Shown here piece by piece: positions 1-64,000 of a stretch of DNA of 64,000 nucleotides. Each line of letters begins with the position of its first letter. Position 1 is the stretch's first letter. A program made the translations under genes and the position numbers. Origin of the DNA: Acidobacteriota bacterium (GTDB taxonomy: Bacteria > Acidobacteriota > Blastocatellia > Pyrinomonadales > Pyrinomonadaceae); contig CP065003.1 of the NCBI GenBank assembly GCA_016700175.1, forward strand, positions 1,805,238 to 1,869,237. Reading direction: 5' to 3'. The notes beneath the pieces were generated by a model, which saw only the letters and a list, made by a program, of their open reading frames with translations, was not told the origin of the DNA and made no database searches.

Positions 1-98
1 TGGCTCCCTGTGTGATTCGAGTTGCTGAATGATACCTCACTCTCTGTCTCCTAATCTCACAACTTCACGACTCCCGATTCACGACTTCACGAAAAGAC

Positions 99-137
99 TC
101 CCGCAAAGACGCTAAGTCGCAAAGGACCGCAAAGAAG
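99..137. repeat. CGCAAAG-word element arm at the window edge
   Basis: TCCCGCAAAGACGCTAAGTCGCAAAGGACCGCAAAGAAG. Same word family as 18197-18230 and 37701-37965. Confidence 0.8.
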
Positions 138-172
138 ACCTCTCCACGACCGCAGTTAGACTTGACCGCGCT

Positions 173-1459
173 CTACTCGTACCTAAGCGCCTCGATCGGG
201 TCCAGTCGGCTCGCCCGGATAGCCGGCATCACACCTGCCACAAAAGCGATCGCGCACACGAGCAAAAGCACCGCCCCGAGCGCCAGAGGCCTGAACGCAA
301 ACAGGCTGAACCCCTCGAAAGACTCGAGGTAGGTCGCAGAAAGGAAAGAATTCGCCGCCGATCCGATCCCTATCGCGGACACGATCCCGAGCATCGCGCC
401 CCAGAACCCGATCAGAACGGACTCGATCGAGAACAGAAGGAACACTTTGAACCGCCCCATTCCAAGCGCTTTCTGGAGACCTATCTCCTTCGTCCTTTCC
501 ATCACGGCGATCACAAGCGTGTTGATGATCCCGAAAGAAGCCGCCAGAAGGGCGACGAGCGCGAAGACGTTCAGCCCCACCTGAAGGATGCCGATCGCGT
601 CGTAGGTCCGTTTCTCGATGTCTGCGATCCCCAGACCCACGAAACCCAGCTTGTCGAGGCGCTCTTTGGTCGTCTCCAGAAGATCCTTGTCGCCGCGCTC
701 GAGCTGGACCGTGAAATTGTTGAAATAGTTGAAGTTCGGCGTATCGCTGTTCTGTTCCGTGTAGATCGCCCTGGCGGTGTCCGTGTCCACGAACGCGTTC
801 AGGTTCGAGATCATTCCCTTTGTCGCGACACCGGCGATCTTTAGGTCCCGCGTCTTCATTTCCCTTTCCTTTCCGACGCGGTACGCAAGTGTCGCCGTCT
901 TCCCGACCAGGTTCTCGATCTTCTCGTCGAACGCCCTTGCGAGGTGAATGGGCAGAATGATCTGGTCCCGGCCGTCGAACATCTTTCCGGCCTCGAGTTT
1001 CTGTTCCACGCCCTCCGAGAGCATCCCGATCCCAACCTGGTACTTCTTCCCGCCCTCGACGGCGATGTACTCGGCGTTCACGCGGTAAGCGGGCGTGATC
1101 GAACGGACGTCCGGAAGGTTTTCCTTTAGCGTATCGATTTGATCGAGTGAAACTGCAAGGCTGTTCGGATCGATCAGATTGCCTTCGCCGTCCTCCGTAG
1201 CTTCCTTGTACTCGACAGGGGCGCTGCTGTTAGCCTGCTCTTCGAGCTCGGCGGGCAGCTTCTTTCTGACGAAAAGAATGCGCTCGCCCTCGAAGGTCTT
1301 GACCTGCATCTCGACGTAATCCCGAAGCCCGTCTCCGACGCCGTTGGTCATCACAAGCGTGAACGCGCCCACGAAGATCGCCATCACGGTAAGAAAGGTC
1401 CTGAGTTTCGCCCTGAAGAGGTTGCGGTTGGCGGTTCGTGCCAGATCCCATAATTTCAT
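173..1459 (-). CDS. ABC transporter permease, FtsX/MacB-like
   Basis: 428-aa ORF with an N-terminal TM helix, a large extracytoplasmic segment and a C-terminal FtsX-type TM bundle. Its start overlaps the stop of the upstream ATPase gene by 4 bp. Confidence 0.85.
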   Translation of the reverse strand: MKLWDLARTANRNLFRAKLRTFLTVMAIFVGAFTLVMTNGVGDGLRDYVEMQVKTFEGERILFVRKKLPAELEEQANSSAPVEYKEATEDGEGNLIDPNSLAVSLDQIDTLKENLPDVRSITPAYRVNAEYIAVEGGKKYQVGIGMLSEGVEQKLEAGKMFDGRDQIILPIHLARAFDEKIENLVGKTATLAYRVGKEREMKTRDLKIAGVATKGMISNLNAFVDTDTARAIYTEQNSDTPNFNYFNNFTVQLERGDKDLLETTKERLDKLGFVGLGIADIEKRTYDAIGILQVGLNVFALVALLAASFGIINTLVIAVMERTKEIGLQKALGMGRFKVFLLFSIESVLIGFWGAMLGIVSAIGIGSAANSFLSATYLESFEGFSLFAFRPLALGAVLLLVCAIAFVAGVMPAIRASRLDPIEALRYE

Positions 1460-2166
1460 ATCTGTTCTCCCGCCTCCCCGGCTTCGTCGTCCTCTCCGAG
1501 TTCATCCACGACCATTCCGTCCTTAAGATTGATCGTCCTTCCGCACTTCGCGGCCAGGTCCTCGTCGTGAGTGACTATCACGACCGTGATCCCCTTGTCG
1601 CGGTTCAGCGTCAGCATGAGCTCCTCTATCGTGCGGCTCGTCTTTGAGTCGAGGTTCCCCGTCGGCTCGTCGGCGAATATCACATCCGGGCCTCCGACGA
1701 GAGCGCGGGCGATACACACCCTCTGTTTCTCGCCTCCCGAGAGGTCCTTTGCCCTTTTCGCGTGCTTGTCGCCGAGTCCGACGGACTCAAGCGCGGCCAT
1801 CGCCTTCGGACGGAGATCCTTGTCCGCTGCGCCTCGGATCCTCATCGGCAATACGACGTTCTCATAAACCGTGTCCCTACCGTTCAAAAAAAACTGCTGG
1901 AACACGAAGCCGAACTTCTCGTTCCTGAGCCGGTCGCGTTCCTTCTCGGAAAGAGACAGGTACTCGCGCCCTTCGAATGAGATCCGGCCGGATGTGGGCC
2001 GGTCGAGACACGCAAGCAGGTGCATCAGCGTCGATTTGCCGCTCCCCGACTTGCCGACGATCGCGACGCTTTCGCCGCGTTCGATCCGCAGATCGATTCC
2101 CTTCAGGACCTCGTAATCGACGGCGTCGCTCGTGAATGTCCTGCGCAATTCAGAAGTTTCCAACAT
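1456..2166 (-). CDS. ABC transporter ATP-binding protein (MacB/LolD-like)
   Basis: Walker A GKSGSGKST, ABC signature LSGGEKQRVCIARAL, Walker B VIFADEPTGNLD. Confidence 0.92.
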   Translation of the reverse strand: MLETSELRRTFTSDAVDYEVLKGIDLRIERGESVAIVGKSGSGKSTLMHLLACLDRPTSGRISFEGREYLSLSEKERDRLRNEKFGFVFQQFFLNGRDTVYENVVLPMRIRGAADKDLRPKAMAALESVGLGDKHAKRAKDLSGGEKQRVCIARALVGGPDVIFADEPTGNLDSKTSRTIEELMLTLNRDKGITVVIVTHDEDLAAKCGRTINLKDGMVVDELGEDDEAGEAGEQI

Positions 2167-2319
2167 AAGTACCAGGTATGAGTGCTCAAGTAATTTGTCG
2201 GTGTTACGAATGGCCGGTTGGAATTTGTTGCAATAAATTTTCTACGAAAGTTCGGATTCGACATCCTCTCGGGCGCCGTCACTTGGGATTAGAGTCGCGG
2301 CTGATGATAGACTGCAGGG

Positions 2320-3594
2320 ATGAAGTTCCTGCACATCGCCGACGTCCATCTGGGCTGCACGAGGTATCACCTCGAAGAGAGCCAGAGAGACTTTTTCGAC
2401 GCCTGGATCGACGTTATTCAGAGATACGCCGTGGACGAAAGCGTCGATTTCGTGCTGATGTGCGGCGACTTCTTTCACAAGCGGAGCGTGCCGCCGGAAA
2501 CGATGAATTACGCGTTCGCCGGCCTCAGCCTCTTGAAAGAAAAAGGCATTCCCGTCGTATCGATCGAGGGAAACCACGACCAGAAGCACCGCGACAGCGA
2601 GTACAGCTGGCTTCGGTCGCTCGCGAACTGGGGCCTCGTTTATCTGCTCGAGCCGACGAACACCGAAGGCAGGCTCGGCTATGAGGAATGGGACGAAGAA
2701 GAGGTCAAGGGCGGGTTCGTAGACATCGGACGCGCGAGGATCTTCGGTTCCGACTGGTACGGGGCATCGGCGAACGCTGCGATCCCCCAGCTTGTACGCG
2801 AGATCGGCTCAAACCGCAGGGACGGCGCGTTTCACATCCTAATGCTCCACACCGACGTCGAGGGCCACGAAACGCACCCTATCCCGGCGCTCAGCCGCGA
2901 CAAGCTCAACGATCTGAGAGACGTGACGGATTACGTCGCGCTGGGTCACACGCACAAGTGCTTCGAGATCGACAACTGGGTCTTCAATCCCGGGTCGCTC
3001 GAGATCACGAACATCGTGGAATACTCCGAAAGGCGGGGCGCGTGGCTGGTCGAAGTCGATGAGGAGAATACCGTTTCCGCAAAACACGTAGAGGACTATG
3101 CCCAAAGGCCTTTCCAGCGGCTGATCTTCGACGTCTCAAGGATGGAAGAGCCCGATCAGGTAACCCGCGGCGTGCTGAACCTCGTCGAGACCCAGGCGCG
3201 GCCTTTCGAAGGACGAGAAGGAGAAAGGCCGCCGATCATCGAGATCACGCTGACGGGCCATCTCGGCTTCCCGAACTCGGAACTTGAACTCAAGAAGATC
3301 CGCGACAAGGCACGGGAGATCACGGACGCGCTCCACGTCCGCTTAAAGAACCACAGCGTTCCGGTCGAATACGCCGTCGCGGCCGATCTGGAGGAAGGCA
3401 TTTCGAGAGAAAAGCTCGAGCGGCGAGTGATCGAGGACCTCGTCTACCGCGACAAGCGCTTTAACAAGCGGACCGAGGCGGTCGCGGAGGCAGTCATCGG
3501 CGCCAAGAAGATGGTGATGAGCGATGATTCACCTGAGAAGATCGCCGAGTTCATCAGCATCAAGACCGAAGAGCAGACCCAGCCAGGCGGATAG
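2320..3594 (+). CDS. SbcD/Mre11-family metallophosphoesterase (DNA repair exonuclease-like)
   Basis: Calcineurin-like phosphoesterase motifs MKFLHIADVHLG, GDFFH, GNHD, GHTH, plus a 150-aa charged C-terminal extension. Confidence 0.8.
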   Translation: MKFLHIADVHLGCTRYHLEESQRDFFDAWIDVIQRYAVDESVDFVLMCGDFFHKRSVPPETMNYAFAGLSLLKEKGIPVVSIEGNHDQKHRDSEYSWLRSLANWGLVYLLEPTNTEGRLGYEEWDEEEVKGGFVDIGRARIFGSDWYGASANAAIPQLVREIGSNRRDGAFHILMLHTDVEGHETHPIPALSRDKLNDLRDVTDYVALGHTHKCFEIDNWVFNPGSLEITNIVEYSERRGAWLVEVDEENTVSAKHVEDYAQRPFQRLIFDVSRMEEPDQVTRGVLNLVETQARPFEGREGERPPIIEITLTGHLGFPNSELELKKIRDKAREITDALHVRLKNHSVPVEYAVAADLEEGISREKLERRVIEDLVYRDKRFNKRTEAVAEAVIGAKKMVMSDDSPEKIAEFISIKTEEQTQPGG

Positions 3595-3600
3595 CGAAAA

Positions 3601-4302
3601 ATGTCCGAAGAATCGAAAAAAGTACTTGGGATCAGGCACTTGCCAATCTTTCCGCTTCCGCTCGTCCTGATGCCGTTCGAGATCCTTCCGCTTCACATCT
3701 TCGAGGACAAATACAGGAAGATGCTCGAAGACATCGCGGTGTCGAAGAACATGTTCGGCGTTTCCCTGTTCGAGCCGGAAGAGCAGGGACCCGATCGGCC
3801 CGCGGCGGGATCGACCGGCTGCGTTGCCGAGATCCGCGAATCGCATCTTCTCGAGGACGGCAGGTCGAACATCCTCACGACAGGCGTGATCCGGTACAGG
3901 ATCGAGAATTACGTCTCGTCTCCGGACCCATACCTTGTCGCAGAAGTGGAATTCTTCGAGGACGTCGACGAGCCTGAAACGGAGATCGAGCCTCTCGCTG
4001 ACGAGGTATTCGGCCTGTTCAAGAGGGTCGCCCAAGCCGCGCACAAGATCAGCGGCCAGCAGGGCGATTTCCCGGAGATCCCTCAGGCCGAGCCCGAACA
4101 GCTCTCTTTCCTTGTATCGGCAGCATTCAATCTCGACAACGAGGTAAAGTACCGAATGCTGGAAATGCGAAAGACGTCCGAGAGGCTTTCGCACCTCCGG
4201 GACGTCCTTTCGCGTTCAGTTGATCAGGTTGAGGAAACGGCGAAGATCAACAAGGTTTCGCGCACTAACGGCCACGTCAAGAAGAAGATCGATATCGACT
4301 AA
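3601..4302 (+). CDS. LON N-terminal (substrate-binding) domain protein
   Basis: LPIFPLPLVLMPFEILPLHIFEDKYRKML is typical of stand-alone Lon N-domain proteins. The gene starts 6 nt after the SbcD-like stop. Confidence 0.8.
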   Translation: MSEESKKVLGIRHLPIFPLPLVLMPFEILPLHIFEDKYRKMLEDIAVSKNMFGVSLFEPEEQGPDRPAAGSTGCVAEIRESHLLEDGRSNILTTGVIRYRIENYVSSPDPYLVAEVEFFEDVDEPETEIEPLADEVFGLFKRVAQAAHKISGQQGDFPEIPQAEPEQLSFLVSAAFNLDNEVKYRMLEMRKTSERLSHLRDVLSRSVDQVEETAKINKVSRTNGHVKKKIDID

Positions 4303-4304
4303 GG

Positions 4305-5342
4305 CTATTTTCCGCTGCCGTCGACGATCTTCGGTTCAACCACTTCCACGGGTTCCGGCGGAAGCATGTCCAGTGAAGGCGGCGTTTTCAGGTTCTCCTG
4401 GAAGAAGTAGATCACTTTTTGATCGTAAGAGTCCGCCTTGTCCGGCGATACGTTGACGAGATCAACGCCGGACGCAGCGAGGTCGGTGAAAGATTGGACC
4501 TGTGTGTCTGACGGGAAACATCCCGCGAGCGATTCGGTCGACTGCTTCAACCCCGGCACGTCCTGGCCCGATAGAAGAAGCGCCTTGCGGTCGCGTATCG
4601 TCTTCGCAAGTTCGCAAACGGACTGGCGCTGATAACATCCCCTCGCGTAGTAGATGTAGGTCGCTCCTTTTGCCATTCCCGCCGTCACCGAACTGAGGAA
4701 CGGATACCTTTTCGCTATCACGGTGTCGATCAGATCGTCCGATTGCTGCGGCACAGAGTCGATAACGACCGAGCGTACGCTCTGATCCCTCGCAGCCGTG
4801 GCCAATGCCGCGATCCCTCCCATCTCGACTCCGTAGATGCCGATCTCCTCGCCGACAAGATTGTCGCGGCTCGCGTCCCGGAGTCCTCTCAGGTAGTCGA
4901 TCGCCGCGAGCGTGTCATCGACCTCGCATCCTCCGAACGATGTCGACGCGACCGGCGGATCCTGGCCGTGTCCCCTCTGGTCGGGCATTAGCACGGTGAA
5001 GTCCGTTGCTTCGCTTAGCTTGACTCCGAGATTGAGCACGTAAGACCTGTCGCCTCCGTATTTATGGAGCAGGATGACGGCCGGATAGTTCTTCTTGCCG
5101 CGGAGAAGCCAACCGCGCGCGGTCGAACCGTCGCGGTTCTTCCACGTCTCGCTCGTAACCTGTGCGGCGTGTGCGCTGAGCCTTCCGTACACTTCCGGCG
5201 TGACCAGATAGGTGTTGCGCGGAGGCGTGGACGTCGAGTGGACGAGCCAGATAGAAGCTCCCATCAGCATAACGACGACGGAGACGACAACGGGCAAAAG
5301 CAAACGGACGATGCTCTTCAAGAGTCGGTTAACTTTATACAT
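4305..5342 (-). CDS. alpha/beta-hydrolase fold protein, membrane-anchored
   Basis: N-terminal TM helix. The nucleophile-elbow region reads GIYGVEMGG (Glu where Ser is expected). Overall layout is dienelactone hydrolase/peptidase S9-like. Confidence 0.7.
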   Translation of the reverse strand: MYKVNRLLKSIVRLLLPVVVSVVVMLMGASIWLVHSTSTPPRNTYLVTPEVYGRLSAHAAQVTSETWKNRDGSTARGWLLRGKKNYPAVILLHKYGGDRSYVLNLGVKLSEATDFTVLMPDQRGHGQDPPVASTSFGGCEVDDTLAAIDYLRGLRDASRDNLVGEEIGIYGVEMGGIAALATAARDQSVRSVVIDSVPQQSDDLIDTVIAKRYPFLSSVTAGMAKGATYIYYARGCYQRQSVCELAKTIRDRKALLLSGQDVPGLKQSTESLAGCFPSDTQVQSFTDLAASGVDLVNVSPDKADSYDQKVIYFFQENLKTPPSLDMLPPEPVEVVEPKIVDGSGK

Positions 5343-5511
5343 ATCGGTAGTTTCGGGTTTGCTCCGGCAGGGTGGGATCTGCTTCAGGGCGAGCGAACAA
5401 CTTGTGCCTGATTCGGCGGGTCTTAGTCTGAAAGCCCCGGGAAAAGAGCTTTCGGCAAGCCAACTAAAATGGTACCATAACCGCAGTCCGCAAAGGAAGG
5501 CTTAAGATCTT

Positions 5512-7386
5512 ATGAGAATTACCGTACCCGCCTTTTTCCTCGCTCTTGTTCTTTTCGTTCCGACAGTTTTCGCACAGGATTCAGTGTCATCCGGAATGTC
5601 CTCGGCAGCTTCGAAGCCGTCGGGCGAGAAGTATTTCCCGCTTGGCGAGCTTAAGGAAGGTATGACCGGAAAGGCCCGGACTGTTTTCAGCGGGTCTGAA
5701 GCGACGGAGTTCGATGTCGAGATACTAGGCGTGCTTCCGGGATGGATCGGGCCAAAGCAGGACCTGATCGTCGGACGGATCTCGGGCGGCGGTGCGGACA
5801 GGACAAAGGTCTTCGCAGGAATGAGCGGCTCGCCGGTTTACATCAACGGGAAACTGGTCGGAGCGATCTCTTACGCGTTCCCTTTCTCGACCGAGGCGAT
5901 CTGCGGGATCACGCCGATCGAGCAGATGGTGTCGATCTTCGAGAATAACGACGCGGGAAAAGAAAGCGCTTCAAAACCGCGGTCCTATTCTTTCGCGGAA
6001 CTCGCCGCTTCGGAATGGAGGCCGAATCTTCCTGAGACTGCAAACCGTTTCGGCGCAGGCATTTATACCGGCGATGCATCTTCGCCTCTGGGTGTTCTTA
6101 CCAGCCAGACCTTCCGGCCGATCGCCGTGCCGGTCTCGTTCTCCGGATTCTCGCAAGCCACATTGAATGAATTTGCGCCCCAGCTTCTTAGATCCGGACT
6201 TCTTCCTGTTTCCGCTCCGGTCGGCACTCTGAGATCGAAGGAAATGAAAAAAGCCGACGAGACGACCCTTAACGGCGGCGATTCCGTGGTGATCCACCTT
6301 ACGAGCGGCGATTTTTCGATGGCGGCGAGCGGCACGGTGACGATGCGGGACGGCGATAAGATCTATGCGTTTGGCCACCCGTTCATAGGCGTCGGCGGTT
6401 CCTCGCTGCCTATGTCGGAATCGCACGTCGTTACGGTCGTGCCCAGCGTTAACAACTCCTTCAAGCTTGCCGTTCCGGATGCGATTGTCGGCTCGATGAC
6501 CCAGGACCGCGCCACAGGAGTGTACGGCAAACTTGGCGAGGCTCCCAGGATGATCCCGGTCCGTATGAACCTTCGCACGAGCCGAAACAAGCTCGAAACG
6601 CTCGAGTTCGAGATCGCGCACGACGAGACGCTTGCGCCGCTTCTTGTGAACATGGCGGTTTTCAACGCGATAATCGCGAACGAGCGTGCGCTCGGCAACA
6701 TGACGATCGAGGTCGACGGGAAGATAAGCCTGAAAGGTCACGAACCTGTCAAGATCGATGGAAGGTTCGGCGGACAGGCGGCGCTCCGGTTTGCCGCCGG
6801 CGCGGTCGTGGTGCCCGTCGGGAATCTCATTTCCGGCAGGTTTGACGATCTTCAGTTCGAAGGCATCGAGATCAATTTGACGACCGAAGAAGGCAACAAG
6901 GCCGCGGAACTGGAAAGGATCGTGGTCGACCGCACCGAGGCGAGGGCGGGCGAAACGGTTTATATTCAGGCGTTCGTGCGCGGTGATTCGGGCAAGTTAT
7001 TCACCCAGCGGATCCCGTTCACTATCCCTGCCGGCACACCCGCCGGAACTTTGACGATCGAGGTCGGAGACGGCTCGAGGCTTCAGGAAAAAGCCTCTGC
7101 AAAGAGGTTCGTCCCGGAATCGCTGGCGGATCTTATCAGCAAGATCAACGAGGTCCGCAAGAACGACCGTCTGTACGTCCAGTCTTACCGGACGACGAAG
7201 GGCGCGATCGTGGGCTCGGACGAGATGCCGAACCTTCCGCCTTCGGTCCTTGCGACGATGAACAACAACCGCACGTCCGGAGGCCACACGCCGACCGTCG
7301 AGACGCTCGTTTCGGAGATCGAGGTCGCGCCGGCGGAGTTCATAGTGACGGGTCAGCAGACGATCAAGATCGAGGTGGTGCGGTGA
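5512..7386 (+). CDS. secreted SpoIVB-like (peptidase S55) serine protease
   Basis: Signal peptide. GMSGSPVYINGKLVGAISYAF matches the catalytic-serine block of S55/SpoIVB peptidases. Confidence 0.7.
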   Translation: MRITVPAFFLALVLFVPTVFAQDSVSSGMSSAASKPSGEKYFPLGELKEGMTGKARTVFSGSEATEFDVEILGVLPGWIGPKQDLIVGRISGGGADRTKVFAGMSGSPVYINGKLVGAISYAFPFSTEAICGITPIEQMVSIFENNDAGKESASKPRSYSFAELAASEWRPNLPETANRFGAGIYTGDASSPLGVLTSQTFRPIAVPVSFSGFSQATLNEFAPQLLRSGLLPVSAPVGTLRSKEMKKADETTLNGGDSVVIHLTSGDFSMAASGTVTMRDGDKIYAFGHPFIGVGGSSLPMSESHVVTVVPSVNNSFKLAVPDAIVGSMTQDRATGVYGKLGEAPRMIPVRMNLRTSRNKLETLEFEIAHDETLAPLLVNMAVFNAIIANERALGNMTIEVDGKISLKGHEPVKIDGRFGGQAALRFAAGAVVVPVGNLISGRFDDLQFEGIEINLTTEEGNKAAELERIVVDRTEARAGETVYIQAFVRGDSGKLFTQRIPFTIPAGTPAGTLTIEVGDGSRLQEKASAKRFVPESLADLISKINEVRKNDRLYVQSYRTTKGAIVGSDEMPNLPPSVLATMNNNRTSGGHTPTVETLVSEIEVAPAEFIVTGQQTIKIEVVR

Positions 7387-7459
7387 GCTGTGAGCTGTGA
7401 GCTGTGAGCTGTGAGCTGTGAGCTGTGAGCTGTGAGCTGTGAGCTGTGAGCTGTGAGCG
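7383..7459 (+). repeat. heptamer tandem array (GTGAGCT) x10 plus 1 variant
   Basis: Counted unit by unit. The stop codon of the S55 peptidase gene (7384-7386) is inside unit 1. Confidence 0.97.
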
Positions 7460-7505
7460 AATGTAGCGATGCCCTGCGTGATGTCAAGAGCTTTCTCCTG
7501 CTTAC

Positions 7506-7568
7506 CGCTCACTGCTCACCGCTCACCGCTCACTTTTTACCGCTCACTGCTCACCGCTCACTGCGTAC
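7506..7568 (+). repeat. heptamer tandem array (YGCTCAC) x9, inverted partner of 7383-7459
   Basis: Units CGCTCAC/TGCTCAC with two degenerate units. This is the reverse complement of GTGAGCR. Confidence 0.95.
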
Positions 7569-7575
7569 TCTAGTT

Positions 7576-8121
7576 ATGAACTCCGATTTCCAACGCCTTG
7601 TTACCGCCGCTCACTACGCGGCCCACCAGCACAGGACACAGAAACGAAAGGGCCTTAATGAGGAACCCTACATTGTCCATCCGCTCGAAGTGGCGAGGCT
7701 CCTTTCAACCATCGGCGGCGTCCACGATCCGGACGTTCTGATCGCCGCGATCCTCCACGACACTATCGAAGACACAAGTGCTGAGAAAGAGGACATCCTG
7801 GAGATGTTCGGTGAGCGCGTGTGCGAGATCGTCCTCGAAGTCACCGACGACAAGTCGCTTCCCAAGGCGGAGCGCAAGAAGCTTCAGGAAGAACACGCTC
7901 CGCATCTGTCGCCAGAAGCCAAACAGCTAAAAATGTGCGACAAGATCAGCAATATCTCGGATATCCTGGAGAATCCTCCGAAAGACTGGCCGCTCGAGAG
8001 AATGATCGAGTATGTCGACTGGGGAGAGCGCGTGTTCGCCGGGCTGAGGGGTACGAACGAGGATCTCGAGCGGCACTTCGACGAGCTTGTCGAACGGGCG
8101 AGAAGGGAGCTGGGGGCGTAA
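7576..8121 (+). CDS. HD-domain hydrolase, small (p)ppGpp hydrolase (Mesh1/SpoT-HD-like)
   Basis: HPLEVARLL and LHDTIEDT motifs. The start was moved to ATG 7576 because 7453-7575 of the tracked ORF is translated heptamer array. Confidence 0.75.
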   Translation: MNSDFQRLVTAAHYAAHQHRTQKRKGLNEEPYIVHPLEVARLLSTIGGVHDPDVLIAAILHDTIEDTSAEKEDILEMFGERVCEIVLEVTDDKSLPKAERKKLQEEHAPHLSPEAKQLKMCDKISNISDILENPPKDWPLERMIEYVDWGERVFAGLRGTNEDLERHFDELVERARRELGA

Positions 8122-8129
8122 GTCGGACC

Positions 8130-8220
8130 GCGGGCGTCCCCGCCCGCATTCCTCCGCGCATCCGCGCGGCGCAAACTGGAGTTCACGGTACCTCGAGGTA
8201 CGATAGGCTTCAGCCTGTCG
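8130..8220. repeat. mosaic of hairpin modules C, B (minus orientation) and D
   Basis: GCGGGCG-TCCC-CGCCCGC (8130-8147), module B reverse copy (8154-8194), CGATAGGC-TTCA-GCCTGTCG (8201-8220). Confidence 0.9.
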
Positions 8221-8256
8221 AGGATCCCGCCCGGTCCGGCGTAACCGAACACATAA

Positions 8257-8820
8257 TTACCTTACCCTCCAACTCGAACGGCCGGTCAAATGGTCAGGAA
8301 ACAAGGAATATCCGTTGTCTCCAGTTCCCAGCAGCGAAATGCCTTTCTGAGTATCCACCAACCCACAGAATATCGAAAAGTCAGCATGATCGTGCTCCCA
8401 GTACAGATCTACCCTTGCATTCCCTTTTTCATATACCACTGCCGGAGCTAATGGTTGATCCGAGGACAGCCGCCAGCCATCTTTCTTGAGAAACTCCTCT
8501 GCGTGCTGGACGAAGTCCCTTCCATTCCCTTTCGCTTCATAGAAGTATCCGAGTGTGCTGATATTGTACAGTCCTTTGATCCCAACCAACTTCGCGTCCG
8601 CTGGTAGCGGTATTTTCCCGCAGACCTCGTCTAAATGACCGTAGAGTGGATCTTGCCGTATTTTCTTTTCAGCCAATCTCGTGCTCTCAGAATCGAATCC
8701 AGGGCTTGGGTTTACAAAATAGCAGCTAGAAACTACAACCGCCAGCGAAATCGTTACGCAAGCAATCGCCACCCGTATAGACGGGCGAATTCGGCATGTA
8801 TCAGTAATGCAAGCTCGCAT
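8257..8820 (-). CDS. hypothetical lipoprotein
   Basis: 187-aa ORF with a signal/lipobox-like N-terminus (..AVVVSSC). Visibly lower G+C than its neighbours. No recognisable domain. Confidence 0.5.
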   Translation of the reverse strand: MRACITDTCRIRPSIRVAIACVTISLAVVVSSCYFVNPSPGFDSESTRLAEKKIRQDPLYGHLDEVCGKIPLPADAKLVGIKGLYNISTLGYFYEAKGNGRDFVQHAEEFLKKDGWRLSSDQPLAPAVVYEKGNARVDLYWEHDHADFSIFCGLVDTQKGISLLGTGDNGYSLFPDHLTGRSSWRVR

Positions 8821-8918
8821 AACGATTCGCCTGTATCTCTGAAAAAAGCCGAACTATTGGGTACAAAGCCAAAGAGGAAACAGGAAAGAATGGAACACGA
8901 GAACATCCGGTTCCTCAA

Positions 8919-9338
8919 TTACTCCCCTTCAACCCAAACCTCGCCATCGGCATAAACTTCTTTCTTCCAGATCGGGACCGTTCGCTTTAATTCCTTGATC
9001 AACCATTCGCATGCCTCGAACGCAGCTCGCCGATGTGGGGCGGCGACAGAAATGACGACGCTTGTTTCACCTATCCTCAGCTTTCCGAGCCTGTGAACTA
9101 TGGCGACGTTCGAGATATCGAACTCGTCTTTCGCCGCGGCCGCAAGCCTTTCCATCTCCTTGAGCGCCATCGGCTTGTAAGCTTCATAAACCAGATATTC
9201 CGTCTCGCGGCCTCTTGTGAATCGCCGAACGTATCCGTCAAGCGTCACTGTCGCTCCGCACTCTTCGGGAACGACCCTCCGTGCGATCTCGCCGACATCG
9301 AGTGGATCTATTGTTAGTTCAAAGAACATGAGTCCCAT
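8919..9338 (-). CDS. moaE: molybdopterin synthase catalytic subunit MoaE
   Basis: 139 aa. Contains ETSVVISVAAPHRRAAFEACEWLIKELKRTVPIWKKE, the typical MoaE core. Lies downstream of moaD. Confidence 0.85.
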   Translation of the reverse strand: MGLMFFELTIDPLDVGEIARRVVPEECGATVTLDGYVRRFTRGRETEYLVYEAYKPMALKEMERLAAAAKDEFDISNVAIVHRLGKLRIGETSVVISVAAPHRRAAFEACEWLIKELKRTVPIWKKEVYADGEVWVEGE

Positions 9339-9371
9339 TGGTCAACGATCATTGCACACTTGATCAATGAC

Positions 9372-9623
9372 TCAGCCTCCTGAAACCGCGGTGAACACCG
9401 CCAGTTCGTCTCCTTCATTCACAGTCTCATCAGCCCTCACATACTCCTGGTTAACCGCAAAGAGCAGTGAGCTGCGGTCGCGGCTCGCGGTCAGTTTCGG
9501 ATAGCGATCGAGAATCTCGGTAAGTGCGGTTTCAGCCCCGATCCCGTCTTCGAGATCGATCTCCGCTTTGGCCGTTCCCGCCTCTTCAGCGGTTGCTCCG
9601 AAGAACAAGACAGATACTTTCAT
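9372..9623 (-). CDS. moaD: molybdopterin synthase sulfur-carrier subunit MoaD
   Basis: ThiS/MoaD-size protein ending in GG. The start was set at internal ATG 9623 (MKVSVLFFGA...) because the upstream part of the ORF is repeat sequence. Confidence 0.75.
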   Translation of the reverse strand: MKVSVLFFGATAEEAGTAKAEIDLEDGIGAETALTEILDRYPKLTASRDRSSLLFAVNQEYVRADETVNEGDELAVFTAVSGG

Positions 9624-9649
9624 TTTGAATCTCAAACTTTGAACTTCTC

Positions 9650-9684
9650 GAGGTAGCCCTCCCTCACGGTCGGGCTTCCGACAC
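9650..9684. repeat. dispersed word GTAGCCCTCCCTCACGGTCGGGCTTC(C)GACAC
   Basis: Near-identical copy at 23336-23372. A related stretch occurs at 27455-27490. Confidence 0.85.
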
Positions 9685-9761
9685 CACTCACTGCTCACCG
9701 CTCACGGCTCACTGCCCACTGCTCACTGCTCACTGCCCACTGCTCACTGCTCACCGCTTAC
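9685..9761 (+). repeat. heptamer tandem array (TGCTCAC/TGCCCAC family) x11
   Basis: Counted unit by unit. Overlaps the last 5 codons and the stop of the acyl-CoA ligase gene. Confidence 0.95.
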
Positions 9762-11342
9762 CTCTTTCTTAAGCGTCAACTTGTGGATCTTTCCCGTCCC
9801 GCCGATCGGGAGCTCGTCCCGGAACTCCACATAACGCGGATACTTGTTCGCCGCGAACTGCTCCTTGCACCAGTCGATGAACTCTTTCTCAGATAGCTCG
9901 GCTCCCTCGTTCAGGACGAGAAAAGCCTTCACTTCCTCTCCCATCTTCTCGTCCGGTACGCCGATCACGGCCACCAGAGACACCGCCGGATGCGTCATTA
10001 TCACTTCCTCGAGCTCGCGCGGATAGACGTTGTACCCACCGCGCAGGATCATGTCCTTCTTGCGGTCGACGATCTGCACGTAGCCGTCTTCGTCGATGAT
10101 CCCTATGTCGCCCGAATGGAACCAGCCGTTCTTGAAAGCTTCAGCGGTAGCCTCGGGCCGTTTGTAGTAGCCCTTCATCACGTTCGGACCGCGGATCACG
10201 ATCTCGCCGCGTTCGCCCGCCGGGACCGTCCTTCCTTCCTCGTCGACACACCGGACGTCCACACCCTGGATCGGCTGGCCGACCGTGCCGGGCTTCGAAG
10301 GCCTGTCGAAATGATTGAAGGTCGCGAGCGGCGATGTCTCAGACAAGCCGTAACCTTCGAGAATGCGCACGCCGAACATTTCGCCGAACTCGCGCATGAC
10401 TTCCACAGGCATCGGCGCGCCGCCGGAGGTCGGAACCTTGAAGAACTCTTTGATCTTCGACACGTCGCGGCCCGTCTGCTTCACGTACTGAAGAAGCGCC
10501 CAGTACATCGTCGGGACGCCGACCCAGAAGTTCACGCGCTCTTTTTCCATCGCGTCGAGCGTCGCCGCCGGATCGAACCTGGGGATCAAAACGACCCGGT
10601 TCCCCGCGAACATGTTCGTGTTCATCTGGACCGTCTGCCCGGTCGTGTGGAAAAGCGGAAGCGTGATCAGGCAGGTCATCTGACCGCCTCCGGTGAAATC
10701 CAGCACCGGAAGGTGAATGTTGTATGTCGTGCTTATGTTCGTGAAGAGGTTCAGGTGAGTGAGTTCCGCGCCTTTCGGCTGGCCGGTCGTGCCGGAAGTG
10801 TAAAGGATCGCGCAGGTGTCGTCCGGGTCCGTCGCGACCGTCTCGTACACGGCCGGCTTGTCATAGATCAGCTGGGTCAGCGTTCGATGGCCCTCGATCG
10901 GGCTCGGAGCAAGCTTGTCCGCCGTCATCACGACCAGGTGCTCGCATGTTCCGGCGCGGTCAAACCCTTCCTTGACCATCTGCGCCATGGGAAGTTCGTC
11001 CGTGCCTTCAAACACGAATACCGCCTTGGCGTCGGAATCCTCCAGGTGATACGCGATCTCCCTGGGCTTGAACAGCACGTTCAGAGGCACGACCGCGGCG
11101 CCCGCTTTGAGGATTCCGTAATAGACCATCGGAAAATACGGCAGGTTAGGACAGCTGAGCGCGACCTTGTCGCCCTTCTCGATCCCGAGTTCCCCGAGAG
11201 CGTGCGCGACGCGGTTCGCAAGCGCGTTCAGTTCCCCGTACGTCATCCTGACGTCGTTCCAGATCACCGCCTCCTTTTCAGGAGCGAGCCGCGCCTGATG
11301 CTCGATGATCGAGGCGAGATTTAACGTAGTTACTTTCCCCAT
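9744..11342 (-). CDS. long-chain fatty-acid--CoA ligase / AMP-dependent synthetase
   Basis: AMP-binding motif ILYTSGTTGQPKGA and the usual C-terminal GWFHSGD...GKI blocks. The last 5 codons and the stop lie in a heptamer array. Confidence 0.9.
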   Translation of the reverse strand: MGKVTTLNLASIIEHQARLAPEKEAVIWNDVRMTYGELNALANRVAHALGELGIEKGDKVALSCPNLPYFPMVYYGILKAGAAVVPLNVLFKPREIAYHLEDSDAKAVFVFEGTDELPMAQMVKEGFDRAGTCEHLVVMTADKLAPSPIEGHRTLTQLIYDKPAVYETVATDPDDTCAILYTSGTTGQPKGAELTHLNLFTNISTTYNIHLPVLDFTGGGQMTCLITLPLFHTTGQTVQMNTNMFAGNRVVLIPRFDPAATLDAMEKERVNFWVGVPTMYWALLQYVKQTGRDVSKIKEFFKVPTSGGAPMPVEVMREFGEMFGVRILEGYGLSETSPLATFNHFDRPSKPGTVGQPIQGVDVRCVDEEGRTVPAGERGEIVIRGPNVMKGYYKRPEATAEAFKNGWFHSGDIGIIDEDGYVQIVDRKKDMILRGGYNVYPRELEEVIMTHPAVSLVAVIGVPDEKMGEEVKAFLVLNEGAELSEKEFIDWCKEQFAANKYPRYVEFRDELPIGGTGKIHKLTLKKEVSGEQ

Positions 11343-11410
11343 TTTCGTTCAAGACGTAAATTGAAGTGATGGTAAGACTTGCGAGTGGAGACAAGTCTAT
11401 TTCCTTAAGG

Positions 11411-11472
11411 GTTCAAAGTTCAAGGTTCAAAGTTCAAAGAGGCGAGCCGTGAGCAGTGAGCGGTGAGCAGTG
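11411..11472 (+). repeat. (GTTCAAR) x4 followed by (GTGAGCR) x3
   Basis: 11411-11438 and 11449-11472. Two word families lie side by side. Confidence 0.9.
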
Positions 11473-11576
11473 TTCGAAGCCTACGGGGTCCAACGAGTGG
11501 CACAAATTACAAGAATCATACTTCAATGACTTGGTGTCAGGTGCTGCGGATCCGGCGCGATATGTGAAGGGCCGAT

Positions 11577-11723
11577 TCTTGAATTTTGAACCTTCAACCT
11601 TGAACTTTGAACTTTGAACCTTGAACCTTGAACCTTGAACCTTGAACCTTGAACCTTGAACCTTGAACTTTGAACTTTGAACCTTGAACCTTGAACCTTG
11701 AACCTTGAACTTTGAACCTTGAA
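11577..11723 (+). repeat. heptamer tandem array (CYTTGAA) x21
   Basis: 147 nt equals exactly 21 units. It is the inverted partner of 11411-11438. The 74-aa tracked ORF here is just its translation. Confidence 0.97.
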
Positions 11724-11766
11724 GCCTACAAAGATCAGCGCGGGCACAGGTCCCGCCCCTGCAGGA

Positions 11767-12534
11767 TCAAACCGTCATCCCGCCGTCGACCACGATCGTC
11801 TGCCCCGTCACGTAAGAAGAGGCATCGGACGCGAGGAACACCGCGGCGCCTTTCAGTTCGCCTTCCTCGCCGATCCTCGGGATCGGGTTGTTCTCGCGGA
11901 TAGCATTCTCGTAAATGTCGATCACCGGATCGGCGAGCCTCGATCGGAAGAATCCCGGAGCGATCGCATTGACGCGGATCCCCCTTCTTCCCCAGCTTGC
12001 CGCAAGCTCGCGGGTAAGCCCGATCAGCCCCGCCTTGCTCGCTACGTAGCCTGCGTAAAAAGGTCCGTTGGCCGACGAGGTGATCCCTGAAATGGACGTG
12101 ATGTTGATGATCGAACCGCTTCCCTGCTTCAGCATCTCGCGGCCCGCCGCCTGTGCGAAGAGAAAGCAGCCGGTCAGATTCACGTCCACGACCTTCTGCC
12201 ACTTTTCGAGCGGCATCTCCTCGGGCATCGCCCCCCACGAAATGCCCGCGTTGTTGATCAGGATATCGACCTTGCCGAACTTTTCGACCGTCGCATCGAC
12301 GACCGTCTGAACCTCGTCGGCCACTGAGGTGTCGCAGAGCATCGACTCGACCTCGAATCCGCGGCCTTTGAACTCCTCGACCGTTTCATCCAGCCATTCC
12401 GCGCGCCTTGCGCACAGCATCAGCGAAGCGCCCGCTTCCGCCAGGCCCTCCGCCATCTCTTTACCCAGCCCTCGCGATCCGCCGGTGACGATCGCAGACC
12501 GACCTGTGAGATCGAACAATTCCATTACGCTCAT
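11767..12534 (-). CDS. SDR-family oxidoreductase
   Basis: TGGSRGLG cofactor motif and YVASK catalytic YxxxK. Starts 6 nt downstream of the kinase stop on the same strand. Confidence 0.9.
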   Translation of the reverse strand: MSVMELFDLTGRSAIVTGGSRGLGKEMAEGLAEAGASLMLCARRAEWLDETVEEFKGRGFEVESMLCDTSVADEVQTVVDATVEKFGKVDILINNAGISWGAMPEEMPLEKWQKVVDVNLTGCFLFAQAAGREMLKQGSGSIINITSISGITSSANGPFYAGYVASKAGLIGLTRELAASWGRRGIRVNAIAPGFFRSRLADPVIDIYENAIRENNPIPRIGEEGELKGAAVFLASDASSYVTGQTIVVDGGMTV

Positions 12535-12540
12535 AATTCT

Positions 12541-15165
12541 TCAGCCTTCGGTACGGCCGCTTGATCGCGGCATACCCATCCGTTCAAGGAGCTTGAAATA
12601 CCGCGGATCGCTGCGGATCTGTTCGAACGGAGGGCTCCACCGGATATAAGGCAAAAAGGCGCTGCGAGCTTCAAAATCCTTCTCCAGCCATTCGAAAGCC
12701 TTGTCATTCTCCCCGAGCCCGGAATAGATGCGGGCGATGTTCCGGCCCTGAGAAGAACTGGATCGGTACCTCTCGATCAGCGAATCGAGTATCTTACCGG
12801 CCTCGTCCCTTTTACCCGCCCTCGCAAGCACGTAACCGTAGATGGACAACGCGTTGACCGATTCCGGCGCCAGCTTGTTACACGTGGTCGCCGTTTCGAC
12901 AGCCGATCGGAAGTTTTCCCGGCTGGCTTCCGCCAATGCCAGCATGCAGTGGGTCCACGGAAAATCCGGTTCCAGCGCGATCGATCTCTGAAGTACCGAT
13001 ATCGCCGACACGTGATCCCCGAGCACGAGATGCGCTCCGGCGAGATTCGTGATGATGATCCCCGACAGCGGGTCCAGCTGCTCGGCGATCTTCGATTCGA
13101 CAAGCGATTCGTCAAATCTTCCGAGCTCACGGAGCAGAAGGCTGTACCAGTGCCGGACTTCGGCATAATTCGGCTTCAGGCTGATTGCCGTCTTGTACTC
13201 ACGCTCAGCCTCCGTCCATTCCCACGAACGATGAAGCACAAGTCCGAGCGACGCGTGGGCTTCCGGGAGCATAGGATCCGCTTCCAGGGCCTTTGAAGCG
13301 TATGCCCTTGCGCGCCTTAGTAGCTCCGAAGAGCGCTCGCCGGTGTAGTTCTCGAGCAGCACATAGGAATCCGAAAGCCCTACATAGGCCAAAGCGAATC
13401 CGGGATCGGATTCGACAGCCGCGGAATACTCCTCGATCGCCGTCCTGAGGCTGTCGGGAGTCCTCTTGTTCCATTGGTAGCGGCCGCGCAGATAGTGCCG
13501 AAAGGCTTCCGCGCTCGCGGTGTACGGCTTTTCGAGGCGCTCACGCTCCGGTTTCGCTATCTCGAGGTTGAGTTCTTCCAGGATATCGATGGCGATAGCG
13601 TTCTGCAGCGACGCGAACTCCGAATGGTCTCTGGTGTAGCCGCGCCCCCATAACCGGTTGCCCGTAGCAGTTTCGACGATCTCGATGTTCACCCCGATCC
13701 CCTGCGACTGCTTTGTGATCTCTCCAAGCACCACGGTGTCGACCGCCAGTCTGCGGCCGATCTCCTGGGCCGTCACGTCCTGCCCCTTGAACCTGAACAC
13801 GGAACTTCGCGCCTTCACTTTGACGGACGGCATATGGGACAGCTTGTCGATCAGCGATTCGGTGAAACCGTCGGCGACTGCCTCGAATTCCGGATCTTCA
13901 GTCAGGTTCACGATCGGAAGGACCGCCACCGCCTCAATGTTGGGCCTCGCCTCCGTCGCAAGCAATGAGTACAGGTACAAACCGGCGATCGAGGCGATCG
14001 CGAGGACCGCAGCAGCAGACGCTAACCATCTTCGGCTTTTCCCGGCGCGAAACGATCCACTGGTTTCGCGGATGCCCTCCGTCGAGTTGGCTCCGTTTAC
14101 CCGGGCACGAAATGCCCGGAGATCGGCCAGCATCTCTCCGGCGGACGAATATCGCTCTTCAGGGTCCTTCTTGATGGCCTTCCCGATTATTCTCTGAAGG
14201 TCGTCCGCTTCCCCGGCATCCGGCACGTTTTCGAACACCGGTTCTTTTTCGAGAATCGACGATACCGTGTCCGAATGGGTCTCGCCGTCGAATGGCGCCT
14301 CGCCTGTCAACATTTGGTAGAGCACGACACCGAAGCTGAAGATGTCGGTTCTGAAGTCGACCTCACCCGCGCGTGCCTGTTCCGGCGACATATATCCTGA
14401 GGTCCCGACGACAAGGCCCCTGATGGACGAAGCTTCCGCTCCATCGGCTCCTGCCTGTCCGCTTACGCTTTCCGTAAGCTTGGCAACTCCGAAATCAAGC
14501 ACCTTTACAAGCCCGTCGGGCCTGATCATTATGTTGCCGGGCTTTATGTCTCGGTGGATGATGCCCGCGTCGTGCGCGGCCTCGAGCGCCGAACCGATCT
14601 GCACGGCGACATCCGCGATCTCGTCAAGTTCCATCGCTCCGCGTTTCAGGCGGTCGCGAAGCGTCTCTCCCTCGATAAACTCGGTGGCAATGTACCTCAG
14701 TTCCTCGGTGTCCCCGATATCGTAGACGGTGAGGATGTTGGGGTGATTCAGCGCCGAGGCCGTTTTTGCTTCAAGCTCGAATCGCCGCAGCGCACCGCTT
14801 CTCCCGAGCAGGCCGCCGCTGACGAACTTGATCGCCAGTTTGCGGTCGAGACGCGGATCCTCGGCGAGATAGACGGTTCCCATACCGCCTTGCCCGATCT
14901 TGCTTATGATCCTGAAATTGCCGAGGTCCGTGCCGCTCAGGTCCGCGGCGCCGACGGAAGACAGAAGCTCGGCGGCGAGATCCTCGGGAGGAATGTCGAC
15001 GACACCGTTGAATTCGTCGTCAAACGAAAGAAGCTCCTTCAACCGTTCCTCGACCGCCTGGTCGCCGCCGGACCGCGAACGGACGAATCCGTCCCTCTCC
15101 TCGGCCGGGAGCTCGATCGCCCGGTGATACAGGTCTTCGATCCGTTTGAATAAGGCAGGATCCAT
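12541..15165 (-). CDS. Ser/Thr protein kinase with TM helix and C-terminal TPR domain, sigma-linked
   Basis: G-loop GQGGMG at aa 91-96, HRDIKPGN, DFG, SPEQ. A 70-aa N-terminal helical extension, one TM helix and TPR repeats. Confidence 0.9.
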   Translation of the reverse strand: MDPALFKRIEDLYHRAIELPAEERDGFVRSRSGGDQAVEERLKELLSFDDEFNGVVDIPPEDLAAELLSSVGAADLSGTDLGNFRIISKIGQGGMGTVYLAEDPRLDRKLAIKFVSGGLLGRSGALRRFELEAKTASALNHPNILTVYDIGDTEELRYIATEFIEGETLRDRLKRGAMELDEIADVAVQIGSALEAAHDAGIIHRDIKPGNIMIRPDGLVKVLDFGVAKLTESVSGQAGADGAEASSIRGLVVGTSGYMSPEQARAGEVDFRTDIFSFGVVLYQMLTGEAPFDGETHSDTVSSILEKEPVFENVPDAGEADDLQRIIGKAIKKDPEERYSSAGEMLADLRAFRARVNGANSTEGIRETSGSFRAGKSRRWLASAAAVLAIASIAGLYLYSLLATEARPNIEAVAVLPIVNLTEDPEFEAVADGFTESLIDKLSHMPSVKVKARSSVFRFKGQDVTAQEIGRRLAVDTVVLGEITKQSQGIGVNIEIVETATGNRLWGRGYTRDHSEFASLQNAIAIDILEELNLEIAKPERERLEKPYTASAEAFRHYLRGRYQWNKRTPDSLRTAIEEYSAAVESDPGFALAYVGLSDSYVLLENYTGERSSELLRRARAYASKALEADPMLPEAHASLGLVLHRSWEWTEAEREYKTAISLKPNYAEVRHWYSLLLRELGRFDESLVESKIAEQLDPLSGIIITNLAGAHLVLGDHVSAISVLQRSIALEPDFPWTHCMLALAEASRENFRSAVETATTCNKLAPESVNALSIYGYVLARAGKRDEAGKILDSLIERYRSSSSQGRNIARIYSGLGENDKAFEWLEKDFEARSAFLPYIRWSPPFEQIRSDPRYFKLLERMGMPRSSGRTEG

Positions 15166-15171
15166 CGATCT

Positions 15172-15750
15172 TCAGCCCCGCTGCAGCTCGTTAAGAAGCC
15201 AGCTTCGGGCAAATCTCCAGTCACGCTTCACGGTGTTCGGCGAAACGTCCAGCACGCCTGCGATCTCGTCGGTGTTCATACCTCCGAAGAACCGAAGCTC
15301 CACCACCCTCGACTTGCGCGCGTCGAGCGTCTCGAGCTCATTTAGCGCATCATCCAGCGCCACTATCTCGTCCGTCCGTTCGTCGGTCACGTAAAGATGG
15401 TCTTCAAGCGTGATCCTCTGCGGACTGCCTCCCCGTTTTGCCCTTCCCTTTGCACGGGCGTAATCGACGAGAATATGGCGCATCGCCTGGGCCGCAACGC
15501 CGAAAAAATGCGCGCGGTTCTTCCAGTTCCTCTCGTCAGCACCGGCAAGTTTCAGGTAGGCCTCGTGGATGAGCTCGGTGGTCTGCAGAGTGTGGCCTCC
15601 CTGTTTGTTCAGGTACCGACCGGCCATTTTGTGCAATTCGGCGTACACAAGCGGCATAAGCTCCTCGAGAGCTTTTTCGCTTCCGTCGCTCCATTCGGCG
15701 AGCAGACGCGTAACCTGATGAGTCTCGGTATCTCCCATTCCTTTACTCAC
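15172..15750 (-). CDS. ECF-type RNA polymerase sigma factor (kinase-associated family)
   Basis: Sigma-70 regions 2 and 4 are present. The TRLLAEWSDGSEKALEELMPLVYAEL N-terminus is typical of the ECF family found next to Ser/Thr kinases. No anti-sigma gene is adjacent. Confidence 0.9.
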   Translation of the reverse strand: MSKGMGDTETHQVTRLLAEWSDGSEKALEELMPLVYAELHKMAGRYLNKQGGHTLQTTELIHEAYLKLAGADERNWKNRAHFFGVAAQAMRHILVDYARAKGRAKRGGSPQRITLEDHLYVTDERTDEIVALDDALNELETLDARKSRVVELRFFGGMNTDEIAGVLDVSPNTVKRDWRFARSWLLNELQRG

Positions 15751-16137
15751 CGACGGAGTCCGGATGCGGGAACGCGCCTGTTCGAAAGCAGGATTCCCAA
15801 CCGGGCCCGGTCATGAGGCGTTCTATTCTGGTGGCTTTGATGGATCGCAGTGCCCTGATTTTAAGTGATGGGCGAGCTAATTGAAAGAACAATGTACGCA
15901 TCCGCGAGGAGATCGTCTCGCGAGAGCTCGATGACCGCCGGGCTTTGACGAACACGACATTTGCGCACCTGAGCAGATGGACCTCGCCGCCTGACATCCG
16001 TCACTTCGTATTTCCCCGCCTCTCGTCACGCACATCCGCCGTTCGTCACAAAACCGAGTCATCAGCCGCGCGGCCAATGTACGATCGCCCGCATAGCGGA
16101 CAAGCCGCACGCAAATCGATCAGGAGGAGCATTCATC

Positions 16138-16821
16138 ATGTATATGTTTATCGTCGATCCATACCAGGTCTACAAGCTAATCGGGGCGCTAATAGCCTTT
16201 CTTGCGATATTTTTCACCTGCGGTACCGCATCCGCGGCACACGGGCAGGGCGACGCTGAAAAGAAAGACCCTTCGGTCTTCACCGAGGCGGACAGGACGA
16301 AGGCGCTCGAGAAACTGAACGAGACGCGTACCAGGCTTTCCAACGAACTGAAGGGCCTGTCCGACAAGCAGCTCATTTACCGGTCCGGACCCGACCGTTG
16401 GACGATCGCACAAGTCGCTGAGCACATCATCATCGCCGAGCAGAGGATCTCAACCCTGATCGCGGAGAGCATCGTGAAAGGGCCCGAACACTCTTCACCC
16501 GACGTTTTCCGTGTTAACGACATCGCGATCCCTCTGGCGATCACCAACCGGAACCAGAAGTTCACCGCGCCACCGACCGTGCAGCCCGAAGGAAGGTGGA
16601 AGACCCGCGACGAACTGCTCTCGGAATGGGAAACCTCGAGAGCAAAGACGATATCGTTCCTTAAAACGACGGAAGTGAACCTCCGCACGCGGTTCGCGGA
16701 GAACCCCGTGCTCGGAATGATCGACGCCTTTCAGTGGATCATCTTCCTGGACTCGCACGCGAGAAGGCATCTGGAGCAGATCGCGGAGGTGAAGGCGGAC
16801 GCGGGATATCCGACGAACTAG
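16138..16821 (+). CDS. DinB-family protein with signal peptide
   Basis: WTIAQVAEHIIIAEQ and HARRHLEQI histidine motifs of the DinB_2 four-helix bundle. Hydrophobic N-terminal leader. Confidence 0.75.
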   Translation: MYMFIVDPYQVYKLIGALIAFLAIFFTCGTASAAHGQGDAEKKDPSVFTEADRTKALEKLNETRTRLSNELKGLSDKQLIYRSGPDRWTIAQVAEHIIIAEQRISTLIAESIVKGPEHSSPDVFRVNDIAIPLAITNRNQKFTAPPTVQPEGRWKTRDELLSEWETSRAKTISFLKTTEVNLRTRFAENPVLGMIDAFQWIIFLDSHARRHLEQIAEVKADAGYPTN

Positions 16822-16872
16822 GGCAGGATTCATACGGGTCCTATGTAGGCGATCCGCCTGCACGAGGCGCCG

Positions 16873-18111
16873 TTGGCGGAGGGAAAGATTGAACGGTCAG
16901 CAAAATTCTTTCCGCCTTCGGCGCCTTCATCTCTCGCGTGGGCCTTTTCGGATCAGCGGAATGTTGATAGATTGTGGCTCCTGATGTTCAAAGGCCTCAA
17001 AGAGCACGAACCCGGATTCCTCAGATGGAAGCTTCTCATTTTCTGGGCATTGCTCACCTTCGTGGGACTTCTACTGACGATCTCGCTTTACGCGGGTAGT
17101 TACGCCGTCGGCGAGCCGGCGACTCTTTTGGAAGCCTTGAATTCGCAGATGGTCCGGTTCCAGGTCTGGGCGGCGTTCGCGGTTCTGATCGTCGGCGTGG
17201 ACCTTGTTTACAGGCGCTACTTCCGCTCGTGGTTTCTCCGATTTCCTGTTCATCTTGTGACGGCACTGGTCTGGTCGGCAGTCACGGCCACCGTCACCGT
17301 AGTGTTGATGTGGCTGTTCGAAGGACTGACGAGCTCGCAGCCGAGCGGGCTTGGTACGATCGCCGCGGCGACAGGCGTCGGAAGCGTCGTGACCGGGGTG
17401 ATCGGCTACAAGATAATCCTGACCACCAATTACGCGCTCGATTTCAACAAGAAGTTCAACGACGAGAAGAACAAGAGCGAAGTGCTCGAGAGGCAACTTG
17501 CACAGGCGCAGCTGCAGGCGCTGAAGATGCAGCTTCAGCCTCATTTTCTTTTCAACACGTTGAATTCGCTGTCGAGCCTGGCGCTGGAAGATCCCAGGCA
17601 GACGGTGCATATGATAACCAGGCTCGGGGACTTTCTGCGGATGACCGTCGATTCGAACGGCACGCAGACAGTCTCGCTGGAGCAGGAACTGGAGTTTCTG
17701 AAGAACTACCTGGAGATCGAAAAGGTGCGTTTCCGGGACCGTCTGGAGCCGGTGTTCGAGATCGATCCGGAAACGCTGGGCGCAGACGTGCCGAACCTGC
17801 TTCTTCAGCCGGCGGTCGAGAACGCGATCAAGCACGGCGTTTCGAAGAGCATGAGCGCGGGAAGGATCCTGATCTCGGCACTGCGAGAGGGTGAGCGGCT
17901 GGTCTTAAAGATCGAGAATGACGGACCCGTGCCGAACGGCCGGCCCGGGACGGAGGTCAGAGAAGGCGTGGGGATCGCGAACACCCGCGAGCGGCTGAAG
18001 CAGATCTACGGCGAGGACTTCGAGCTGGATTTCGAGCTGCTCCCTCGAGGTGGAGGAAGACTAATGATCTCAGTGCCCCTTAGACCGAACGGGACCGAAG
18101 ATGATCACTAG
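16873..18111 (+). CDS. sensor histidine kinase, LytS/YehU type
   Basis: Multiple TM helices, LQPHFLFNTLNS (His_kinase PF06580-type H-box) and HATPase N-box LLLQPAVENAIKHG. TTG start is uncertain. Confidence 0.8.
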   Translation: MAEGKIERSAKFFPPSAPSSLAWAFSDQRNVDRLWLLMFKGLKEHEPGFLRWKLLIFWALLTFVGLLLTISLYAGSYAVGEPATLLEALNSQMVRFQVWAAFAVLIVGVDLVYRRYFRSWFLRFPVHLVTALVWSAVTATVTVVLMWLFEGLTSSQPSGLGTIAAATGVGSVVTGVIGYKIILTTNYALDFNKKFNDEKNKSEVLERQLAQAQLQALKMQLQPHFLFNTLNSLSSLALEDPRQTVHMITRLGDFLRMTVDSNGTQTVSLEQELEFLKNYLEIEKVRFRDRLEPVFEIDPETLGADVPNLLLQPAVENAIKHGVSKSMSAGRILISALREGERLVLKIENDGPVPNGRPGTEVREGVGIANTRERLKQIYGEDFELDFELLPRGGGRLMISVPLRPNGTEDDH

Positions 18112-18120
18112 GTTTCTTTT

Positions 18121-18230
18121 TTGCGGTTCTTTGCGACTTTGCGGGAGACACAACGAGATTCAATCGGCAATCCCTGTTAAACTCGGCTGAGAACACTCTC
18201 GCAAAGACGCCAAGCCGCAAAGAACCGCAA
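18121..18230. repeat. palindromic CTTTGCG-word element between lytS-like and lytTR genes
   Basis: Left arm TTGCGGTTCTTTGCGACTTTGCGGGAGA, right arm TCTCGCAAAGACGCCAAGCCGCAAAGAACCGCAA, about 48-nt centre. Confidence 0.9.
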
Positions 18231-18411
18231 AGGAAAGAGTTAAGCGCAATCAGGATCTGAGCTTTAGGTGCGTTTCTATCGGAAGAGTCAGATTCGCCGC
18301 AAAAGAGACAAACGAAAGGATCTTTGCGTCCATAGCGACCTTTTCGTTTGACACTCTTTAAAATCTCCGCGGTCTCTGCGTGCTCTGCGGTAGATTCTTC
18401 TTAGCTTATCT

Positions 18412-19176
18412 ATGTTCAAAGCACTCATAGTCGATGACGAGCCGCCGGCGCGGGAGATCATCCGCAGGATGCTCGCCGAGGACGAAGAGATAGAGGTCGT
18501 CGGCGAATGCTCGAACGGCGCCGAGGCCATCGAGGCGATCGCGGAGAAAGGCCCTGACCTTATGTTCCTCGACATACAGATGCCGGAGGTCGACGGCTTC
18601 GAACTGCTGGAAGCGTGCGGCGAGGAAAAGATGCCGGCGGTGATCTTCGTAACGGCTTTTAACCGCTACGCGGTCAAGGCATTCGAGGTGTCGGCGATCG
18701 ATTACCTGTTGAAACCGTTCGATCACGAGCGGATGGCGATGGCGCTCGACCGCGCGAAGACGAACCTTCGCGAACGCTCGGACGCTGAAAGAAGCGAGCA
18801 GTTGCTCGATCTTCTCAACCGCCTGACGGGAGGCCGCGAGAGGCTAAGGCGCTTTGTGATCAAGAACAACGGCCGGATCCTGCTTGTCCCGGCTGAAGAT
18901 GTCGACTGGATCGAATCGGACGGGAACTACCTGATACTCCACTGCGGGAACGACCGGCACCTGATCCGCGAGACCTTGAAAAACCTTGAAGAGAGGCTCG
19001 ATCCGGAGACGTTCTTCCGCATCCACCGATCGACGATCGTGAACATCGACTCGGTGAAGGAGCTTCAGAAGCACTTCAACGACGAGCACGTGGTGCTGAT
19101 GAGATCGGGGAAGGAGCTGATCCTGAGCCGGAGGTACAGGGGCAAGCTGGGGGAGAAACTGGGCGCTGCGATCTAG
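18412..19176 (+). CDS. LytTR-family response regulator
   Basis: Receiver motifs ALIVDDEP and DLMFLDIQMP. C-terminal LytTR DNA-binding domain (HRSTIVNIDSVKEL). Confidence 0.9.
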   Translation: MFKALIVDDEPPAREIIRRMLAEDEEIEVVGECSNGAEAIEAIAEKGPDLMFLDIQMPEVDGFELLEACGEEKMPAVIFVTAFNRYAVKAFEVSAIDYLLKPFDHERMAMALDRAKTNLRERSDAERSEQLLDLLNRLTGGRERLRRFVIKNNGRILLVPAEDVDWIESDGNYLILHCGNDRHLIRETLKNLEERLDPETFFRIHRSTIVNIDSVKELQKHFNDEHVVLMRSGKELILSRRYRGKLGEKLGAAI

Positions 19177-19191
19177 GGCTGAACGAGCTCT

Positions 19192-19330
19192 TCAACGCGA
19201 AGGTCGCTAAGGTCGCAATGGAATCTTGGACGCTCTCCTTTTGATCAGATCTAATTCCGGTAAGACCGTTCAGAACGTGATAATAGGAGTGAATCAACCT
19301 TCTTTGCGTCCTTCGCGACCTTTGCGTTGA
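19192..19330. repeat. palindromic CTTYGCG-word element (27-nt imperfect inverted arms)
   Basis: Arms TCAACGCGAAGGTCGCTAAGGTCGCAA and TTGCGTCCTTCGCGACCTTTGCGTTGA, about 85-nt centre. Lies between convergent genes. Confidence 0.9.
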
Positions 19331-19334
19331 AACC

Positions 19335-22300
19335 CTACGTCCCGAATTTGGCGCGGATCTTCACCGCCCGTTCGAGCCCGTCGACGTTCTCCAGGATCTT
19401 CCTTTTCAGGTCGGCATCAAGCTTTGGATTCGCTTCCAAAAAACGGTTCACGATCTGCAAGGCCTCTTCGCTCTTCTGCCCGCCGATGAACGAGCCGAGC
19501 CAATTGTTCACGAAGAAGATCTTTCGGTTGCGTTTCAAAGCCGGCAGTTCGGCGAGCGCTTCGTCGAGATAAGGGAGCGTAAGTTCCGAATGCGAAGGCG
19601 AATTCCAGACGCCCGACGCCTCCTCGATCCAGCTTTCGGAGATCTCCTTGTTCTCGGTGAAATCCTTCCAGTACTTCGCCTTGTTCTCTTTAGTCGCGAA
19701 TCCCGCCTTCGCGGCGTATGCCCAACGGAGCGCCGCGTCGTCCTTCTCGGTCTTTTCGAGCTCGGCGAGGAACTTCGCCCCGTCCGGATCGCCGGCGACT
19801 ATCAGGCGCGTGGCGATGTCGAAGCGGTCTTTCGGGCGGACAGGAAAGGGAGTACTGAGAGATGAGTACTGAGTACTGAGATTGCCCCCTGAATTGAGGT
19901 TCAGGTTTGAGTCTGTGGGCCCCTTCTCAGTCCTCAGTACTCTCTTCTCAGTACTCGAACCGCCTTCGGCTTTTGCTGGGCTACCATCCGTCGCTCCTCC
20001 GGAGCGAAGATCGACACCCGTCTCCGGTCTTCGGTCTCCCGTCTCCTGACTTCTGACTTCTGACTCCTCTGCCCCGTCTCCCGTCTCCGGTCTTCGGTCT
20101 CCCGTCTCCGGTCTTCGGTCTCCCGTCTCCTGACTTCTGACTTCTGACTCCTCTGCCCCGTCTCCCGTCTCCGGTCTCCCGTCTCCCTTGCGGAACAGTT
20201 CCTTCAGCGCCGCCCTCGCCCTTTCTCCTTTCGCAACGCCCAGCAAGGCTCGGAAATACGTGATCCTCTGCCCTACGGTCGGCGCGCCGTAGATCTTGTC
20301 GACAAGCAGCGCCTCGAGCTTCTGCGTGACCTCGTCCTGCTGTTTTTCCGAAAGGTAATACGTATAGGCGTACGCCACCCGGCCGAGGATCGACGAGATC
20401 GTCGTCTCGTCCTTCTCGATGTCGATATTCGCGATCGCGAGGTTTATGTAATCGAGCGGCGCGAGCTCGGCGAACCGGACCGAATCCCAGAGGCTGCCCC
20501 ACATCTGCGCGCGGAAAAACTCGTCCTTCTCGTCTCGTATGTTCTTGAGGATGTAGTTCCGGCTCTTTTCATCGAGCAGGAAAATCCCATAGCCGTAATC
20601 GCGGTAATTGGGGAATATCAGAATGGTCTTGCGCTCGTTTAACTTCGGTGGCTCAGACGAGTAATCGTCCTTTTTCTTGGCTTCGCTCTCATCGTCAAGA
20701 GGAAAGAGAAACTCCCTGCGTCTTGTGATCGAGTTGGATTCAAGGTCAGGCAACCTCGCATACGCTCTGTACCCAATTGGAATTCTTTCGATTCTCGTTT
20801 CACCATTCTCAAATACTCTGAGAACTTGAATATCCTGAAGCCAGTTGTAGTTAGCTTCGGGCAATATCGGCTCTTGAAGCATGTAGTCATTGAGAACAGT
20901 ATGTCCTCCATGGGCTCCGCATGAACGAGTAAATCCTGGGAGATCAGCAATGGGATTCGGGTCGCTCATCAAACAGTCTGACGGGCGATAAACGGCGGTT
21001 CCGGGCTTCGAAACCCAGTACCATGCCCACTCACTTCTCACGTGCCACTTGGTGAAATCAATCAGCGCTTGCTTGTCGGAATCACTTAGCTTCTTGAAGA
21101 ATTCTCGCTCAGACTCCTTTCTCACCCGAATGTAGGCGATTTCGTCCACTAGATCATGCCAGGTTGCGTTTCCGAATTCATGGCTATTCAGAAATTGACG
21201 TACAGCCTCCCTGAAAATCTCCTCGCCCCAAAAGAACTCAGCTTGCTTTAAGAACGATGGGGCCTTCTGATACACGATATTTCCGTAAGCAGATTTTGCC
21301 GCGCTCAAGTTCGGGAGTTCTTGATGGATTGGAGTAGTCCCACTTGTAACGTCTGTTTGGTAAGCGGCGCTCTTAGTCCGCTGATAGAAGACCTTCCAGG
21401 GATCGTATTCGGGAAGGACCTTCTCCATCGTCTTGTACGCCATGAACGTGGCGAATCCTTCCTTCAGCCAAAGGTCGTCGAACCACTTCATCGTGACCGT
21501 GTCGCCGAACCACTGGTGGGCCGCCTCGTGAAAGATGACCGACGCGCGCGAGATGTAGTTGTTCGCGGTCGGTTCGGTCGGGAAAATGACGGACGTCTCG
21601 CGGAGGAACGTCGCGCCTGCGTGCTCCATTCCGCCGAAAGGAAATTCGGGGATCAAGACGACATAGTACTTCGGAAACGGGAAAGGGTAGTCGAAATAGT
21701 CCTCGAGATACTCGATCGCCTCGCGGTTGAGGCGGAATACCTCTTCGACCGGAGCGACTGGAGCGCGGGCGCTTGGACCGCGGGCGTCCTCGCCCGCATC
21801 TGTGTTCCCGACTGGAGCGCGGGCGGCCTCGCCCGCATCCGCCGCCTGTGGCGGCAAGAGTTTATGCGCCTGTGATTTCCGGACGAAGATACGAATCGGA
21901 ACGCGGTCGGAGGGCCCGTCGCTACCGCTCCGGGTACTGAGTGGCTCCTGAATCACCTCAAACGGTCCCGCCGCGAACGCGAAAACGTAAGTACTGATCG
22001 GCTTAGTTTCTTCAAAGCCGACGTACCGACGCTCTGCTAGTTTCTTACGGTATTCTTCGGCTTCGCTTCTTACGGAGGGTCCGATGCCGGGCCGCGTACG
22101 TGAAGTATCGATACCTCCATTGCTAATCGCGACCCAGTCCTTCGGAATATCCATCGACAACAGGAAGCGCGCTTTCAAATCCGGTTGATCAAAGACCGGG
22201 AAGGCCGTCGAAGCATCCGAGGGAACGAATAGCGAGTAGATATACTCTGAGCCATCCTCCGTGTCTTTGTATCTCGTCACCGCGGCTCCCGACGTCAGGA

Positions 22301-22712
22301 TCGGTGAACTAAAATTGAGGACTAACTTGTTTCGGCCTTGCCGCACGCCTTTTCGAAATATCAAATGCTCTTCTACTTCAACGAATTCCGCTTCACGATC
22401 ATTCAGCCTTACGTAGGAGAGGGTTGAGCGTTGTTCGTGACCCGCGATTTTCCGCCAATCAAGCACGATCGGGACATCCTCGTCGGAGGATTCCTTGCGG
22501 ATGTCCACTGAGATCTCCAGTCTTCCTTCGAGTCTGTCCGACGCTTTCTCAGTCCAATCGATCCAAACATCGACCTTGTATCGGACATTTGAATAGTGCT
22601 CGGCGCGCCATTTTGCGAGCTCGAGCGGGACGCCCGGCTCGATCGAAGGAGCTTGTGCGTTTGCGGTCATGGCAAAAAAGAAGAGGGCGAAGATTCCCAA
22701 GAGTATTTTCAT
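19335..22712 (-). CDS. M1-family zinc aminopeptidase, secreted, with repeat-derived inserts
   Basis: Signal peptide, exopeptidase motif GGMEHAG, zinc motif HEAAHQWFGD followed by WLKEGFATF. At 1125 aa it is much longer than usual because of low-complexity inserts. Confidence 0.85.
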   Translation of the reverse strand: MKILLGIFALFFFAMTANAQAPSIEPGVPLELAKWRAEHYSNVRYKVDVWIDWTEKASDRLEGRLEISVDIRKESSDEDVPIVLDWRKIAGHEQRSTLSYVRLNDREAEFVEVEEHLIFRKGVRQGRNKLVLNFSSPILTSGAAVTRYKDTEDGSEYIYSLFVPSDASTAFPVFDQPDLKARFLLSMDIPKDWVAISNGGIDTSRTRPGIGPSVRSEAEEYRKKLAERRYVGFEETKPISTYVFAFAAGPFEVIQEPLSTRSGSDGPSDRVPIRIFVRKSQAHKLLPPQAADAGEAARAPVGNTDAGEDARGPSARAPVAPVEEVFRLNREAIEYLEDYFDYPFPFPKYYVVLIPEFPFGGMEHAGATFLRETSVIFPTEPTANNYISRASVIFHEAAHQWFGDTVTMKWFDDLWLKEGFATFMAYKTMEKVLPEYDPWKVFYQRTKSAAYQTDVTSGTTPIHQELPNLSAAKSAYGNIVYQKAPSFLKQAEFFWGEEIFREAVRQFLNSHEFGNATWHDLVDEIAYIRVRKESEREFFKKLSDSDKQALIDFTKWHVRSEWAWYWVSKPGTAVYRPSDCLMSDPNPIADLPGFTRSCGAHGGHTVLNDYMLQEPILPEANYNWLQDIQVLRVFENGETRIERIPIGYRAYARLPDLESNSITRRREFLFPLDDESEAKKKDDYSSEPPKLNERKTILIFPNYRDYGYGIFLLDEKSRNYILKNIRDEKDEFFRAQMWGSLWDSVRFAELAPLDYINLAIANIDIEKDETTISSILGRVAYAYTYYLSEKQQDEVTQKLEALLVDKIYGAPTVGQRITYFRALLGVAKGERARAALKELFRKGDGRPETGDGAEESEVRSQETGDRRPETGDRRPETGDGAEESEVRSQETGDRRPETGVDLRSGGATDGSPAKAEGGSSTEKRVLRTEKGPTDSNLNLNSGGNLSTQYSSLSTPFPVRPKDRFDIATRLIVAGDPDGAKFLAELEKTEKDDAALRWAYAAKAGFATKENKAKYWKDFTENKEISESWIEEASGVWNSPSHSELTLPYLDEALAELPALKRNRKIFFVNNWLGSFIGGQKSEEALQIVNRFLEANPKLDADLKRKILENVDGLERAVKIRAKFGT
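19851..19960. repeat. inverted GTACTGA-type heptamer arms inside the M1 aminopeptidase CDS
   Basis: AGTACTGAGAGATGAGTACTGAGTACTGAG ... CTCAGTCCTCAGTACTCTCTTCTCAGTACT. Translated in frame as ...STEKRVLRTEKGPTDSNLNLNSGGNLSTQYSSLST... Confidence 0.9.
20019..20186 (+). repeat. 24-unit heptamer array inside the M1 aminopeptidase CDS
   Basis: Units CGTCTCC/GGTCTTC/GGTCTCC/TGACTTC/TGACTCC/TCTGCCC in unbroken phase. 168 nt = 24 x 7 = 56 codons. Confidence 0.95.
21756..21840. repeat. two module-C hairpins inside the M1 aminopeptidase CDS
   Basis: GCGGGCG-TCCT-CGCCCGC (21780-21797) and GCGGGCG-GCCT-CGCCCGC (21819-21836). The same hairpin occurs at 8130-8147 and 51015-51032. Confidence 0.9.
21910..21940. 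repeat. fragment of the 39109-39296 element arm inside the M1 CDS
   Basis: GAGGGCCCGTCGCTACCGCTCCGGGTACTGA compared with AGAGGGCCGGTCGCTACCGCTCCCGGTACTGA. Confidence 0.8.
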
Positions 22713-22927
22713 TTCAAAATCTTGAGGGAGAGTGCAATTTCTATTCGGCGCAAATCTCTACGCACGAAGGTCTAACCACAAAGGTCACTGAGGTTTTCAC
22801 AAAGGGCACGAAGAGAACAGGTAGTTTCACGAAGCCTTCTGTCTAATGGTGAACATTCTACCGCAAGGAATGGCATTCATTGATCAGGTCTCAATTTCCT
22901 GATCGTCAACCGCAGAAATAGAGGCTT

Positions 22928-23072
22928 CCCTCTCTGTGTTCTTCGTGAAATCCTCTGTGCGCTCTGTGGTGAATTCTTCTCTGACAAAATGCACGCGCCC
23001 GCCATCCTGGAAAACAAAAAAGACACTCCCGTAAGGAAACGTCTCGGTCAGATCGGGTTGTATCGGGTCAGG
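22928..23072 (+). repeat. 145-bp direct repeat, copy 1
   Basis: Aligns by eye with 23141-23284 (offset 213 nt). Contains CTCTGTG words and a minus-strand terminator. Confidence 0.9.
23009..23044 (-). terminator. intrinsic terminator (minus strand), copy 1
   Basis: The minus-strand RNA reads AGACGUUUCC-UUAC-GGGAGUGUCU (10 bp including G.U pairs) followed by UUUUUUGUUUUCC. It lies inside a 145-bp direct repeat. Confidence 0.6.
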
Positions 23073-23140
23073 AATCAGGTGTCAGGTGTCAACGGTCAGG
23101 TATCAAGCGCCGGAGCGTCAAACTATGTACACAAAGCATC

Positions 23141-23284
23141 GCCCTCTGTGATCTCTGTGAAAACCTCTGTGTGCTCTGTGGTTAACTCTTCTTTGACAAA
23201 ATACAAGCGCCCGACATCCGGGAAAACAAAAAAGACGCTCCCGTAAGGAAACGTCTCGGTCAGATCGGGTTGGATCGGGTCAGG
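23141..23284 (+). repeat. 145-bp direct repeat, copy 2
   Basis: See 22928-23072. Confidence 0.9.
23220..23255 (-). terminator. intrinsic terminator (minus strand), copy 2
   Basis: The minus-strand RNA reads AGACGUUUCC-UUAC-GGGAGCGUCU followed by UUUUUUGUUUUC. On the plus strand the same stem would have C.A mismatches. Confidence 0.65.
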
Positions 23285-23359
23285 GAGCAATGGTCAGGTA
23301 TCGAGGATCACGTATCAGCGGCTCGAGGCTCTCAGTACTCGCGGTAGCCCTCCCTCACG

Positions 23360-23598
23360 GTCGGGCTTCGGACACGGGCTCAATCGACCTCTCCTCTTCT
23401 CATGTGCTGCGCAAGCGCTGCTCTAAACGGGCGCGAGTCGGGCTTCGGACACGGGCTCAATCGACCTCTCCTCTTCTCATGTGCTGCGCAAGCGCTGCTC
23501 TAAACGGGCGCGAGTCGGGCTTCGGACACGGGCTCAATCGTCCTCTCGCTTCCCTCATGTGCAGCGCAAGCGCCGCTCTAAACGGGCGCGAGTCGGGT
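23360..23598 (+). repeat. 77-bp tandem repeat x3.1
   Basis: The GTCGGGC anchor recurs at 23360, 23437, 23514 and 23592. Each unit holds a module-A hairpin (GCTGCGCAAGCGCTGC) plus CTCTAAAC. Confidence 0.93.
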
Positions 23599-23696
23599 CA
23601 CTCTCAGTACTCAGCACTCATCTCTCAGTACTCAGTACTCAGTACTCAGTACTCAGCACTCATCTCTCAGCACCGCTCACCGCTCACTGCTCACAG
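23599..23696 (+). repeat. 14-unit heptamer array (AGTACTC family merging into GCTCAC family)
   Basis: Counted in phase from 23599. The TonB stop codon (23691-23693) lies in the last unit. Confidence 0.93.
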
Positions 23697-25106
23697 ATTG
23701 AAATTGAAGCTGATGAATCCCGTAGCCTTTACCGGCTGGCCGTCGCGCGTGAACGGTCGGAACTTCCATTTCCTGACAGCGTCTTCCGCCGCGCGGGTCA
23801 GCATCGGAGGCCCGTCAGCGTTATTGACCTCCGCCACCGAGCCGTCTTCGTCAACGATGATCTTCACCGTCACGACACCCGTAAGGCGCATCGTCCTCGC
23901 CTGGCGCGGATAGATAGGGCTCACGCGGCGCGTCGCATATCCAATCAGAGACCCGATCGGAAGAGGCCCCGTCGGTTCTTCTACAGAGCTGTCCTTTTCG
24001 GTAACATCGTCCGCCGTAAGCGCACTCTTCACGTTCGGCTGGTCTTCCGGATCGGCCTCGCGGCTTTCGTCACGCTTGGCAGACCCTATGACGCGCACCG
24101 GCCTGTCGTTCGGATCGAGGTCCTTGTCGACCTTTGCCGGCTCAGGATCCTTTTTCACTTCTTCAGGCTTCTTCGCGACAGTGTTCGAGGCCGGCTTGTT
24201 CTCTTCTCTTGGGGGAGTTCTTTCGAGCGGGATAGGAATAGTTTTCCGTTCCGGCTTCTTCTCCGCGACCGTGTCAGCGGCGGGGATCGCAGCAAGCGGT
24301 TGCTCCGCGGGCTTCTCGTCCTCTTCGATCACCGCCAGATCGTCGCTGTCGATCTTCGAAGAAGCGACATCCGCCTCCTTTTCTTCAACCGGCGGCGGAT
24401 TCGTCGCGCTCAGGATAACGCTCCTCGACGCGACCATCTGCTCGCGCGCGTCAGCAAGCTGGTCTTTCCACTGTTTGGCGTCGTATGCGTCCCGCGCAAG
24501 CGCTCCGCGGGCGGAACTCGATTCTTCGAGAAGGGCCGAAGCGTTGGACTGCAGATCTTTGTCGGCGGTCATCGACTTCGAATGCTCGATGACCATCTCG
24601 AGCGTCTCGCGCATTCCCTGGATGTCGGCGATCGCGACGGTCGGCAGGTTGCGGTCGTTGATGTTCAGACCGAGCGATCTGTACCGATCAGACTGCGACC
24701 TCGCGCTGTTCACTACCTGGCCCGCGACGGCAAGATAGTCGAAAGACGCGTCCGACCCCTTCGAATCCTGCGATTCCTTCAAAAGGGACTTTGCCTTCGG
24801 GTAATCCGAAAGCTCGAGATACGCGTGCATCAGAAGGACGTTCACGACGCGGTTCACAGCCGGCTCCGTGTTCTCGCGCTTGATGTTCTCAAGCTCGTAG
24901 ATCGCCGCCGCAAAATTGCGCACCGCCAGCAACGCCTTCGATTTGGAGATGCGCTCGCGCATCACCTCGGCGGACGTAGGCGCCTTCTCGATCGCCGCCT
25001 TGGCGATCGTAGTGTCAGCTGGCGTGTTTTCCTGGGAAAAGGTCTGAAAAGAAAGGCTGAGTATGAATGCAAAAATAAAGACCGGTAATACGGTTCTCTG
25101 GGACAT
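23691..25106 (-). CDS. TonB-family protein with N-terminal TPR-like region
   Basis: Signal/anchor, Pro/Glu/Lys-rich linker and C-terminal TonB domain (YPRQARTMRLTGVVTVKIIVDEDGSV...). Confidence 0.8.
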   Translation of the reverse strand: MSQRTVLPVFIFAFILSLSFQTFSQENTPADTTIAKAAIEKAPTSAEVMRERISKSKALLAVRNFAAAIYELENIKRENTEPAVNRVVNVLLMHAYLELSDYPKAKSLLKESQDSKGSDASFDYLAVAGQVVNSARSQSDRYRSLGLNINDRNLPTVAIADIQGMRETLEMVIEHSKSMTADKDLQSNASALLEESSSARGALARDAYDAKQWKDQLADAREQMVASRSVILSATNPPPVEEKEADVASSKIDSDDLAVIEEDEKPAEQPLAAIPAADTVAEKKPERKTIPIPLERTPPREENKPASNTVAKKPEEVKKDPEPAKVDKDLDPNDRPVRVIGSAKRDESREADPEDQPNVKSALTADDVTEKDSSVEEPTGPLPIGSLIGYATRRVSPIYPRQARTMRLTGVVTVKIIVDEDGSVAEVNNADGPPMLTRAAEDAVRKWKFRPFTRDGQPVKATGFISFNFNL

Positions 25107-25278
25107 TATCCGTTTCTCCTGCTAGCTGCTCCGAGATTCTGTTCTTGGTGAAGTATCTTCAGGACTACGCTTCAAAACGTGATTCCCTTCGAGTTACAAA
25201 AAACTAAACCATTATGCTTTGTAACCTTTGATCAGGCAAGGGCCGATAATCATTGGTTATCGTTACCATCAGGTCTGC

Positions 25279-26673
25279 TTAATCCTTCAGGCTCTCGACG
25301 ATCTTCTTCGAAAGCGCGTTCGCATCCCTCTTCACGGCCGCCTCGTCGAGGGTCAGAAGCCTGCGGTCGAGCATCACGATCCGGCCGTTGATGATAACGG
25401 TTTCGACGTCCGAGGATTTCGTCGCGTAGACGAGGTGCGAATAGATGTTGTAGAGCGGCGTCTGATGAAGGGAGCCGAGCCCCACGATCACGATGTCCGC
25501 AGCCTTACCCTCTTCCAACGAGCCGGTCCGGGCCGCGATGTGAAGGGCCCGCGCCCCGCCGATCGTCGCCATGGCGAACGCCTGCTGCGCAGAGACGACC
25601 TTCGGATCGCCGGAGAAGACCTTATGCAGTTTCGCCGCCGTATCCATTTCTTCCCACAGGCTCAGGTCGTTGTTCGAAGCAGGGCCGTCGGTCCCAAGGC
25701 CGACGTTCATCGACTTGGCGAGCATCGAGGGCACAGGCGCTACTCCCGCAGCGAGCTTCATGTTCGACTGAGGATTATGGGCGATCCCGACATTAGATTT
25801 TTTCAGGATGTCGAGATCGGCATCGTTCGCCTTGATCACGTGCGCGGCAATCGTCGGCCCGTCGAGCAGGCCGATCTTCGAGACGTACTCGACGGGCCGC
25901 ATATTCTTGTTCTCGCGGACGAAATCGACCTCGGACTGCGCTTCGGCGAGGTGTATGACGAGCGGGACCCCGTGCTTGTCGGCGAGCTCGCGCGTCGCCT
26001 TCAGATGCTCTTCCGAAACGGTGTAAGGAGCGTGAGGCGCGATCGCCGGCACGACCAGATCGTGTCCTTTCCACTTCTTCGCGAAGCGATCGGCATAGGC
26101 CATCGCGTCCGCCCAGGTCTTGTTGTCCGGCGCGGGAAAATCGATCAGCGTCTCGCCCAGAACTCCGCGTACGCCGGCTTTCGCGGTCTCTTCGGCGATG
26201 ACGTCCTCGAAGTAATACATATCGCAGTACGTCGTCGTACCGCCGCGGATAAGCTCGGCAAGCCCGAGCCGGGTGCCGATCCGTACCATCTCTTCGTTGA
26301 CGTTCTTCGCCTCCGCCGGAAAGATGTACTTCGTCAGCCACTCCTGAAGGTCGAGGTCGTCGGCGACGCCCCGGAAAACCGTCATAGGTATGTGCGTGTG
26401 GGTGTTGATCAGGCCCGGGATGATGACCTTGCCTGTGGCGTCGATCTTGTTCGAACTTACGTAGGCGGCGCGCACGGCCTTCTGCGTGTCGACATAAACG
26501 ATCCTCCCTTTGTCGACGGCGATCCCTCCATCCTCGATTACGCGCATTCCGCCGTCCATCGTGACGACCGTGCCGCCGAGGATCATGGTGTCGACCGCTT
26601 GCGGCTGGCCTGAAACCAGGGAAACCGCGGCGAACACAAACGCTGCCGAAAGTATTGATCTTAGGACAAACAT
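25279..26673 (-). CDS. amidohydrolase (MtaD/chlorohydrolase/nucleobase-deaminase-like) with signal peptide
   Basis: Metal motif GLINTHTHIP and the later HL/HN blocks. The N-terminal hydrophobic leader suggests export. Confidence 0.85.
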   Translation of the reverse strand: MFVLRSILSAAFVFAAVSLVSGQPQAVDTMILGGTVVTMDGGMRVIEDGGIAVDKGRIVYVDTQKAVRAAYVSSNKIDATGKVIIPGLINTHTHIPMTVFRGVADDLDLQEWLTKYIFPAEAKNVNEEMVRIGTRLGLAELIRGGTTTYCDMYYFEDVIAEETAKAGVRGVLGETLIDFPAPDNKTWADAMAYADRFAKKWKGHDLVVPAIAPHAPYTVSEEHLKATRELADKHGVPLVIHLAEAQSEVDFVRENKNMRPVEYVSKIGLLDGPTIAAHVIKANDADLDILKKSNVGIAHNPQSNMKLAAGVAPVPSMLAKSMNVGLGTDGPASNNDLSLWEEMDTAAKLHKVFSGDPKVVSAQQAFAMATIGGARALHIAARTGSLEEGKAADIVIVGLGSLHQTPLYNIYSHLVYATKSSDVETVIINGRIVMLDRRLLTLDEAAVKRDANALSKKIVESLKD

Positions 26674-26692
26674 ATCTTTAAGACTGAGACCG

Positions 26693-27091
26693 CTATGCCA
26701 GGAAGCTTCTGTCGAAGGCCTCCGGAAGGAGGTCTTTCATTTCGAAGGTTTCACGCAAGCCCTCAAGATTCGCCAGGACCACCGTTACGTTGCCGCACAT
26801 CTCCCAGATCACCTGGCGGCAGGCACCGCAGGGCGGGGTAAGGCGTTGAGCGCCCGTCACGACCGCGATAGATTCGAATTCCGAGACGCCTTCCGAAACG
26901 GCTTTGAATATCGCGACACGTTCGGCGCACATCGTGAGGCCGTACGTCGCCGATTCGACATTGCAGCCGGTGAAGATCTCGCCGTCTTTCGAGAGCAGCG
27001 CCGCTCCGACGCGGAATCCGGAGAACGGCGCGAACGCGTTCTCGCGGGCGGCTTGGGCGTCGGAGATCAGTTCTTCGGAGTTGACGGTCAT
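26693..27091 (-). CDS. cdd: cytidine deaminase
   Basis: Zinc motifs CAERVAIF and PCGACRQV. 132 aa. Confidence 0.9.
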   Translation of the reverse strand: MTVNSEELISDAQAARENAFAPFSGFRVGAALLSKDGEIFTGCNVESATYGLTMCAERVAIFKAVSEGVSEFESIAVVTGAQRLTPPCGACRQVIWEMCGNVTVVLANLEGLRETFEMKDLLPEAFDRSFLA

Positions 27092-27112
27092 TGATTTTTA
27101 GGATCTGGACGC

Positions 27113-27155
27113 GAGGTAACGCGAACTTCAGTTTGCGCCGCGCGAATGCGCGGAC
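27113..27155 (+). repeat. hairpin module B copy (loop GAAT)
   Basis: GAGGTAACGCGAACTTCAGTTTGCGCCGCGC-GAAT-GCGCGG. Confidence 0.93.
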
Positions 27156-27189
27156 CCGCTTTTCGATCTGCGGCTCATGCTCATACGCG

Positions 27190-27410
27190 CAATCGGATCG
27201 CGTAGCGATCGTTGACCTTAGCCGTGGGCTTCAGCCCACGGTGAGGCCGGAAAAACCCCCAAAGTCGCTTAGCGACGTTCCCAAATCGGAACTTGCAAGA
27301 TGCCGCCGCTAAAGCGGCTCGATGTTCTTGCGGAGCCCTTGTCCGTGGGTTGCGCCCTTCGGGCTTACCCACGGCTAAACTCACATGACCGCTACGCGGT
27401 CGCTTGACTT
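27190..27410. repeat. chain of short GC-rich hairpins
   Basis: GATCGC-GTA-GCGATC, CCGTGGGC-TTCA-GCCCACGG, GTCGC-TTA-GCGAC, GCCGC-TAAA-GCGGC, CCGTGGGT...ACCCACGG, GACCGC-TAC-GCGGTC. Confidence 0.85.
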
Positions 27411-27515
27411 CTGAACTCAGTCCTTTCCTCTCAGTACCGTCCTTCGCCCTTGCTGACGCGCGGGCTACGGACACGAACACGATCCTCCCATTGACCGTTG
27501 ATCGATGAGCATTGA

Positions 27516-28130
27516 TCATTGCTCGCCCCTGAGTTTCTCCCTTATCAACCCGCACAGGAGCTCGATCGTGATTCCTATCTGCGTGCCTTCCGGGATGATA
27601 ATGTCCGCCTGGCGCTTCGAAGGCTCGACGAACTCGTAGTGCATAGGCCGGATCGTCTTCTCGTACTGTTCGAGCGTCTGCTTCAGCGTCCTTCCCCGCT
27701 CGTCCATGTCGCGCCGGATCCTTCGCACGAGCCTGATGTCGTCGGGCGTATCGACAAACACCTTCAGGTCAAGGAATTCCAGAAGCCTCGGCTCGCTGAA
27801 GATCAGAATGCCCTCGACGATCGTCACGGTCCTCGGCGAGAGCTTGTCCGATTCCGGGAGTCGCGTGTGGGTCGTGAAATCGTACCTGGGGATCTCGACC
27901 GGGTATCCGTCGATAAGTCGTTTCAGGTGGTTGATCAGAAGATCGTTGTCGACCGCGTCCGGGTGGTCGAAGTTCGCCTGCCTGCGCTCGTCGAGCGGCA
28001 TGTCGGCGAGGTTCCTGTAATAGGAGTCTTGCTCGATCAAGTTGACGTTCTCCGCCCCGACCGATTCAACGATCTTGTTCGCGATCGTGGTTTTCCCCGA
28101 TCCTGTCCCTCCGCAGATCCCTATTATCAT
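27516..28130 (-). CDS. udk: uridine kinase
   Basis: P-loop GICGGTGSGKTT. Uridine kinase length and layout. 4-bp overlap with the upstream PNP gene. Confidence 0.9.
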   Translation of the reverse strand: MIIGICGGTGSGKTTIANKIVESVGAENVNLIEQDSYYRNLADMPLDERRQANFDHPDAVDNDLLINHLKRLIDGYPVEIPRYDFTTHTRLPESDKLSPRTVTIVEGILIFSEPRLLEFLDLKVFVDTPDDIRLVRRIRRDMDERGRTLKQTLEQYEKTIRPMHYEFVEPSKRQADIIIPEGTQIGITIELLCGLIREKLRGEQ

Positions 28131-29038
28131 CCCTGGCCCGCGCCCGCCGTGGTTGCGTCCCCCTCGTCCGCCGCAGTCTCGTCGCCGAGCCGCCTGATTA
28201 TCCTCTTAAGAAGCTTCTGGAACACCTTCGCGGCCTTGTCTCCGGCTTCCATCACCTCGCTGTGGTCGATCTCTTCGCCCGTGATCCCCGCCGCGAGATT
28301 GCTTATGCACGAGATCCCAAGCACCCGCATTCCCATGTGCCTCGCCGTTATCGCCTCGGGTACGGTGCTCATCCCGACCGCGGTCGCGCCCAGCTGACGG
28401 TACATACGTATCTCGGAAGGCGTTTCGTAATTCGGCCCCGAAAGCGCGCAGTAAACTCCACGCCGAAGAAGGGTCTTGATCTTCTTCGTTTTTCCTTTCT
28501 CATAACGCTTTTCCGCGATCGCGTTGGCTTCTTGCTTCGCGATCCTCTGAAGCTCGATGTCGTAGACGTGCGTCATGTCGGGAAATCTCGGGCCGAACCG
28601 CTCGTCGTTCTCCCCGCGGAGAGGGCTGACGCCCATCAGGTTTATGTGGTCCCGGATCAGCATCAGCCGGCCCCGCTTGAAGGTCGTAAGCACGCTTCCC
28701 GCCGCGTTGGTGAGGATCACCGTCTCCACACCGAGGACGCCGAAAACCCGCATCGGAAGAACGACGTCCTTGATGTCGTAGCCCTCGTAGTAATGGAACC
28801 GGCCCTGCTGGATCGCGACCGACACGTTTCCGATCTTCCCAAGGACGAGCCGGCCCGCGTGGCCCTCGACGGTCGAGACCGGGAAATGCGGGATCTCGTC
28901 GTAGGGGATCTTCACCGCGTCCTCGACGAGCTCCGCGAACGCGCCGAGTCCGGAACCCAGCACGAGCGCGACGTCGATCTCGTGCGGATACCTTTTCCTT
29001 ATGTATTCGGCTGCTTCAGATGCGCGTTCGTATTGCAT
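28127..29038 (-). CDS. purine nucleoside phosphorylase (PNP/MTAP family)
   Basis: PNP family blocks (GSGLG..., STVEGHAGRLV, MSTVPE). Lies inside the nucleoside cluster. Confidence 0.88.
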   Translation of the reverse strand: MQYERASEAAEYIRKRYPHEIDVALVLGSGLGAFAELVEDAVKIPYDEIPHFPVSTVEGHAGRLVLGKIGNVSVAIQQGRFHYYEGYDIKDVVLPMRVFGVLGVETVILTNAAGSVLTTFKRGRLMLIRDHINLMGVSPLRGENDERFGPRFPDMTHVYDIELQRIAKQEANAIAEKRYEKGKTKKIKTLLRRGVYCALSGPNYETPSEIRMYRQLGATAVGMSTVPEAITARHMGMRVLGISCISNLAAGITGEEIDHSEVMEAGDKAAKVFQKLLKRIIRRLGDETAADEGDATTAGAGQG

Positions 29039-29063
29039 TAAAGAATCTCCGGCTGTCGATACT

Positions 29064-29981
29064 TCACTTTTCCTTTCGATACGGGATTCCGAGCGCCTTC
29101 GGCGCCCGAGAGAGCCCTATGAAACCCGCGAGCACTATTATTGTAAGCACGTACGGGATGATCTCTATGAACTGCACCGGGATGCTCTCGCCGCCCGGGA
29201 GCTTGGCCCACGGCGCGCCCTGCAACTGGATCGCGAGAGCCTCCGTGAAACCGAAGAAAAGACAAGCGCCCAAAACGTGGAACGGCCTCCATTTCGCGAG
29301 GATGAGAGCCGCCAACGCGATAAATCCTTTTCCCGCGCTCATTCCTTTCGTAAAGAAAGACGACTGCCCGATCGCAAGATACGCCCCGCCGGCGGCGGCG
29401 AGCACGCCGCTGAGGATGACCCCCAGATATCTCATCCGCAGCACCTTAACGCCCGCGGCATCCGCGGCTTCCGGATTCTCGCCTACGGCCCTGATCCTGA
29501 GCCCGAAGGGAGTCTTGAAAAGCACGTACCAACAAACAGGCACAAGCGCGAAGGCGAGCATTGAGGCAACGTTCAGGCGCGCGAACTCGGGGAGCAGATA
29601 CTCCTTTGCGATCTGTTCGGTCGATCCGGCGGCGCCGTAGATCGCACCCGAAAGAAGCGCAGGAACGCCGAGCATAAGGATGTTGATCCCGAATCCCGCC
29701 ACAACCTGGTCGGCCTCGAACTTGATCACCGACACGGCGAAGATCGAAGCCAGCAGCGCCCCGGCGACAAGCGCCGTCAGAAAACCGACATATGGATTGC
29801 TAAGTTCGTACGTGACAACCGCCGCGGTGAACGCGCCGCCAAGCATCAGCCCCTCAAGCGCGATGTTGATCACACCCGAACGCTCGGAGAACATTCCCCC
29901 GAGCGCGGCGAAGATCATAGGCGTCGCAAGTCGGATCGCCGAAAAGATCAGGATAGTGAGTGTGACAAATACTTCGTCCAT
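29064..29981 (-). CDS. ABC transporter permease, nucleoside/BMP-type (NupQ/YufQ-like)
   Basis: ATPMIFAALGGMFSERSGVINIALEGLM is typical of this permease family. Multi-TM. Confidence 0.85.
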   Translation of the reverse strand: MDEVFVTLTILIFSAIRLATPMIFAALGGMFSERSGVINIALEGLMLGGAFTAAVVTYELSNPYVGFLTALVAGALLASIFAVSVIKFEADQVVAGFGINILMLGVPALLSGAIYGAAGSTEQIAKEYLLPEFARLNVASMLAFALVPVCWYVLFKTPFGLRIRAVGENPEAADAAGVKVLRMRYLGVILSGVLAAAGGAYLAIGQSSFFTKGMSAGKGFIALAALILAKWRPFHVLGACLFFGFTEALAIQLQGAPWAKLPGGESIPVQFIEIIPYVLTIIVLAGFIGLSRAPKALGIPYRKEK

Positions 29982-29989
29982 CTAACGCC

Positions 29990-31075
29990 TTATTTCGAGT
30001 ACTTCTGCAATGAAGCCACGAACAGGATGATGATCGCCTGCAGGACCTCAACAAGGTCCTTCGAAACGTATTCGGTGAAAGCATCAACGAAGATCCCTCC
30101 CCGGAGCAGCATTCCGAAGAAGATCGCCGCGAGGAGAACACCAAAAGGGTGGTTCCTTCCGAGGAGCGCGACGGCGATCCCCCAGAATCCCCACTCTGCG
30201 GAGAACCCGTGATAGTAGTTGTGCCTGAATCCGAGCACCTCGCCGATCGCGACCATTCCGGCAAGCGCGCCGGAGATCGTCATCGCGACCATGATCTGCT
30301 TCTTCGGCGAGATCCCGCCGTATTCCGCCGCCGAAGGATTCTCGCCGACCGCCCTCAGCTCGTAGCCCCACTTCGTTTTCCAAAGGAAAACGTACATCGC
30401 AAAGCACATCAAGATCGCGAGCAGGAACGCGACGTTCAGCGGAACGTCCGGGGGAACAAACGGCAGGAACGTGTGAAGCTGGGGGATCGTCGCGGCGTCG
30501 CCTATCGGCGCAGTCTGGAGGATAGGATCGCCCGGAATCTTGTAGTAGTACTGAGTGAAATAGCTGACAAGCCCGATCGCGATGAAGTTGAGCATGATCG
30601 TGTTGATCACCTCGTGCGATCCGAACCTTGCCTTCAGATATCCGGGGATGAAACCCCAGAAGCCTCCGACGATCACTGCCGCGGCTATGCAGAAAGGAAT
30701 AAGAAAGATCGCCGGCAAGCTGATCCAGGACCAGTCCTGCGCGACGCCGTTGACGTTCACGATTGTGCCGCCGAACTTTATCCCGACCCAGGCGGCAGCG
30801 AAGGCGGCGACGTAGAGCTGGCCCTCGGCGCCTATGTTCAGAAGCCCGCACCGGAACGCGATCGCGACGGCCAGTCCTGTGAAGATAAGGGGGGTCGCGT
30901 AGTGGAGCGTTTCGAAGACGCCCTTTCGCGAGATGAAGGAATTTTCGACGAGCAGCCGGAAGGTGGTGAACGGATCGTCACCGATCAGAAAGATGATCAC
31001 GCCGCCGATCACAAATGCCGCCGCGACGGCGATCAGCGGGTACAGTGCTTCGCGAAGGATCTTCATTCCCTGCAA
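29990..31075 (-). CDS. ABC transporter permease, nucleoside/BMP-type (NupP/YufP-like)
   Basis: ATPLIFTGLAVAIAFRCGLLNIGAEGQ block. Multi-TM. Confidence 0.85.
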   Translation of the reverse strand: MQGMKILREALYPLIAVAAAFVIGGVIIFLIGDDPFTTFRLLVENSFISRKGVFETLHYATPLIFTGLAVAIAFRCGLLNIGAEGQLYVAAFAAAWVGIKFGGTIVNVNGVAQDWSWISLPAIFLIPFCIAAAVIVGGFWGFIPGYLKARFGSHEVINTIMLNFIAIGLVSYFTQYYYKIPGDPILQTAPIGDAATIPQLHTFLPFVPPDVPLNVAFLLAILMCFAMYVFLWKTKWGYELRAVGENPSAAEYGGISPKKQIMVAMTISGALAGMVAIGEVLGFRHNYYHGFSAEWGFWGIAVALLGRNHPFGVLLAAIFFGMLLRGGIFVDAFTEYVSKDLVEVLQAIIILFVASLQKYSK

Positions 31076-31237
31076 GAGGACAAGGTCTCAGCGCCGGATC
31101 CGGTCCGGCGAACCGCTCTGATTTTCGGAATTTGTCGGATTGATGCGCTGTAAATATAACCCCATTAACGACTTTATGCCACCCCGAACCTCGAAAAAAA
31201 CCTTCGAAAATGTCCAAAATTATAGGCTAAACCATAC

Positions 31238-31266
31238 TTGACAACTTCACACTCAGGTTTTATTAT
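31238..31266 (+). promoter_or_regulatory. sigma-70-like promoter upstream of hsp20
   Basis: TTGACA (31238-31243), exactly 17 nt, then TATTAT (31261-31266). Lies 70 nt upstream of the hsp20 ATG. Confidence 0.55.
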
Positions 31267-31273
31267 GCACAAA

Positions 31274-31323
31274 GACTAAGCAATTAGTTCTTTTCGTCAC
31301 GAAACCTAAAGAAATTTTTTAGG
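31274..31323 (+). promoter_or_regulatory. hsp20 5' leader hairpins (candidate RNA thermometer)
   Basis: GACUAA-GCAA-UUAGUU hairpin at 31274-31289. CCUAAA (31305-31310) can pair with UUUAGG (31318-31323), which covers the first half of the AGGAGG Shine-Dalgarno. Confidence 0.3.
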
Positions 31324-31335
31324 AGGAGAATAAGA

Positions 31336-31836
31336 ATGAGTATCATTAAGTACGACCCGTTTCGCGAATTGAGAAGCCTTCAGGACGAGATGAACCGTTT
31401 GTTTATGACGAACGTTCCCCGAAGCGTCGCTCAGGAAGACCTGGCGAGCGGAGGATGGTCGCCGAGTGTGGATATTTACGAAAGCGAGAACGAGATCATC
31501 CTCGAAGCCGAGCTTCCGGGTATGAAGCGCGACGATTTTGAGGTCTCCATCGAGAACAACGTGATCACCCTCAAGGGCAAGCGCGAGTTCGAGAAGAAAG
31601 AAGAAGGTGACAACTACCACCGCGTCGAGCGCTCATACGGCGCTTTCACAAGGTCGTTCAGCCTTCCGAGAACGGTCTCCGCAGAAAACACGACCGCGGA
31701 CTTCCGCAACGGTGTCCTCAAGGTGACGCTTCCGAAGAGAGAAGAGGCGAAGGCAAGGCGGATCGAGGTTGCCGGTGAAGGCGAAGATGCGAAGGCGATC
31801 GACACTGAAGTCAAGTCCGATACGGCCAATGCCTGA
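31336..31836 (+). CDS. Hsp20/alpha-crystallin small heat-shock protein
   Basis: Alpha-crystallin domain (SPSVDIYESENEIILEAELPGM..., GVLKVTLPK). AGGAGG Shine-Dalgarno 9 nt upstream. Confidence 0.92.
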   Translation: MSIIKYDPFRELRSLQDEMNRLFMTNVPRSVAQEDLASGGWSPSVDIYESENEIILEAELPGMKRDDFEVSIENNVITLKGKREFEKKEEGDNYHRVERSYGAFTRSFSLPRTVSAENTTADFRNGVLKVTLPKREEAKARRIEVAGEGEDAKAIDTEVKSDTANA

Positions 31837-31894
31837 CGGCGGGGCCGCATCGGTAAATGCCGCGGGCTTGCGCGTGGTGCTATAGGTTTATTCC

Positions 31895-31930
31895 AAAGAA
31901 GGGCAGGCTTTCGTCCTGCCCTTCTTTTTC
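31895..31930 (+). terminator. intrinsic terminator after hsp20
   Basis: 13-bp perfect stem AAAGAAGGGCAGG / CCTGCCCTTCTTT with a 7-nt loop, running into a T-tract. Ends 10 nt before the clpB ATG. Confidence 0.7.
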
Positions 31931-31939
31931 GAGGATACG

Positions 31940-34534
31940 ATGAGATTCGACAGATTCACTATCCGCGGCCAGGAGGCCGTCCAACAGGCGATCGGCGTTG
32001 CCGAGCGCAATGAGAACCAGCAGGTCGAACCCGAGCACCTGCTCGTCTCGATGCTTGAACAGCAGGAAGGCGTGGTCAAACCTATCCTCGGGAAGATCGG
32101 CGCAAAACCTGAGAACATCGTTCCCGAGCTCCAGGGCGCGATCAATTCACTTCCCAAGGTCAAAGGCGGCCAGCAGTATTTCAGCACTCGCGTCAACGCG
32201 ATCTTTCAGGACGCCCAGAAGGAGGCGGAGTCGATGCAGGACGAGTACGTATCGACCGAGCACCTGCTGATGGTCATCGCCGGCGAGAAGGAAGGCGACG
32301 CCGCGCGCATCCTGAAGGAAAACGGGGTCTCTAAAGAAGACGTCAGGAAGGTCGTCGAAGAGATGCGCGGCGGATCGAGGATCACCGACCAGAACGCCGA
32401 AGAGAACTTCCAGGCGCTTGAGAAATACGCCCAGGACCTGACCGATCTCGCCCGAAAGGGCAAGCTCGATCCGGTCATCGGCCGCGACGACGAGATCCGC
32501 CGCACGATCCAGATCCTTTCCAGGCGACGAAAGAACAATCCAGTCCTGATCGGCGAGCCCGGCGTCGGCAAGACCGCCATTGTCGAGGGACTGGCGCAGA
32601 GGATCGTTTCCGGCGACATTCCCGAAACCCTCAAGAACAAGAGGCTTGTCGGTCTCGATCTCGGCGCGATGCTCGCAGGCGCGAAATACAGGGGCGAGTT
32701 CGAAGACCGCCTGAAAGCCGTACTGAAGGAGATCGAAAGGTCCGACGGTCAGATCATTCTTTTCATCGACGAACTTCACACGCTTGTCGGCGCAGGCGCT
32801 TCCGAAGGCGCGATCGACGCTTCGAACATGCTCAAGCCCGCATTGGCGCGCGGCACGCTGAAGGCCGTCGGAGCGACCACTCTTAACGAATATCAGAAGT
32901 ACATCGAAAAGGATGCGGCGCTCGAACGAAGGTTCCAGCAGGTCTACGTTTCAGAGCCAAGCGTCGAAGACACGATCTCGATACTTCGCGGGCTTAAGGA
33001 GAAGTACGAGGTGCACCACGGCGTGCGGATCAAGGACTCGGCGATAATCGCCGCCGCAAACCTTTCGCACCGTTATATCGCAGACAGGTTTCTTCCGGAC
33101 AAGGCGATCGACCTGATCGACGAGGCCGCGTCGCAACTTCGGATCGAGATCGATTCGCTTCCGCAGGAGATCGACGAGCTCGAGCGCGAGATACTCCAGC
33201 TCGAGATCGAGAAACAGGCGCTCGGCCGCGAGGAGGACAAGGCTTCGAAGGAGCACCTTTCCGACATCGAGCGAAGGATCGCCGATCTGCAGGAGAAATC
33301 CTCGGCGATGAAAGCGAAATGGAAGTCCGAGAAGGCCGAGATCGAGAAAATGCGCGCCGCTAAGACGGAACTCGAGCAGGCGAAGCTCGAGCTCGAACAG
33401 TCGCGCCAGAAGGGCGATCTGAACCGCGCCGCGGAGCTTCAGTACGGCCGCATTCCCGAGCTTGAGAAACAGCTGGGAGAGGAACAGGACAGGCTCGCCG
33501 AGCTCCAGGAAGACGGCGTGATGCTGAAAGAAGAGGTTACCGAAGAGGACGTCGCAGAGATCGTCGCCAAATGGACCGGTATACCTGTCTCGAAGATGCT
33601 CGAGGGCGAGATGCAGAAGCTTCTCAAGATGGAGGACAATCTCCGCCGAAGGGTCATCGGCCAGGATGAGGGATTGCTCGCGGTAGCGAACGCGGTCAGG
33701 CGTTCGCGCGCTGGGCTCCAGGATCCGAACCGCCCGATCGGCTCGTTCATTTTCCTGGGCCCGACCGGCGTCGGAAAAACAGAGACCGCGCGTGCCCTCG
33801 CCGAATTCCTTTTCGACGACGAGCGCGCGCTGCTAAGGCTCGACATGTCGGAGTATATGGAGAAGCACGCGGTGGCGAGGATGATCGGGGCTCCTCCGGG
33901 TTACGTCGGATACGAGGAGGGAGGCCAGCTTACCGAGGCCGTTCGCAGAAGGCCGTATTCGGTCGTCCTCTTCGACGAGATCGAAAAGGCGCATCCGGAT
34001 GTCTTCAATATTTTGCTTCAGATCCTCGACGACGGCCGCTTGACCGATTCGAAAGGCAGGACGGTGGACTTCAAAAACACCGTGCTGATAATGACATCGA
34101 ACCTCGGCTCGCGCGAGATCCAGCAGTCCGAGCTGGTCGACACGCCTGTCAAGGATATGGTGATGGACGTGCTCCGAAGCCACTTCCGGCCGGAATTCCT
34201 GAACCGCATCGACGATATCGTCGTGTTCAGCCAGCTCTCGAAGGAACAGCTCGCGGACATCATCGACGTCCAGATCAGGCGTTTGCAGAAACTGCTCGCC
34301 GACAAGAACCTCTCGATCGTGCTTGAGGATTCCGCGAAGGCGCTGCTGATCGAAGAAGGCTATGATCCGAACTTCGGGGCAAGGCCTCTGAAGAGGGCGA
34401 TCCAGACGATGATCCAGAACCCCCTGGCTGTGAAACTGCTGGAGGGAGCCATCCAGGGCGGACAGACAGTAAGGGTCTCCGCCAAGGACGGCGAGATGGT
34501 GTTTACACCCGAGTCGGCGACCGCTGCCGCGTAA
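31940..34534 (+). CDS. clpB: ATP-dependent chaperone ClpB
   Basis: Two AAA+ modules (GEPGVGKTA and GPTGVGKTE), a coiled-coil middle domain, 864 aa. Confidence 0.97.
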
Positions 34535-34564
34535 ACCGCACACGGGGTCATGTGTATGGCGTGC

Positions 34565-34596
34565 CGCCGCGATAGTCTGTTATGCTTGTCGCGGCG
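34565..34596 (+). terminator. possible hairpin terminator after clpB
   Basis: CGCCGCGA / TCGCGGCG 8-bp stem with a 16-nt loop, followed by T-rich TTCGCTATTTATT. The large loop makes this weak. Confidence 0.3.
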
Positions 34597-34640
34597 TTCG
34601 CTATTTATTAATTTAAGGAAAAAATCGATCAGAAAGTCAT

Positions 34641-35342
34641 ATGAACGGACAGGAATTCGAGGCGGAGAACCTCCCGGCGGAGGATCAGGCCGCTGAAGAT
34701 GAGATCAGATTCAACGACAAGCGCCGGTTCAACGAGCAGGGCGAAAGAGTGAAAGTAGAGGTCAAAGACGGCGGCAATGAAGAGCGGGCTGAAAACCCGG
34801 AGCGGACGAAATCGCCCGAGCTCCTGAAGGTGGAGGCCGCGCTTAAGGAAACCGCGCTTCGCTGCGAGGCGGCTGAAGCGAAATTGATCGAGGTCCAGAA
34901 GCGCTTCGAGGCGGAGCGCGCGAAGCTCGAGGCCGAGACCGCTGAAATGCGCGAGCGTATGAAAAAGTCGCTCGAACAGCGCGCAGAGGCGGACCGCTTC
35001 AATTTCCTCACGACGCTGCTTCCCGTCCTCGACAATCTGAACCTCGCGATCGAGGCGAGCGAACGGGATTCCTCGTTCGAACACCTCCTCACCGGTGTAA
35101 AAGGAACCGAGCGGAGTTTCCGCCAGGCGCTCTTGAACGTCGGCGTCGAGCCCGTCGCGTCTGTAGGCGAGCTTTTCAATCCGGAGATCCACGAAGCGGT
35201 CGACCTGGTCGCCTGCGATCCGGAGGACGAAGGCAAGATACTTGCGGAGTATTCCGCAGGATATACATTCAAGGGAAGGCTGCTCAGGCCGGCCAGGGTA
35301 CAGGTCGGCACCGTGGTCAACGCAGGTACCGCGGCCGAGTGA
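34641..35342 (+). CDS. grpE: nucleotide exchange factor GrpE
   Basis: Long N-terminal coiled coil plus the conserved C-terminal GrpE beta domain (FNPEIHEAV...). Confidence 0.9.
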   Translation: MNGQEFEAENLPAEDQAAEDEIRFNDKRRFNEQGERVKVEVKDGGNEERAENPERTKSPELLKVEAALKETALRCEAAEAKLIEVQKRFEAERAKLEAETAEMRERMKKSLEQRAEADRFNFLTTLLPVLDNLNLAIEASERDSSFEHLLTGVKGTERSFRQALLNVGVEPVASVGELFNPEIHEAVDLVACDPEDEGKILAEYSAGYTFKGRLLRPARVQVGTVVNAGTAAE

Positions 35343-35510
35343 CCTACGCCATTCTTAGCCCAGATCATCGATAAATGTTGAAAAGATTGGCCGCTTTGGG
35401 CTAAAGTCGAGCCGCGGGCGCCCGTTCGGGAGTCCTCGGCTCGTTCAATCTACGGTGGCAGATCGATGGTCGTGAAATTTGGAAACTGGAGTCTGGGAAT
35501 CGGTTCCGAA

Positions 35511-37058
35511 ATGACGGAAATCGCAAGGAAACCGCTCGCTCTCGTAATTCTCGACGGCTGGGGCTATTCCCCTGTGCGCGAAGGGAACGCCATCGCCCTC
35601 GCTCACACGCCGAATTACGACCGGATCTGCGCGGAATTCCCTTCCACGTTGCTTGCCGCTTCGGGTGAGAGGGTCGGCCTGGCGAACGGAGCCGCGGGCG
35701 ATTCGGAGGTCGGCCATCTCGCGATCGGCACGGGCCGGATCGTAAAGGGCATCGAGCACAAAATCCTCGCCTCGATCGACGACGGCTCTTTCTTCGAAAA
35801 TCCCGCATTGAACGCCGCCTATGATTCCGCGAACGCGCGCGGGTCGGCCATCCATCTGATCGGGCTTGTTTCCGACGGCGGCGTACATTCCACACTTCAA
35901 ACATTGTTCGCGCTCCTTCGCCTTGCCAAGAAGAAAGGGATCACGGAAAACGTCTTTGTCCACGCCATACTCGACGGCAAGGACGTTGCACAGCGAACCG
36001 CCGACGTTTACATCGAAATGCTCGGTATCAAGCTCGCCGAGATCGGGATCGGCAAGGTTGCGACGCTCTGCGGAAGGCATTACGCGATGGATTCCTCGCA
36101 GAACTGGGACCGGACCGTGCGTGCGTTCACGATGCTGGTGCATTCCGAAGGCGAGCCGGCGAACGATCCCGTTGAAGCCATTCACGGATCGTTCCTTCGG
36201 GGCATCTCCGATGAGTTCATCCAGCCTGTCATCATCGGGAACGGGAACGGCGAGCCGGTCGGAAAGATCAGGGACGGCGATTCTGTCGTGTTCTTCAATC
36301 ACCGGCCTGACGGTATGCGACAGCTCGCAAGGACCCTGGCAGTTTCAGAAATTGGCGAAGAAGGATTCGGGAAGCCGAAGATCGCCGCGGTGTGCCTGAC
36401 CGAATACGACGAGAACTTCGAGCTGCCGGTAGCATTCAAGGATTCGGAACAGGCCGAGGGACTGGCGCGGGTCTTCGCCGAAAACGGCATATACAACTGC
36501 AGGGTTTCTGAGGCAGACAAATTCCGGTACGTGACCCAGTTCTTTAACGGCGGCACCGGCAGCAAACATCCGTGCGAACAAAGGATCGCGGTGCCCGCGC
36601 GTCCGGACCCCGCTCACGAAGCTCCCGAAATGGGATCGTTCAAGGTCACCGACCGGCTGCTTCGGGGCCTGGAAGAAGGCGACAACGAGGTGTTCGTCGT
36701 CAATCTTTCAGCCGCGGACATCGTCGCTCATTCCGGGAATCTGGAGAAGACTGTCGAAGCGGTCCAGTTCGTCGATACCTGCCTGGGCGGGATAGTCGGC
36801 AAGGTTCTGGAGGTCGGAGGAGCGGCGATCGTGACGGCCGACCACGGGAACATCGAGCAGATGATCGACCCGCGGACCGGAAGGCCCGATCCGCACCACA
36901 CCTCGAACCCAGTTCCCTTTCACCTGATCACTTCCGATCCTTCCTCATATATTCTGCGCGACGGCGGCGCGCTCGAGGACATCGCTCCGACGATGCTCGG
37001 TATCCTCGGGCTCGAGAAGCCTGAGGAGATGACCGGGCGGGACCTCAGACTCAGCTGA
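35511..37058 (+). CDS. gpmI: 2,3-bisphosphoglycerate-independent phosphoglycerate mutase
   Basis: LVILDGWG and GLVSDGGVHS motifs. Start set at ATG 35511 (MTEIARKPLALVILDGWG). Confidence 0.93.
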   Translation: MTEIARKPLALVILDGWGYSPVREGNAIALAHTPNYDRICAEFPSTLLAASGERVGLANGAAGDSEVGHLAIGTGRIVKGIEHKILASIDDGSFFENPALNAAYDSANARGSAIHLIGLVSDGGVHSTLQTLFALLRLAKKKGITENVFVHAILDGKDVAQRTADVYIEMLGIKLAEIGIGKVATLCGRHYAMDSSQNWDRTVRAFTMLVHSEGEPANDPVEAIHGSFLRGISDEFIQPVIIGNGNGEPVGKIRDGDSVVFFNHRPDGMRQLARTLAVSEIGEEGFGKPKIAAVCLTEYDENFELPVAFKDSEQAEGLARVFAENGIYNCRVSEADKFRYVTQFFNGGTGSKHPCEQRIAVPARPDPAHEAPEMGSFKVTDRLLRGLEEGDNEVFVVNLSAADIVAHSGNLEKTVEAVQFVDTCLGGIVGKVLEVGGAAIVTADHGNIEQMIDPRTGRPDPHHTSNPVPFHLITSDPSSYILRDGGALEDIAPTMLGILGLEKPEEMTGRDLRLS

Positions 37059-37061
37059 AGA

Positions 37062-37124
37062 GTTCAAGGTTCCAGGTTCAAGGTTCAAGATTCGCGGTTC
37101 AAAATTCCAGGTTCAAAGTTCAAA
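37062..37124 (+). repeat. heptamer tandem array (GTTCAAG family) x9
   Basis: Starts 4 nt after the gpmI stop codon. Same word as 11411-11438. Confidence 0.93.
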
Positions 37125-37155
37125 GAGAGGCCGTATGCGTGCGTATCGCCTATTC

Positions 37156-37303
37156 GCTCAAAGCTCGTCCCGATCCGTTCGAGGCTCGTCTGAGTCCGTT
37201 CGACCTCGTCTCGATCCGTTCGAGGCTCGTCTCGATCCGTTCGAAATTCGTCTCAGTCCGTTCGAAGCTCGTCTCGATCCGTTTAGAGCAGCGCTTGCGC
37301 TGC
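37156..37303 (+). repeat. 21-bp tandem repeat x6 ending in a module-A hairpin
   Basis: The GTTCGA anchor recurs at 37177, 37198, 37218, 37239 and 37260. At 37281 the unit becomes GTTTAGAGCAGCGCTTGCGCTGC. Confidence 0.92.
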
Positions 37304-37341
37304 AATAGTCGTGCGTAGCACGGCTCGATCCAAACAGCACG

Positions 37342-37650
37342 ATGTTCTCCAAAATTCGAAAATGGCTCTCGGGAGCTCCTGCCGACAAAAAGGATGGTGA
37401 CCCCCCTCCTTCTCGAATAGGTGAAACTCCTCCTTCTCGATTATTGGTCAGGGTTATCGGAATCTCTGGAGACAATACGATAGCGGTAATCGTCCTGTAC
37501 GGGGAGGGCTGGGTAACGCACTGGTCGTTGGAAGACGTCCCGTTCGACCTCCGCTTTCCAAACTCTGAATTTTATTGGACCTTTGACCGAGTGGGCGCTA
37601 CTCCCTATATCGAGCGGATCGAAGATGTCGATTTCAATCTTGACGACTGA
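37342..37650 (+). CDS. hypothetical small protein
   Basis: 102-aa ORF in a lower-G+C islet bracketed by repeats. No recognisable domain, so the coding status is uncertain. Confidence 0.35.
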   Translation: MFSKIRKWLSGAPADKKDGDPPPSRIGETPPSRLLVRVIGISGDNTIAVIVLYGEGWVTHWSLEDVPFDLRFPNSEFYWTFDRVGATPYIERIEDVDFNLDD

Positions 37651-37700
37651 CACCCCGACCTCAGGCCGGATTCTAGAACTACAGATTCCCAATTCGATTT

Positions 37701-37965
37701 CGCGTTCTTCTTTGCGGTCCTTTGCGGCTTGGAGCCTTTGCGGAATCTCTTCGTTCTCAAAGAAGAGACAGGATGAACAGGATAATTTAGGATGGGTCGC
37801 TCCGCGTTCTTCTTTGCGGTCCTTTGCGGCTTGGCGGCTTCGCGGGATCTATTCTTTCTCAAAGAAGAGACAGGATGAACAGGATAGTTTAGGATGGGCC
37901 CCTCCGGGTTCTTCTTTGCGGTCCGTTGCGGCTTGCCGCCTTCGCGGGAGATCTTCTGTTGGTGA
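37701..37965 (+). repeat. 102-bp tandem repeat x2.6
   Basis: The CGCGTTCTTC anchor recurs at 37701 and 37803, and as CGGGTTCTTC at 37905. Each unit combines CTTTGCG words with ACAGGAT words. Confidence 0.93.
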
Positions 37966-37973
37966 GAGATTCC

Positions 37974-38255
37974 TCACGCCAACACATATAGTCTCGTGAA
38001 GAAGAAGAGAAAAGCCCAGATCGCAACAATCCCCAACGTCAGAAAAGCTACGCGTTTAGGGAGACCGCCTACACCGAGGATTAGTGCCAACACCGCAGAG
38101 ATTAGAGAGATCGTTAGGAGTGCTGCGGCGAAGTTTCCGGATTCAAAGTGCCACTTCGCCTTCACATAAACGACTATTATCAGTGAAACCATTGCAAGCG
38201 ATAAGCTTAGCCACTTGGGTATTTCAATGTCGATGAATTCGTTGCGAATGGCCAC
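37974..38255 (-). CDS. hypothetical small membrane protein (3 predicted TM helices)
   Basis: 93-aa ORF with three hydrophobic stretches. Lower G+C than the surrounding genes. Confidence 0.45.
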   Translation of the reverse strand: MAIRNEFIDIEIPKWLSLSLAMVSLIIVVYVKAKWHFESGNFAAALLTISLISAVLALILGVGGLPKRVAFLTLGIVAIWAFLFFFTRLYVLA

Positions 38256-38445
38256 GACCGAAATGTATCACTGGTTGGGATCTCGACTCCAGCAAGTTGG
38301 GGAAGTTTACTAAAGAGCGGGAGATCGAACACCGATACCCATTGGCCGCTGATCGCTGAACACTGACCACTGACGGTTGGACACCTTCGCCCCCTCCTTG
38401 CTACGCTTCATCTTTCATTTTTTCCACCCGAGGAATTCCTGCCAG

Positions 38446-39069
38446 ATGATCGACGAACTCACGTTTGACAACACCGACGAAAGAAGACGCAGAAGACAAA
38501 ACGGGACCGGCTGGATCGAAGTGATCGTCGGCTCGATGTTCTCCGGCAAGTCCGAAGAGCTGATCCGGAGGCTCAACCGCGCGAAGATCGCCCGCCAGAA
38601 AGTGCAGGTCTTTAAACCACACATCGACGACCGTTACTCGGTCGAGGAGATCGCGTCGCATTCCGGGATGACGCACATCTCGAAGCCCGTGATGACTGCC
38701 GACGAGCTCCTTTCCCAGATCGACGACGATACTGAAGTGATAGGGATCGACGAGGGCCAGTTCTTCGATATGGAGGTCGTGGAAGCTGTCAACGATCTCG
38801 CCAACCGAGGGATCCGCGTGATCGTCGCGGGACTCGACCAGGACTACATGGGCAAGCCGTTCGAGCCTATGCCCCAATTGCTCTCCATCGCCGAATTCAT
38901 CACCAAGACCCACGCGATCTGCGTGAAATGCGGGAACACCGCGAACTACTCGCAAAGGACGTTCGAATCGGAAGAACGCGTCGAGGTGGGCGCCGCCGGA
39001 CGCTACGAGGCGAGATGCCGCGCGTGCTTCATCCCGCACGCGGACAAGCCGACGGATCTTGGTCAATAG
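38446..39069 (+). CDS. tdk: thymidine kinase
   Basis: P-loop GSMFSGKSEEL and C-terminal zinc ribbon CVKCG...CRAC. Start set at ATG 38446. Confidence 0.9.
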   Translation: MIDELTFDNTDERRRRRQNGTGWIEVIVGSMFSGKSEELIRRLNRAKIARQKVQVFKPHIDDRYSVEEIASHSGMTHISKPVMTADELLSQIDDDTEVIGIDEGQFFDMEVVEAVNDLANRGIRVIVAGLDQDYMGKPFEPMPQLLSIAEFITKTHAICVKCGNTANYSQRTFESEERVEVGAAGRYEARCRACFIPHADKPTDLGQ

Positions 39070-39108
39070 TAAATCGTGAATTGTGAACGGTGTCGATAGC
39101 GCCGGGGT

Positions 39109-39296
39109 TCATCAGTACCGGGAGCGGTAGCGACCGGCCCTCTTTGCTGAATATGTTAGGAAGTGGTAATACGTTTTCGGCGCCGTGGCATCGAGACCAC
39201 GAACATACTCATATAACAGAAATCAAAGTGATTCCGAACGTATTGAATCGAAATGGGCTGAAGAGGGCCGGTCGCTACCGCTCCCGGTACTGATGA
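39109..39296. mobile_element. MITE-like element, 188 bp, 36-bp perfect terminal inverted repeats
   Basis: TCATCAGTACCGGGAGCGGTAGCGACCGGCCCTCTT (39109-39144) has its exact reverse complement at 39261-39296. The centre is AT-rich and 116 bp long. No transposase is present. Confidence 0.55.
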
Positions 39297-39339
39297 GCCA
39301 GGGCTACTGACACCTTCCTCAATTTTCAATTCCCAATTC

Positions 39340-40293
39340 TCAATCCACGGAAAGCACTTCTTCCCACCCTTCTTCCAGCCCGAATTCCGGCTCGAATCCA
39401 AGCTCCTCCCGGATCAGTGATCCATCGACCGCGATGTCCTCGTTGATCTTCTCGATCAGAGGCGTCAAACGCATCTCCTTTCCCGCGATCTTCAGGAATA
39501 CATCCCCACCGGCGAAGGCCGCCCGCGCGAGCGATTCCGGAAGATGTATCGAGGGCGGTTTCTTTCCGAGGGCTTTGGATATCGCGACAACGATCTCTTC
39601 GAGCGTGTGAACCTCGCCGTCCGTCACGTTGTAGATCTTCCCGTTCGACCGCTCGTCGTTCGCGCAGAGTATCGCCGCGCGGACCGCGTCCCTTTCGTAG
39701 ACAAGCGTTCGGCGGTTCTTTCCGGCGCCCACGTACGCGAACATCCCTTTCCTGATCGCTGAGACAAGCTTCGGAAAATTCCCTTTCATTCCCTTTCCGT
39801 AAACGGCAGCGAATCGCAACACCGTTCCGCCCGGATGGTCCAGGACAAGCCTTTCCGCTTCGGCCTTCGTTTCCGCATACGGACCGGAAGGATCAGCCGG
39901 ACTCAACTCGTCGAACGGACCGCCGGCTCCGTACACGTTGATCGTGCTGGCGAATATGAAGCGCTCGCATTCGGAAAGCTCGATCAAAGAGCGGGTCGAA
40001 CCAACATTTACTTCTTCGTATTCGCGGCGCAGATCATCGGCCGGATCGTTGATATGGAGCTTGGCGGCGAAGTGATAGATCGTCGTTACGCCTTCGACCG
40101 CTCGGCGCACGACTTCCTCGTCCCTCAGATCGCCCACGATGACCTCGACCTGTTCCGGAAAGGATACCGATGCGGGGTCGCGGACCTCGGCGCGGACAGA
40201 GACACCTGAGCGCGCGAGTTCTTCGACCAGCACTCGTCCCACGGCGCCTGAAGCGCCGGTCACAAGGACCTTCGGTTTTCCGGCTTCAGTCAT
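39340..40293 (-). CDS. NAD-dependent epimerase/dehydratase
   Basis: Rossmann motif VLVTGASGAVG. Start set at ATG 40293 because the 5' part of the 390-aa tracked ORF overlaps the glycosyltransferase gene. Confidence 0.85.
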   Translation of the reverse strand: MTEAGKPKVLVTGASGAVGRVLVEELARSGVSVRAEVRDPASVSFPEQVEVIVGDLRDEEVVRRAVEGVTTIYHFAAKLHINDPADDLRREYEEVNVGSTRSLIELSECERFIFASTINVYGAGGPFDELSPADPSGPYAETKAEAERLVLDHPGGTVLRFAAVYGKGMKGNFPKLVSAIRKGMFAYVGAGKNRRTLVYERDAVRAAILCANDERSNGKIYNVTDGEVHTLEEIVVAISKALGKKPPSIHLPESLARAAFAGGDVFLKIAGKEMRLTPLIEKINEDIAVDGSLIREELGFEPEFGLEEGWEEVLSVD

Positions 40294-41509
40294 CTTCCAG
40301 TTCGAAAAGGTCGGAGTATTTCGCGAGCGCGGTCTCGAAAGAGTACTTCGTCTCCGCCGCCCGCCTTGCCCTCGCGCCCATCCCGGCAAGTTCATCCCGC
40401 CTGGTACTCGCGTCAACGATCGCCTCAAGAAGTGCTTCAGCATCGTGCGGAGGCACAATCCACCCGCAATCTTCTTCTTCCACAACGATCGCCGTTTCGG
40501 AGCCCTCTTCAACGATCGCGATGATCGGCTTCCCTGCCGCGAGGAAATTGTAGGTCCGGCTCGGCATCGCGAGCGCCTTCATTCCTTCCACGAGCGTCAC
40601 GATTGCGACGTCGCATGCGTTCAGGAAATTTGTCTGGTCCGAACGGGGCCTCGGACCGACGATGGTGATGTTGTCGAACCCGAGCTCTTCTTTCTGTTTC
40701 TCGAGCCGTGCTTTCTTCCCGCCCGCGCCCACGAACAGGAAGTGGACATCTTCTTTTCCGCGCTTCTTCAGTTCGCCGGCGGCCTCGACGATGCTCTCGA
40801 TATCCTGCGGAGGACCCATATTTCCCGCGTACAGCACGACGAACTTGTCCAGCAGGCCCAGCTCCTTGAGCAGAGCGTTCTCCGAACGGTCGGTCGGAGA
40901 CACCTCCTCGAGCGACGCCCAGTTCTGGATCGTCACGATCCGCTCACGGTCGGCTCCGGGTTCATCCGCGACCGCCTCTTCCATGTCCCGCCCGACGGCA
41001 ATGATTTTCGCCGCTCCGGAGTAGAGCCATCGGTTGAGCCTCCTGATCAACTTTACAAGGAAAGATCCTTCGCGTATGTTCCCGGTCGCGACAAGGATCT
41101 CCGGGTACTTGTCGTGAAGAAGAAAGTAGTAAGGCACGCCCCTGAAACGGCACACGAGCGCGATCAGATAAGGGAGCGACGGAGGCGCGGAGACGACAAG
41201 GACCTTGTCGGTCTTTCGGAAACGGAACAAAGCGTTGAGGAACATCGACGTCCCCAGCGTAAGCATGTTCGTCAGCCGGAACAGAAGTACGTTCTTGTCG
41301 AGTGTCGTTCCGCGGCATCGCCTTACATCGACGCCGTTGAGTTCTTCGGAATTGGGAGCGCGAACGCCCCTGGAAAGATAGCTGGGCTGGCCGCAGAGCA
41401 CCGCGACGTCGGTCCTGCGGGCGAGCCCTTCCGCCGTCTGCGTGAGGTAATAGGCGGTCGTGTTCTCTTCGGGAGCGTAGGGCTCGCCTACGACCCAGAT
41501 TCGGTTCAT
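40286..41509 (-). CDS. glycosyltransferase family 4 (WcaI-like)
   Basis: MNRIWVVGEPYAPE N-terminus and C-terminal ...MPSRTYNFLAAGKPIIA block. Start set at ATG 41509. The remaining 328 upstream codons of the tracked ORF have no protein-like features. Confidence 0.85.
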   Translation of the reverse strand: MNRIWVVGEPYAPEENTTAYYLTQTAEGLARRTDVAVLCGQPSYLSRGVRAPNSEELNGVDVRRCRGTTLDKNVLLFRLTNMLTLGTSMFLNALFRFRKTDKVLVVSAPPSLPYLIALVCRFRGVPYYFLLHDKYPEILVATGNIREGSFLVKLIRRLNRWLYSGAAKIIAVGRDMEEAVADEPGADRERIVTIQNWASLEEVSPTDRSENALLKELGLLDKFVVLYAGNMGPPQDIESIVEAAGELKKRGKEDVHFLFVGAGGKKARLEKQKEELGFDNITIVGPRPRSDQTNFLNACDVAIVTLVEGMKALAMPSRTYNFLAAGKPIIAIVEEGSETAIVVEEEDCGWIVPPHDAEALLEAIVDASTRRDELAGMGARARRAAETKYSFETALAKYSDLFELEDD

Positions 41510-41557
41510 CACGGGCAATGGTATAGATTTGAAGCATTTAGGGTCAAGGCGGTCCAA

Positions 41558-42055
41558 ATGCCCGAAAACATCGAACAATTCTACCGGTCGGTCGACGAGC
41601 GCGTAAGTGAGCTCGAGAGCAGGCACGGCGAACGGCTCAATTGCCGCAAAGGCTGTTCGTCTTGCTGCGTCGACGGCATCACCGTTTTTGAGTTCGAAGC
41701 GGAGAACATTCGCTCGAAACACGCGGAATTGCTGAAGAACGGCTCGCCTCATCCGGAAGGCGCGTGCGCATTCCTCGACTCGGAGGGCGCCTGCCGTATC
41801 TACGAAGACCGTCCGTACGTGTGCCGGACGCAGGGACTTCCACTCCGATGGCTCGACGAGCTCGAAGGCAGAACCGTCGAATATCGGGACATCTGTCCTT
41901 TGAACGAGGAAGGCGATGAGCCTCTGGAATCGATCGGTCCCGAAGACTGTCTTACTCTCGGCGAGTTCGAGGGCCGGCTCGCTCATTTGGAAAATATCCG
42001 TTCGGACGGGAGGTCCCGCCGCATCTCCTTGAGAGACCTCTTTTCGAATAGCTGA
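41558..42055 (+). CDS. YkgJ-family cysteine-cluster (zinc/iron-chelating) protein
   Basis: CRKGCSSCC and GACAFL...GACRIYEDRPYVCR motifs. Start set at ATG 41558 within the long tracked ORF. Confidence 0.75.
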   Translation: MPENIEQFYRSVDERVSELESRHGERLNCRKGCSSCCVDGITVFEFEAENIRSKHAELLKNGSPHPEGACAFLDSEGACRIYEDRPYVCRTQGLPLRWLDELEGRTVEYRDICPLNEEGDEPLESIGPEDCLTLGEFEGRLAHLENIRSDGRSRRISLRDLFSNS

Positions 42056-42110
42056 GTATTGTCCGGGAACCGATGTTCGGTTAAAATCCGCATAAGCAAG
42101 CCCGCCTAAA

Positions 42111-43133
42111 ATGTTGAGATCACTTGTCATAGCTTCTTTCTTCTCGATTTTCTGGATAACACCGTTGAAGTCGTATTCGCCGCGGTTCGTTTCATCCGAG
42201 ACGTGTTCGCGCTCCGCGCTCAATGCAGCGCAAAGCGCTGCTCCAAACGGGCGCTGTCTGACGCGCGGGGTTCCGCTTTCGCCTGGGCTCCTTCTTTCCG
42301 GCGAAAAGCCGGACTTCCTGAAGATCGTCAGCGCAAAGCTGGAGAAACAGCACGGGATCGGCCTTTTCGAGGCGTGTTCTGTCAACGACGACCTCGGTGC
42401 CGAGACGGTGTTCAGGGAGTACGGCGCAGTGTTTGTCGCGGAGGGTGTGACCGTACCTTCAAAGTGCATCTTTGCCACCGAAGCGGAGGTCACGGCGTTT
42501 CAGTCGAAACTGGAAACAAGCACGCGATCGGTCGGCGGGACAACGATCACGCTCCAGAGACCGGCGATGGACGCTTTGATCGCGGCGAGAGAAGCGGCCC
42601 GCAAATCAGGGCTTTCGATCACGCCCCGCGGAGGCCCGAACGCCGCCTCGAGGAGTTTCGCGACGACACTGCGGTTCTGGAACTCGAGATTATATCCCGG
42701 CCTCGAGCACTGGAAACGGCAGGGCAGGATCACGGCGAAAGACGTCGCCGACATCCGCAAAGCCACTATTCCCGAACAGGTAGATAAGGTGCTCAGGTGG
42801 GAGCAGGAAGGTATATACTTCGCGCGAGGATTTTCGAAATCGATACTCTATTCCGTCGCGGCGCCCGGCGCGTCGCAGCACATCTCGATGCTTGCCCTGG
42901 ATGTGACCCAGTTCGGCAACGGGCGTGTCAGGGAGATCCTTGCGAAGCACGGCTGGCACAGAACGGTTCTCAGTGACCTGCCGCATTTTACCTATCTCGG
43001 CGTGCCGGAAAACGACCTGCCGAGACTCGGGCTGGAGAAGAAAACGTCGGGAGGCGAGGTTTTCTGGGTACCGGATCTCAGGACTGAGAAAGAAGGACTG
43101 AGGACTGAGAACGGCACGGGCGAGGTACGATAG
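42111..43133 (+). CDS. M15-family (VanY/D-Ala-D-Ala carboxypeptidase-like) peptidase
   Basis: SQHISMLALDV (SxHxxxxAxD) and DLPHFTYLG metal-ligand motifs. Start is uncertain. The last ~17 codons and the stop lie in repeat sequence. Confidence 0.65.
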   Translation: MLRSLVIASFFSIFWITPLKSYSPRFVSSETCSRSALNAAQSAAPNGRCLTRGVPLSPGLLLSGEKPDFLKIVSAKLEKQHGIGLFEACSVNDDLGAETVFREYGAVFVAEGVTVPSKCIFATEAEVTAFQSKLETSTRSVGGTTITLQRPAMDALIAAREAARKSGLSITPRGGPNAASRSFATTLRFWNSRLYPGLEHWKRQGRITAKDVADIRKATIPEQVDKVLRWEQEGIYFARGFSKSILYSVAAPGASQHISMLALDVTQFGNGRVREILAKHGWHRTVLSDLPHFTYLGVPENDLPRLGLEKKTSGGEVFWVPDLRTEKEGLRTENGTGEVR

Positions 43134-43189
43134 GCTTCAGCCTGTCGAAGTCCGCGCTTTCGCGCGGCGCAAGCTGAGGTCCGCGCGAC
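43128..43189. repeat. hairpin module D plus module B (minus orientation)
   Basis: CGATAGGC-TTCA-GCCTGTCG (43128-43147) contains the M15 gene stop codon. Diverged module B at 43152-43189. Confidence 0.88.
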
Positions 43190-43223
43190 AGATGTCAGGC
43201 GAGTTTCTCCGAAACAGTAACCT

Positions 43224-44351
43224 ATGAAATCCAAAATGAAGGCTCTGCTGTCGATGCTTATCGTAGCGTCGTTTGCACTTTCGACGCACGCGTCCGGTCC
43301 GTCGAATTCTTTAGAGGACGGCACGGTCCCGGGTTCGGTCTGCAGATCCGGCGATTTCCCTAGCCATACGTTCGACGAATCGCAGGTCTTTCCAAAGGAC
43401 AAAGGCCTGCTGCATCCGGAGGATGGAAGGGCGCTTTCTGACGGGCGGATCATCGTCGGCGACGAGGAATCTGGACTGCGGATCATCGAAAAGGACGGGA
43501 GCAGCCGCGGATTCGGACGGTTCAAGGCAGCCGGCTGGGTGCACGATCCTCCGAGGGTAACCGCCGGTCCGAACGGAATGTTTCTGGAAAACGATGGCCG
43601 CCATCTGCTTCTCGCCGACGTTTATAACGGACGGATCTACCGGGTCGACACCAGAACTGAAGAGGTGACGCTGGTCTATTCTCACCCGTACGGGATCAAC
43701 AGTGTGATACGTGACAGCAATGGAACGATCTGGTTTACGCAGTCGGCGAAGAACCCTCCGGAGAGAGGATTCCGGGACTTGTTCGCCGCTGTCGACCGTC
43801 CCGTTGCATCCGGGGCGGTTTTCTATTTGCGGGGTTCCGGAAACAACGTCGAATTGCCTGCAATGGAGGCGGCGTCGGATATTTACTTCTCCAACGGCTT
43901 AGCGCTCGACGACGAAGAAAAGTATCTGTATGTCGCCGAGACGATGATGGACCGCGTTTTGCGATTCCGCATAGATGTGGCGAAACGGGCTCTTTCGAAT
44001 CGGGAAACATACCAGTACGTGGTGACACCCGACAATCTGGCCTTTGACAAGCACGGAAATCTTTACGCCGCTTCGCCGATCAGCAATTCGGTTCTCGCGA
44101 TCGACAAAAAGTGCCGAAGCGTTCACACGGTCTTCTCGGCACCGTCTGAAAGCAACTCGAAAGCTCAAAACAAGTGGATCGAGAACAGCCGTCTCGGCAA
44201 GCCCCTGCTTGAACTGTTTACTCCGGAGGTCTGGAACCCGCTGCCCGGCGGTCTCACAGGAATGTTCTGGTCGCAGGATCATAAGACGCTGTATGTTACG
44301 GGGCTGGGCAATGCGATCCTGAAGGTCGATCTTGGGACGGGTCGAAAGTGA
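43224..44351 (+). CDS. secreted SMP-30/gluconolactonase/strictosidine-synthase-like beta-propeller protein
   Basis: Signal peptide and repeated propeller blades (DSNGTIWFTQS, SNGLALD, FDKHGNLYAA). Confidence 0.75.
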   Translation: MKSKMKALLSMLIVASFALSTHASGPSNSLEDGTVPGSVCRSGDFPSHTFDESQVFPKDKGLLHPEDGRALSDGRIIVGDEESGLRIIEKDGSSRGFGRFKAAGWVHDPPRVTAGPNGMFLENDGRHLLLADVYNGRIYRVDTRTEEVTLVYSHPYGINSVIRDSNGTIWFTQSAKNPPERGFRDLFAAVDRPVASGAVFYLRGSGNNVELPAMEAASDIYFSNGLALDDEEKYLYVAETMMDRVLRFRIDVAKRALSNRETYQYVVTPDNLAFDKHGNLYAASPISNSVLAIDKKCRSVHTVFSAPSESNSKAQNKWIENSRLGKPLLELFTPEVWNPLPGGLTGMFWSQDHKTLYVTGLGNAILKVDLGTGRK

Positions 44352-44374
44352 TTTTGCAAGCGAGGCACACAGTC

Positions 44375-44417
44375 GAGGTAACGCGAACTTCAGTTTGCGC
44401 CGCGCGAAAGCGCGGAA
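44375..44417 (+). repeat. hairpin module B copy (loop GAAA)
   Basis: GAGGTAACGCGAACTTCAGTTTGCGCCGCGC-GAAA-GCGCGG, 24 nt after the SMP-30-like stop. Confidence 0.93.
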
Positions 44418-44444
44418 CCACGTTGGCCGCTCGGGCCGCTGCGT

Positions 44445-44563
44445 GAGGACTGAGGACTGAGGACTGAGGACTGAGGACTGAGGACTGAGGACTGAGGACT
44501 GAGGACTGAGGACTGAGGACTGAGGACTGAGGACTGAGGACTGAGGACTGAGGACTGAGGGAA
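44445..44563 (+). repeat. heptamer tandem array (GAGGACT) x16 plus 1 variant
   Basis: 112 nt of perfect units were counted. The 97-aa tracked minus-strand ORF is its translation. Confidence 0.97.
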
Positions 44564-44598
44564 GATAATCTATATGAATCGAGTGTCAAATATTTTGC

Positions 44599-44665
44599 TC
44601 AGTCCTCAGTCCTTTCGTCTCATTCCTCGCTTCTTTCTCAGTCCTCAGCCCTTTTATCTCAGTAC
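44599..44665 (+). repeat. degenerate CTCAGTC-type array, inverted partner of 44445-44563
   Basis: CTCAGTCCTCAGTCCTTTCGTCTCATTCCTCGCTTCTTTCTCAGTCCTCAGCCC... It ends 10 nt before the kinase ATG. Confidence 0.85.
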
Positions 44666-44674
44666 TTCTTATTG

Positions 44675-47623
44675 ATGCCCCTGAACCCCGGAGACACGTT
44701 AGGCAGATACACGATCGACTCGCAATTGGGAGCCGGCGGAATGGGTGAGGTATTCCTTGCCAGCGATCCGACCCTCGGGCGCAAGGTCGCGATCAAGATC
44801 CTCGGGAGCGACGTCTCCGATAACCCTGACAGTCTCGCCAGGTTCGTTCGCGAGGCGAAATCGGCATCGGCCCTCAACCACCCCAACATCCTTACAATTT
44901 ACGAAACCACCGAAGCCGGCGGCACGCAGTACATCGTCAGCGAGTACGTCGAAGGCCGTACGCTGAAGTCCAGATTGAAAGACGGAAGGCTGCCGCTGAC
45001 CCTCGCGCTGGAGATAGCAGTCCAGACCGCTTCCGCCCTCGCGGCGGCGCACGAGGCCGGGATAGTTCATCGCGACATCAAACCGGCTAACATAATGGTG
45101 CGCGAGGACGGGATCGTGAAGGTCGTCGATTTCGGCATCGCGAAACTTGTAGGGACCGGATTCGATCGGGAATCGAAGGGAGAAGCGCCCACGATCTCGA
45201 AGATAGGAACCGCGCCGGGAATGCTTATCGGGACTCCGAAATACATGTCTCCCGAGCAGGCTCGCGGCAAACCGGTCGATCACAGATCCGACATCTTCAG
45301 CTTCGGCCTCGTCCTGTTCGAGATGTTCGCCGGGCGGCCGGCATTCGAGGGCGAGAGCCCGATGGACGTGGTGAGCGCGATCCTGAAAGACCCCGTCCCG
45401 ACTCCGGGCGAGATCGTATCCGGGCTTCCGGAAGGCATCGACCGAATCGTGGATAAGTGCCTCAGGAAAGAAGTGAAGGAGCGCTATCAGAACGCGCGGG
45501 ATCTTCTGATCGATCTGACCGACATACGGGACGAGCTTCGTTTCAAGGAAAAGAGAATGCTCGGCGACGAGACCGTCGCGGCCAAAGTCGTCCACGTCAC
45601 GGAAAGCGATCCGGCGGCGGAGACCGGAAGTCTGACCGCAAACATCGTAAGGCGGCGCAGGTTCACTGTTCTGCACGTGATCGGACTGTTGATCCTGCTC
45701 CTGATCCCTGTCGGCGCGTACATCTGGTACGAGTCGAGCAGCCACGATGCCGCTTCGATCGCCGACAACACCGTCACGACAGAGCTGGCAAGCTGGAGCA
45801 GCGCTCCGGGCGAGCTGTTTAGCGTCGCAAGGTTCTCGCCGGACGGAAAACTGATCGCCTTCTCGTCCACGCGCTCGGGAAACAAGGACATTTGGGTGAT
45901 GCAGTCGAACTCGACCGAGGCAATCCAAATAACGAAGGACGAGTTCGCCAACACGGACCCGATTTGGTCGCCCGACGGATCGGAGATCGCCTATTTTTCC
46001 GACCGGGGAACGGGGGGCGAAAGCGAGGAGACAAGGACCGGCGTCTGGAGGATCTCGGCGCTCGGCGGTTCGCCGAGATCTGTCGGGCCGATCAAGGATG
46101 GAAGCAGCGAACTCCGCAGATGGACCACCGGGGGAAAGATCGTTTATCAGTCCGGCGGCGAGCTTTACGCAATGGATCCAGACAGCGGAGCCGCGGAAAA
46201 ACTGACAAGTTTCGGATCCGGAAGCGGCACTGTCTCCTGGGCCGACGTATCGGACGATCAGCAGCGAGTTTCGTTCGTCGTCAAGACCGGCGACAAGAAC
46301 TGGAAGCTGATGACGCGCGTCCTCTCGAATTCAGAGGCGGAAGAGGTGTATTCGGCCGACACCGATCTTTCGGACGTCGTATGGCTGCCCGCAACGGACG
46401 AATACTACTTCAGCGCGGACCGCGAAGGGACCGAACAGGTATTTTACCTGGCTACGGGCTCGTCGGAGCCGGTTCAGATCACCCGGAATCCCGCAAGCAG
46501 CGTCGTGGTCGATGCGTCCCCGGACGGCGGAAGCATTCTCTTTACGTCGGTCAGGGAAGAATCCGACGTCTGGAGCGTGGGAACCGCGACCTCCGAGGAA
46601 TCGCCGGTCGGGCGCGGTATCGATTCGGAGCTTTGGCCGGCCGTCAGCCCGGACGGTTCGCAGATCGTGTTCCAGTCAGTCCGCAATCTTGACCGCGGAA
46701 ACAGACTCCTTTCCTCGTCGCTTATGGTCAGGCCTCTGGGATCGTCGGCATCGGGGATCGAGCCCGTCGAGATCGCTGAAGGTGCCGCGCTGCCGCAATG
46801 GTCCCCCGATGGTTCGAAGATAGCGTTCTTCCGCGTCGGTGCTGACGGGAATTCGATCTGGGTCGTGAACGCCAGCGGCGGCGAAGAAAGGAAGGTCGCC
46901 GACAATGCCCAGTCGGTCTCCTATTCAGTTTCGCCGTACAACAGGGTCCACACAAAGGACATCGTGTGGCTGCCGGATTCGTCGGGCATTTTCTATTCCC
47001 ACAAGGAACCGTCGGCAACCTCGATCAGGATCGCGCGGCTTAACGGCGGCGCTCCAGGCCCGGTGTCGCCTCCGGTAAACGGCGAATCGCAGTACTGTCC
47101 GGTCATTTCAACCGAAGGGAACAGGCTCGCATTCTTTTCGCAGAGGAACGAGGGCGGCAAGGTCGTGCGGGCGATCTGGGCGACGGATTCGGACCTGAAA
47201 GATCCAAGGAAGATCTTCGAGACCGAACGGCTGATAAGACTGATCGGATGGGACAAAGGCGGCGAGAGCCTTGTCCTCGCGGAGGCGTCCAAGTTCAGCA
47301 GTCTTCCGGACGAAACCACGCTCCTCCGGCTCGGCCTTTCGGGAGGCGATCCGGAGCCGTTCGCGCGTTTGCAAAACGCCTATTACTACAATATCTTCCT
47401 TTCACCGGACAAAAAGACGATCGCTTTCGCGGCCCGCAAGGAGAACAGGGACGATATCTGGCTTGTTTCCGTAAGCGGGGGCGAGTCACGCAAGATTACC
47501 GGCAATAACGATTCGGAGTCCTACTTCTCCGCACTTTCGTGGGCGCCGGACAGCAGCGCCATATACTTTGGGAAACAAACGCGGTTTAGTTTGCTCTCCA
47601 AGATCACCGGCCTAAAGGAATAA
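44675..47623 (+). CDS. Ser/Thr protein kinase with TM helix and PD40/TolB-like beta-propeller sensor
   Basis: G-loop GAGGMG at aa 19-24, HRDIKPAN, DFG, SPEQ. C-terminal repeats of SPDG..IAF.S.R....DIW type. Confidence 0.9.
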   Translation: MPLNPGDTLGRYTIDSQLGAGGMGEVFLASDPTLGRKVAIKILGSDVSDNPDSLARFVREAKSASALNHPNILTIYETTEAGGTQYIVSEYVEGRTLKSRLKDGRLPLTLALEIAVQTASALAAAHEAGIVHRDIKPANIMVREDGIVKVVDFGIAKLVGTGFDRESKGEAPTISKIGTAPGMLIGTPKYMSPEQARGKPVDHRSDIFSFGLVLFEMFAGRPAFEGESPMDVVSAILKDPVPTPGEIVSGLPEGIDRIVDKCLRKEVKERYQNARDLLIDLTDIRDELRFKEKRMLGDETVAAKVVHVTESDPAAETGSLTANIVRRRRFTVLHVIGLLILLLIPVGAYIWYESSSHDAASIADNTVTTELASWSSAPGELFSVARFSPDGKLIAFSSTRSGNKDIWVMQSNSTEAIQITKDEFANTDPIWSPDGSEIAYFSDRGTGGESEETRTGVWRISALGGSPRSVGPIKDGSSELRRWTTGGKIVYQSGGELYAMDPDSGAAEKLTSFGSGSGTVSWADVSDDQQRVSFVVKTGDKNWKLMTRVLSNSEAEEVYSADTDLSDVVWLPATDEYYFSADREGTEQVFYLATGSSEPVQITRNPASSVVVDASPDGGSILFTSVREESDVWSVGTATSEESPVGRGIDSELWPAVSPDGSQIVFQSVRNLDRGNRLLSSSLMVRPLGSSASGIEPVEIAEGAALPQWSPDGSKIAFFRVGADGNSIWVVNASGGEERKVADNAQSVSYSVSPYNRVHTKDIVWLPDSSGIFYSHKEPSATSIRIARLNGGAPGPVSPPVNGESQYCPVISTEGNRLAFFSQRNEGGKVVRAIWATDSDLKDPRKIFETERLIRLIGWDKGGESLVLAEASKFSSLPDETTLLRLGLSGGDPEPFARLQNAYYYNIFLSPDKKTIAFAARKENRDDIWLVSVSGGESRKITGNNDSESYFSALSWAPDSSAIYFGKQTRFSLLSKITGLKE

Positions 47624-47633
47624 GGAGAATCAG

Positions 47634-48131
47634 ATGAAAATGAAGAACCGTGCCCGTTTTATCATACGCGCCTTATTGGCGGTGTCAGCGGTCCTGATGG
47701 CCGCACAGTTCCTGCCTGCATACGGGCAAACCTGCAGTTCGATAACCGACGAGCAGATAGTCGATGCAGTTTACTCGAAGTTCGAGAAGAACGATAAGAT
47801 CTCACCCCAGATCAACCGTCTGAATTTCACTATCGTGCGCGAGCCTGTCTCGGGAACAATGCAGGCGTGGAAGATCCGCGGTTGGGTCGACGACGAGAAA
47901 GACCTGGACAAAGTGATGGAATTGATCCGTGATGTGTTCGAGGACCTGAACGGCGCAACCTGTTTCGGGAACATCAAGTTCAACCAGAACGATCTTTACG
48001 TCGCGACGGCTGTCCCGTCGGGGTTCAAGTCGGAAGGCGGCTGCGTCGGCGATACGAAGCCGTGCGGCGACATCTGTATACCCGTCTCTGAAACGTGCAG
48101 CATCACGGGCCGTACGAAGCAGTCGAACTGA
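47634..48131 (+). CDS. small secreted protein, BON-domain-like with Cys-rich tail
   Basis: Signal peptide. The TDEQIVDAVYSKF...IRGWVDDEKDLDKVMELIRDV pattern resembles BON. Starts 10 nt after the kinase stop. Confidence 0.55.
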   Translation: MKMKNRARFIIRALLAVSAVLMAAQFLPAYGQTCSSITDEQIVDAVYSKFEKNDKISPQINRLNFTIVREPVSGTMQAWKIRGWVDDEKDLDKVMELIRDVFEDLNGATCFGNIKFNQNDLYVATAVPSGFKSEGGCVGDTKPCGDICIPVSETCSITGRTKQSN

Positions 48132-48132
48132 T

Positions 48133-48175
48133 GAGGTAACGCGAACTTCAGTTTGCGCCGCGCGTAAGCGCGGAA
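48133..48175 (+). repeat. hairpin module B copy (loop GTAA)
   Basis: Starts 2 nt after the stop of the BON-like gene. Confidence 0.93.
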
Positions 48176-48202
48176 TCGCGGCGGCAGTTCGGGCCGCGGC
48201 CA

Positions 48203-48258
48203 GAGGACTGAGGACTGAGGACCGAGGACTGAGGACTGAGGACCGAGGACTGAGGACT
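48203..48258 (+). repeat. heptamer tandem array (GAGGACT/GAGGACC) x8
   Basis: Counted unit by unit. Confidence 0.95.
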
Positions 48259-48280
48259 GAAAGAAATTCATTTCCAAATT

Positions 48281-48301
48281 GATAGTTGATAGTTGATAGT
48301 T
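48281..48301 (+). repeat. heptamer tandem array (GATAGTT) x3
   Basis: GATAGTTGATAGTTGATAGTT. Confidence 0.9.
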
Positions 48302-48437
48302 GCGAGACCCGTATTTTCAGGCTTGGACAGCGCGTGCACTGGCAAGGATTTGCGATCAAAGACAATTCATCAATTTCCAATTTTCCATTGTCAATTAGCC
48401 TCAGACCTCAGTCCTTTTATCTCAGCCCTGAGTAGCT

Positions 48438-50924
48438 ATGGCGCTTGACCCCAACACCACCGTCTCCCACTACAAGATCCTCTCCCCGATAGGAAAGGGC
48501 GGGATGGGAGAGGTATATCTCGCGCAGGATACGAAGCTGAATCGCAAGGTCGCGATCAAGTTCCTTTCGGATGAGTTCAGCCGCGATTCCGACAAACTTA
48601 ACAGGTTCATCCAGGAGGCGCAGGCGGCATCGGCGCTCAATCACCCGAACATAGTCACTGTCTTTGAGATCGGCGAGGCCGATGATTCCCGGTTCATTGC
48701 GCTCGAGCACATCGAAGGCGAGACCCTTACGAAGTTTCTCAAGAAAAAACTGAAGTTCGAGTCCGCCCTCGATATCGCCATACAACTCGCGTCGGCACTC
48801 GATGCGGCCCACTCCGCCGGCATCGTTCACAGGGACATCAAGCCCGACAACGTGATGATCAGGAAGGACGGGATCGTGAAGATCCTCGACTTCGGGATTG
48901 CGAAATTGTCAGGCCCGGGAACGGATGCGGCCGGTTCAGTCGATAATGAAGGCGAGACCGCCGTTCAGGTGAACACCTCGCCGGGGATGATCATCGGGAC
49001 CGCGAACTATATGTCACCCGAGCAGGCAAAGGGAAAGGGGATCGATTCCCGGACAGACATATTCAGTTTCGGTGTGGTTCTTTACGAGATGATCGCCGGT
49101 CACCTTCCCTTCCCGGGCGACAGCCCTCTGGAGATCATCGGTTCCATTCTCAACAAAGAACCAAGACCTATCGAAAACCCGGATGTACCTCCGGAACTGG
49201 AGAGGATCGTCTCAAAGAGCCTTCGGAAAGACCCGGATGAAAGATATCAGACGATGAAAGGCCTTGCCGCAGACCTGAAAGATTTCAAGCGGCAGATGGA
49301 CTTTCAGAATCAGCTTGATAAGACGGTTCAGCCTGAACGCGGAGAATCAGAGACTCAGGTCTTCCAGGCTACAACCGCGGCCGATGGGCAGCAAACAACG
49401 GCGGGTACCACGAACGACAGCATTTCGATCAAGCGTTCGAGCCTGGGTAAGATCTTGGGCGCAGTGGCGGTTTTGCTCGTTCTCATCTCTCTCGGGATCG
49501 GATATTGGTACTTCACCCAAGGCGAATCCGGCCAGATAAATTCGATCGCGGTAATGCCTTTTCAGAACGACAGCGCTACAGCCGATTCCGAATATCTCTC
49601 GGATGGTCTGGTCGAGACGCTTATCTATCGGCTATCTCAGATCGAAGAATTGAAGGTCAGCCCCTCAAGCTCGGTGTTTCGATACAAAGGCAAGCAGTCC
49701 GATTCGGTCAGTGCCGGTAAGGAACTTGGCGTTGAGGCCGTAATGACGGGAAAGATCGCTCAGAGAGGCGATGACCTGATCATAAGCGTCGAGCTTGTCG
49801 ATGTTCGCAACAGCAAGACGCTTTGGGGCGAGCGGTACAACCGGAAGATGGCTGATCTTCTTGCAACACAGCGGGAGATCACCAACACGATCATTCAGAA
49901 GCTGCAGCTGAAACTTGCGGGGGAAGACGAGGAGGACCTGCGCAAGGAATACACTTCGAATTCCGAAGCATACGAGCTGTATCTGAAAGGCCGTTTTCAC
50001 TACGAGAAACGGACAAAGGCCGATATCGAAAAGGGTATCGATTATTACGATCAGGCGCTTGCACTGGACAAGAGCTTTGCGCTTGCATATGTCGGTATCG
50101 CAAATGCTTACGGAGTAATGCCTTCGTACGGGTACATTGCTCCCAAGGAGGCGGGTCCAAAGGGAATGGCGGCCGCGCGAAAGGCATTGGAAATAGATCC
50201 GAACCTGGCGGACGCACACGCGGCAGTCGCATATGTCGCCGCCGCGCTCTTCTGGGATTGGGAAACAGCGGAACGCGAGTTCGGGATCGCGCTCGAGATG
50301 GATCCGAACAATGCTGCCACCCGTGTTCGATACGGATACAACTATCTTCTGCCAATGGCACGCACGAAAGAAGCGGTCGATGAGATCAAGCGCGCATTGG
50401 AGCTCGAGCCGCTGTCGATACCGATCGGATCGATGCTGGCAGATGCTTACCTGGAGGACGGGCAGTTCGACAAGGCGCTGGAGCAGATAACGAGGACCGA
50501 CAATCTGGAGCCGGGACATCCCACATCTGCATACTGGCTTATGAGCACTTACGCTGCTAAAGGAATGTGCGGCGAGGCCCTTAGACTTGCCGATAAGAGG
50601 CTGGAGAAAACACCGGACGATCAGGATACGTTGTCGATCTCCGGATACTGTTCCGCAAAAACAGGAAACAGGGGAAAGGCGGAAGCGGTAATCGCGAAGT
50701 TCAGAGAGCTTTCCAAGACCCGGTTCATCCTGAATTCCTACATTGCGCAGATCTACTATGCGCTTGATGAAAAGGACAAGGCATTCGCGGCGCTTGAAAA
50801 GGCCGTCGAGGAGCGAGATTTCTTCATCCCCACAATGAGAACCAATCCTATGTTTGCGGGCCTGCGCCGGGAGCCTCGATTCGGCGAGCTCATGAAACGC
50901 ACGGGTTTGCCGGATCTCGACTGA
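48438..50924 (+). CDS. Ser/Thr protein kinase with TM helix and TPR domain
   Basis: G-loop GKGGMG at aa 19-24, HRDIKPDN, DFG, SPEQ. TM helix and C-terminal TPR repeats. Confidence 0.9.
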   Translation: MALDPNTTVSHYKILSPIGKGGMGEVYLAQDTKLNRKVAIKFLSDEFSRDSDKLNRFIQEAQAASALNHPNIVTVFEIGEADDSRFIALEHIEGETLTKFLKKKLKFESALDIAIQLASALDAAHSAGIVHRDIKPDNVMIRKDGIVKILDFGIAKLSGPGTDAAGSVDNEGETAVQVNTSPGMIIGTANYMSPEQAKGKGIDSRTDIFSFGVVLYEMIAGHLPFPGDSPLEIIGSILNKEPRPIENPDVPPELERIVSKSLRKDPDERYQTMKGLAADLKDFKRQMDFQNQLDKTVQPERGESETQVFQATTAADGQQTTAGTTNDSISIKRSSLGKILGAVAVLLVLISLGIGYWYFTQGESGQINSIAVMPFQNDSATADSEYLSDGLVETLIYRLSQIEELKVSPSSSVFRYKGKQSDSVSAGKELGVEAVMTGKIAQRGDDLIISVELVDVRNSKTLWGERYNRKMADLLATQREITNTIIQKLQLKLAGEDEEDLRKEYTSNSEAYELYLKGRFHYEKRTKADIEKGIDYYDQALALDKSFALAYVGIANAYGVMPSYGYIAPKEAGPKGMAAARKALEIDPNLADAHAAVAYVAAALFWDWETAEREFGIALEMDPNNAATRVRYGYNYLLPMARTKEAVDEIKRALELEPLSIPIGSMLADAYLEDGQFDKALEQITRTDNLEPGHPTSAYWLMSTYAAKGMCGEALRLADKRLEKTPDDQDTLSISGYCSAKTGNRGKAEAVIAKFRELSKTRFILNSYIAQIYYALDEKDKAFAALEKAVEERDFFIPTMRTNPMFAGLRREPRFGELMKRTGLPDLD

Positions 50925-50943
50925 GACGTCGGAATTGAAACCC

Positions 50944-51195
50944 GTTTAGAGCAGCGCTTCGCGCTGCCGAGGTAACGCGAAATTCAGTTTGCGCCGCGCG
51001 CAAGCGCGGAACGTGCGGGCGAGGACGCCCGCGGTCTAAGGCGACAAGCTGAAGCTTGTCGTACATCTGTTTCGAACAGCGCTTCGCGCTGCGGAAGTAA
51101 CGCGAACTTCAGTTTGCGCCGCGCGTAAGCGCGGGACCACATCGGCACTTCGGGCCGCGGGCGGCCCGCGACAAGCTGAAGCTTATCGTACAACC
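50944..51195. repeat. tandem duplication of a four-module hairpin mosaic (A-B-C-D) x2
   Basis: First set: A 50944-50968, B 50969-51011 (loop GCAA), C 51015-51032, D 51042-51061. Second set: A' 51068-51092, B' 51094-51136 (loop GTAA), C' 51151-51168, D' 51169-51188. Confidence 0.92.
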
Positions 51196-51260
51196 GTTTT
51201 AGAGCTTCGGCCTTCCCGACGGCCTGCCGAAACCTGATCCGTGATCCTTGAGACCCGATC

Positions 51261-52118
51261 TCATTTCTCATTCCGTTCTTCGAGATAAGGCAGCGGATCG
51301 ACGGTGCAGTAGTCCGGAGAGCTTTCCACGAGATGCTTGAGGATGGGGATATGACCCTGGCCGTAGATCACGAAGACGCGGTCGCCGGGCTCGGAAATTC
51401 GGGTGAGGTTGGCGAAGATCCTCAGATTCCTTTGATACCAGACCGATACAAAATCGGCGCCTGCGTAGTTGTCGCCGTCCGCCATCGGTGCGAAGTAACC
51501 GATGTACGGTGTATGTGTGAGCTTCAGCATTTCCGGACGGTTCATCTGGTAGAGCATGTATGAAACTGTTCCTTCGGAAAGCCACTTTCCCATCTGTTCC
51601 ATCGCCCGGCCGCCTAACTTCTCCATATCGGCCATTTTCTTCTGAAACTCCGGCTTTGCGCCTATGACCGGACCAAGCGTTTTGTCGTCAAGAGGCATGT
51701 GCACGTCGATCGGGAAGACCTCCTGGTGGCCCATCTGCTTCGCCAGCCGGAAACCTATCTGCTCCTCCTCGCTCGGGCGCAATTCACGTGTACCTTTCAA
51801 ATAGGACTGCCAGCGGTCGGAGGCCGACTTGCCCGCCCAGGGATCTTCGATCGCGACCTTCGTAGGCTTGAACCCCGCAAGCCGGTCGACCAAGGCCTTG
51901 ATCTCCTTCTGCCGTTTCTCCGCGAGAACGTCATCGGCTTTCAGGTTGAACCGGTCGAGTCCGGGATTCGCCATGTGGTAGCTTCCGACCATAAGCACGG
52001 CGATCCGGTCGTCATCCTCCTGACAGGCGTCCGGCGGAACGTTCAGATCCAGCTGGGCGACCCCCGAGCCCGCAAGCAAAAGCAAAGCCAGAGCGGCGAT
52101 TGAAAATGTTCTGATCAT
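51261..52118 (-). CDS. hypothetical secreted protein (possibly DUF5694/TraB-like)
   Basis: 285-aa ORF with a signal peptide. The VLMVGSYHMANPGLD block is reminiscent of that family, but the function is not established. Confidence 0.6.
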   Translation of the reverse strand: MIRTFSIAALALLLLAGSGVAQLDLNVPPDACQEDDDRIAVLMVGSYHMANPGLDRFNLKADDVLAEKRQKEIKALVDRLAGFKPTKVAIEDPWAGKSASDRWQSYLKGTRELRPSEEEQIGFRLAKQMGHQEVFPIDVHMPLDDKTLGPVIGAKPEFQKKMADMEKLGGRAMEQMGKWLSEGTVSYMLYQMNRPEMLKLTHTPYIGYFAPMADGDNYAGADFVSVWYQRNLRIFANLTRISEPGDRVFVIYGQGHIPILKHLVESSPDYCTVDPLPYLEERNEK

Positions 52119-52173
52119 CGTTGTCCTCTTGATTCTCGAATCTTATCCCCTCTTCCGTCACTACTTGAGGGGA

Positions 52174-55100
52174 TCACTGCTGCGGCGCCTCTCTCTCATC
52201 GATAAAATACAACTTGTCCGCCTTTTTCGGTTCGGGATAGATCCTCGATGCGTCGGCGCCGCTGTAAACCACCCCGTTCTTCAGCACGTACTCGATCGAC
52301 CTAGAATTCCTTATTTTCTCGGCGGGATTTTTGGTCATCACGACAAGATCAGCGTATTTCCCGGGTTCGACAGAACCGAGTATGTGGTCAAGCCCGTGAT
52401 GCTTGTAGCCGTTGATCGTCGCGATCTCGATCGCCTCAAGCGGGGTGAATCCTCCCATCGTAAAGAGTTCCATCTCCCAGTGCGCTCCGAGCCCCATCAT
52501 CTGGCCGTGCGCGCCCATCTGGAGCAGGACTCCCTCTTTATAGAGCTTCCGGAGTTCCTTCGCCATGCGCGCCCAGTAATAGTCGTCCTCCCAGAGTTTC
52601 GCCGAGCGCCTGAACCTGAGCAGGTAGTCCTTCCTGAAGAAGTTCAGGAGTTTCTGATCTTCCCAGTACCTCTCCGTGAAATCGAAGTAGCTTTGCCCGG
52701 AAGGGCCGTTGTAGACGACGACCAGCGTGGGCGTCATTCCGATCTCCGAAGCCTTGAAGAGCCGGACGACATCCTCATAAAAGGGCTCGAGGCCCATCGA
52801 ATGCTCGATCCCCGTAAACCCGTCGATGATCTGGGTTTGATTCATCTGCGGGTTTCCGAAAGACTCGGTGATGATGTTCACTTCGAGCTGTTTCGCGGCC
52901 TGTGCGAGGTACTTTCTCGAGTCCCTCTCGTGGTTCGAATAGTCCTTGACCGCGGTCGCGCCGTGGTCCTTGTTGAACTGTACGTGCTCCAGCGCGTCCT
53001 CCAGGCTGTCGATCTGGCGGTACATCTTCGTGCGGTACTTGGTGACGAACATCGGATCGCCGACCGAGAAGATCCTCGGGCCGTCGAGTTTGCCGGCGCG
53101 CAGCATGTCCGAAACCCAGAAGTCCTTCTGCGTCGTGCCGTACACGTCGTACATCGTCGTGACGCCGTACGCAAGATTCGCCTTCAATCCGTAAAGATTC
53201 TGCTCGATCACGTTAAGCGCGGATACAGGACTGCCGTAGTGCCCGTGCGCGTCGAACATACCCGGCATCACGGTCCGCCCTTTGAGATCGAAGACGCGTG
53301 CGCCCGGCGGTACGGGGACGTTCCTGCCCACCGCCTTGATCCTGTCGTTCTCGATGACGATCGTCGCTCCTTCCAGAACTTCCCGGTTCGCGTTCATCGT
53401 GATCACGCGGACGTTCGTCAATGCGATCGTCGTCGCCGGGCTCGCGATATCGAAAGAAAAGCCGAGCGGCGTTTTCTCCGGTCCTCCCGAACCGCCGAGA
53501 ACGTCGGCGAGTTTCTTCTCGTAAAAGAAGGCTCCCCGCGTCCATTGAAGCGTAGAACCGTCTTCCGACCATTCCGTGAAATCACCGTCGTATTCGCGAT
53601 CGACCCGCTTTGTGTAGCCCTTGTTGTCGGCCGCGCTGATCTCCGAGGGTTTTCCGATGTATTCGTAGGGCGACACGTAAGTGCGGTGATATTCGCGGAA
53701 CGCGATCCATTTGTGGTCGGGCGATATGACGGCCCTGGTGGCGTTCGGGAAGACGAACAGCGTCTTGTAGTCCAGCCCGTCCGTGTTCACGCGCCGGATC
53801 TCGAGTTTGTCGTCCGCATAGGCGGAGTAATAAATGTGCTTGCTGTCCGGGCCGAATTTCACCGATGGAGGCCTTTTCGCGTAACGGTTCCCGCTCCAGT
53901 CGACGTTAGCAAGCTTCTTCTGCGTGCCGTCCGGTCCGATCAGGACAAGCTCGAAATCGGTCTGGTCCTCTAGTTTCTCGCCGCGCATCATCGATCCGGC
54001 TCCGCGAAGAAAAGCCACCTGTGATCCGTCGACCGAAACCGCGATCGACCCGTACTGGGTCGGCGAGGCGGCAAGCGTCTCCACATTTCCGCCGTCAGCG
54101 TCCATCCTCCTTAGAGATCCCCTTGTACGGTCGTTCCACGACGCAAAGTAGATCTTGCGGGTGCCCGAATGATAGACGGGATTCGTTTCGTGTTCGGGCG
54201 AGTTCGTCAAATTGGTCAGGTTCCCGCCGGTCCTCGAATAGAGATCTCCGAGCGCTTCGAACAGCACGGAATCGCCGGCGCGCTGTCCCCATCGGTGGGA
54301 CCGGGTCGTCGTTTCGCCTTCGGGTATGGACAGCCTGAACCTGATCGTCTTGTCGATCTCCCTTTCTACAGGCGCGGTGAAGGGGATGATCCTGTCTTGC
54401 TTCGTCCTGACGTCGACCGCGTGGATCTTCCCGCCGTAGCTCAGCACGATCTCGTTCCCGGAAGGGTGCCAGGCGATGTTCGGATAGACTCCGTAAAAGC
54501 CCCTCGACTCGAACCTTCCGTAGTCGAGGTTTTCCGAAAGCACCGTTTCCCTTTTCGTCGCGAGTTCGTGGAGAACAAGCACGGTCCTCGTGTCATCGCG
54601 ATGAACATAAGCGAGATATTTGCCGTCCGGCGAAAGCCTTATACTTCCGGCGCCGCCCGGACGTTCGATATAGACCTTGGTCTCGCCCGTGTTCTTGTCA
54701 TAAGTCTTCACCCGAGGGCCGCTCGACGGGAGGCTCTCGTCGTGGTGTACGTAATAGATCAGCCCGTTGGTCGGATGTTCGTTGAAATGATTGACGGGCG
54801 TTCTTCCTCCCGCCGGAAGGATCTCTTTCTTCGTACCGAAGAAGTTGAACTGATATGCCGGAAACCTGACCTGCATATTCAGGCTCGTCCCGTAGACGTG
54901 CCTTCCGTCGCGGGACCACGTCCCTTGAAAGACGGGCCGCTTCATTCTGGAAACGTTCGCGGCCCGGCCGTTCGTGAGATCCATCACCCAAAGGTCGTTG
55001 CTCACTTCCTCGTCCGACGTGTAGAGCAGTCGGTTTCCCGTGCTGTCGTGCCGAGGGAACATGTTCCACGATCTGCCTTTCGTAAGGCTCTTGGCTTCGC

Positions 55101-55278
55101 CTCCGGAATAAGGGACCCGGTACAGATGCCCCAGAAGATCGAAGACAATGGATTCGCCGTCCGGAGATATATCGACACTGATCCAGGTGCCTTCGGTCGC
55201 GGTGTATTTCAGTTGACTGCTTTGTGAAAGCACAGGAAACGTGAGAGCCAACAGCAGAACAACGGTAAATATCTTCAT
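52174..55278 (-). CDS. PD40/TolB-like beta-propeller fused to amidohydrolase
   Basis: Signal peptide, N-terminal propeller repeats (SPDG...), C-terminal amidohydrolase with MPGMFDAHGHYG metal motif. 1034 aa. Confidence 0.85.
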   Translation of the reverse strand: MKIFTVVLLLALTFPVLSQSSQLKYTATEGTWISVDISPDGESIVFDLLGHLYRVPYSGGEAKSLTKGRSWNMFPRHDSTGNRLLYTSDEEVSNDLWVMDLTNGRAANVSRMKRPVFQGTWSRDGRHVYGTSLNMQVRFPAYQFNFFGTKKEILPAGGRTPVNHFNEHPTNGLIYYVHHDESLPSSGPRVKTYDKNTGETKVYIERPGGAGSIRLSPDGKYLAYVHRDDTRTVLVLHELATKRETVLSENLDYGRFESRGFYGVYPNIAWHPSGNEIVLSYGGKIHAVDVRTKQDRIIPFTAPVEREIDKTIRFRLSIPEGETTTRSHRWGQRAGDSVLFEALGDLYSRTGGNLTNLTNSPEHETNPVYHSGTRKIYFASWNDRTRGSLRRMDADGGNVETLAASPTQYGSIAVSVDGSQVAFLRGAGSMMRGEKLEDQTDFELVLIGPDGTQKKLANVDWSGNRYAKRPPSVKFGPDSKHIYYSAYADDKLEIRRVNTDGLDYKTLFVFPNATRAVISPDHKWIAFREYHRTYVSPYEYIGKPSEISAADNKGYTKRVDREYDGDFTEWSEDGSTLQWTRGAFFYEKKLADVLGGSGGPEKTPLGFSFDIASPATTIALTNVRVITMNANREVLEGATIVIENDRIKAVGRNVPVPPGARVFDLKGRTVMPGMFDAHGHYGSPVSALNVIEQNLYGLKANLAYGVTTMYDVYGTTQKDFWVSDMLRAGKLDGPRIFSVGDPMFVTKYRTKMYRQIDSLEDALEHVQFNKDHGATAVKDYSNHERDSRKYLAQAAKQLEVNIITESFGNPQMNQTQIIDGFTGIEHSMGLEPFYEDVVRLFKASEIGMTPTLVVVYNGPSGQSYFDFTERYWEDQKLLNFFRKDYLLRFRRSAKLWEDDYYWARMAKELRKLYKEGVLLQMGAHGQMMGLGAHWEMELFTMGGFTPLEAIEIATINGYKHHGLDHILGSVEPGKYADLVVMTKNPAEKIRNSRSIEYVLKNGVVYSGADASRIYPEPKKADKLYFIDEREAPQQ

Positions 55279-55480
55279 TTCAGGTCCCTGGAAGTACGGA
55301 GAATCGGTTGTTATTTGGCCGCACGGATGGCGCGAATGAACAGAACCTTAGCACAGAGCGGTTGAAGGTTGAATGTCCTGAACCGGTTCGCAGACCATAA
55401 AACTGCGGGCACCCGCGGGATATCGCCGTTCAGGGAACGCTTCGCAATGTCCCGTTGCCAAGCTCGGTAAGAGTAAATTA

Positions 55481-55593
55481 ACAGGGATGAAGGGAGTGAA
55501 GGAGATTTCGGCGATTGTGTGTCAACGTTGAATGGTACTTCGGAGCGTTCGGGCCCGGCATTAGCCATCTCCTTCACCCCCTTCATCGCTGTT
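55481..55593. repeat. palindromic element P1, copy A
   Basis: Arms AACAGGGATGAAGGGAGTGAAGGAGAT and ATCTCCTTCACCCCCTTCATCGCTGTT. Confidence 0.9.
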
Positions 55594-55606
55594 TCAAGAG
55601 TTAGAA

Positions 55607-55782
55607 GAAACAGGATCGACAAGATGAAAAGGATTGATAGTTGAGAATTGAAAGTAGGGGATTCTACAATCCCGGATCCGGTTCCTAAAGTGGCTACTGG
55701 CTTGGTTTGAAATCAATCCGGTCCAACTACCATTCCCAATTCTCAATTCTCAATTTTTTTCATCCTGTCTATCCTGTTTTTT
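55607..55782. mobile_element. MITE-like palindromic element P2, copy A (176 bp)
   Basis: About 50-nt arms GAAACAGGATCGACAAGATGAAAAGGATTGATAGTTGAGAATTGAAAGT and ...CCCAATTCTCAATTCTCAATTTTTTTCATCCTGTCTATCCTGTTTTTTC. Confidence 0.6.
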
Positions 55783-55795
55783 CAATTCGTCTTTC

Positions 55796-55954
55796 GAAAC
55801 AGGATCGACAGGATGAATAGTATTAATAGTTGAGGATTGAAAGTGGGAGATTCCACGATCCCGCACGCGGTTCGTGAAGTGATTACTGGATTAGCCTGAG
55901 ATCAAAAGGGCCCAACGACCATTCCCAATTCTCAATTCTTAACTATCAATCCTG
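55796..55954. mobile_element. MITE-like palindromic element P2, copy B (right arm truncated)
   Basis: Same arms as 55607-55782. The kinase stop codon 55946-55948 lies in the right arm. Confidence 0.55.
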
Positions 55955-58543
55955 TAATTGTTCCAGCTCCTGCTTCACTCTGACAGTTTCGGGATGGCTC
56001 GCTCCGCGGGATTTCAACAGGGCCTCATACGCGGAGCGCACGAGTTCGCGGGCCTCTTCGAATCTCTTCTGCGCGGCCAGGTTCATCCCCAGACGATGTC
56101 TCGCGGCGGCCGCGTTGGCGTTTGGATCCTTCGAATTCGCATTGAAAAACTCAAGGGCGCTCCTGTGTTCTGCTTCGCCTTTTTCCAGCATCCCTTGCCG
56201 CGTAAAATACTCGCCCCGCAGTGACCGGGTCACGGCGGTTATCACGCTTCCGTTTGGGTGCAGCTCTTTACCGGCAGACTCCGCCTTGCTCAACAGTTCG
56301 TCGGCCTTTGCGAAGTTCTGCTGAGCCAAATAGATCCGTACCAGGCGGTTCGCAAGTTCGATCGTGTAGATGTTCTTTTCGCCCACGCTTTTCAAAGCAA
56401 TCTCGTACGCTTCCGAGAACCGCTGCTCCGCCTTGTTCAGGTCACCTCTCAATAGGGAGATCTCGCCCAACTCCCTGAGCAGATTTGCGCCATCCAGATT
56501 TGCTGCGCCCCCGCGCGAACGCAGTTCCGCCAGGCCCTTGTCCAGCACACTCTCGGCTCTTTGAAGATCTCCGAGAGAAACCAGCGCCGTTCCGAGATTC
56601 CCGAGCAGGACGGGGATCATCCTCCTGTCATCGCCTTCGAACCCGCTCGCGATCTCAAGGGCTTCTTGATTCAGTTCCGCCGTCTGCCTGAAATCGCCTT
56701 TCAAAAGCCTGATGTTGCCCAGCCCGCTCAGCGCTCCTGCAAGGACCAGGTTCGTCTCTTTGTCATCTCCCCGTCTCGGGCGAAGAAATTCGACCGTCTT
56801 CCGGTACTCCTCGCCCGCTTCGTCAAACCTTGCCTGCAGGTAAAGCTGGTTGCCAAGTTGCCCACGGAACTGCATCGATCTCAGGTTTTCCGGTCCGCGG
56901 ATCCTCTCATAGTTCTCGATAGCCTTTCTTATCAGCTTCTCCGAGGTCTTGTTATCGCCTTTGCCCATAAACGCCTTGCCGAGAATAAAAAAGATCTCGG
57001 CCTGCACCTCCGGCTGATCGGCCAATTCCCTTTCTACATTCTGTGCCGCAAGGTCCATAGCTTCGGCAATGGTCGCCTGACGCTTGCGTTCGGGATTTGG
57101 CGAATTCCAGAACGGATTGGCGAAGTTGAGGATGTTTCCGACGAAGTTCAGTGCCTCTTTGGTCTTCGCAGCCTCGGATCTTGCCCTTTCCGCCTCGATC
57201 TCGGTCTGTCGCGCCTGCCACAGAGTAGCGCCGAGACCGACAAGGACCGCGAGCAGGATCAGGAAACCGGCGGCCGCGGCGAAAGCGTTTCGGCGCAGGA
57301 ATTTCCCCGTTCGGTACATCAGCGTGTCGGGCCGCGCCAGGACCGGAAGGCCGTTAAGAAATCGTTCTATGTCGTCAGCTAGCCTTTCGGCGGTCGAATA
57401 TCTGCGGTCCGGTTCCTTCTTGAGCGCCTTGAGGATTATGTTGTCGAGATCACCTTTCAGCTGCTGCCAACGGACGGGATGGGTTTCCGGAACGGTTCTA
57501 GTGCGTGAAGACGACGCGGTCTTTTCGCGGGCAGATGAAGTGGGCGGGTCATTTTCCGGAGGCGAAGAGAGATGCGGCGAACCGGTGTCCGAATTCCTCG
57601 TCCGCGCGGCTTCCGAAGGCATCGGGGGCTCTTCATCCACCACGGCTTCGTAGATCGCCTTGAGATCGTCCTCCTTCGAAGCAAACGGACGCACGCCGCT
57701 CATAAGCTCGTAGAGGATCACACCGAGTGAATAGATATCGGCGGCGGTCGTGACGCTTCGCTTTTGCAGCTGTTCGGGCGAGGCGTACGACGGCGTCATC
57801 ACTCCCAGTCTCGTGATGGTCGCCGTGTCCGTCTCTCCGATCTCGTCGCTGAGTATCTTGGAAATCCCGAAATCGAGGAGTTTCGGGACTCCGTTCTTGT
57901 CGACAAGAATATTCGAGGGCTTCAGATCTCTGTGAACGACCAGATTACGGTGGGCAAAGCCGACGGCCTCGCATACCTTGATGAACATTTCCAGGCGCTC
58001 GTTCAGGCCCAGAGAATGGCGGTCGCAGAACTCGTCGATCGGGAGGCCGTCGACGTATTCCATCGCGAGAAAAGGAATCCCTTCATCAGTGGTTCCCGCG
58101 TTCAGCAACCTGGCGATCGACGGATGTTCCAGCGAGGCCAGGATCTCACGCTCCTGCCTGAACCTTGCGCGCAGCGCAGAGGTATTCAGCTCCCGCTTCA
58201 GAAGCTTTAGTGCGACCTTCTGCTCAAGCTTGCCGTCGGTCCGCTCGGCCAGGAAAACCGCGCCCATTCCGCCCGAGCCCAGCTCGCCAGTGATCTTGTA
58301 AACGTCAATGAGCTGCCCGACAGGCGCTCCATTGTCCGACTCGAGGAAGTCGTGCGAGAACTCGATCGCGGCAAGGTTGAACGAGGCGGCCGCTTCTTCC
58401 TCGAAGCTGAGCAGCTGCTCCACCTCTTGTCTCACTTCGCTGCTCAACCCCGCGCTTGAAAGAAACGCCCGCCTTTCGGAGGGATCGAGCTCAAGGACCT
58501 CTTCGAGTACCTCGTTTACCCTGTTGTGATCGATCTCTGGCAT
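55946..58543 (-). CDS. Ser/Thr protein kinase with TM helix and TPR domain, sigma-linked
   Basis: G-loop GSGGMG at aa 89-94, HRDLKPSN, DFG, SPEQ. 70-aa N-terminal extension. The stop codon lies in the arm of a palindromic element. Confidence 0.9.
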   Translation of the reverse strand: MPEIDHNRVNEVLEEVLELDPSERRAFLSSAGLSSEVRQEVEQLLSFEEEAAASFNLAAIEFSHDFLESDNGAPVGQLIDVYKITGELGSGGMGAVFLAERTDGKLEQKVALKLLKRELNTSALRARFRQEREILASLEHPSIARLLNAGTTDEGIPFLAMEYVDGLPIDEFCDRHSLGLNERLEMFIKVCEAVGFAHRNLVVHRDLKPSNILVDKNGVPKLLDFGISKILSDEIGETDTATITRLGVMTPSYASPEQLQKRSVTTAADIYSLGVILYELMSGVRPFASKEDDLKAIYEAVVDEEPPMPSEAARTRNSDTGSPHLSSPPENDPPTSSAREKTASSSRTRTVPETHPVRWQQLKGDLDNIILKALKKEPDRRYSTAERLADDIERFLNGLPVLARPDTLMYRTGKFLRRNAFAAAAGFLILLAVLVGLGATLWQARQTEIEAERARSEAAKTKEALNFVGNILNFANPFWNSPNPERKRQATIAEAMDLAAQNVERELADQPEVQAEIFFILGKAFMGKGDNKTSEKLIRKAIENYERIRGPENLRSMQFRGQLGNQLYLQARFDEAGEEYRKTVEFLRPRRGDDKETNLVLAGALSGLGNIRLLKGDFRQTAELNQEALEIASGFEGDDRRMIPVLLGNLGTALVSLGDLQRAESVLDKGLAELRSRGGAANLDGANLLRELGEISLLRGDLNKAEQRFSEAYEIALKSVGEKNIYTIELANRLVRIYLAQQNFAKADELLSKAESAGKELHPNGSVITAVTRSLRGEYFTRQGMLEKGEAEHRSALEFFNANSKDPNANAAAARHRLGMNLAAQKRFEEARELVRSAYEALLKSRGASHPETVRVKQELEQLQD

Positions 58544-58619
58544 ATGACGCTATGAAAATGCTCCCTGCGTAAATATGTGCGAACCGAAGACAGACTGTGC
58601 CACTTGAGAGGCAGGTAGG

Positions 58620-59186
58620 CTACTTGTTGAGTTCCCTGTACAGCCAGAGCCGTGCGGCTCCCCATTTCCGAATTACCGACCTGACGCTGATGTCGAGCGC
58701 ATCCGCGATCTCTTCGTTGCTAAGACCGCCGAAGAATCGCATCTCCACTATCTTCGACTGTTCCTCGCTAAAATCCGCCAGGCGCGTCAGCACTTCGTCT
58801 AGGGCGAGTATCGACTCCGCTCTCTGCTCGACCGGGAGCTGAACTTCGTCTATCGAGAAGTGGATCTGATTGCTTCCGCGCTTCGCGGTAGACCGCGACC
58901 GCGCGTGCTGTACAAGGATCTGCCGCATCAGGTGCGAGGCGATGCCGTAGAAGTGACTCCGGTTCTTCCAGTCGATCCCGGATTGTTTGCTGATCTGGAT
59001 GAACGCCTCGTGAACCAGCGCCGTGGGCTGCAACGTGTGGCCCTTTCTTTCGCGCGACATAAGGAGACGGGCTTGCCGCTTGAGTTCGTCATAGACGAAA
59101 GGCATCAGGCGCTCTTTGGCGTCCTCATTTCCCTCGTTCCAGTCCTGGAGGATCTGAGTTATCTCGGAAGAAGTTTGTTCGATCAT
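58620..59186 (-). CDS. ECF-type RNA polymerase sigma factor (kinase-associated family)
   Basis: Paralogue of 15172-15750 (ITQILQDWNEGNEDAKERLMPFVYDEL). Start set at ATG 59186, with an alternative at 59219. Confidence 0.88.
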   Translation of the reverse strand: MIEQTSSEITQILQDWNEGNEDAKERLMPFVYDELKRQARLLMSRERKGHTLQPTALVHEAFIQISKQSGIDWKNRSHFYGIASHLMRQILVQHARSRSTAKRGSNQIHFSIDEVQLPVEQRAESILALDEVLTRLADFSEEQSKIVEMRFFGGLSNEEIADALDISVRSVIRKWGAARLWLYRELNK

Positions 59187-59450
59187 CTTTATCGAGCGGG
59201 CCGGTTTAGCGAAAAGCACCGGCCCGGGGAGTCAGGATGGTCCCGATGTTCGCTTTTTTCTTTTGCGTTCGTTGAAAGTTTCCCAAATTCGCTCGCGATC
59301 CGCAAAGCAAATTCGGCGGGCGGTCGCGCCAACCCCGGCAAGACCTCATAGATAGCAATTTTCCGGTCGGTTTTGGCAGTTTTTTCTCCGGTTCTCACAT
59401 ACACACATAGTTGAACGAATTTCAGTTGTACTCAGAACCCGGAGGAAAGA

Positions 59451-61658
59451 ATGTACTTAGTAAATTTAAGATCAGGACTTGTAGGAATTTGCGTGCTTGC
59501 AGCCGCCGTTTTCTCGGTTCAGGCCATACAGGCGGCGACTTTCACCGTGACCAACACAAATGACAACGGGGCGGGGAGCCTGCGCCAGGCGATACTCGAT
59601 GCCAACGCCTCACTGGACGCGGATGTGATCCAGTTCGACGCGGGTGTATTCAGCACGCCGCAGACCATCACGCTCACGACCGAAGAACTCTATATAGACA
59701 GCAACATCACGATAAACGGCCCCGGAGCGGGCCTCCTGAGCATTTCCGGAAACGATCAGTTCCGGAATATTCTCATCAGGGGGATCAAGGCCCCGATAAC
59801 CGTTGCGATCAACAATGTGACGATCAGGGACGGGTACGCTGCAGGAGGGCCCGGCATAAGGGTGAACGCGTCCGACACCGATCTGAGAGTCACCCTGAAC
59901 ATCGACAGCGTAGTGCTGCTGGACAACGAGGGCAATAGCGGCGCTCTGGGCGGCGGGATCATGATCTTCGGAAACGGCGACCTGAGCGTCAACGATTCCA
60001 TATTTCGCGGAAACATCGGAAATGGGGGCGGAGGCATTAGCTGCGGCGGCGGCGGCGGTGCGTGCCTCAATGTGAGCATTACAAACACGCTGTTCGAAGC
60101 GAACCAAGGTGGTTCCGTCGGAGGAGCGGGTTTCGGGTGCTGCGGAAACGGCACGCCCGAGTCGCCGATCGTTTTGGAAAACGTCGCGTTTATACGAAAT
60201 GTGACGGGAAACAATGGCAGTGCGGTCAGGCTCTCATCGGGGCCGAACACGCTCTTCGAATTCAAGAATGTAACGGTCGCGCACAATACTTCGGTGATAG
60301 GGGCCGCAATGATACTCCAGTTCGGCCAATTCTCTTTCGAGAACTCAACCATCGCCTACAACAAGAGCACGGAACCAAATGACTTCCGAACGATAGGGAT
60401 ACTCTCTCAATGGGGCGATTCTGTATTGTCCTTCCGCAACACGATCGTTGCCAAAAACTCGAATGTAAACGGCGTCGATAGGGACCTGGACGTTCAGGAT
60501 CGCGTATTCGGCAGCCTCAACTCTCTTGGTTACAACATCTTCGGGTCGCTCGTCGGGACGACCGCGGTTGAAGGCGACACAACGGGCAACCAGATAGGGG
60601 TCGATCCGGGCCTCTACTTCATCCCTCAAGGCACAGGCAGCCCGCTGATGACAATGGCCCTGGTTCCCGGCTCCCCGGCGATCGACGCCGGCGATCCGGG
60701 TAATTTCCTCGCTACTGACTCGCGCGGCGTTTCCCGTCCGGTCGACGGAGACGGGAACGGTTCCGCGCTCCCGGACATAGGAGCCTACGAGAGAACGTCT
60801 GCCGACCTGATACCTCTGAAGCCCGTGTTTGATTTTGACGGCGATGCCAGGACCGATGTGTCCATCTTCAGACCAGGCGCAGACCCGGCGCAGTGGTGGT
60901 TCCTTCGTTCCTCTGACCAGGGCACGCGAGGACTCCAGTTCGGAAGTGCTTCTGATACTCCGGTCGCGGCCGATTTTACGGGCGACGGAAGAACGGATAT
61001 CGCGTTCTGGCGGCCTTCGACCGGCCAGTGGTTCATTCTTCGGAGCGAGGACGACTCTTTCTTCGCGTTCCCATTCGGAGCGCCCGGCGACATTCCTGCT
61101 CCTGGGGATTTCGATGGGGACGGAAAAGCCGATCCGGCTGTCTACAGGCCTTCGGCCGGGACGTGGTTCATATACCGTTCGTCGAACGGGGCCGTTTCCG
61201 CAGTTACTTTCGGGGTCGCGACCGACAAACCGATCGTGGCGGACTACGACGGGGACGGGAAGGACGACATAGGCGTTTACCGTTCGCCCGACAACCAGTT
61301 CTGGCTTCTTAGAAGCAGTCTCGGCGTGAAGGCCTATCAGTTCGGAGCCCCGGGAGACCGCACGGCGGTCGGGGACTGGACGGGAGACGGAAAGGCCGAC
61401 GTGGCATTCTTCAGGCCTTCAACTTCAGAGTGGTACGTGATCAGGAGTGAGGACGACTCGTTCTTCGCGTTCCCCTGGGGAGCGACGGGAGACATCCCGA
61501 GCCCGGGAGACTTCGACGGCGACGGTCAGACCGATCCCGCGGTCTGGAGACCTTCCGACAATACGTGGTACATCTTCGGCTCGACGAACGGCTTCGAGGC
61601 GGTGCTCTTCGGGGCGACGGGAGATGTCCCGCTGCCAAGCTCGGTAAGCGTAAATTAA
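59451..61658 (+). CDS. secreted beta-helix (CSLREA/choice-of-anchor-Q-like) protein with C-terminal FG-GAP/VCBS repeats
   Basis: Signal peptide, NTNDNGAGSLRQAILDAN motif, right-handed beta-helix-like repeats, then about 8 DFDGDGKxDxAxxRPSxGxW repeats. Confidence 0.8.
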   Translation: MYLVNLRSGLVGICVLAAAVFSVQAIQAATFTVTNTNDNGAGSLRQAILDANASLDADVIQFDAGVFSTPQTITLTTEELYIDSNITINGPGAGLLSISGNDQFRNILIRGIKAPITVAINNVTIRDGYAAGGPGIRVNASDTDLRVTLNIDSVVLLDNEGNSGALGGGIMIFGNGDLSVNDSIFRGNIGNGGGGISCGGGGGACLNVSITNTLFEANQGGSVGGAGFGCCGNGTPESPIVLENVAFIRNVTGNNGSAVRLSSGPNTLFEFKNVTVAHNTSVIGAAMILQFGQFSFENSTIAYNKSTEPNDFRTIGILSQWGDSVLSFRNTIVAKNSNVNGVDRDLDVQDRVFGSLNSLGYNIFGSLVGTTAVEGDTTGNQIGVDPGLYFIPQGTGSPLMTMALVPGSPAIDAGDPGNFLATDSRGVSRPVDGDGNGSALPDIGAYERTSADLIPLKPVFDFDGDARTDVSIFRPGADPAQWWFLRSSDQGTRGLQFGSASDTPVAADFTGDGRTDIAFWRPSTGQWFILRSEDDSFFAFPFGAPGDIPAPGDFDGDGKADPAVYRPSAGTWFIYRSSNGAVSAVTFGVATDKPIVADYDGDGKDDIGVYRSPDNQFWLLRSSLGVKAYQFGAPGDRTAVGDWTGDGKADVAFFRPSTSEWYVIRSEDDSFFAFPWGATGDIPSPGDFDGDGQTDPAVWRPSDNTWYIFGSTNGFEAVLFGATGDVPLPSSVSVN

Positions 61659-61770
61659 CAGGGATAGAGGGGGTGAAGGAGATTTCGGCGACCCAGCAGT
61701 AACGTTGAATGGTACTCCGTAGCGTTCGCGCTCGGCACTAGCCATCTCCTTCAACCCCTTAATCCCTGTT
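61657..61770. repeat. palindromic element P1, copy B
   Basis: Left arm 61657-61683 (AACAGGGATAGAGGGGGTGAAGGAGAT) starts within the TAA stop (61656-61658) of the FG-GAP gene. Right arm ATCTCCTTCAACCCCTTAATCCCTGTT. Confidence 0.9.
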
Positions 61771-61783
61771 TCAAGAGGCAGAG

Positions 61784-61960
61784 GAAACAGGATCGACAGG
61801 ATGAAAAGGATTGATAGTTGAGAATTGAAAGTGGGAGATTCCACGATCCCGCGCCCGGTCCCTGAGGTGACTACTGGCTTTGTTTGAAATCAATCCGGTC
61901 CAACTACCATTCCCAATTCCCAATTCTCAATCCTTTTCATCCTGTCTATCCTGTTTTTTC
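61784..61960. mobile_element. MITE-like palindromic element P2, copy C (177 bp)
   Basis: Roughly 85-90% identical by eye to 55607-55782. Confidence 0.6.
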
Positions 61961-61971
61961 AATTCCTCTCT

Positions 61972-62232
61972 CGAAACAGGATAAAAAGGATAGATAGGGT
62001 CGCTGACCAGAGCTACTCACGTTGCCGAGTTCCTTGCAGCGTAGCAATTCAGAAGCAGCGATCCTAAGAATCTTGCCTATCCTGTTCTTTCTTAATTGTT
62101 CAGAAAGAAGACAGAAGAAACAGGACAAACACGATAGTAAGGATCGCTGTTCTGGGGTTTCCGCGTAGCAAGGTACTCCGCAACGCAGTCATCTGAAAGC
62201 AGTGATCCTTTCGATCTTTTCTATCCTGTTTT
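61972..62232. repeat. two further palindromic elements (P3, P4)
   Basis: Each reads GAAACAGGA..GATAG..AGGRTCGCTG - centre - CAGYGATCCT..CTATCCTGTTYTTTC. Approximate extents are 61972-62095 and 62108-62232. Confidence 0.8.
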
Positions 62233-62240
62233 TTCTTACC

Positions 62241-63461
62241 TCACCGCTCACTGTCGACGCGCTCTCTTCGAATCCCGTAGCCGATGAATCTCGCCGGGAT
62301 ATTCCTGACGAAGCGGAACCGCAAAAGAAAACGCAACCACCCGGGGAGACTCGGCGGCGTCTCCCGGTTCGATAGCGCCGCCGAGATGACCCGTTTCTGG
62401 GCCTGGATCTGGAACCACTGGACGATCTTCGTCGGCAAGATCCTTCGCGACTGGATCAGCGCCAGAACCTCTTCGGGCACATCTTCCTGTCGGAGCAGCG
62501 CGGGACCGAGCTTGTTCGCCGCCGCGACCGCGTCCTGGATCGCGAGGTTGATCCCGACGCCTCCAACCGGCGACATCGCGTGTGCCGCGTCGCCTATGAC
62601 GAGCAGGCCGGGCATATGCCATTTCTCGAGCCGGTCTACACGCACCTCGAGCGTCTTCACATCGTCCCAGCTCGCGGGAATCCCCGTCTCGTCGTCCAGA
62701 AAGTGCGCGACGCTTTCTACGGACCGTCTGAATTCCCCTATCGGCGTTTTTCTCAGTTCCGAATCGGCCCCTTTCGGCACGATGTAGGCAGCCTGCCAGT
62801 AATCGCTTCGGTTCAGAAGTATCATCATGTGGCCGGCGCCGACGATCGCGAAGGTCTCATCCGGGTGATCTTCGGAACGCGGCACCTTGAACCAGAGCAC
62901 GTCCATAGGCGCCCCGAACTCCTTCACCTTAAGCCCGGCCTGCTCGCGAAGCGCCGAATACCTTCCATCGCAGGCGACCGTAACCCGAGCTCGAAATTCA
63001 ACCGGTCCCTCCGGGCTTTCGGACCTTATGCCGACGCATTTTCCATCCTCAATTATCAATTCCTCCGCTTTATGCTGCATCCGCAGATCGAAATTCTCAA
63101 AACGCTGACCGAAGTCGGCGAGCAGGTCCAGGAAATCCCACTGCGGAACAAACGCCAGATAGTCGAACGGACGAAGTCCTCTAAAATCGACGACCTCCTG
63201 CAGCCGATCGCCGATGTGGACGCCGAGGTGGCGGACCTTGTTGTGGGGTAATTTCTCGAACTCGGAGAGGAGCTCTATCTGATCCAGGATCTCGAGTGTG
63301 GAGGGATGTACGGTGTCTCCGCGGAAGTCGCGTAGAAAATCGGCGTGCTTTTCAAGGACCGTCACATTGACGCCTTGGCGGGCGAGAAGAACGCCGAGCA
63401 TCATACCGGCGGGGCCTCCGCCGGCGATGACGCATCCAGAATGTGCAGTTGATCCGGACAC
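62241..63461 (-). CDS. FAD-dependent monooxygenase/oxidoreductase
   Basis: GGGPAGMMLG dinucleotide-binding motif and GDAAHAMSPVGGVGINLAIQDA second FAD motif. Confidence 0.85.
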   Translation of the reverse strand: MSGSTAHSGCVIAGGGPAGMMLGVLLARQGVNVTVLEKHADFLRDFRGDTVHPSTLEILDQIELLSEFEKLPHNKVRHLGVHIGDRLQEVVDFRGLRPFDYLAFVPQWDFLDLLADFGQRFENFDLRMQHKAEELIIEDGKCVGIRSESPEGPVEFRARVTVACDGRYSALREQAGLKVKEFGAPMDVLWFKVPRSEDHPDETFAIVGAGHMMILLNRSDYWQAAYIVPKGADSELRKTPIGEFRRSVESVAHFLDDETGIPASWDDVKTLEVRVDRLEKWHMPGLLVIGDAAHAMSPVGGVGINLAIQDAVAAANKLGPALLRQEDVPEEVLALIQSRRILPTKIVQWFQIQAQKRVISAALSNRETPPSLPGWLRFLLRFRFVRNIPARFIGYGIRRERVDSER

Positions 63462-63473
63462 TAATAAACAGAT

Positions 63474-63745
63474 TTCAGAAGTCTGAAGTCAGGAGTCAGG
63501 ACAAAAGGAAGAAAGAGAAACAGGATGGACAGGAAGTTAGAGAAACAGGATGGACAGGATGTCGAGGATTCTGCTCCACTATCGACCGCCGCTGGGCTCT
63601 TTCATTCCGGCCTTTGAAATATGCCGAATAGCATTCAGGTTATCGTGTTTATCCTGTCTATCCTGTTTCTCTTCCCCTGACTCCGGACTCCTGACTCCTG
63701 ACTTCTGACTTCTGACTTCTGACTTCTGACTTCTGACTTCTGAAG
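63474..63745. repeat. nested composite palindrome
   Basis: Outer TCAGAAG-type units x4 (63474-63501) face (YCTGACT) x10 (63676-63745). Inner AAACAGGATGGACAGGA x2 faces TTTATCCTGTCTATCCTGTTTC. Confidence 0.92.
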
Positions 63746-63746
63746 T

Positions 63747-64000
63747 ACTACTTCGTAAACTCCATCGAGTACAGGATCGCCGCGAAGGCGTCCCTGCGGT
63801 CCTCGAACTTGTCGCCGTCCGTCGAGACCATCACGTTCACCTGCTGGTTCTGGCCAAGGTAGTTCCGGAACCCGATCCACTGGTGACGCCGCGGAGAACT
63901 CTTCTCTTCCGGCATTGCTTCGACCCATTCGACGCCTTTGATGCCGTCGATCTCAAGGTACCTCGCGGACTCGTACTTGCCCTGTTTGAGTTGTTCGAGC
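63747..64000 (-). CDS. partial CDS (C-terminal 84 codons), hypothetical
   Basis: My own translation of the minus strand gives ...LEQLKQGKYESARYLEIDGIKGVEWVEAMPEEKSSPRRHQWIGFRNYLGQNQQVNVMVSTDGDKFEDRRDAFAAILYSMEFTK* with GC-rich third positions. It runs off the window edge and is not in the ORF track. Confidence 0.5.

Follow-up and report, generated by a model that had tools for sequence, protein, structure and literature searches.

BIME-like clusters of REP-like hairpin modules in Aridibacter and RAYT genes bounded by the same modules

A tandem array of two ~125-nt units of hairpin modules lies between convergent genes at 50942-51194 of the window, by which we mean the whole 64,000-nt stretch of DNA that was analysed. 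The region is most probably a BIME-like REP cluster specific to Aridibacter, in which module A is the REP of one transposase lineage (RAYT-1), modules B1 and D are two inverted types of a second REP belonging to another lineage (RAYT-3), the hairpins B2, C, C', X and Y are linkers occupying a defined slot, and the modules are mobilised by RAYTs. Because RAYTs of related genomes are bounded by these same modules, we place the repeats in the known REP/BIME class rather than in a new kind of element.

Architecture of the tandem array

The array and its flanking genes comprise the following features (window coordinates, strand in brackets).

48438..50924 (+): upstream neighbour, a Ser/Thr protein kinase gene with TPR repeats
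50942..50967 (+): module A, unit 1; CCGTTTAGA then the hairpin GCAGCGC-TTC-GCGCTGC; a REP putatively cognate to the RAYT-1 lineage
50969..50993 (+): module B1, unit 1; GAGGTAA then the hairpin CGCGAAA-TTCA-GTTTGCG
50994..51009 (+): module B2, unit 1; hairpin CCGCGC-GCAA-GCGCGG, a module that B1 nearly always precedes
51015..51037 (+): module C, unit 1; hairpin GCGGGCG-AGGA-CGCCCGC with a GGTCT tail
51042..51067 (+): module D, unit 1; CGACAAGC-TGAA-GCTTGTCG then TACATC; a B1-type REP when reverse-complemented
51067..51092 (+): module A, unit 2; degenerate head CTGTTTCGA and hairpin ACAGCGC-TTC-GCGCTGC
51094..51134 (+): modules B1 and B2, unit 2; GGAAGTAACGCGAAC-TTCA-GTTTGCG, next CCGCGC-GTAA-GCGCGG
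51150..51168 (+): module C', unit 2; TCGGGCCGCGGGCGGCCCG (= GGGCCGCGGGCGGCCC), a hairpin distinct from C
51169..51194 (+): module D, unit 2; CGACAAGC-TGAA-GCTTATCG then TACAAC
51194..51231 (+): degenerate third A head (CCGTTTTAGAGC, 51194-51205) after unit 2, completed by an unrelated hairpin
51261..52118 (-): downstream neighbour, the convergent gene for a DUF5694 protein

Repeat search and direct alignment both showed the two units to be 90% identical across 69 nt (50944-51012 and 51069-51137, spacing 125) and 91% identical across 32 nt (51041-51072 and 51168-51199, spacing 127), in agreement with a previous sequence-only reading that had proposed a tandem duplication with a period of about 125 nt between convergent genes. 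The 125-nt period was not reported by TRF, probably because the middle of the units is divergent. That reading had described the order A-B-C-D twice; there are indeed two units, but the second carries C' (51150-51168) and not C. The A, B, C and D hairpins that it distinguished do recur, with the correction that B is two hairpins, B1 (GAGGTAACGCGAAC-TTCA-GTTTGCG) and B2 (CCGCGC-NNNN-GCGCGG). C' is the usual filler of the B2-to-D slot in 125-nt units and recurs elsewhere as a separate module. The unrelated hairpin that follows the third A head closes the array ahead of the DUF5694 gene and has a weak match to an unrelated Rfam family. Within the most probable reading, the two-unit array is the product of duplication of one A-B-C/C'-D unit, at an age such that the copies have diverged by about 10%.

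Hairpin structure, covariation and strand asymmetry

Modules A, B1 and D are imperfect palindromes of 25-26 nt with stems of 7-8 bp, matching REPs in size (20-40 nt) and stem-loop form. Several features indicate that the hairpins are under selection. The predicted folds of the region are more stable than those of shuffles (z = -3.4 to -3.9). The stems show compensatory change: the A stem occurs as GCAGCGC/GCGCTGC in 48 copies and as GCAGCCC/GGGCTGC in 19, with pair 6 being G-C in 73 copies and C-G in 27, and pair 6 of D covaries likewise (G-C in 65 copies, A-T in 28). Pair 4 of B1 is G·T in 119 of 120 copies (173 G·T against 1 A·C when B1 copies are pooled), and D, read on its other strand, has G·T at pair 4 in 88 of 94 copies, D of unit 2 included, D of unit 1 having C-G. 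This near-invariance implies folding of one specific strand. B1 of unit 1 also retains the G·T; its loop-adjacent pair 7 is A·G, as opposed to C-G in the consensus and in unit 2, owing to an A at position 50982, which is C in metagenome contigs. The loops of B2 vary (GAAT, GAAC, GAAA, GCAA and others) and are mostly GAAT or GAAC, ruling out a GNRA tetraloop as an RNA signal.

The other strand of D (GAGGTA-CGATAGGC-TTCA-GCCTGTCG) and B1 (GAGGTA[C/A]-CGTGAAC-TTCA-GTTTGCG) represent one hairpin type, the two having in common the flank, the stem length, the position of the G·T and the TTCA loop, and they alternate in inverted orientation in B-D, B-X-D and A-B-C'-D units. Each unit therefore holds two inverted REP-like types with linker hairpins between them, and B1 and D mirror the inverted y/z REP pairs of Escherichia coli BIMEs; together with the tandem unit, this upholds the BIME-like architecture claimed from the sequence alone. 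No module has at the hairpin foot the GTAG or CGTC tetranucleotide that is typical of described REPs; in that position A carries GTTTAGA and B1 and D carry GAGGTA[C/A]. The modules do not match REPIN doublets (the same REP inverted, forming one long hairpin); B1 and D are complementary over a 7-nt flank only, and of 61 pairs of adjacent A copies a minority, 12, are inverted (A-A'). A. famidurans has in addition a GTAGGG-tagged REP family, served by a RAYT of its own, that lies outside this array.

RAYT genes beside the modules

The window contains no RAYT gene in its 64,000 nt, as had been stated, but Y1 transposases of REP-associated type are bounded by modules in related genomes, and the search for a mobilising gene elsewhere, which the sequence-only reading had proposed, yielded two lineages next to modules. 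RAYT-1 (locus L027) has the HUH motif DHVH and the Tyr motif YIHMNPV, scores 43 bits against Pfam Y1_Tnp (cut-off 23) and 101.1 bits against NCBIfam REP_Tyr_transpos NF047646 (cut-off 80), and has E. coli TnpA-REP (4ER8) as its best match among solved structures, the two aligning at the HUH and YxxxNP motifs. Its flanks in L027 are mirror-symmetric (A-B-Y-A...A-cap and cap-A'-Y'-B'-A'-Y'-B'-A'), and orthologues of 88%, 72% and 71% identity are all bounded by inverted A plus a cap hairpin. Inverted A modules bound RAYT-1 in five loci from four genomes (L027, L147, L149/L067 and L068), as inverted repeats of ~45 nt that each consist of two hairpins (A plus cap). These flanks make A the putative cognate REP of the RAYT-1 lineage. 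Three RAYT-1 paralogues (QQS40291, QQS39918 and QQS42721; mutual identity 91-92%) lie on one 4,490,879-bp contig, apparently the window's own genome, which departs from the pattern of a single RAYT for each REP type in a genome, RAYTs being single-copy as a rule (PMC5581495).

RAYT-3 (P0053, 242 aa; HUH motif NHVH, Tyr motif YTIRNPVKAGL) scores 29.5 bits against Pfam Y1_Tnp (cut-off 23) and 61.7 against NCBIfam RAYT, under the cut-off of 80. With hhalign, its homology to RAYT-1 plus E. coli RayT has 99% probability; solved structures gave no match at E<=1. The gene has a [B-D(-D)]x7 array on one side and a D-D-B-D-B-D-D-B-D-D-D-D array on the other (L021+L058), and its homologues at 60% and 47% identity (in L151 and L150) have D or a D variant at their flanks, the D copies beside RAYT-3 being in direct rather than inverted orientation. 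From this placement, B1 and D are putative cognate REPs of the RAYT-3 lineage. No RAYT-3 orthologue from the 4.49-Mb contig was present among the 120 best of 242 matches (E<=1e-10), and B1 and D may be orphans in the window's genome. A gene between inverted B copies in L059, considered as a further RAYT candidate, is an unrelated lipoprotein-like ORF. The association of RAYTs with modules is one of position.

Distribution and genomic location of the modules

A scan of public genomes showed the modules to be almost confined to Aridibacter, a soil and sludge genus of the Acidobacteriota. They are not restricted to the window, a possibility that the sequence-only reading had raised, as a B 21-mer had matches at 65 further loci, nearly all from two Aridibacter MAGs. 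Those loci plus the window (0.56 Mb of sampled sequence) hold 122 copies of B1, 121 of B2, 118 of A, 94 of D and 47 of C, while the reversed sequence gave 0-2 matches per module. Within the window, 3 matches to A, 6 to B and 4 to C compare with 0.08, 0.01 and 0.01 expected from shuffles, respectively, and D has 6 strand matches at 4 sites against 0.00 expected, two local near-palindromic copies matching the other strand too. Metagenome contigs sharing 5-13% of the sampled words were used for copy-number and junction evidence; the contigs break at 50934, and module depth is ~40-100x that of the adjacent single-copy gene.

All further sites that had been listed in the window were found (8125-8220, 21775-21836, 23413-23585, 27113, 37279, 42225-42250, 43122-43168, 44375 and 48133), and are described as follows.

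8125..8220 (-): D-B1-B2-C cluster in the array's cyclic order, A missing
21775..21836 (-): two C modules, in frame within an M1 aminopeptidase ORF
23413..23585 (-): three A modules in a 77-nt tandem unit, each coupled to another repeat module (CCCTCCCTCACGGTCGGGCTTCGGACAC type)
27113..27154 (+): solitary B (B1+B2)
37279..37325 (+): solitary A then the cap hairpin (AGTCGTGC-GTA-GCACGGCT)
42160..42250 (-): A plus cap, ~84 nt
43122..43190 (-): degenerate B1, B2 and D
44375..44416 (+): B, then a C'-like hairpin, then (TGAGGAC)x17; kinase paralogue 1 lies downstream
48133..48174 (+): B, then a C'-like hairpin, then (GAGGACT)x8; kinase paralogue 2 lies downstream

The regions at the two kinase paralogues are 91% identical (48133-48260 and 44375-44502). 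In the one gene examined, the C pair in the M1 aminopeptidase forms a 37-aa insertion relative to the orthologue, lineage-specific and in a variable region. The A plus cap at 42160..42250 is missing from the orthologous site in A. famidurans (L049), a presence/absence polymorphism.

Most clusters are intergenic (122/134, 91%), with enrichment in convergent spaces (33/102 against a baseline of 47/285), depletion in divergent spaces (8/102 against 61/285) and a median distance of 105 nt to gene 3' ends compared with 177 nt to 5' ends. Such placement also favours a reading in which the hairpins are host 3'-UTR elements (terminators, attenuators or mRNA 3'-end stabilisers) that were spread by duplication and kept for an RNA role, the transposases being irrelevant. 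The array begins ~20 nt downstream of the kinase stop codon, its RNA fold has z = -3.9 and E. coli REPs have been credited with roles of this kind (PMC3733652). We nevertheless consider this reading unlikely. The modules have no U-tracts (T tracts in the DNA), and a terminator and promoter scan gave no signal beyond shuffles, with one weak terminator-like site against 0.8 expected; with respect to co-directional genes, clusters are oriented almost at random (36 vs 25); B1 and D have their G·T pairs on different strands, so that no single transcript could fold the two well; the B2 loops are inconsistently GNRA; and no Rfam family gave a match. The module-flanked RAYT genes of several genomes are also left unexplained. 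A 3'-UTR role is therefore rejected as the sole explanation; the hairpins may have a secondary role in the host.

Module order, unit types and array dynamics

Neighbouring modules have like orientation in 371 of 390 pairs (95%), and 362 of these 371 (98%) fit a single cyclic sequence of optional, iterable slots (A > B1 > B2 > {C, C', X, Y or nothing} > D > A); these neighbour statistics are biased to B-containing clusters because loci were chosen by B match. The B1>B2 transition occurs 106 times, B2>C' 12 times and C'>D 10 times, and B2, C, C', X and Y are linker motifs at fixed positions in the B1-to-D slot. This regularity does not support the independent shuffling of modules into other orders and orientations that had been claimed. 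In the cluster given as C-B(rev)-D (8130-8220), the minus strand carries every one of the modules, in the order D-B-C, and that given as D-B(rev) at 43128-43189 reads B-D on the minus strand (43122-43190), with relative orientation and cyclic order unchanged.

The modules are separable. Unit types and periods include B-C (74 nt), B-D (72 nt), B-X-D (102 nt), A-B-Y (about 90 nt) and A-B-C'-D (125 nt), and arrays of D, C, A or B1 only were also seen (C-only in L019). Other loci have up to 7 tandem units with periods of 62, 72, 74, 102 or 125 nt; the tandem amplification of a composite unit, two units in the case of the window array, is of the BIME-2 type. Orthologous intergenic sites retain a cluster while its contents vary: the solitary B at 27113..27154 corresponds to B-D in L004 and (B-D)x2 in L046, the D-B-C cluster at 8125..8220 to an expanded B-X-D-B-C-D-B-C array in L043, and the single D at 43122..43190 to five copies in L049.

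The sequence-only reading had set against its mosaic a single element of fixed order, and the 98% adherence to one cyclic order agrees with that part of the idea, but many unit types and single-module arrays exist. The idea can be framed as A-B-C/C'-D being one ~125-nt non-autonomous MITE-like element that moves whole, with other combinations derived from it by decay or partial copying. In favour of this, A-B-(C or C')-D occurs as a dispersed unit, with 11 occurrences in 7 loci at non-orthologous sites, composite arrays of 2-3 units are found in L001, L036, L056 and the window, the unit seen here shares 85% identity with those of L001, and the cyclic order is almost invariant. We nevertheless consider a single element of this kind unlikely. 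Modules are well preserved in other regular arrays (B-C, B-D, B-X-D, A-B-Y and single-module D, C, A or B1); A alone bounds RAYT-1 in genomes showing no B or D, D alone adjoins RAYT-3 homologues, C alone is inserted into a CDS, and the 125-nt unit is without terminal inverted repeats or target-site duplications. That the region is a CRISPR-like array, a set of structured ncRNA genes or a group of GC-rich palindromes brought together by chance is highly improbable, although the hairpins are repeated at regular spacing and C weakly resembles a CRISPR repeat model (15 bits, cut-off 39). The whole window has no Rfam match at the gathering score (best local match in the region at E<=10, 15.6 bits against a 40-bit cut-off), tRNA and tmRNA genes were not found, repetition extends over the full period and leaves no unique spacers, module counts exceed shuffles >30-fold and hundreds of copies are dispersed across genomes.

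Proposed mechanism and significance

For the preferred reading, a RAYT-mobilised REP cluster, we propose a mechanism by analogy with E. coli TnpA-REP. Each REP would fold in single-stranded DNA, and a RAYT (HUH/Y1) would recognise, on just one of the two strands, the folded hairpin, the flank 5' of it and the irregularity in its stem, and would cut and rejoin adjacent to the hairpin; repeated cutting and rejoining would in time seed copies at gene 3' ends. Clusters would stay in place, growing, shrinking and changing composition by duplication or deletion of whole modules or composite units, driven either by the RAYT or by slippage and recombination. The repeat families, their grammar, their bias to intergenic and 3'-end positions, the covariation and strand asymmetry of the hairpins and the placement of RAYTs beside modules are observed; mobilisation by RAYTs, and any role of the hairpins in host transcripts, is what we infer.

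The Aridibacter repeats are a further example of the REP/BIME-RAYT class, unusual in that REPs of two RAYT lineages appear to be joined within one unit. A more speculative suggestion, to which we attach limited confidence, is that the tandem units could be chimeras of REPs from two domesticated transposase lineages (A from RAYT-1, B1 and D from RAYT-3), welded by fixed linkers and amplified and dispersed as a unit. If true, two REP-RAYT systems would be engaged in cross-talk or hitch-hiking, of which we know of no description in the REP/BIME literature, and the units would offer a natural system for studying the assembly of BIME mosaics.

To our knowledge, REP/BIME-RAYT systems have been studied almost entirely in Proteobacteria. 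Aridibacter provides a dense and very regular case in another phylum. Its RAYT lineages, of which there are at least three, each have REPs of their own, the flanks are not GTAG, one conserved G·T is the stem irregularity and the slot grammar is strict. The case bears on how mosaics arise and why hosts retain the transposase. Arrays that differ between sister species at one site form a comparative series for array dynamics, and the modules provide testable substrates for RAYT specificity (A vs B1/D, top vs bottom strand, G·T vs G-C). The repeats also have practical consequences, as they break metagenome assemblies of the Aridibacter lineage at gene ends, and their in-frame insertion into proteins affects annotation.

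Comparison with known REP/BIME-RAYT systems

The closest parallels are with the E. coli REP/BIME and TnpA-REP (RayT) system and its BIME-2 y-z2 arrays, which likewise consist of short, imperfect, high-copy palindromes in extragenic positions with a 3'-end bias (PMC8266576, PMC6006769). E. coli BIMEs are y-z1 or y-z2 mosaics, and TnpA-REP binds the folded single-stranded REP strand-specifically, requires the 5' tag and stem irregularity, and cuts and rejoins beside the REP (PMC8266576, PMC6006769, PMC3733652). Both systems have two inverted REP types with conserved linkers between them in a composite amplified in tandem, a conserved stem irregularity and 5' flank that make the fold strand-specific, and a Y1/HUH transposase gene bounded by repeats (REPtron). 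The Aridibacter sequences are unrelated to E. coli REPs, with a 5' flank of GAGGTA or GTTTAGA instead of GTAG and a single G·T instead of an AA/GC bulge as the irregularity, and there are more slot types (A, B1, B2, C/C'/X/Y and D). While one E. coli enzyme handles y, z1 and z2, Aridibacter units appear to join REPs of two RAYT lineages, of which RAYT-1 is present in three paralogues.

As in the REPIN-RAYT systems of Pseudomonas, REP families co-occur with a cognate RAYT bounded by its own REPs (PMC3116915, PMC5581495). Several REP-RAYT pairs per genome and the persistence of clusters at orthologous sites, which suggests vertical inheritance, are further similarities. The mobile unit of Pseudomonas is, however, the REPIN, in which two copies of one REP pair into a long hairpin, whereas the likeness of B1 and D is limited to the 7-nt flank and the loop, and the Aridibacter arrays are long direct tandems. 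Rickettsia palindromic elements insert in frame into coding genes. Module C, in frame in the M1 aminopeptidase ORF, resembles these elements and intragenic REPs (PMC3733652, Additional file 3), although it belongs to a different sequence family.

The ~45-nt double-hairpin inverted repeats bounding RAYT-1 are similar to those of TIRYT/TIRtron elements (Di Nocera et al. 2013, PMC3733652). Repeat families have been derived from double-palindromic TIRs, and TIRYTs are known in Acidobacteria (Koribacter, Terriglobus, Granulicella and Acidobacterium), including an Acidobacteria-specific group, with Aridibacter (Blastocatellia) lying outside that survey (PMC3733652). TIRYT TIRs mostly carry a GGGGWSAS motif, which is missing in the Aridibacter repeats, and, unlike those TIRs, the outer hairpin A of Aridibacter is itself a high-copy, dispersed module integrated into BIME-like arrays.

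Structure of the tandem cluster

Direct-repeat alignment defined the tandem duplication by two blocks, one with 90% identity over 69 nt (50944–51012 versus 51069–51137, spacing 125) and one with 91% identity over 32 nt (51041–51072 versus 51168–51199, spacing 127); the segment separating them does not align between unit 1 and unit 2. The region reads as the sequence-only reading described it and lies between convergent genes, as stated there. That reading had the order A-B-C-D occurring twice: the duplication at ~125 nt stands, but unit 2 carries C' rather than C, and module B is a pair of hairpins, named B1 and B2.

Features of the cluster and its flanks
48438–50924, +, Ser/Thr kinase with TPR repeats, flanking gene
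unit 1, module C, hairpin GCGGGCG-AGGA-CGCCCGC
unit 2, module C', a different hairpin, GGGCCGCGGGCGGCCC
51261–52118, −, DUF5694 gene, the other flanking gene, convergent with the kinase

Matches in the window, against dinucleotide-shuffle expectations, numbered 3 for A (0.08 expected), 6 for B (0.01), 4 for C (0.01) and, for D, 6 strand matches at 4 sites (0.00). Every module of the cluster folded as a separate hairpin, the fold of the whole region was better than that of shuffled sequence (z −3.4 to −3.9), and the region was not accounted for by any Rfam family, any tRNA or a terminator pattern. The remaining module sites reported in the window were all confirmed, with the arrangement at 8130–8220, previously read as C-B(rev)-D, proving to be D-B-C on the minus strand, in the same order and orientation as in the cluster.

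Tandem heptamer repeats of many sequences are abundant in the intergenic DNA (GTGAGCT ×11, CTTGAAC ×21, TGAGGAC ×17 and others, at sites including 7383–7458, 9687–9758, 11578–11723, 20017–20187, 37062–37283, 44444–44560, 48203–48260 and 63676–63743), often directly adjoining REP-like modules, and are reminiscent of the heptameric STRR repeats known from cyanobacteria. Two C modules lie in frame (21775–21836, −) in an M1 aminopeptidase ORF (19335–22712) as a 37-aa insertion (PPQAADAGEAARAPVGNTDAGEDARGPSARAPVAPVE) that is absent from the orthologue at related-genome locus L061, which has a C module in another variable region; heptamer repeats, too, are read in frame as protein (aa 842–899). In front of each of the two tandem Ser/Thr kinase paralogues (44672–47623 and 48438–50924), whose order is swapped in Aridibacter famidurans (L049), stands a common block (44375–44560 and 48133–48260, 91% identity over 128 nt) made up of B, then a C'-like hairpin, then (GAGGACT)n. 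Other repeats occur at 22932–23317, 23360–23597, 37701–37949, 55524–55820/61701–61997 and 9655–9690; the window holds a 212-nt tandem (×1.8), a 102-nt tandem (×2.4), a 297-nt dispersed pair (89% identity) and a 77-nt tandem (×3) in which A is linked to a CCCTCCCTCACGGTCGGGCTTCGGACAC module; this module recurs at 9655–9690 and in L008.

Distribution and copy number

The modules are not confined to the window: a 21-mer spanning B, scanned against one genome per species, matched 65 loci, nearly all from two MAGs, A. famidurans (JAGFIQ01) and Aridibacter sp. (DATKCW01), while four single matches outside these were assumed to be chance and left out. Genes of the window are 77–92% identical to those of the two MAGs, so its source is another Aridibacter-like organism; its proteins are found on a contig of 4,490,879 bp in a MAG labelled 'Acidobacteriota bacterium'. 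Fuzzy matching across loci and window gave 122 copies of B1, 121 of B2, 118 of A, 94 of D, 47 of C and 14 of C', against 0–2 matches in reversed-sequence controls. Sludge and soil metagenome contigs provided an independent estimate, with kinase gene depths of 13.4, 6.7 and 4.5 in three runs and summed depths of 1091, 694 and 172 for an A+B1 stretch in the same runs. In runs X1 and X2 the short-read contig over the kinase ended at 50931–50934, on the cluster's first base; in the third run it already ended at 50623. The DUF5694 gene had no coverage at an identity of at least 85% in any of the four runs. Assemblies of this lineage are broken up by the repeats, and the right-hand neighbour of the cluster varies among strains.

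Module order and array dynamics

Arrays with many different periods demonstrate that the modules are separable and that the 125-nt unit is not the sole element.

Repeat units and their periods
A-B-C'-D, 125 nt
B-X-D, 102 nt
A-B-Y, ~90 nt
B-C, 74 nt
B-D, 72 nt
truncated B + C, 62 nt
D only, 31 nt
C only, 31 nt
B1 only, 27 nt

The proposal that modules are shuffled independently holds for their separability and many unit types but not for their arrangement: 371 of 390 neighbouring pairs share an orientation, and 362 of those 371 obey a single cyclic order, A > B1 > B2 > {C, C', X, Y or nothing} > D > A, in which slots are optional and iterable.

Comparison of orthologous intergenic sites between the window and the two Aridibacter MAGs revealed clusters retained with differing content (B versus B-D versus (B-D)×2; D-B-C versus B-X-D-B-C-D-B-C; one D versus five). 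An 84-nt A+cap element (the cap being the hairpin that accompanies A) upstream of a glycosyltransferase gene (42160–42245) is absent from the orthologous A. famidurans site (L049 5964–5981), and other junctions, B2-Y-A and B2-C-truncated B1 among them, are seen in metagenome contigs. Clusters are therefore long-lived residents that undergo expansion, contraction and module exchange in place. The alignment at 42160–42245 also suggests that the glycosyltransferase starts near 42128, not 42493.

Genomic context

Most clusters (122/134) are intergenic. Relative to all intergenic regions they occur more often between convergent genes (33/102 classified clusters versus 47/285) and less often between divergent ones (8/102 versus 61/285), with median distances of 105 nt to 3' ends and 177 nt to 5' ends. 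This intergenic, 3'-end-biased placement is the REP pattern. With respect to co-directional genes the clusters show a near-random orientation (36 versus 25), evidence against an RNA function that depends on orientation. The hairpins may have a host role in transcripts, but the data can be explained without one.

Hairpin structure and selection

Read on its other strand, D (GAGGTA-CGATAGGC-TTCA-GCCTGTCG) shares with B1 (GAGGTA[C/A]-CGTGAAC-TTCA-GTTTGCG) the 5' flank, the loop, a stem of almost equal length and, at position 4 of the stem, a non-Watson-Crick pair. This pair is G·T in 119/120 B1 copies and T·G in 88/94 D copies, and B1 totals are 173 G·T pairs versus one A·C. Pair 6 of D shows a compensatory G-C/A-T switch (65 versus 28 copies), and the A stem occurs as two fully compensatory variants, GCAGCGC/GCGCTGC (48 copies) and GCAGCCC/GGGCTGC (19). 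It follows that the hairpins are under selection, that each folds well on one strand only and that the foldable strands of B1 and D are opposite DNA strands. The B1/D arrangement has the same logic as the inverted y/z REP pairs of E. coli BIMEs. TnpA-REP binds the REP strand and not its complement, requiring both the 5' tag and the stem irregularity (PMC8266576).

Associated transposases

No Y1 transposase lies within the 64-kb window, in line with the earlier statement that it lacks a REP-associated tyrosine transposase (RAYT). A search for a mobilising gene elsewhere had been proposed, and the sampled loci of related genomes contain three Y1 transposases, two recovered when every ORF was searched by phmmer with the E. 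coli RayT query and a third by profile search.

RAYT genes in related genomes
RAYT-1, L027, 190 aa, motifs DHVH and YIHMNPV
RAYT-2, L065 3796–4269, A. famidurans, NCBIfam REP_Tyr_transpos 108.6 bits
RAYT-3, RAYT-like, in L021 7472–8000 plus L058 1–1319 (contiguous blocks of one contig, the gene crossing their junction), 242 aa, motifs NHVH and YTIRNPVKAGL

RAYT-1 passes Pfam Y1_Tnp, scores 101 bits against the NCBIfam REP-associated tyrosine transposase equivalog model (cut-off 80) and has E. coli TnpA-REP (4ER8) as its best solved-structure match. Its flanks in L027 are mirror-symmetric and built of the modules of the cluster (left, D'-A-B-Y-A-A-cap; right, cap-A'-Y'-B'-A'-Y'-B'-A'; primes denote the other strand). 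Inverted A+cap hairpins surround each orthologue: one from Aridibacter sp. at 88% identity and, from another acidobacterial MAG and from metagenome contigs, those at 72% and 71%; the cap varies by genome, and the two caps around any one gene match. Near the RAYT-1 gene of the more distant genomes only A was seen, with no B or D. The 90%-identity protein cluster of RAYT-1 contains three paralogues (91–92% identical), all on a contig of 4,490,879 bp, equal in length to the one with the window's proteins; the genome of the window thus almost certainly encodes RAYT-1. A truncated RAYT-1 remnant (~77 aa of the C-terminal part; L055 4461–4691 = L007 4329–4559, the same DATKCW010000011.1 region) still has A+cap hairpins at its borders and an A-A-A array ahead. 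A motif, TTCAGGATCGTTAAAGACAATT[C/A]ATC (L027 2060–2117, L147 3930–4000, L149 3880–3935), lies between the cap and the RAYT-1 start codon; it is conserved even in an orthologue with 72% identity and may have a promoter or regulatory function.

The joined RAYT-3 ORF equals protein record P0053 exactly, annotated only as 'hypothetical protein'. RAYT-3 passes Pfam Y1_Tnp, has the same RAYT model as its best NCBIfam match, below cut-off (61.7 versus 80), and is aligned by hhalign to a profile of RAYT-1 and E. coli RayT with a probability of 99%. It lies inside the largest B/D arrays seen ([B-D(-D)]×7 upstream; D-D-B-D-B-D-D-B-D-D-D-D downstream). A 60% homologue has D on either side together with B1-like copies, a 47% homologue (Aridibacter sp.) a D variant on either side, and a 46% homologue (another Blastocatellia MAG) different repeats. 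Among the best 120 of 242 matches, no RAYT-3 orthologue came from the 4.49-Mb contig.

RAYT-2 is flanked, in inverted orientation, by a classical GTAG-tagged REP, GTAGGG-GCGGGG-CTTGT-CCCCGC (L065 3008 (+), 3685 (+) and 4835 (−)), a separate A. famidurans family with ~14 copies in the loci and no copy within the window.

Comparison with known systems

The tandem cluster is BIME-like and built from REPs specific to Aridibacter. RAYT-1 has A as its associated REP, the REP associated with RAYT-3 comes in two inverted types, B1 and D, and the linkers are B2, C, C', X and Y. Given the positional associations between RAYTs and modules, work on E. coli and Stenotrophomonas (PMC8266576) and the REPtron concept (PMC6006769), the RAYTs would mobilise the modules via strand-specific recognition of folded single-stranded DNA. 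Searches of open-access texts turned up no earlier account of the Aridibacter repeats. The system shows most of the defining features of REP/REPtron and BIME, but its modules lack the GTAG or CGTC tag (PMC3733652) and are not REPINs in the strict sense, and RAYT-1 is not single-copy, as RAYTs typically are (PMC5581495). The inverted repeats around RAYT-1, each made of two hairpins, are similar to the TIRtrons and double-palindromic TIRs described by Di Nocera et al.; their study also noted a TIRYT group specific to Acidobacteria (PMC3733652). The combination of REPs of two RAYT lineages in single tandem units may be a new feature.
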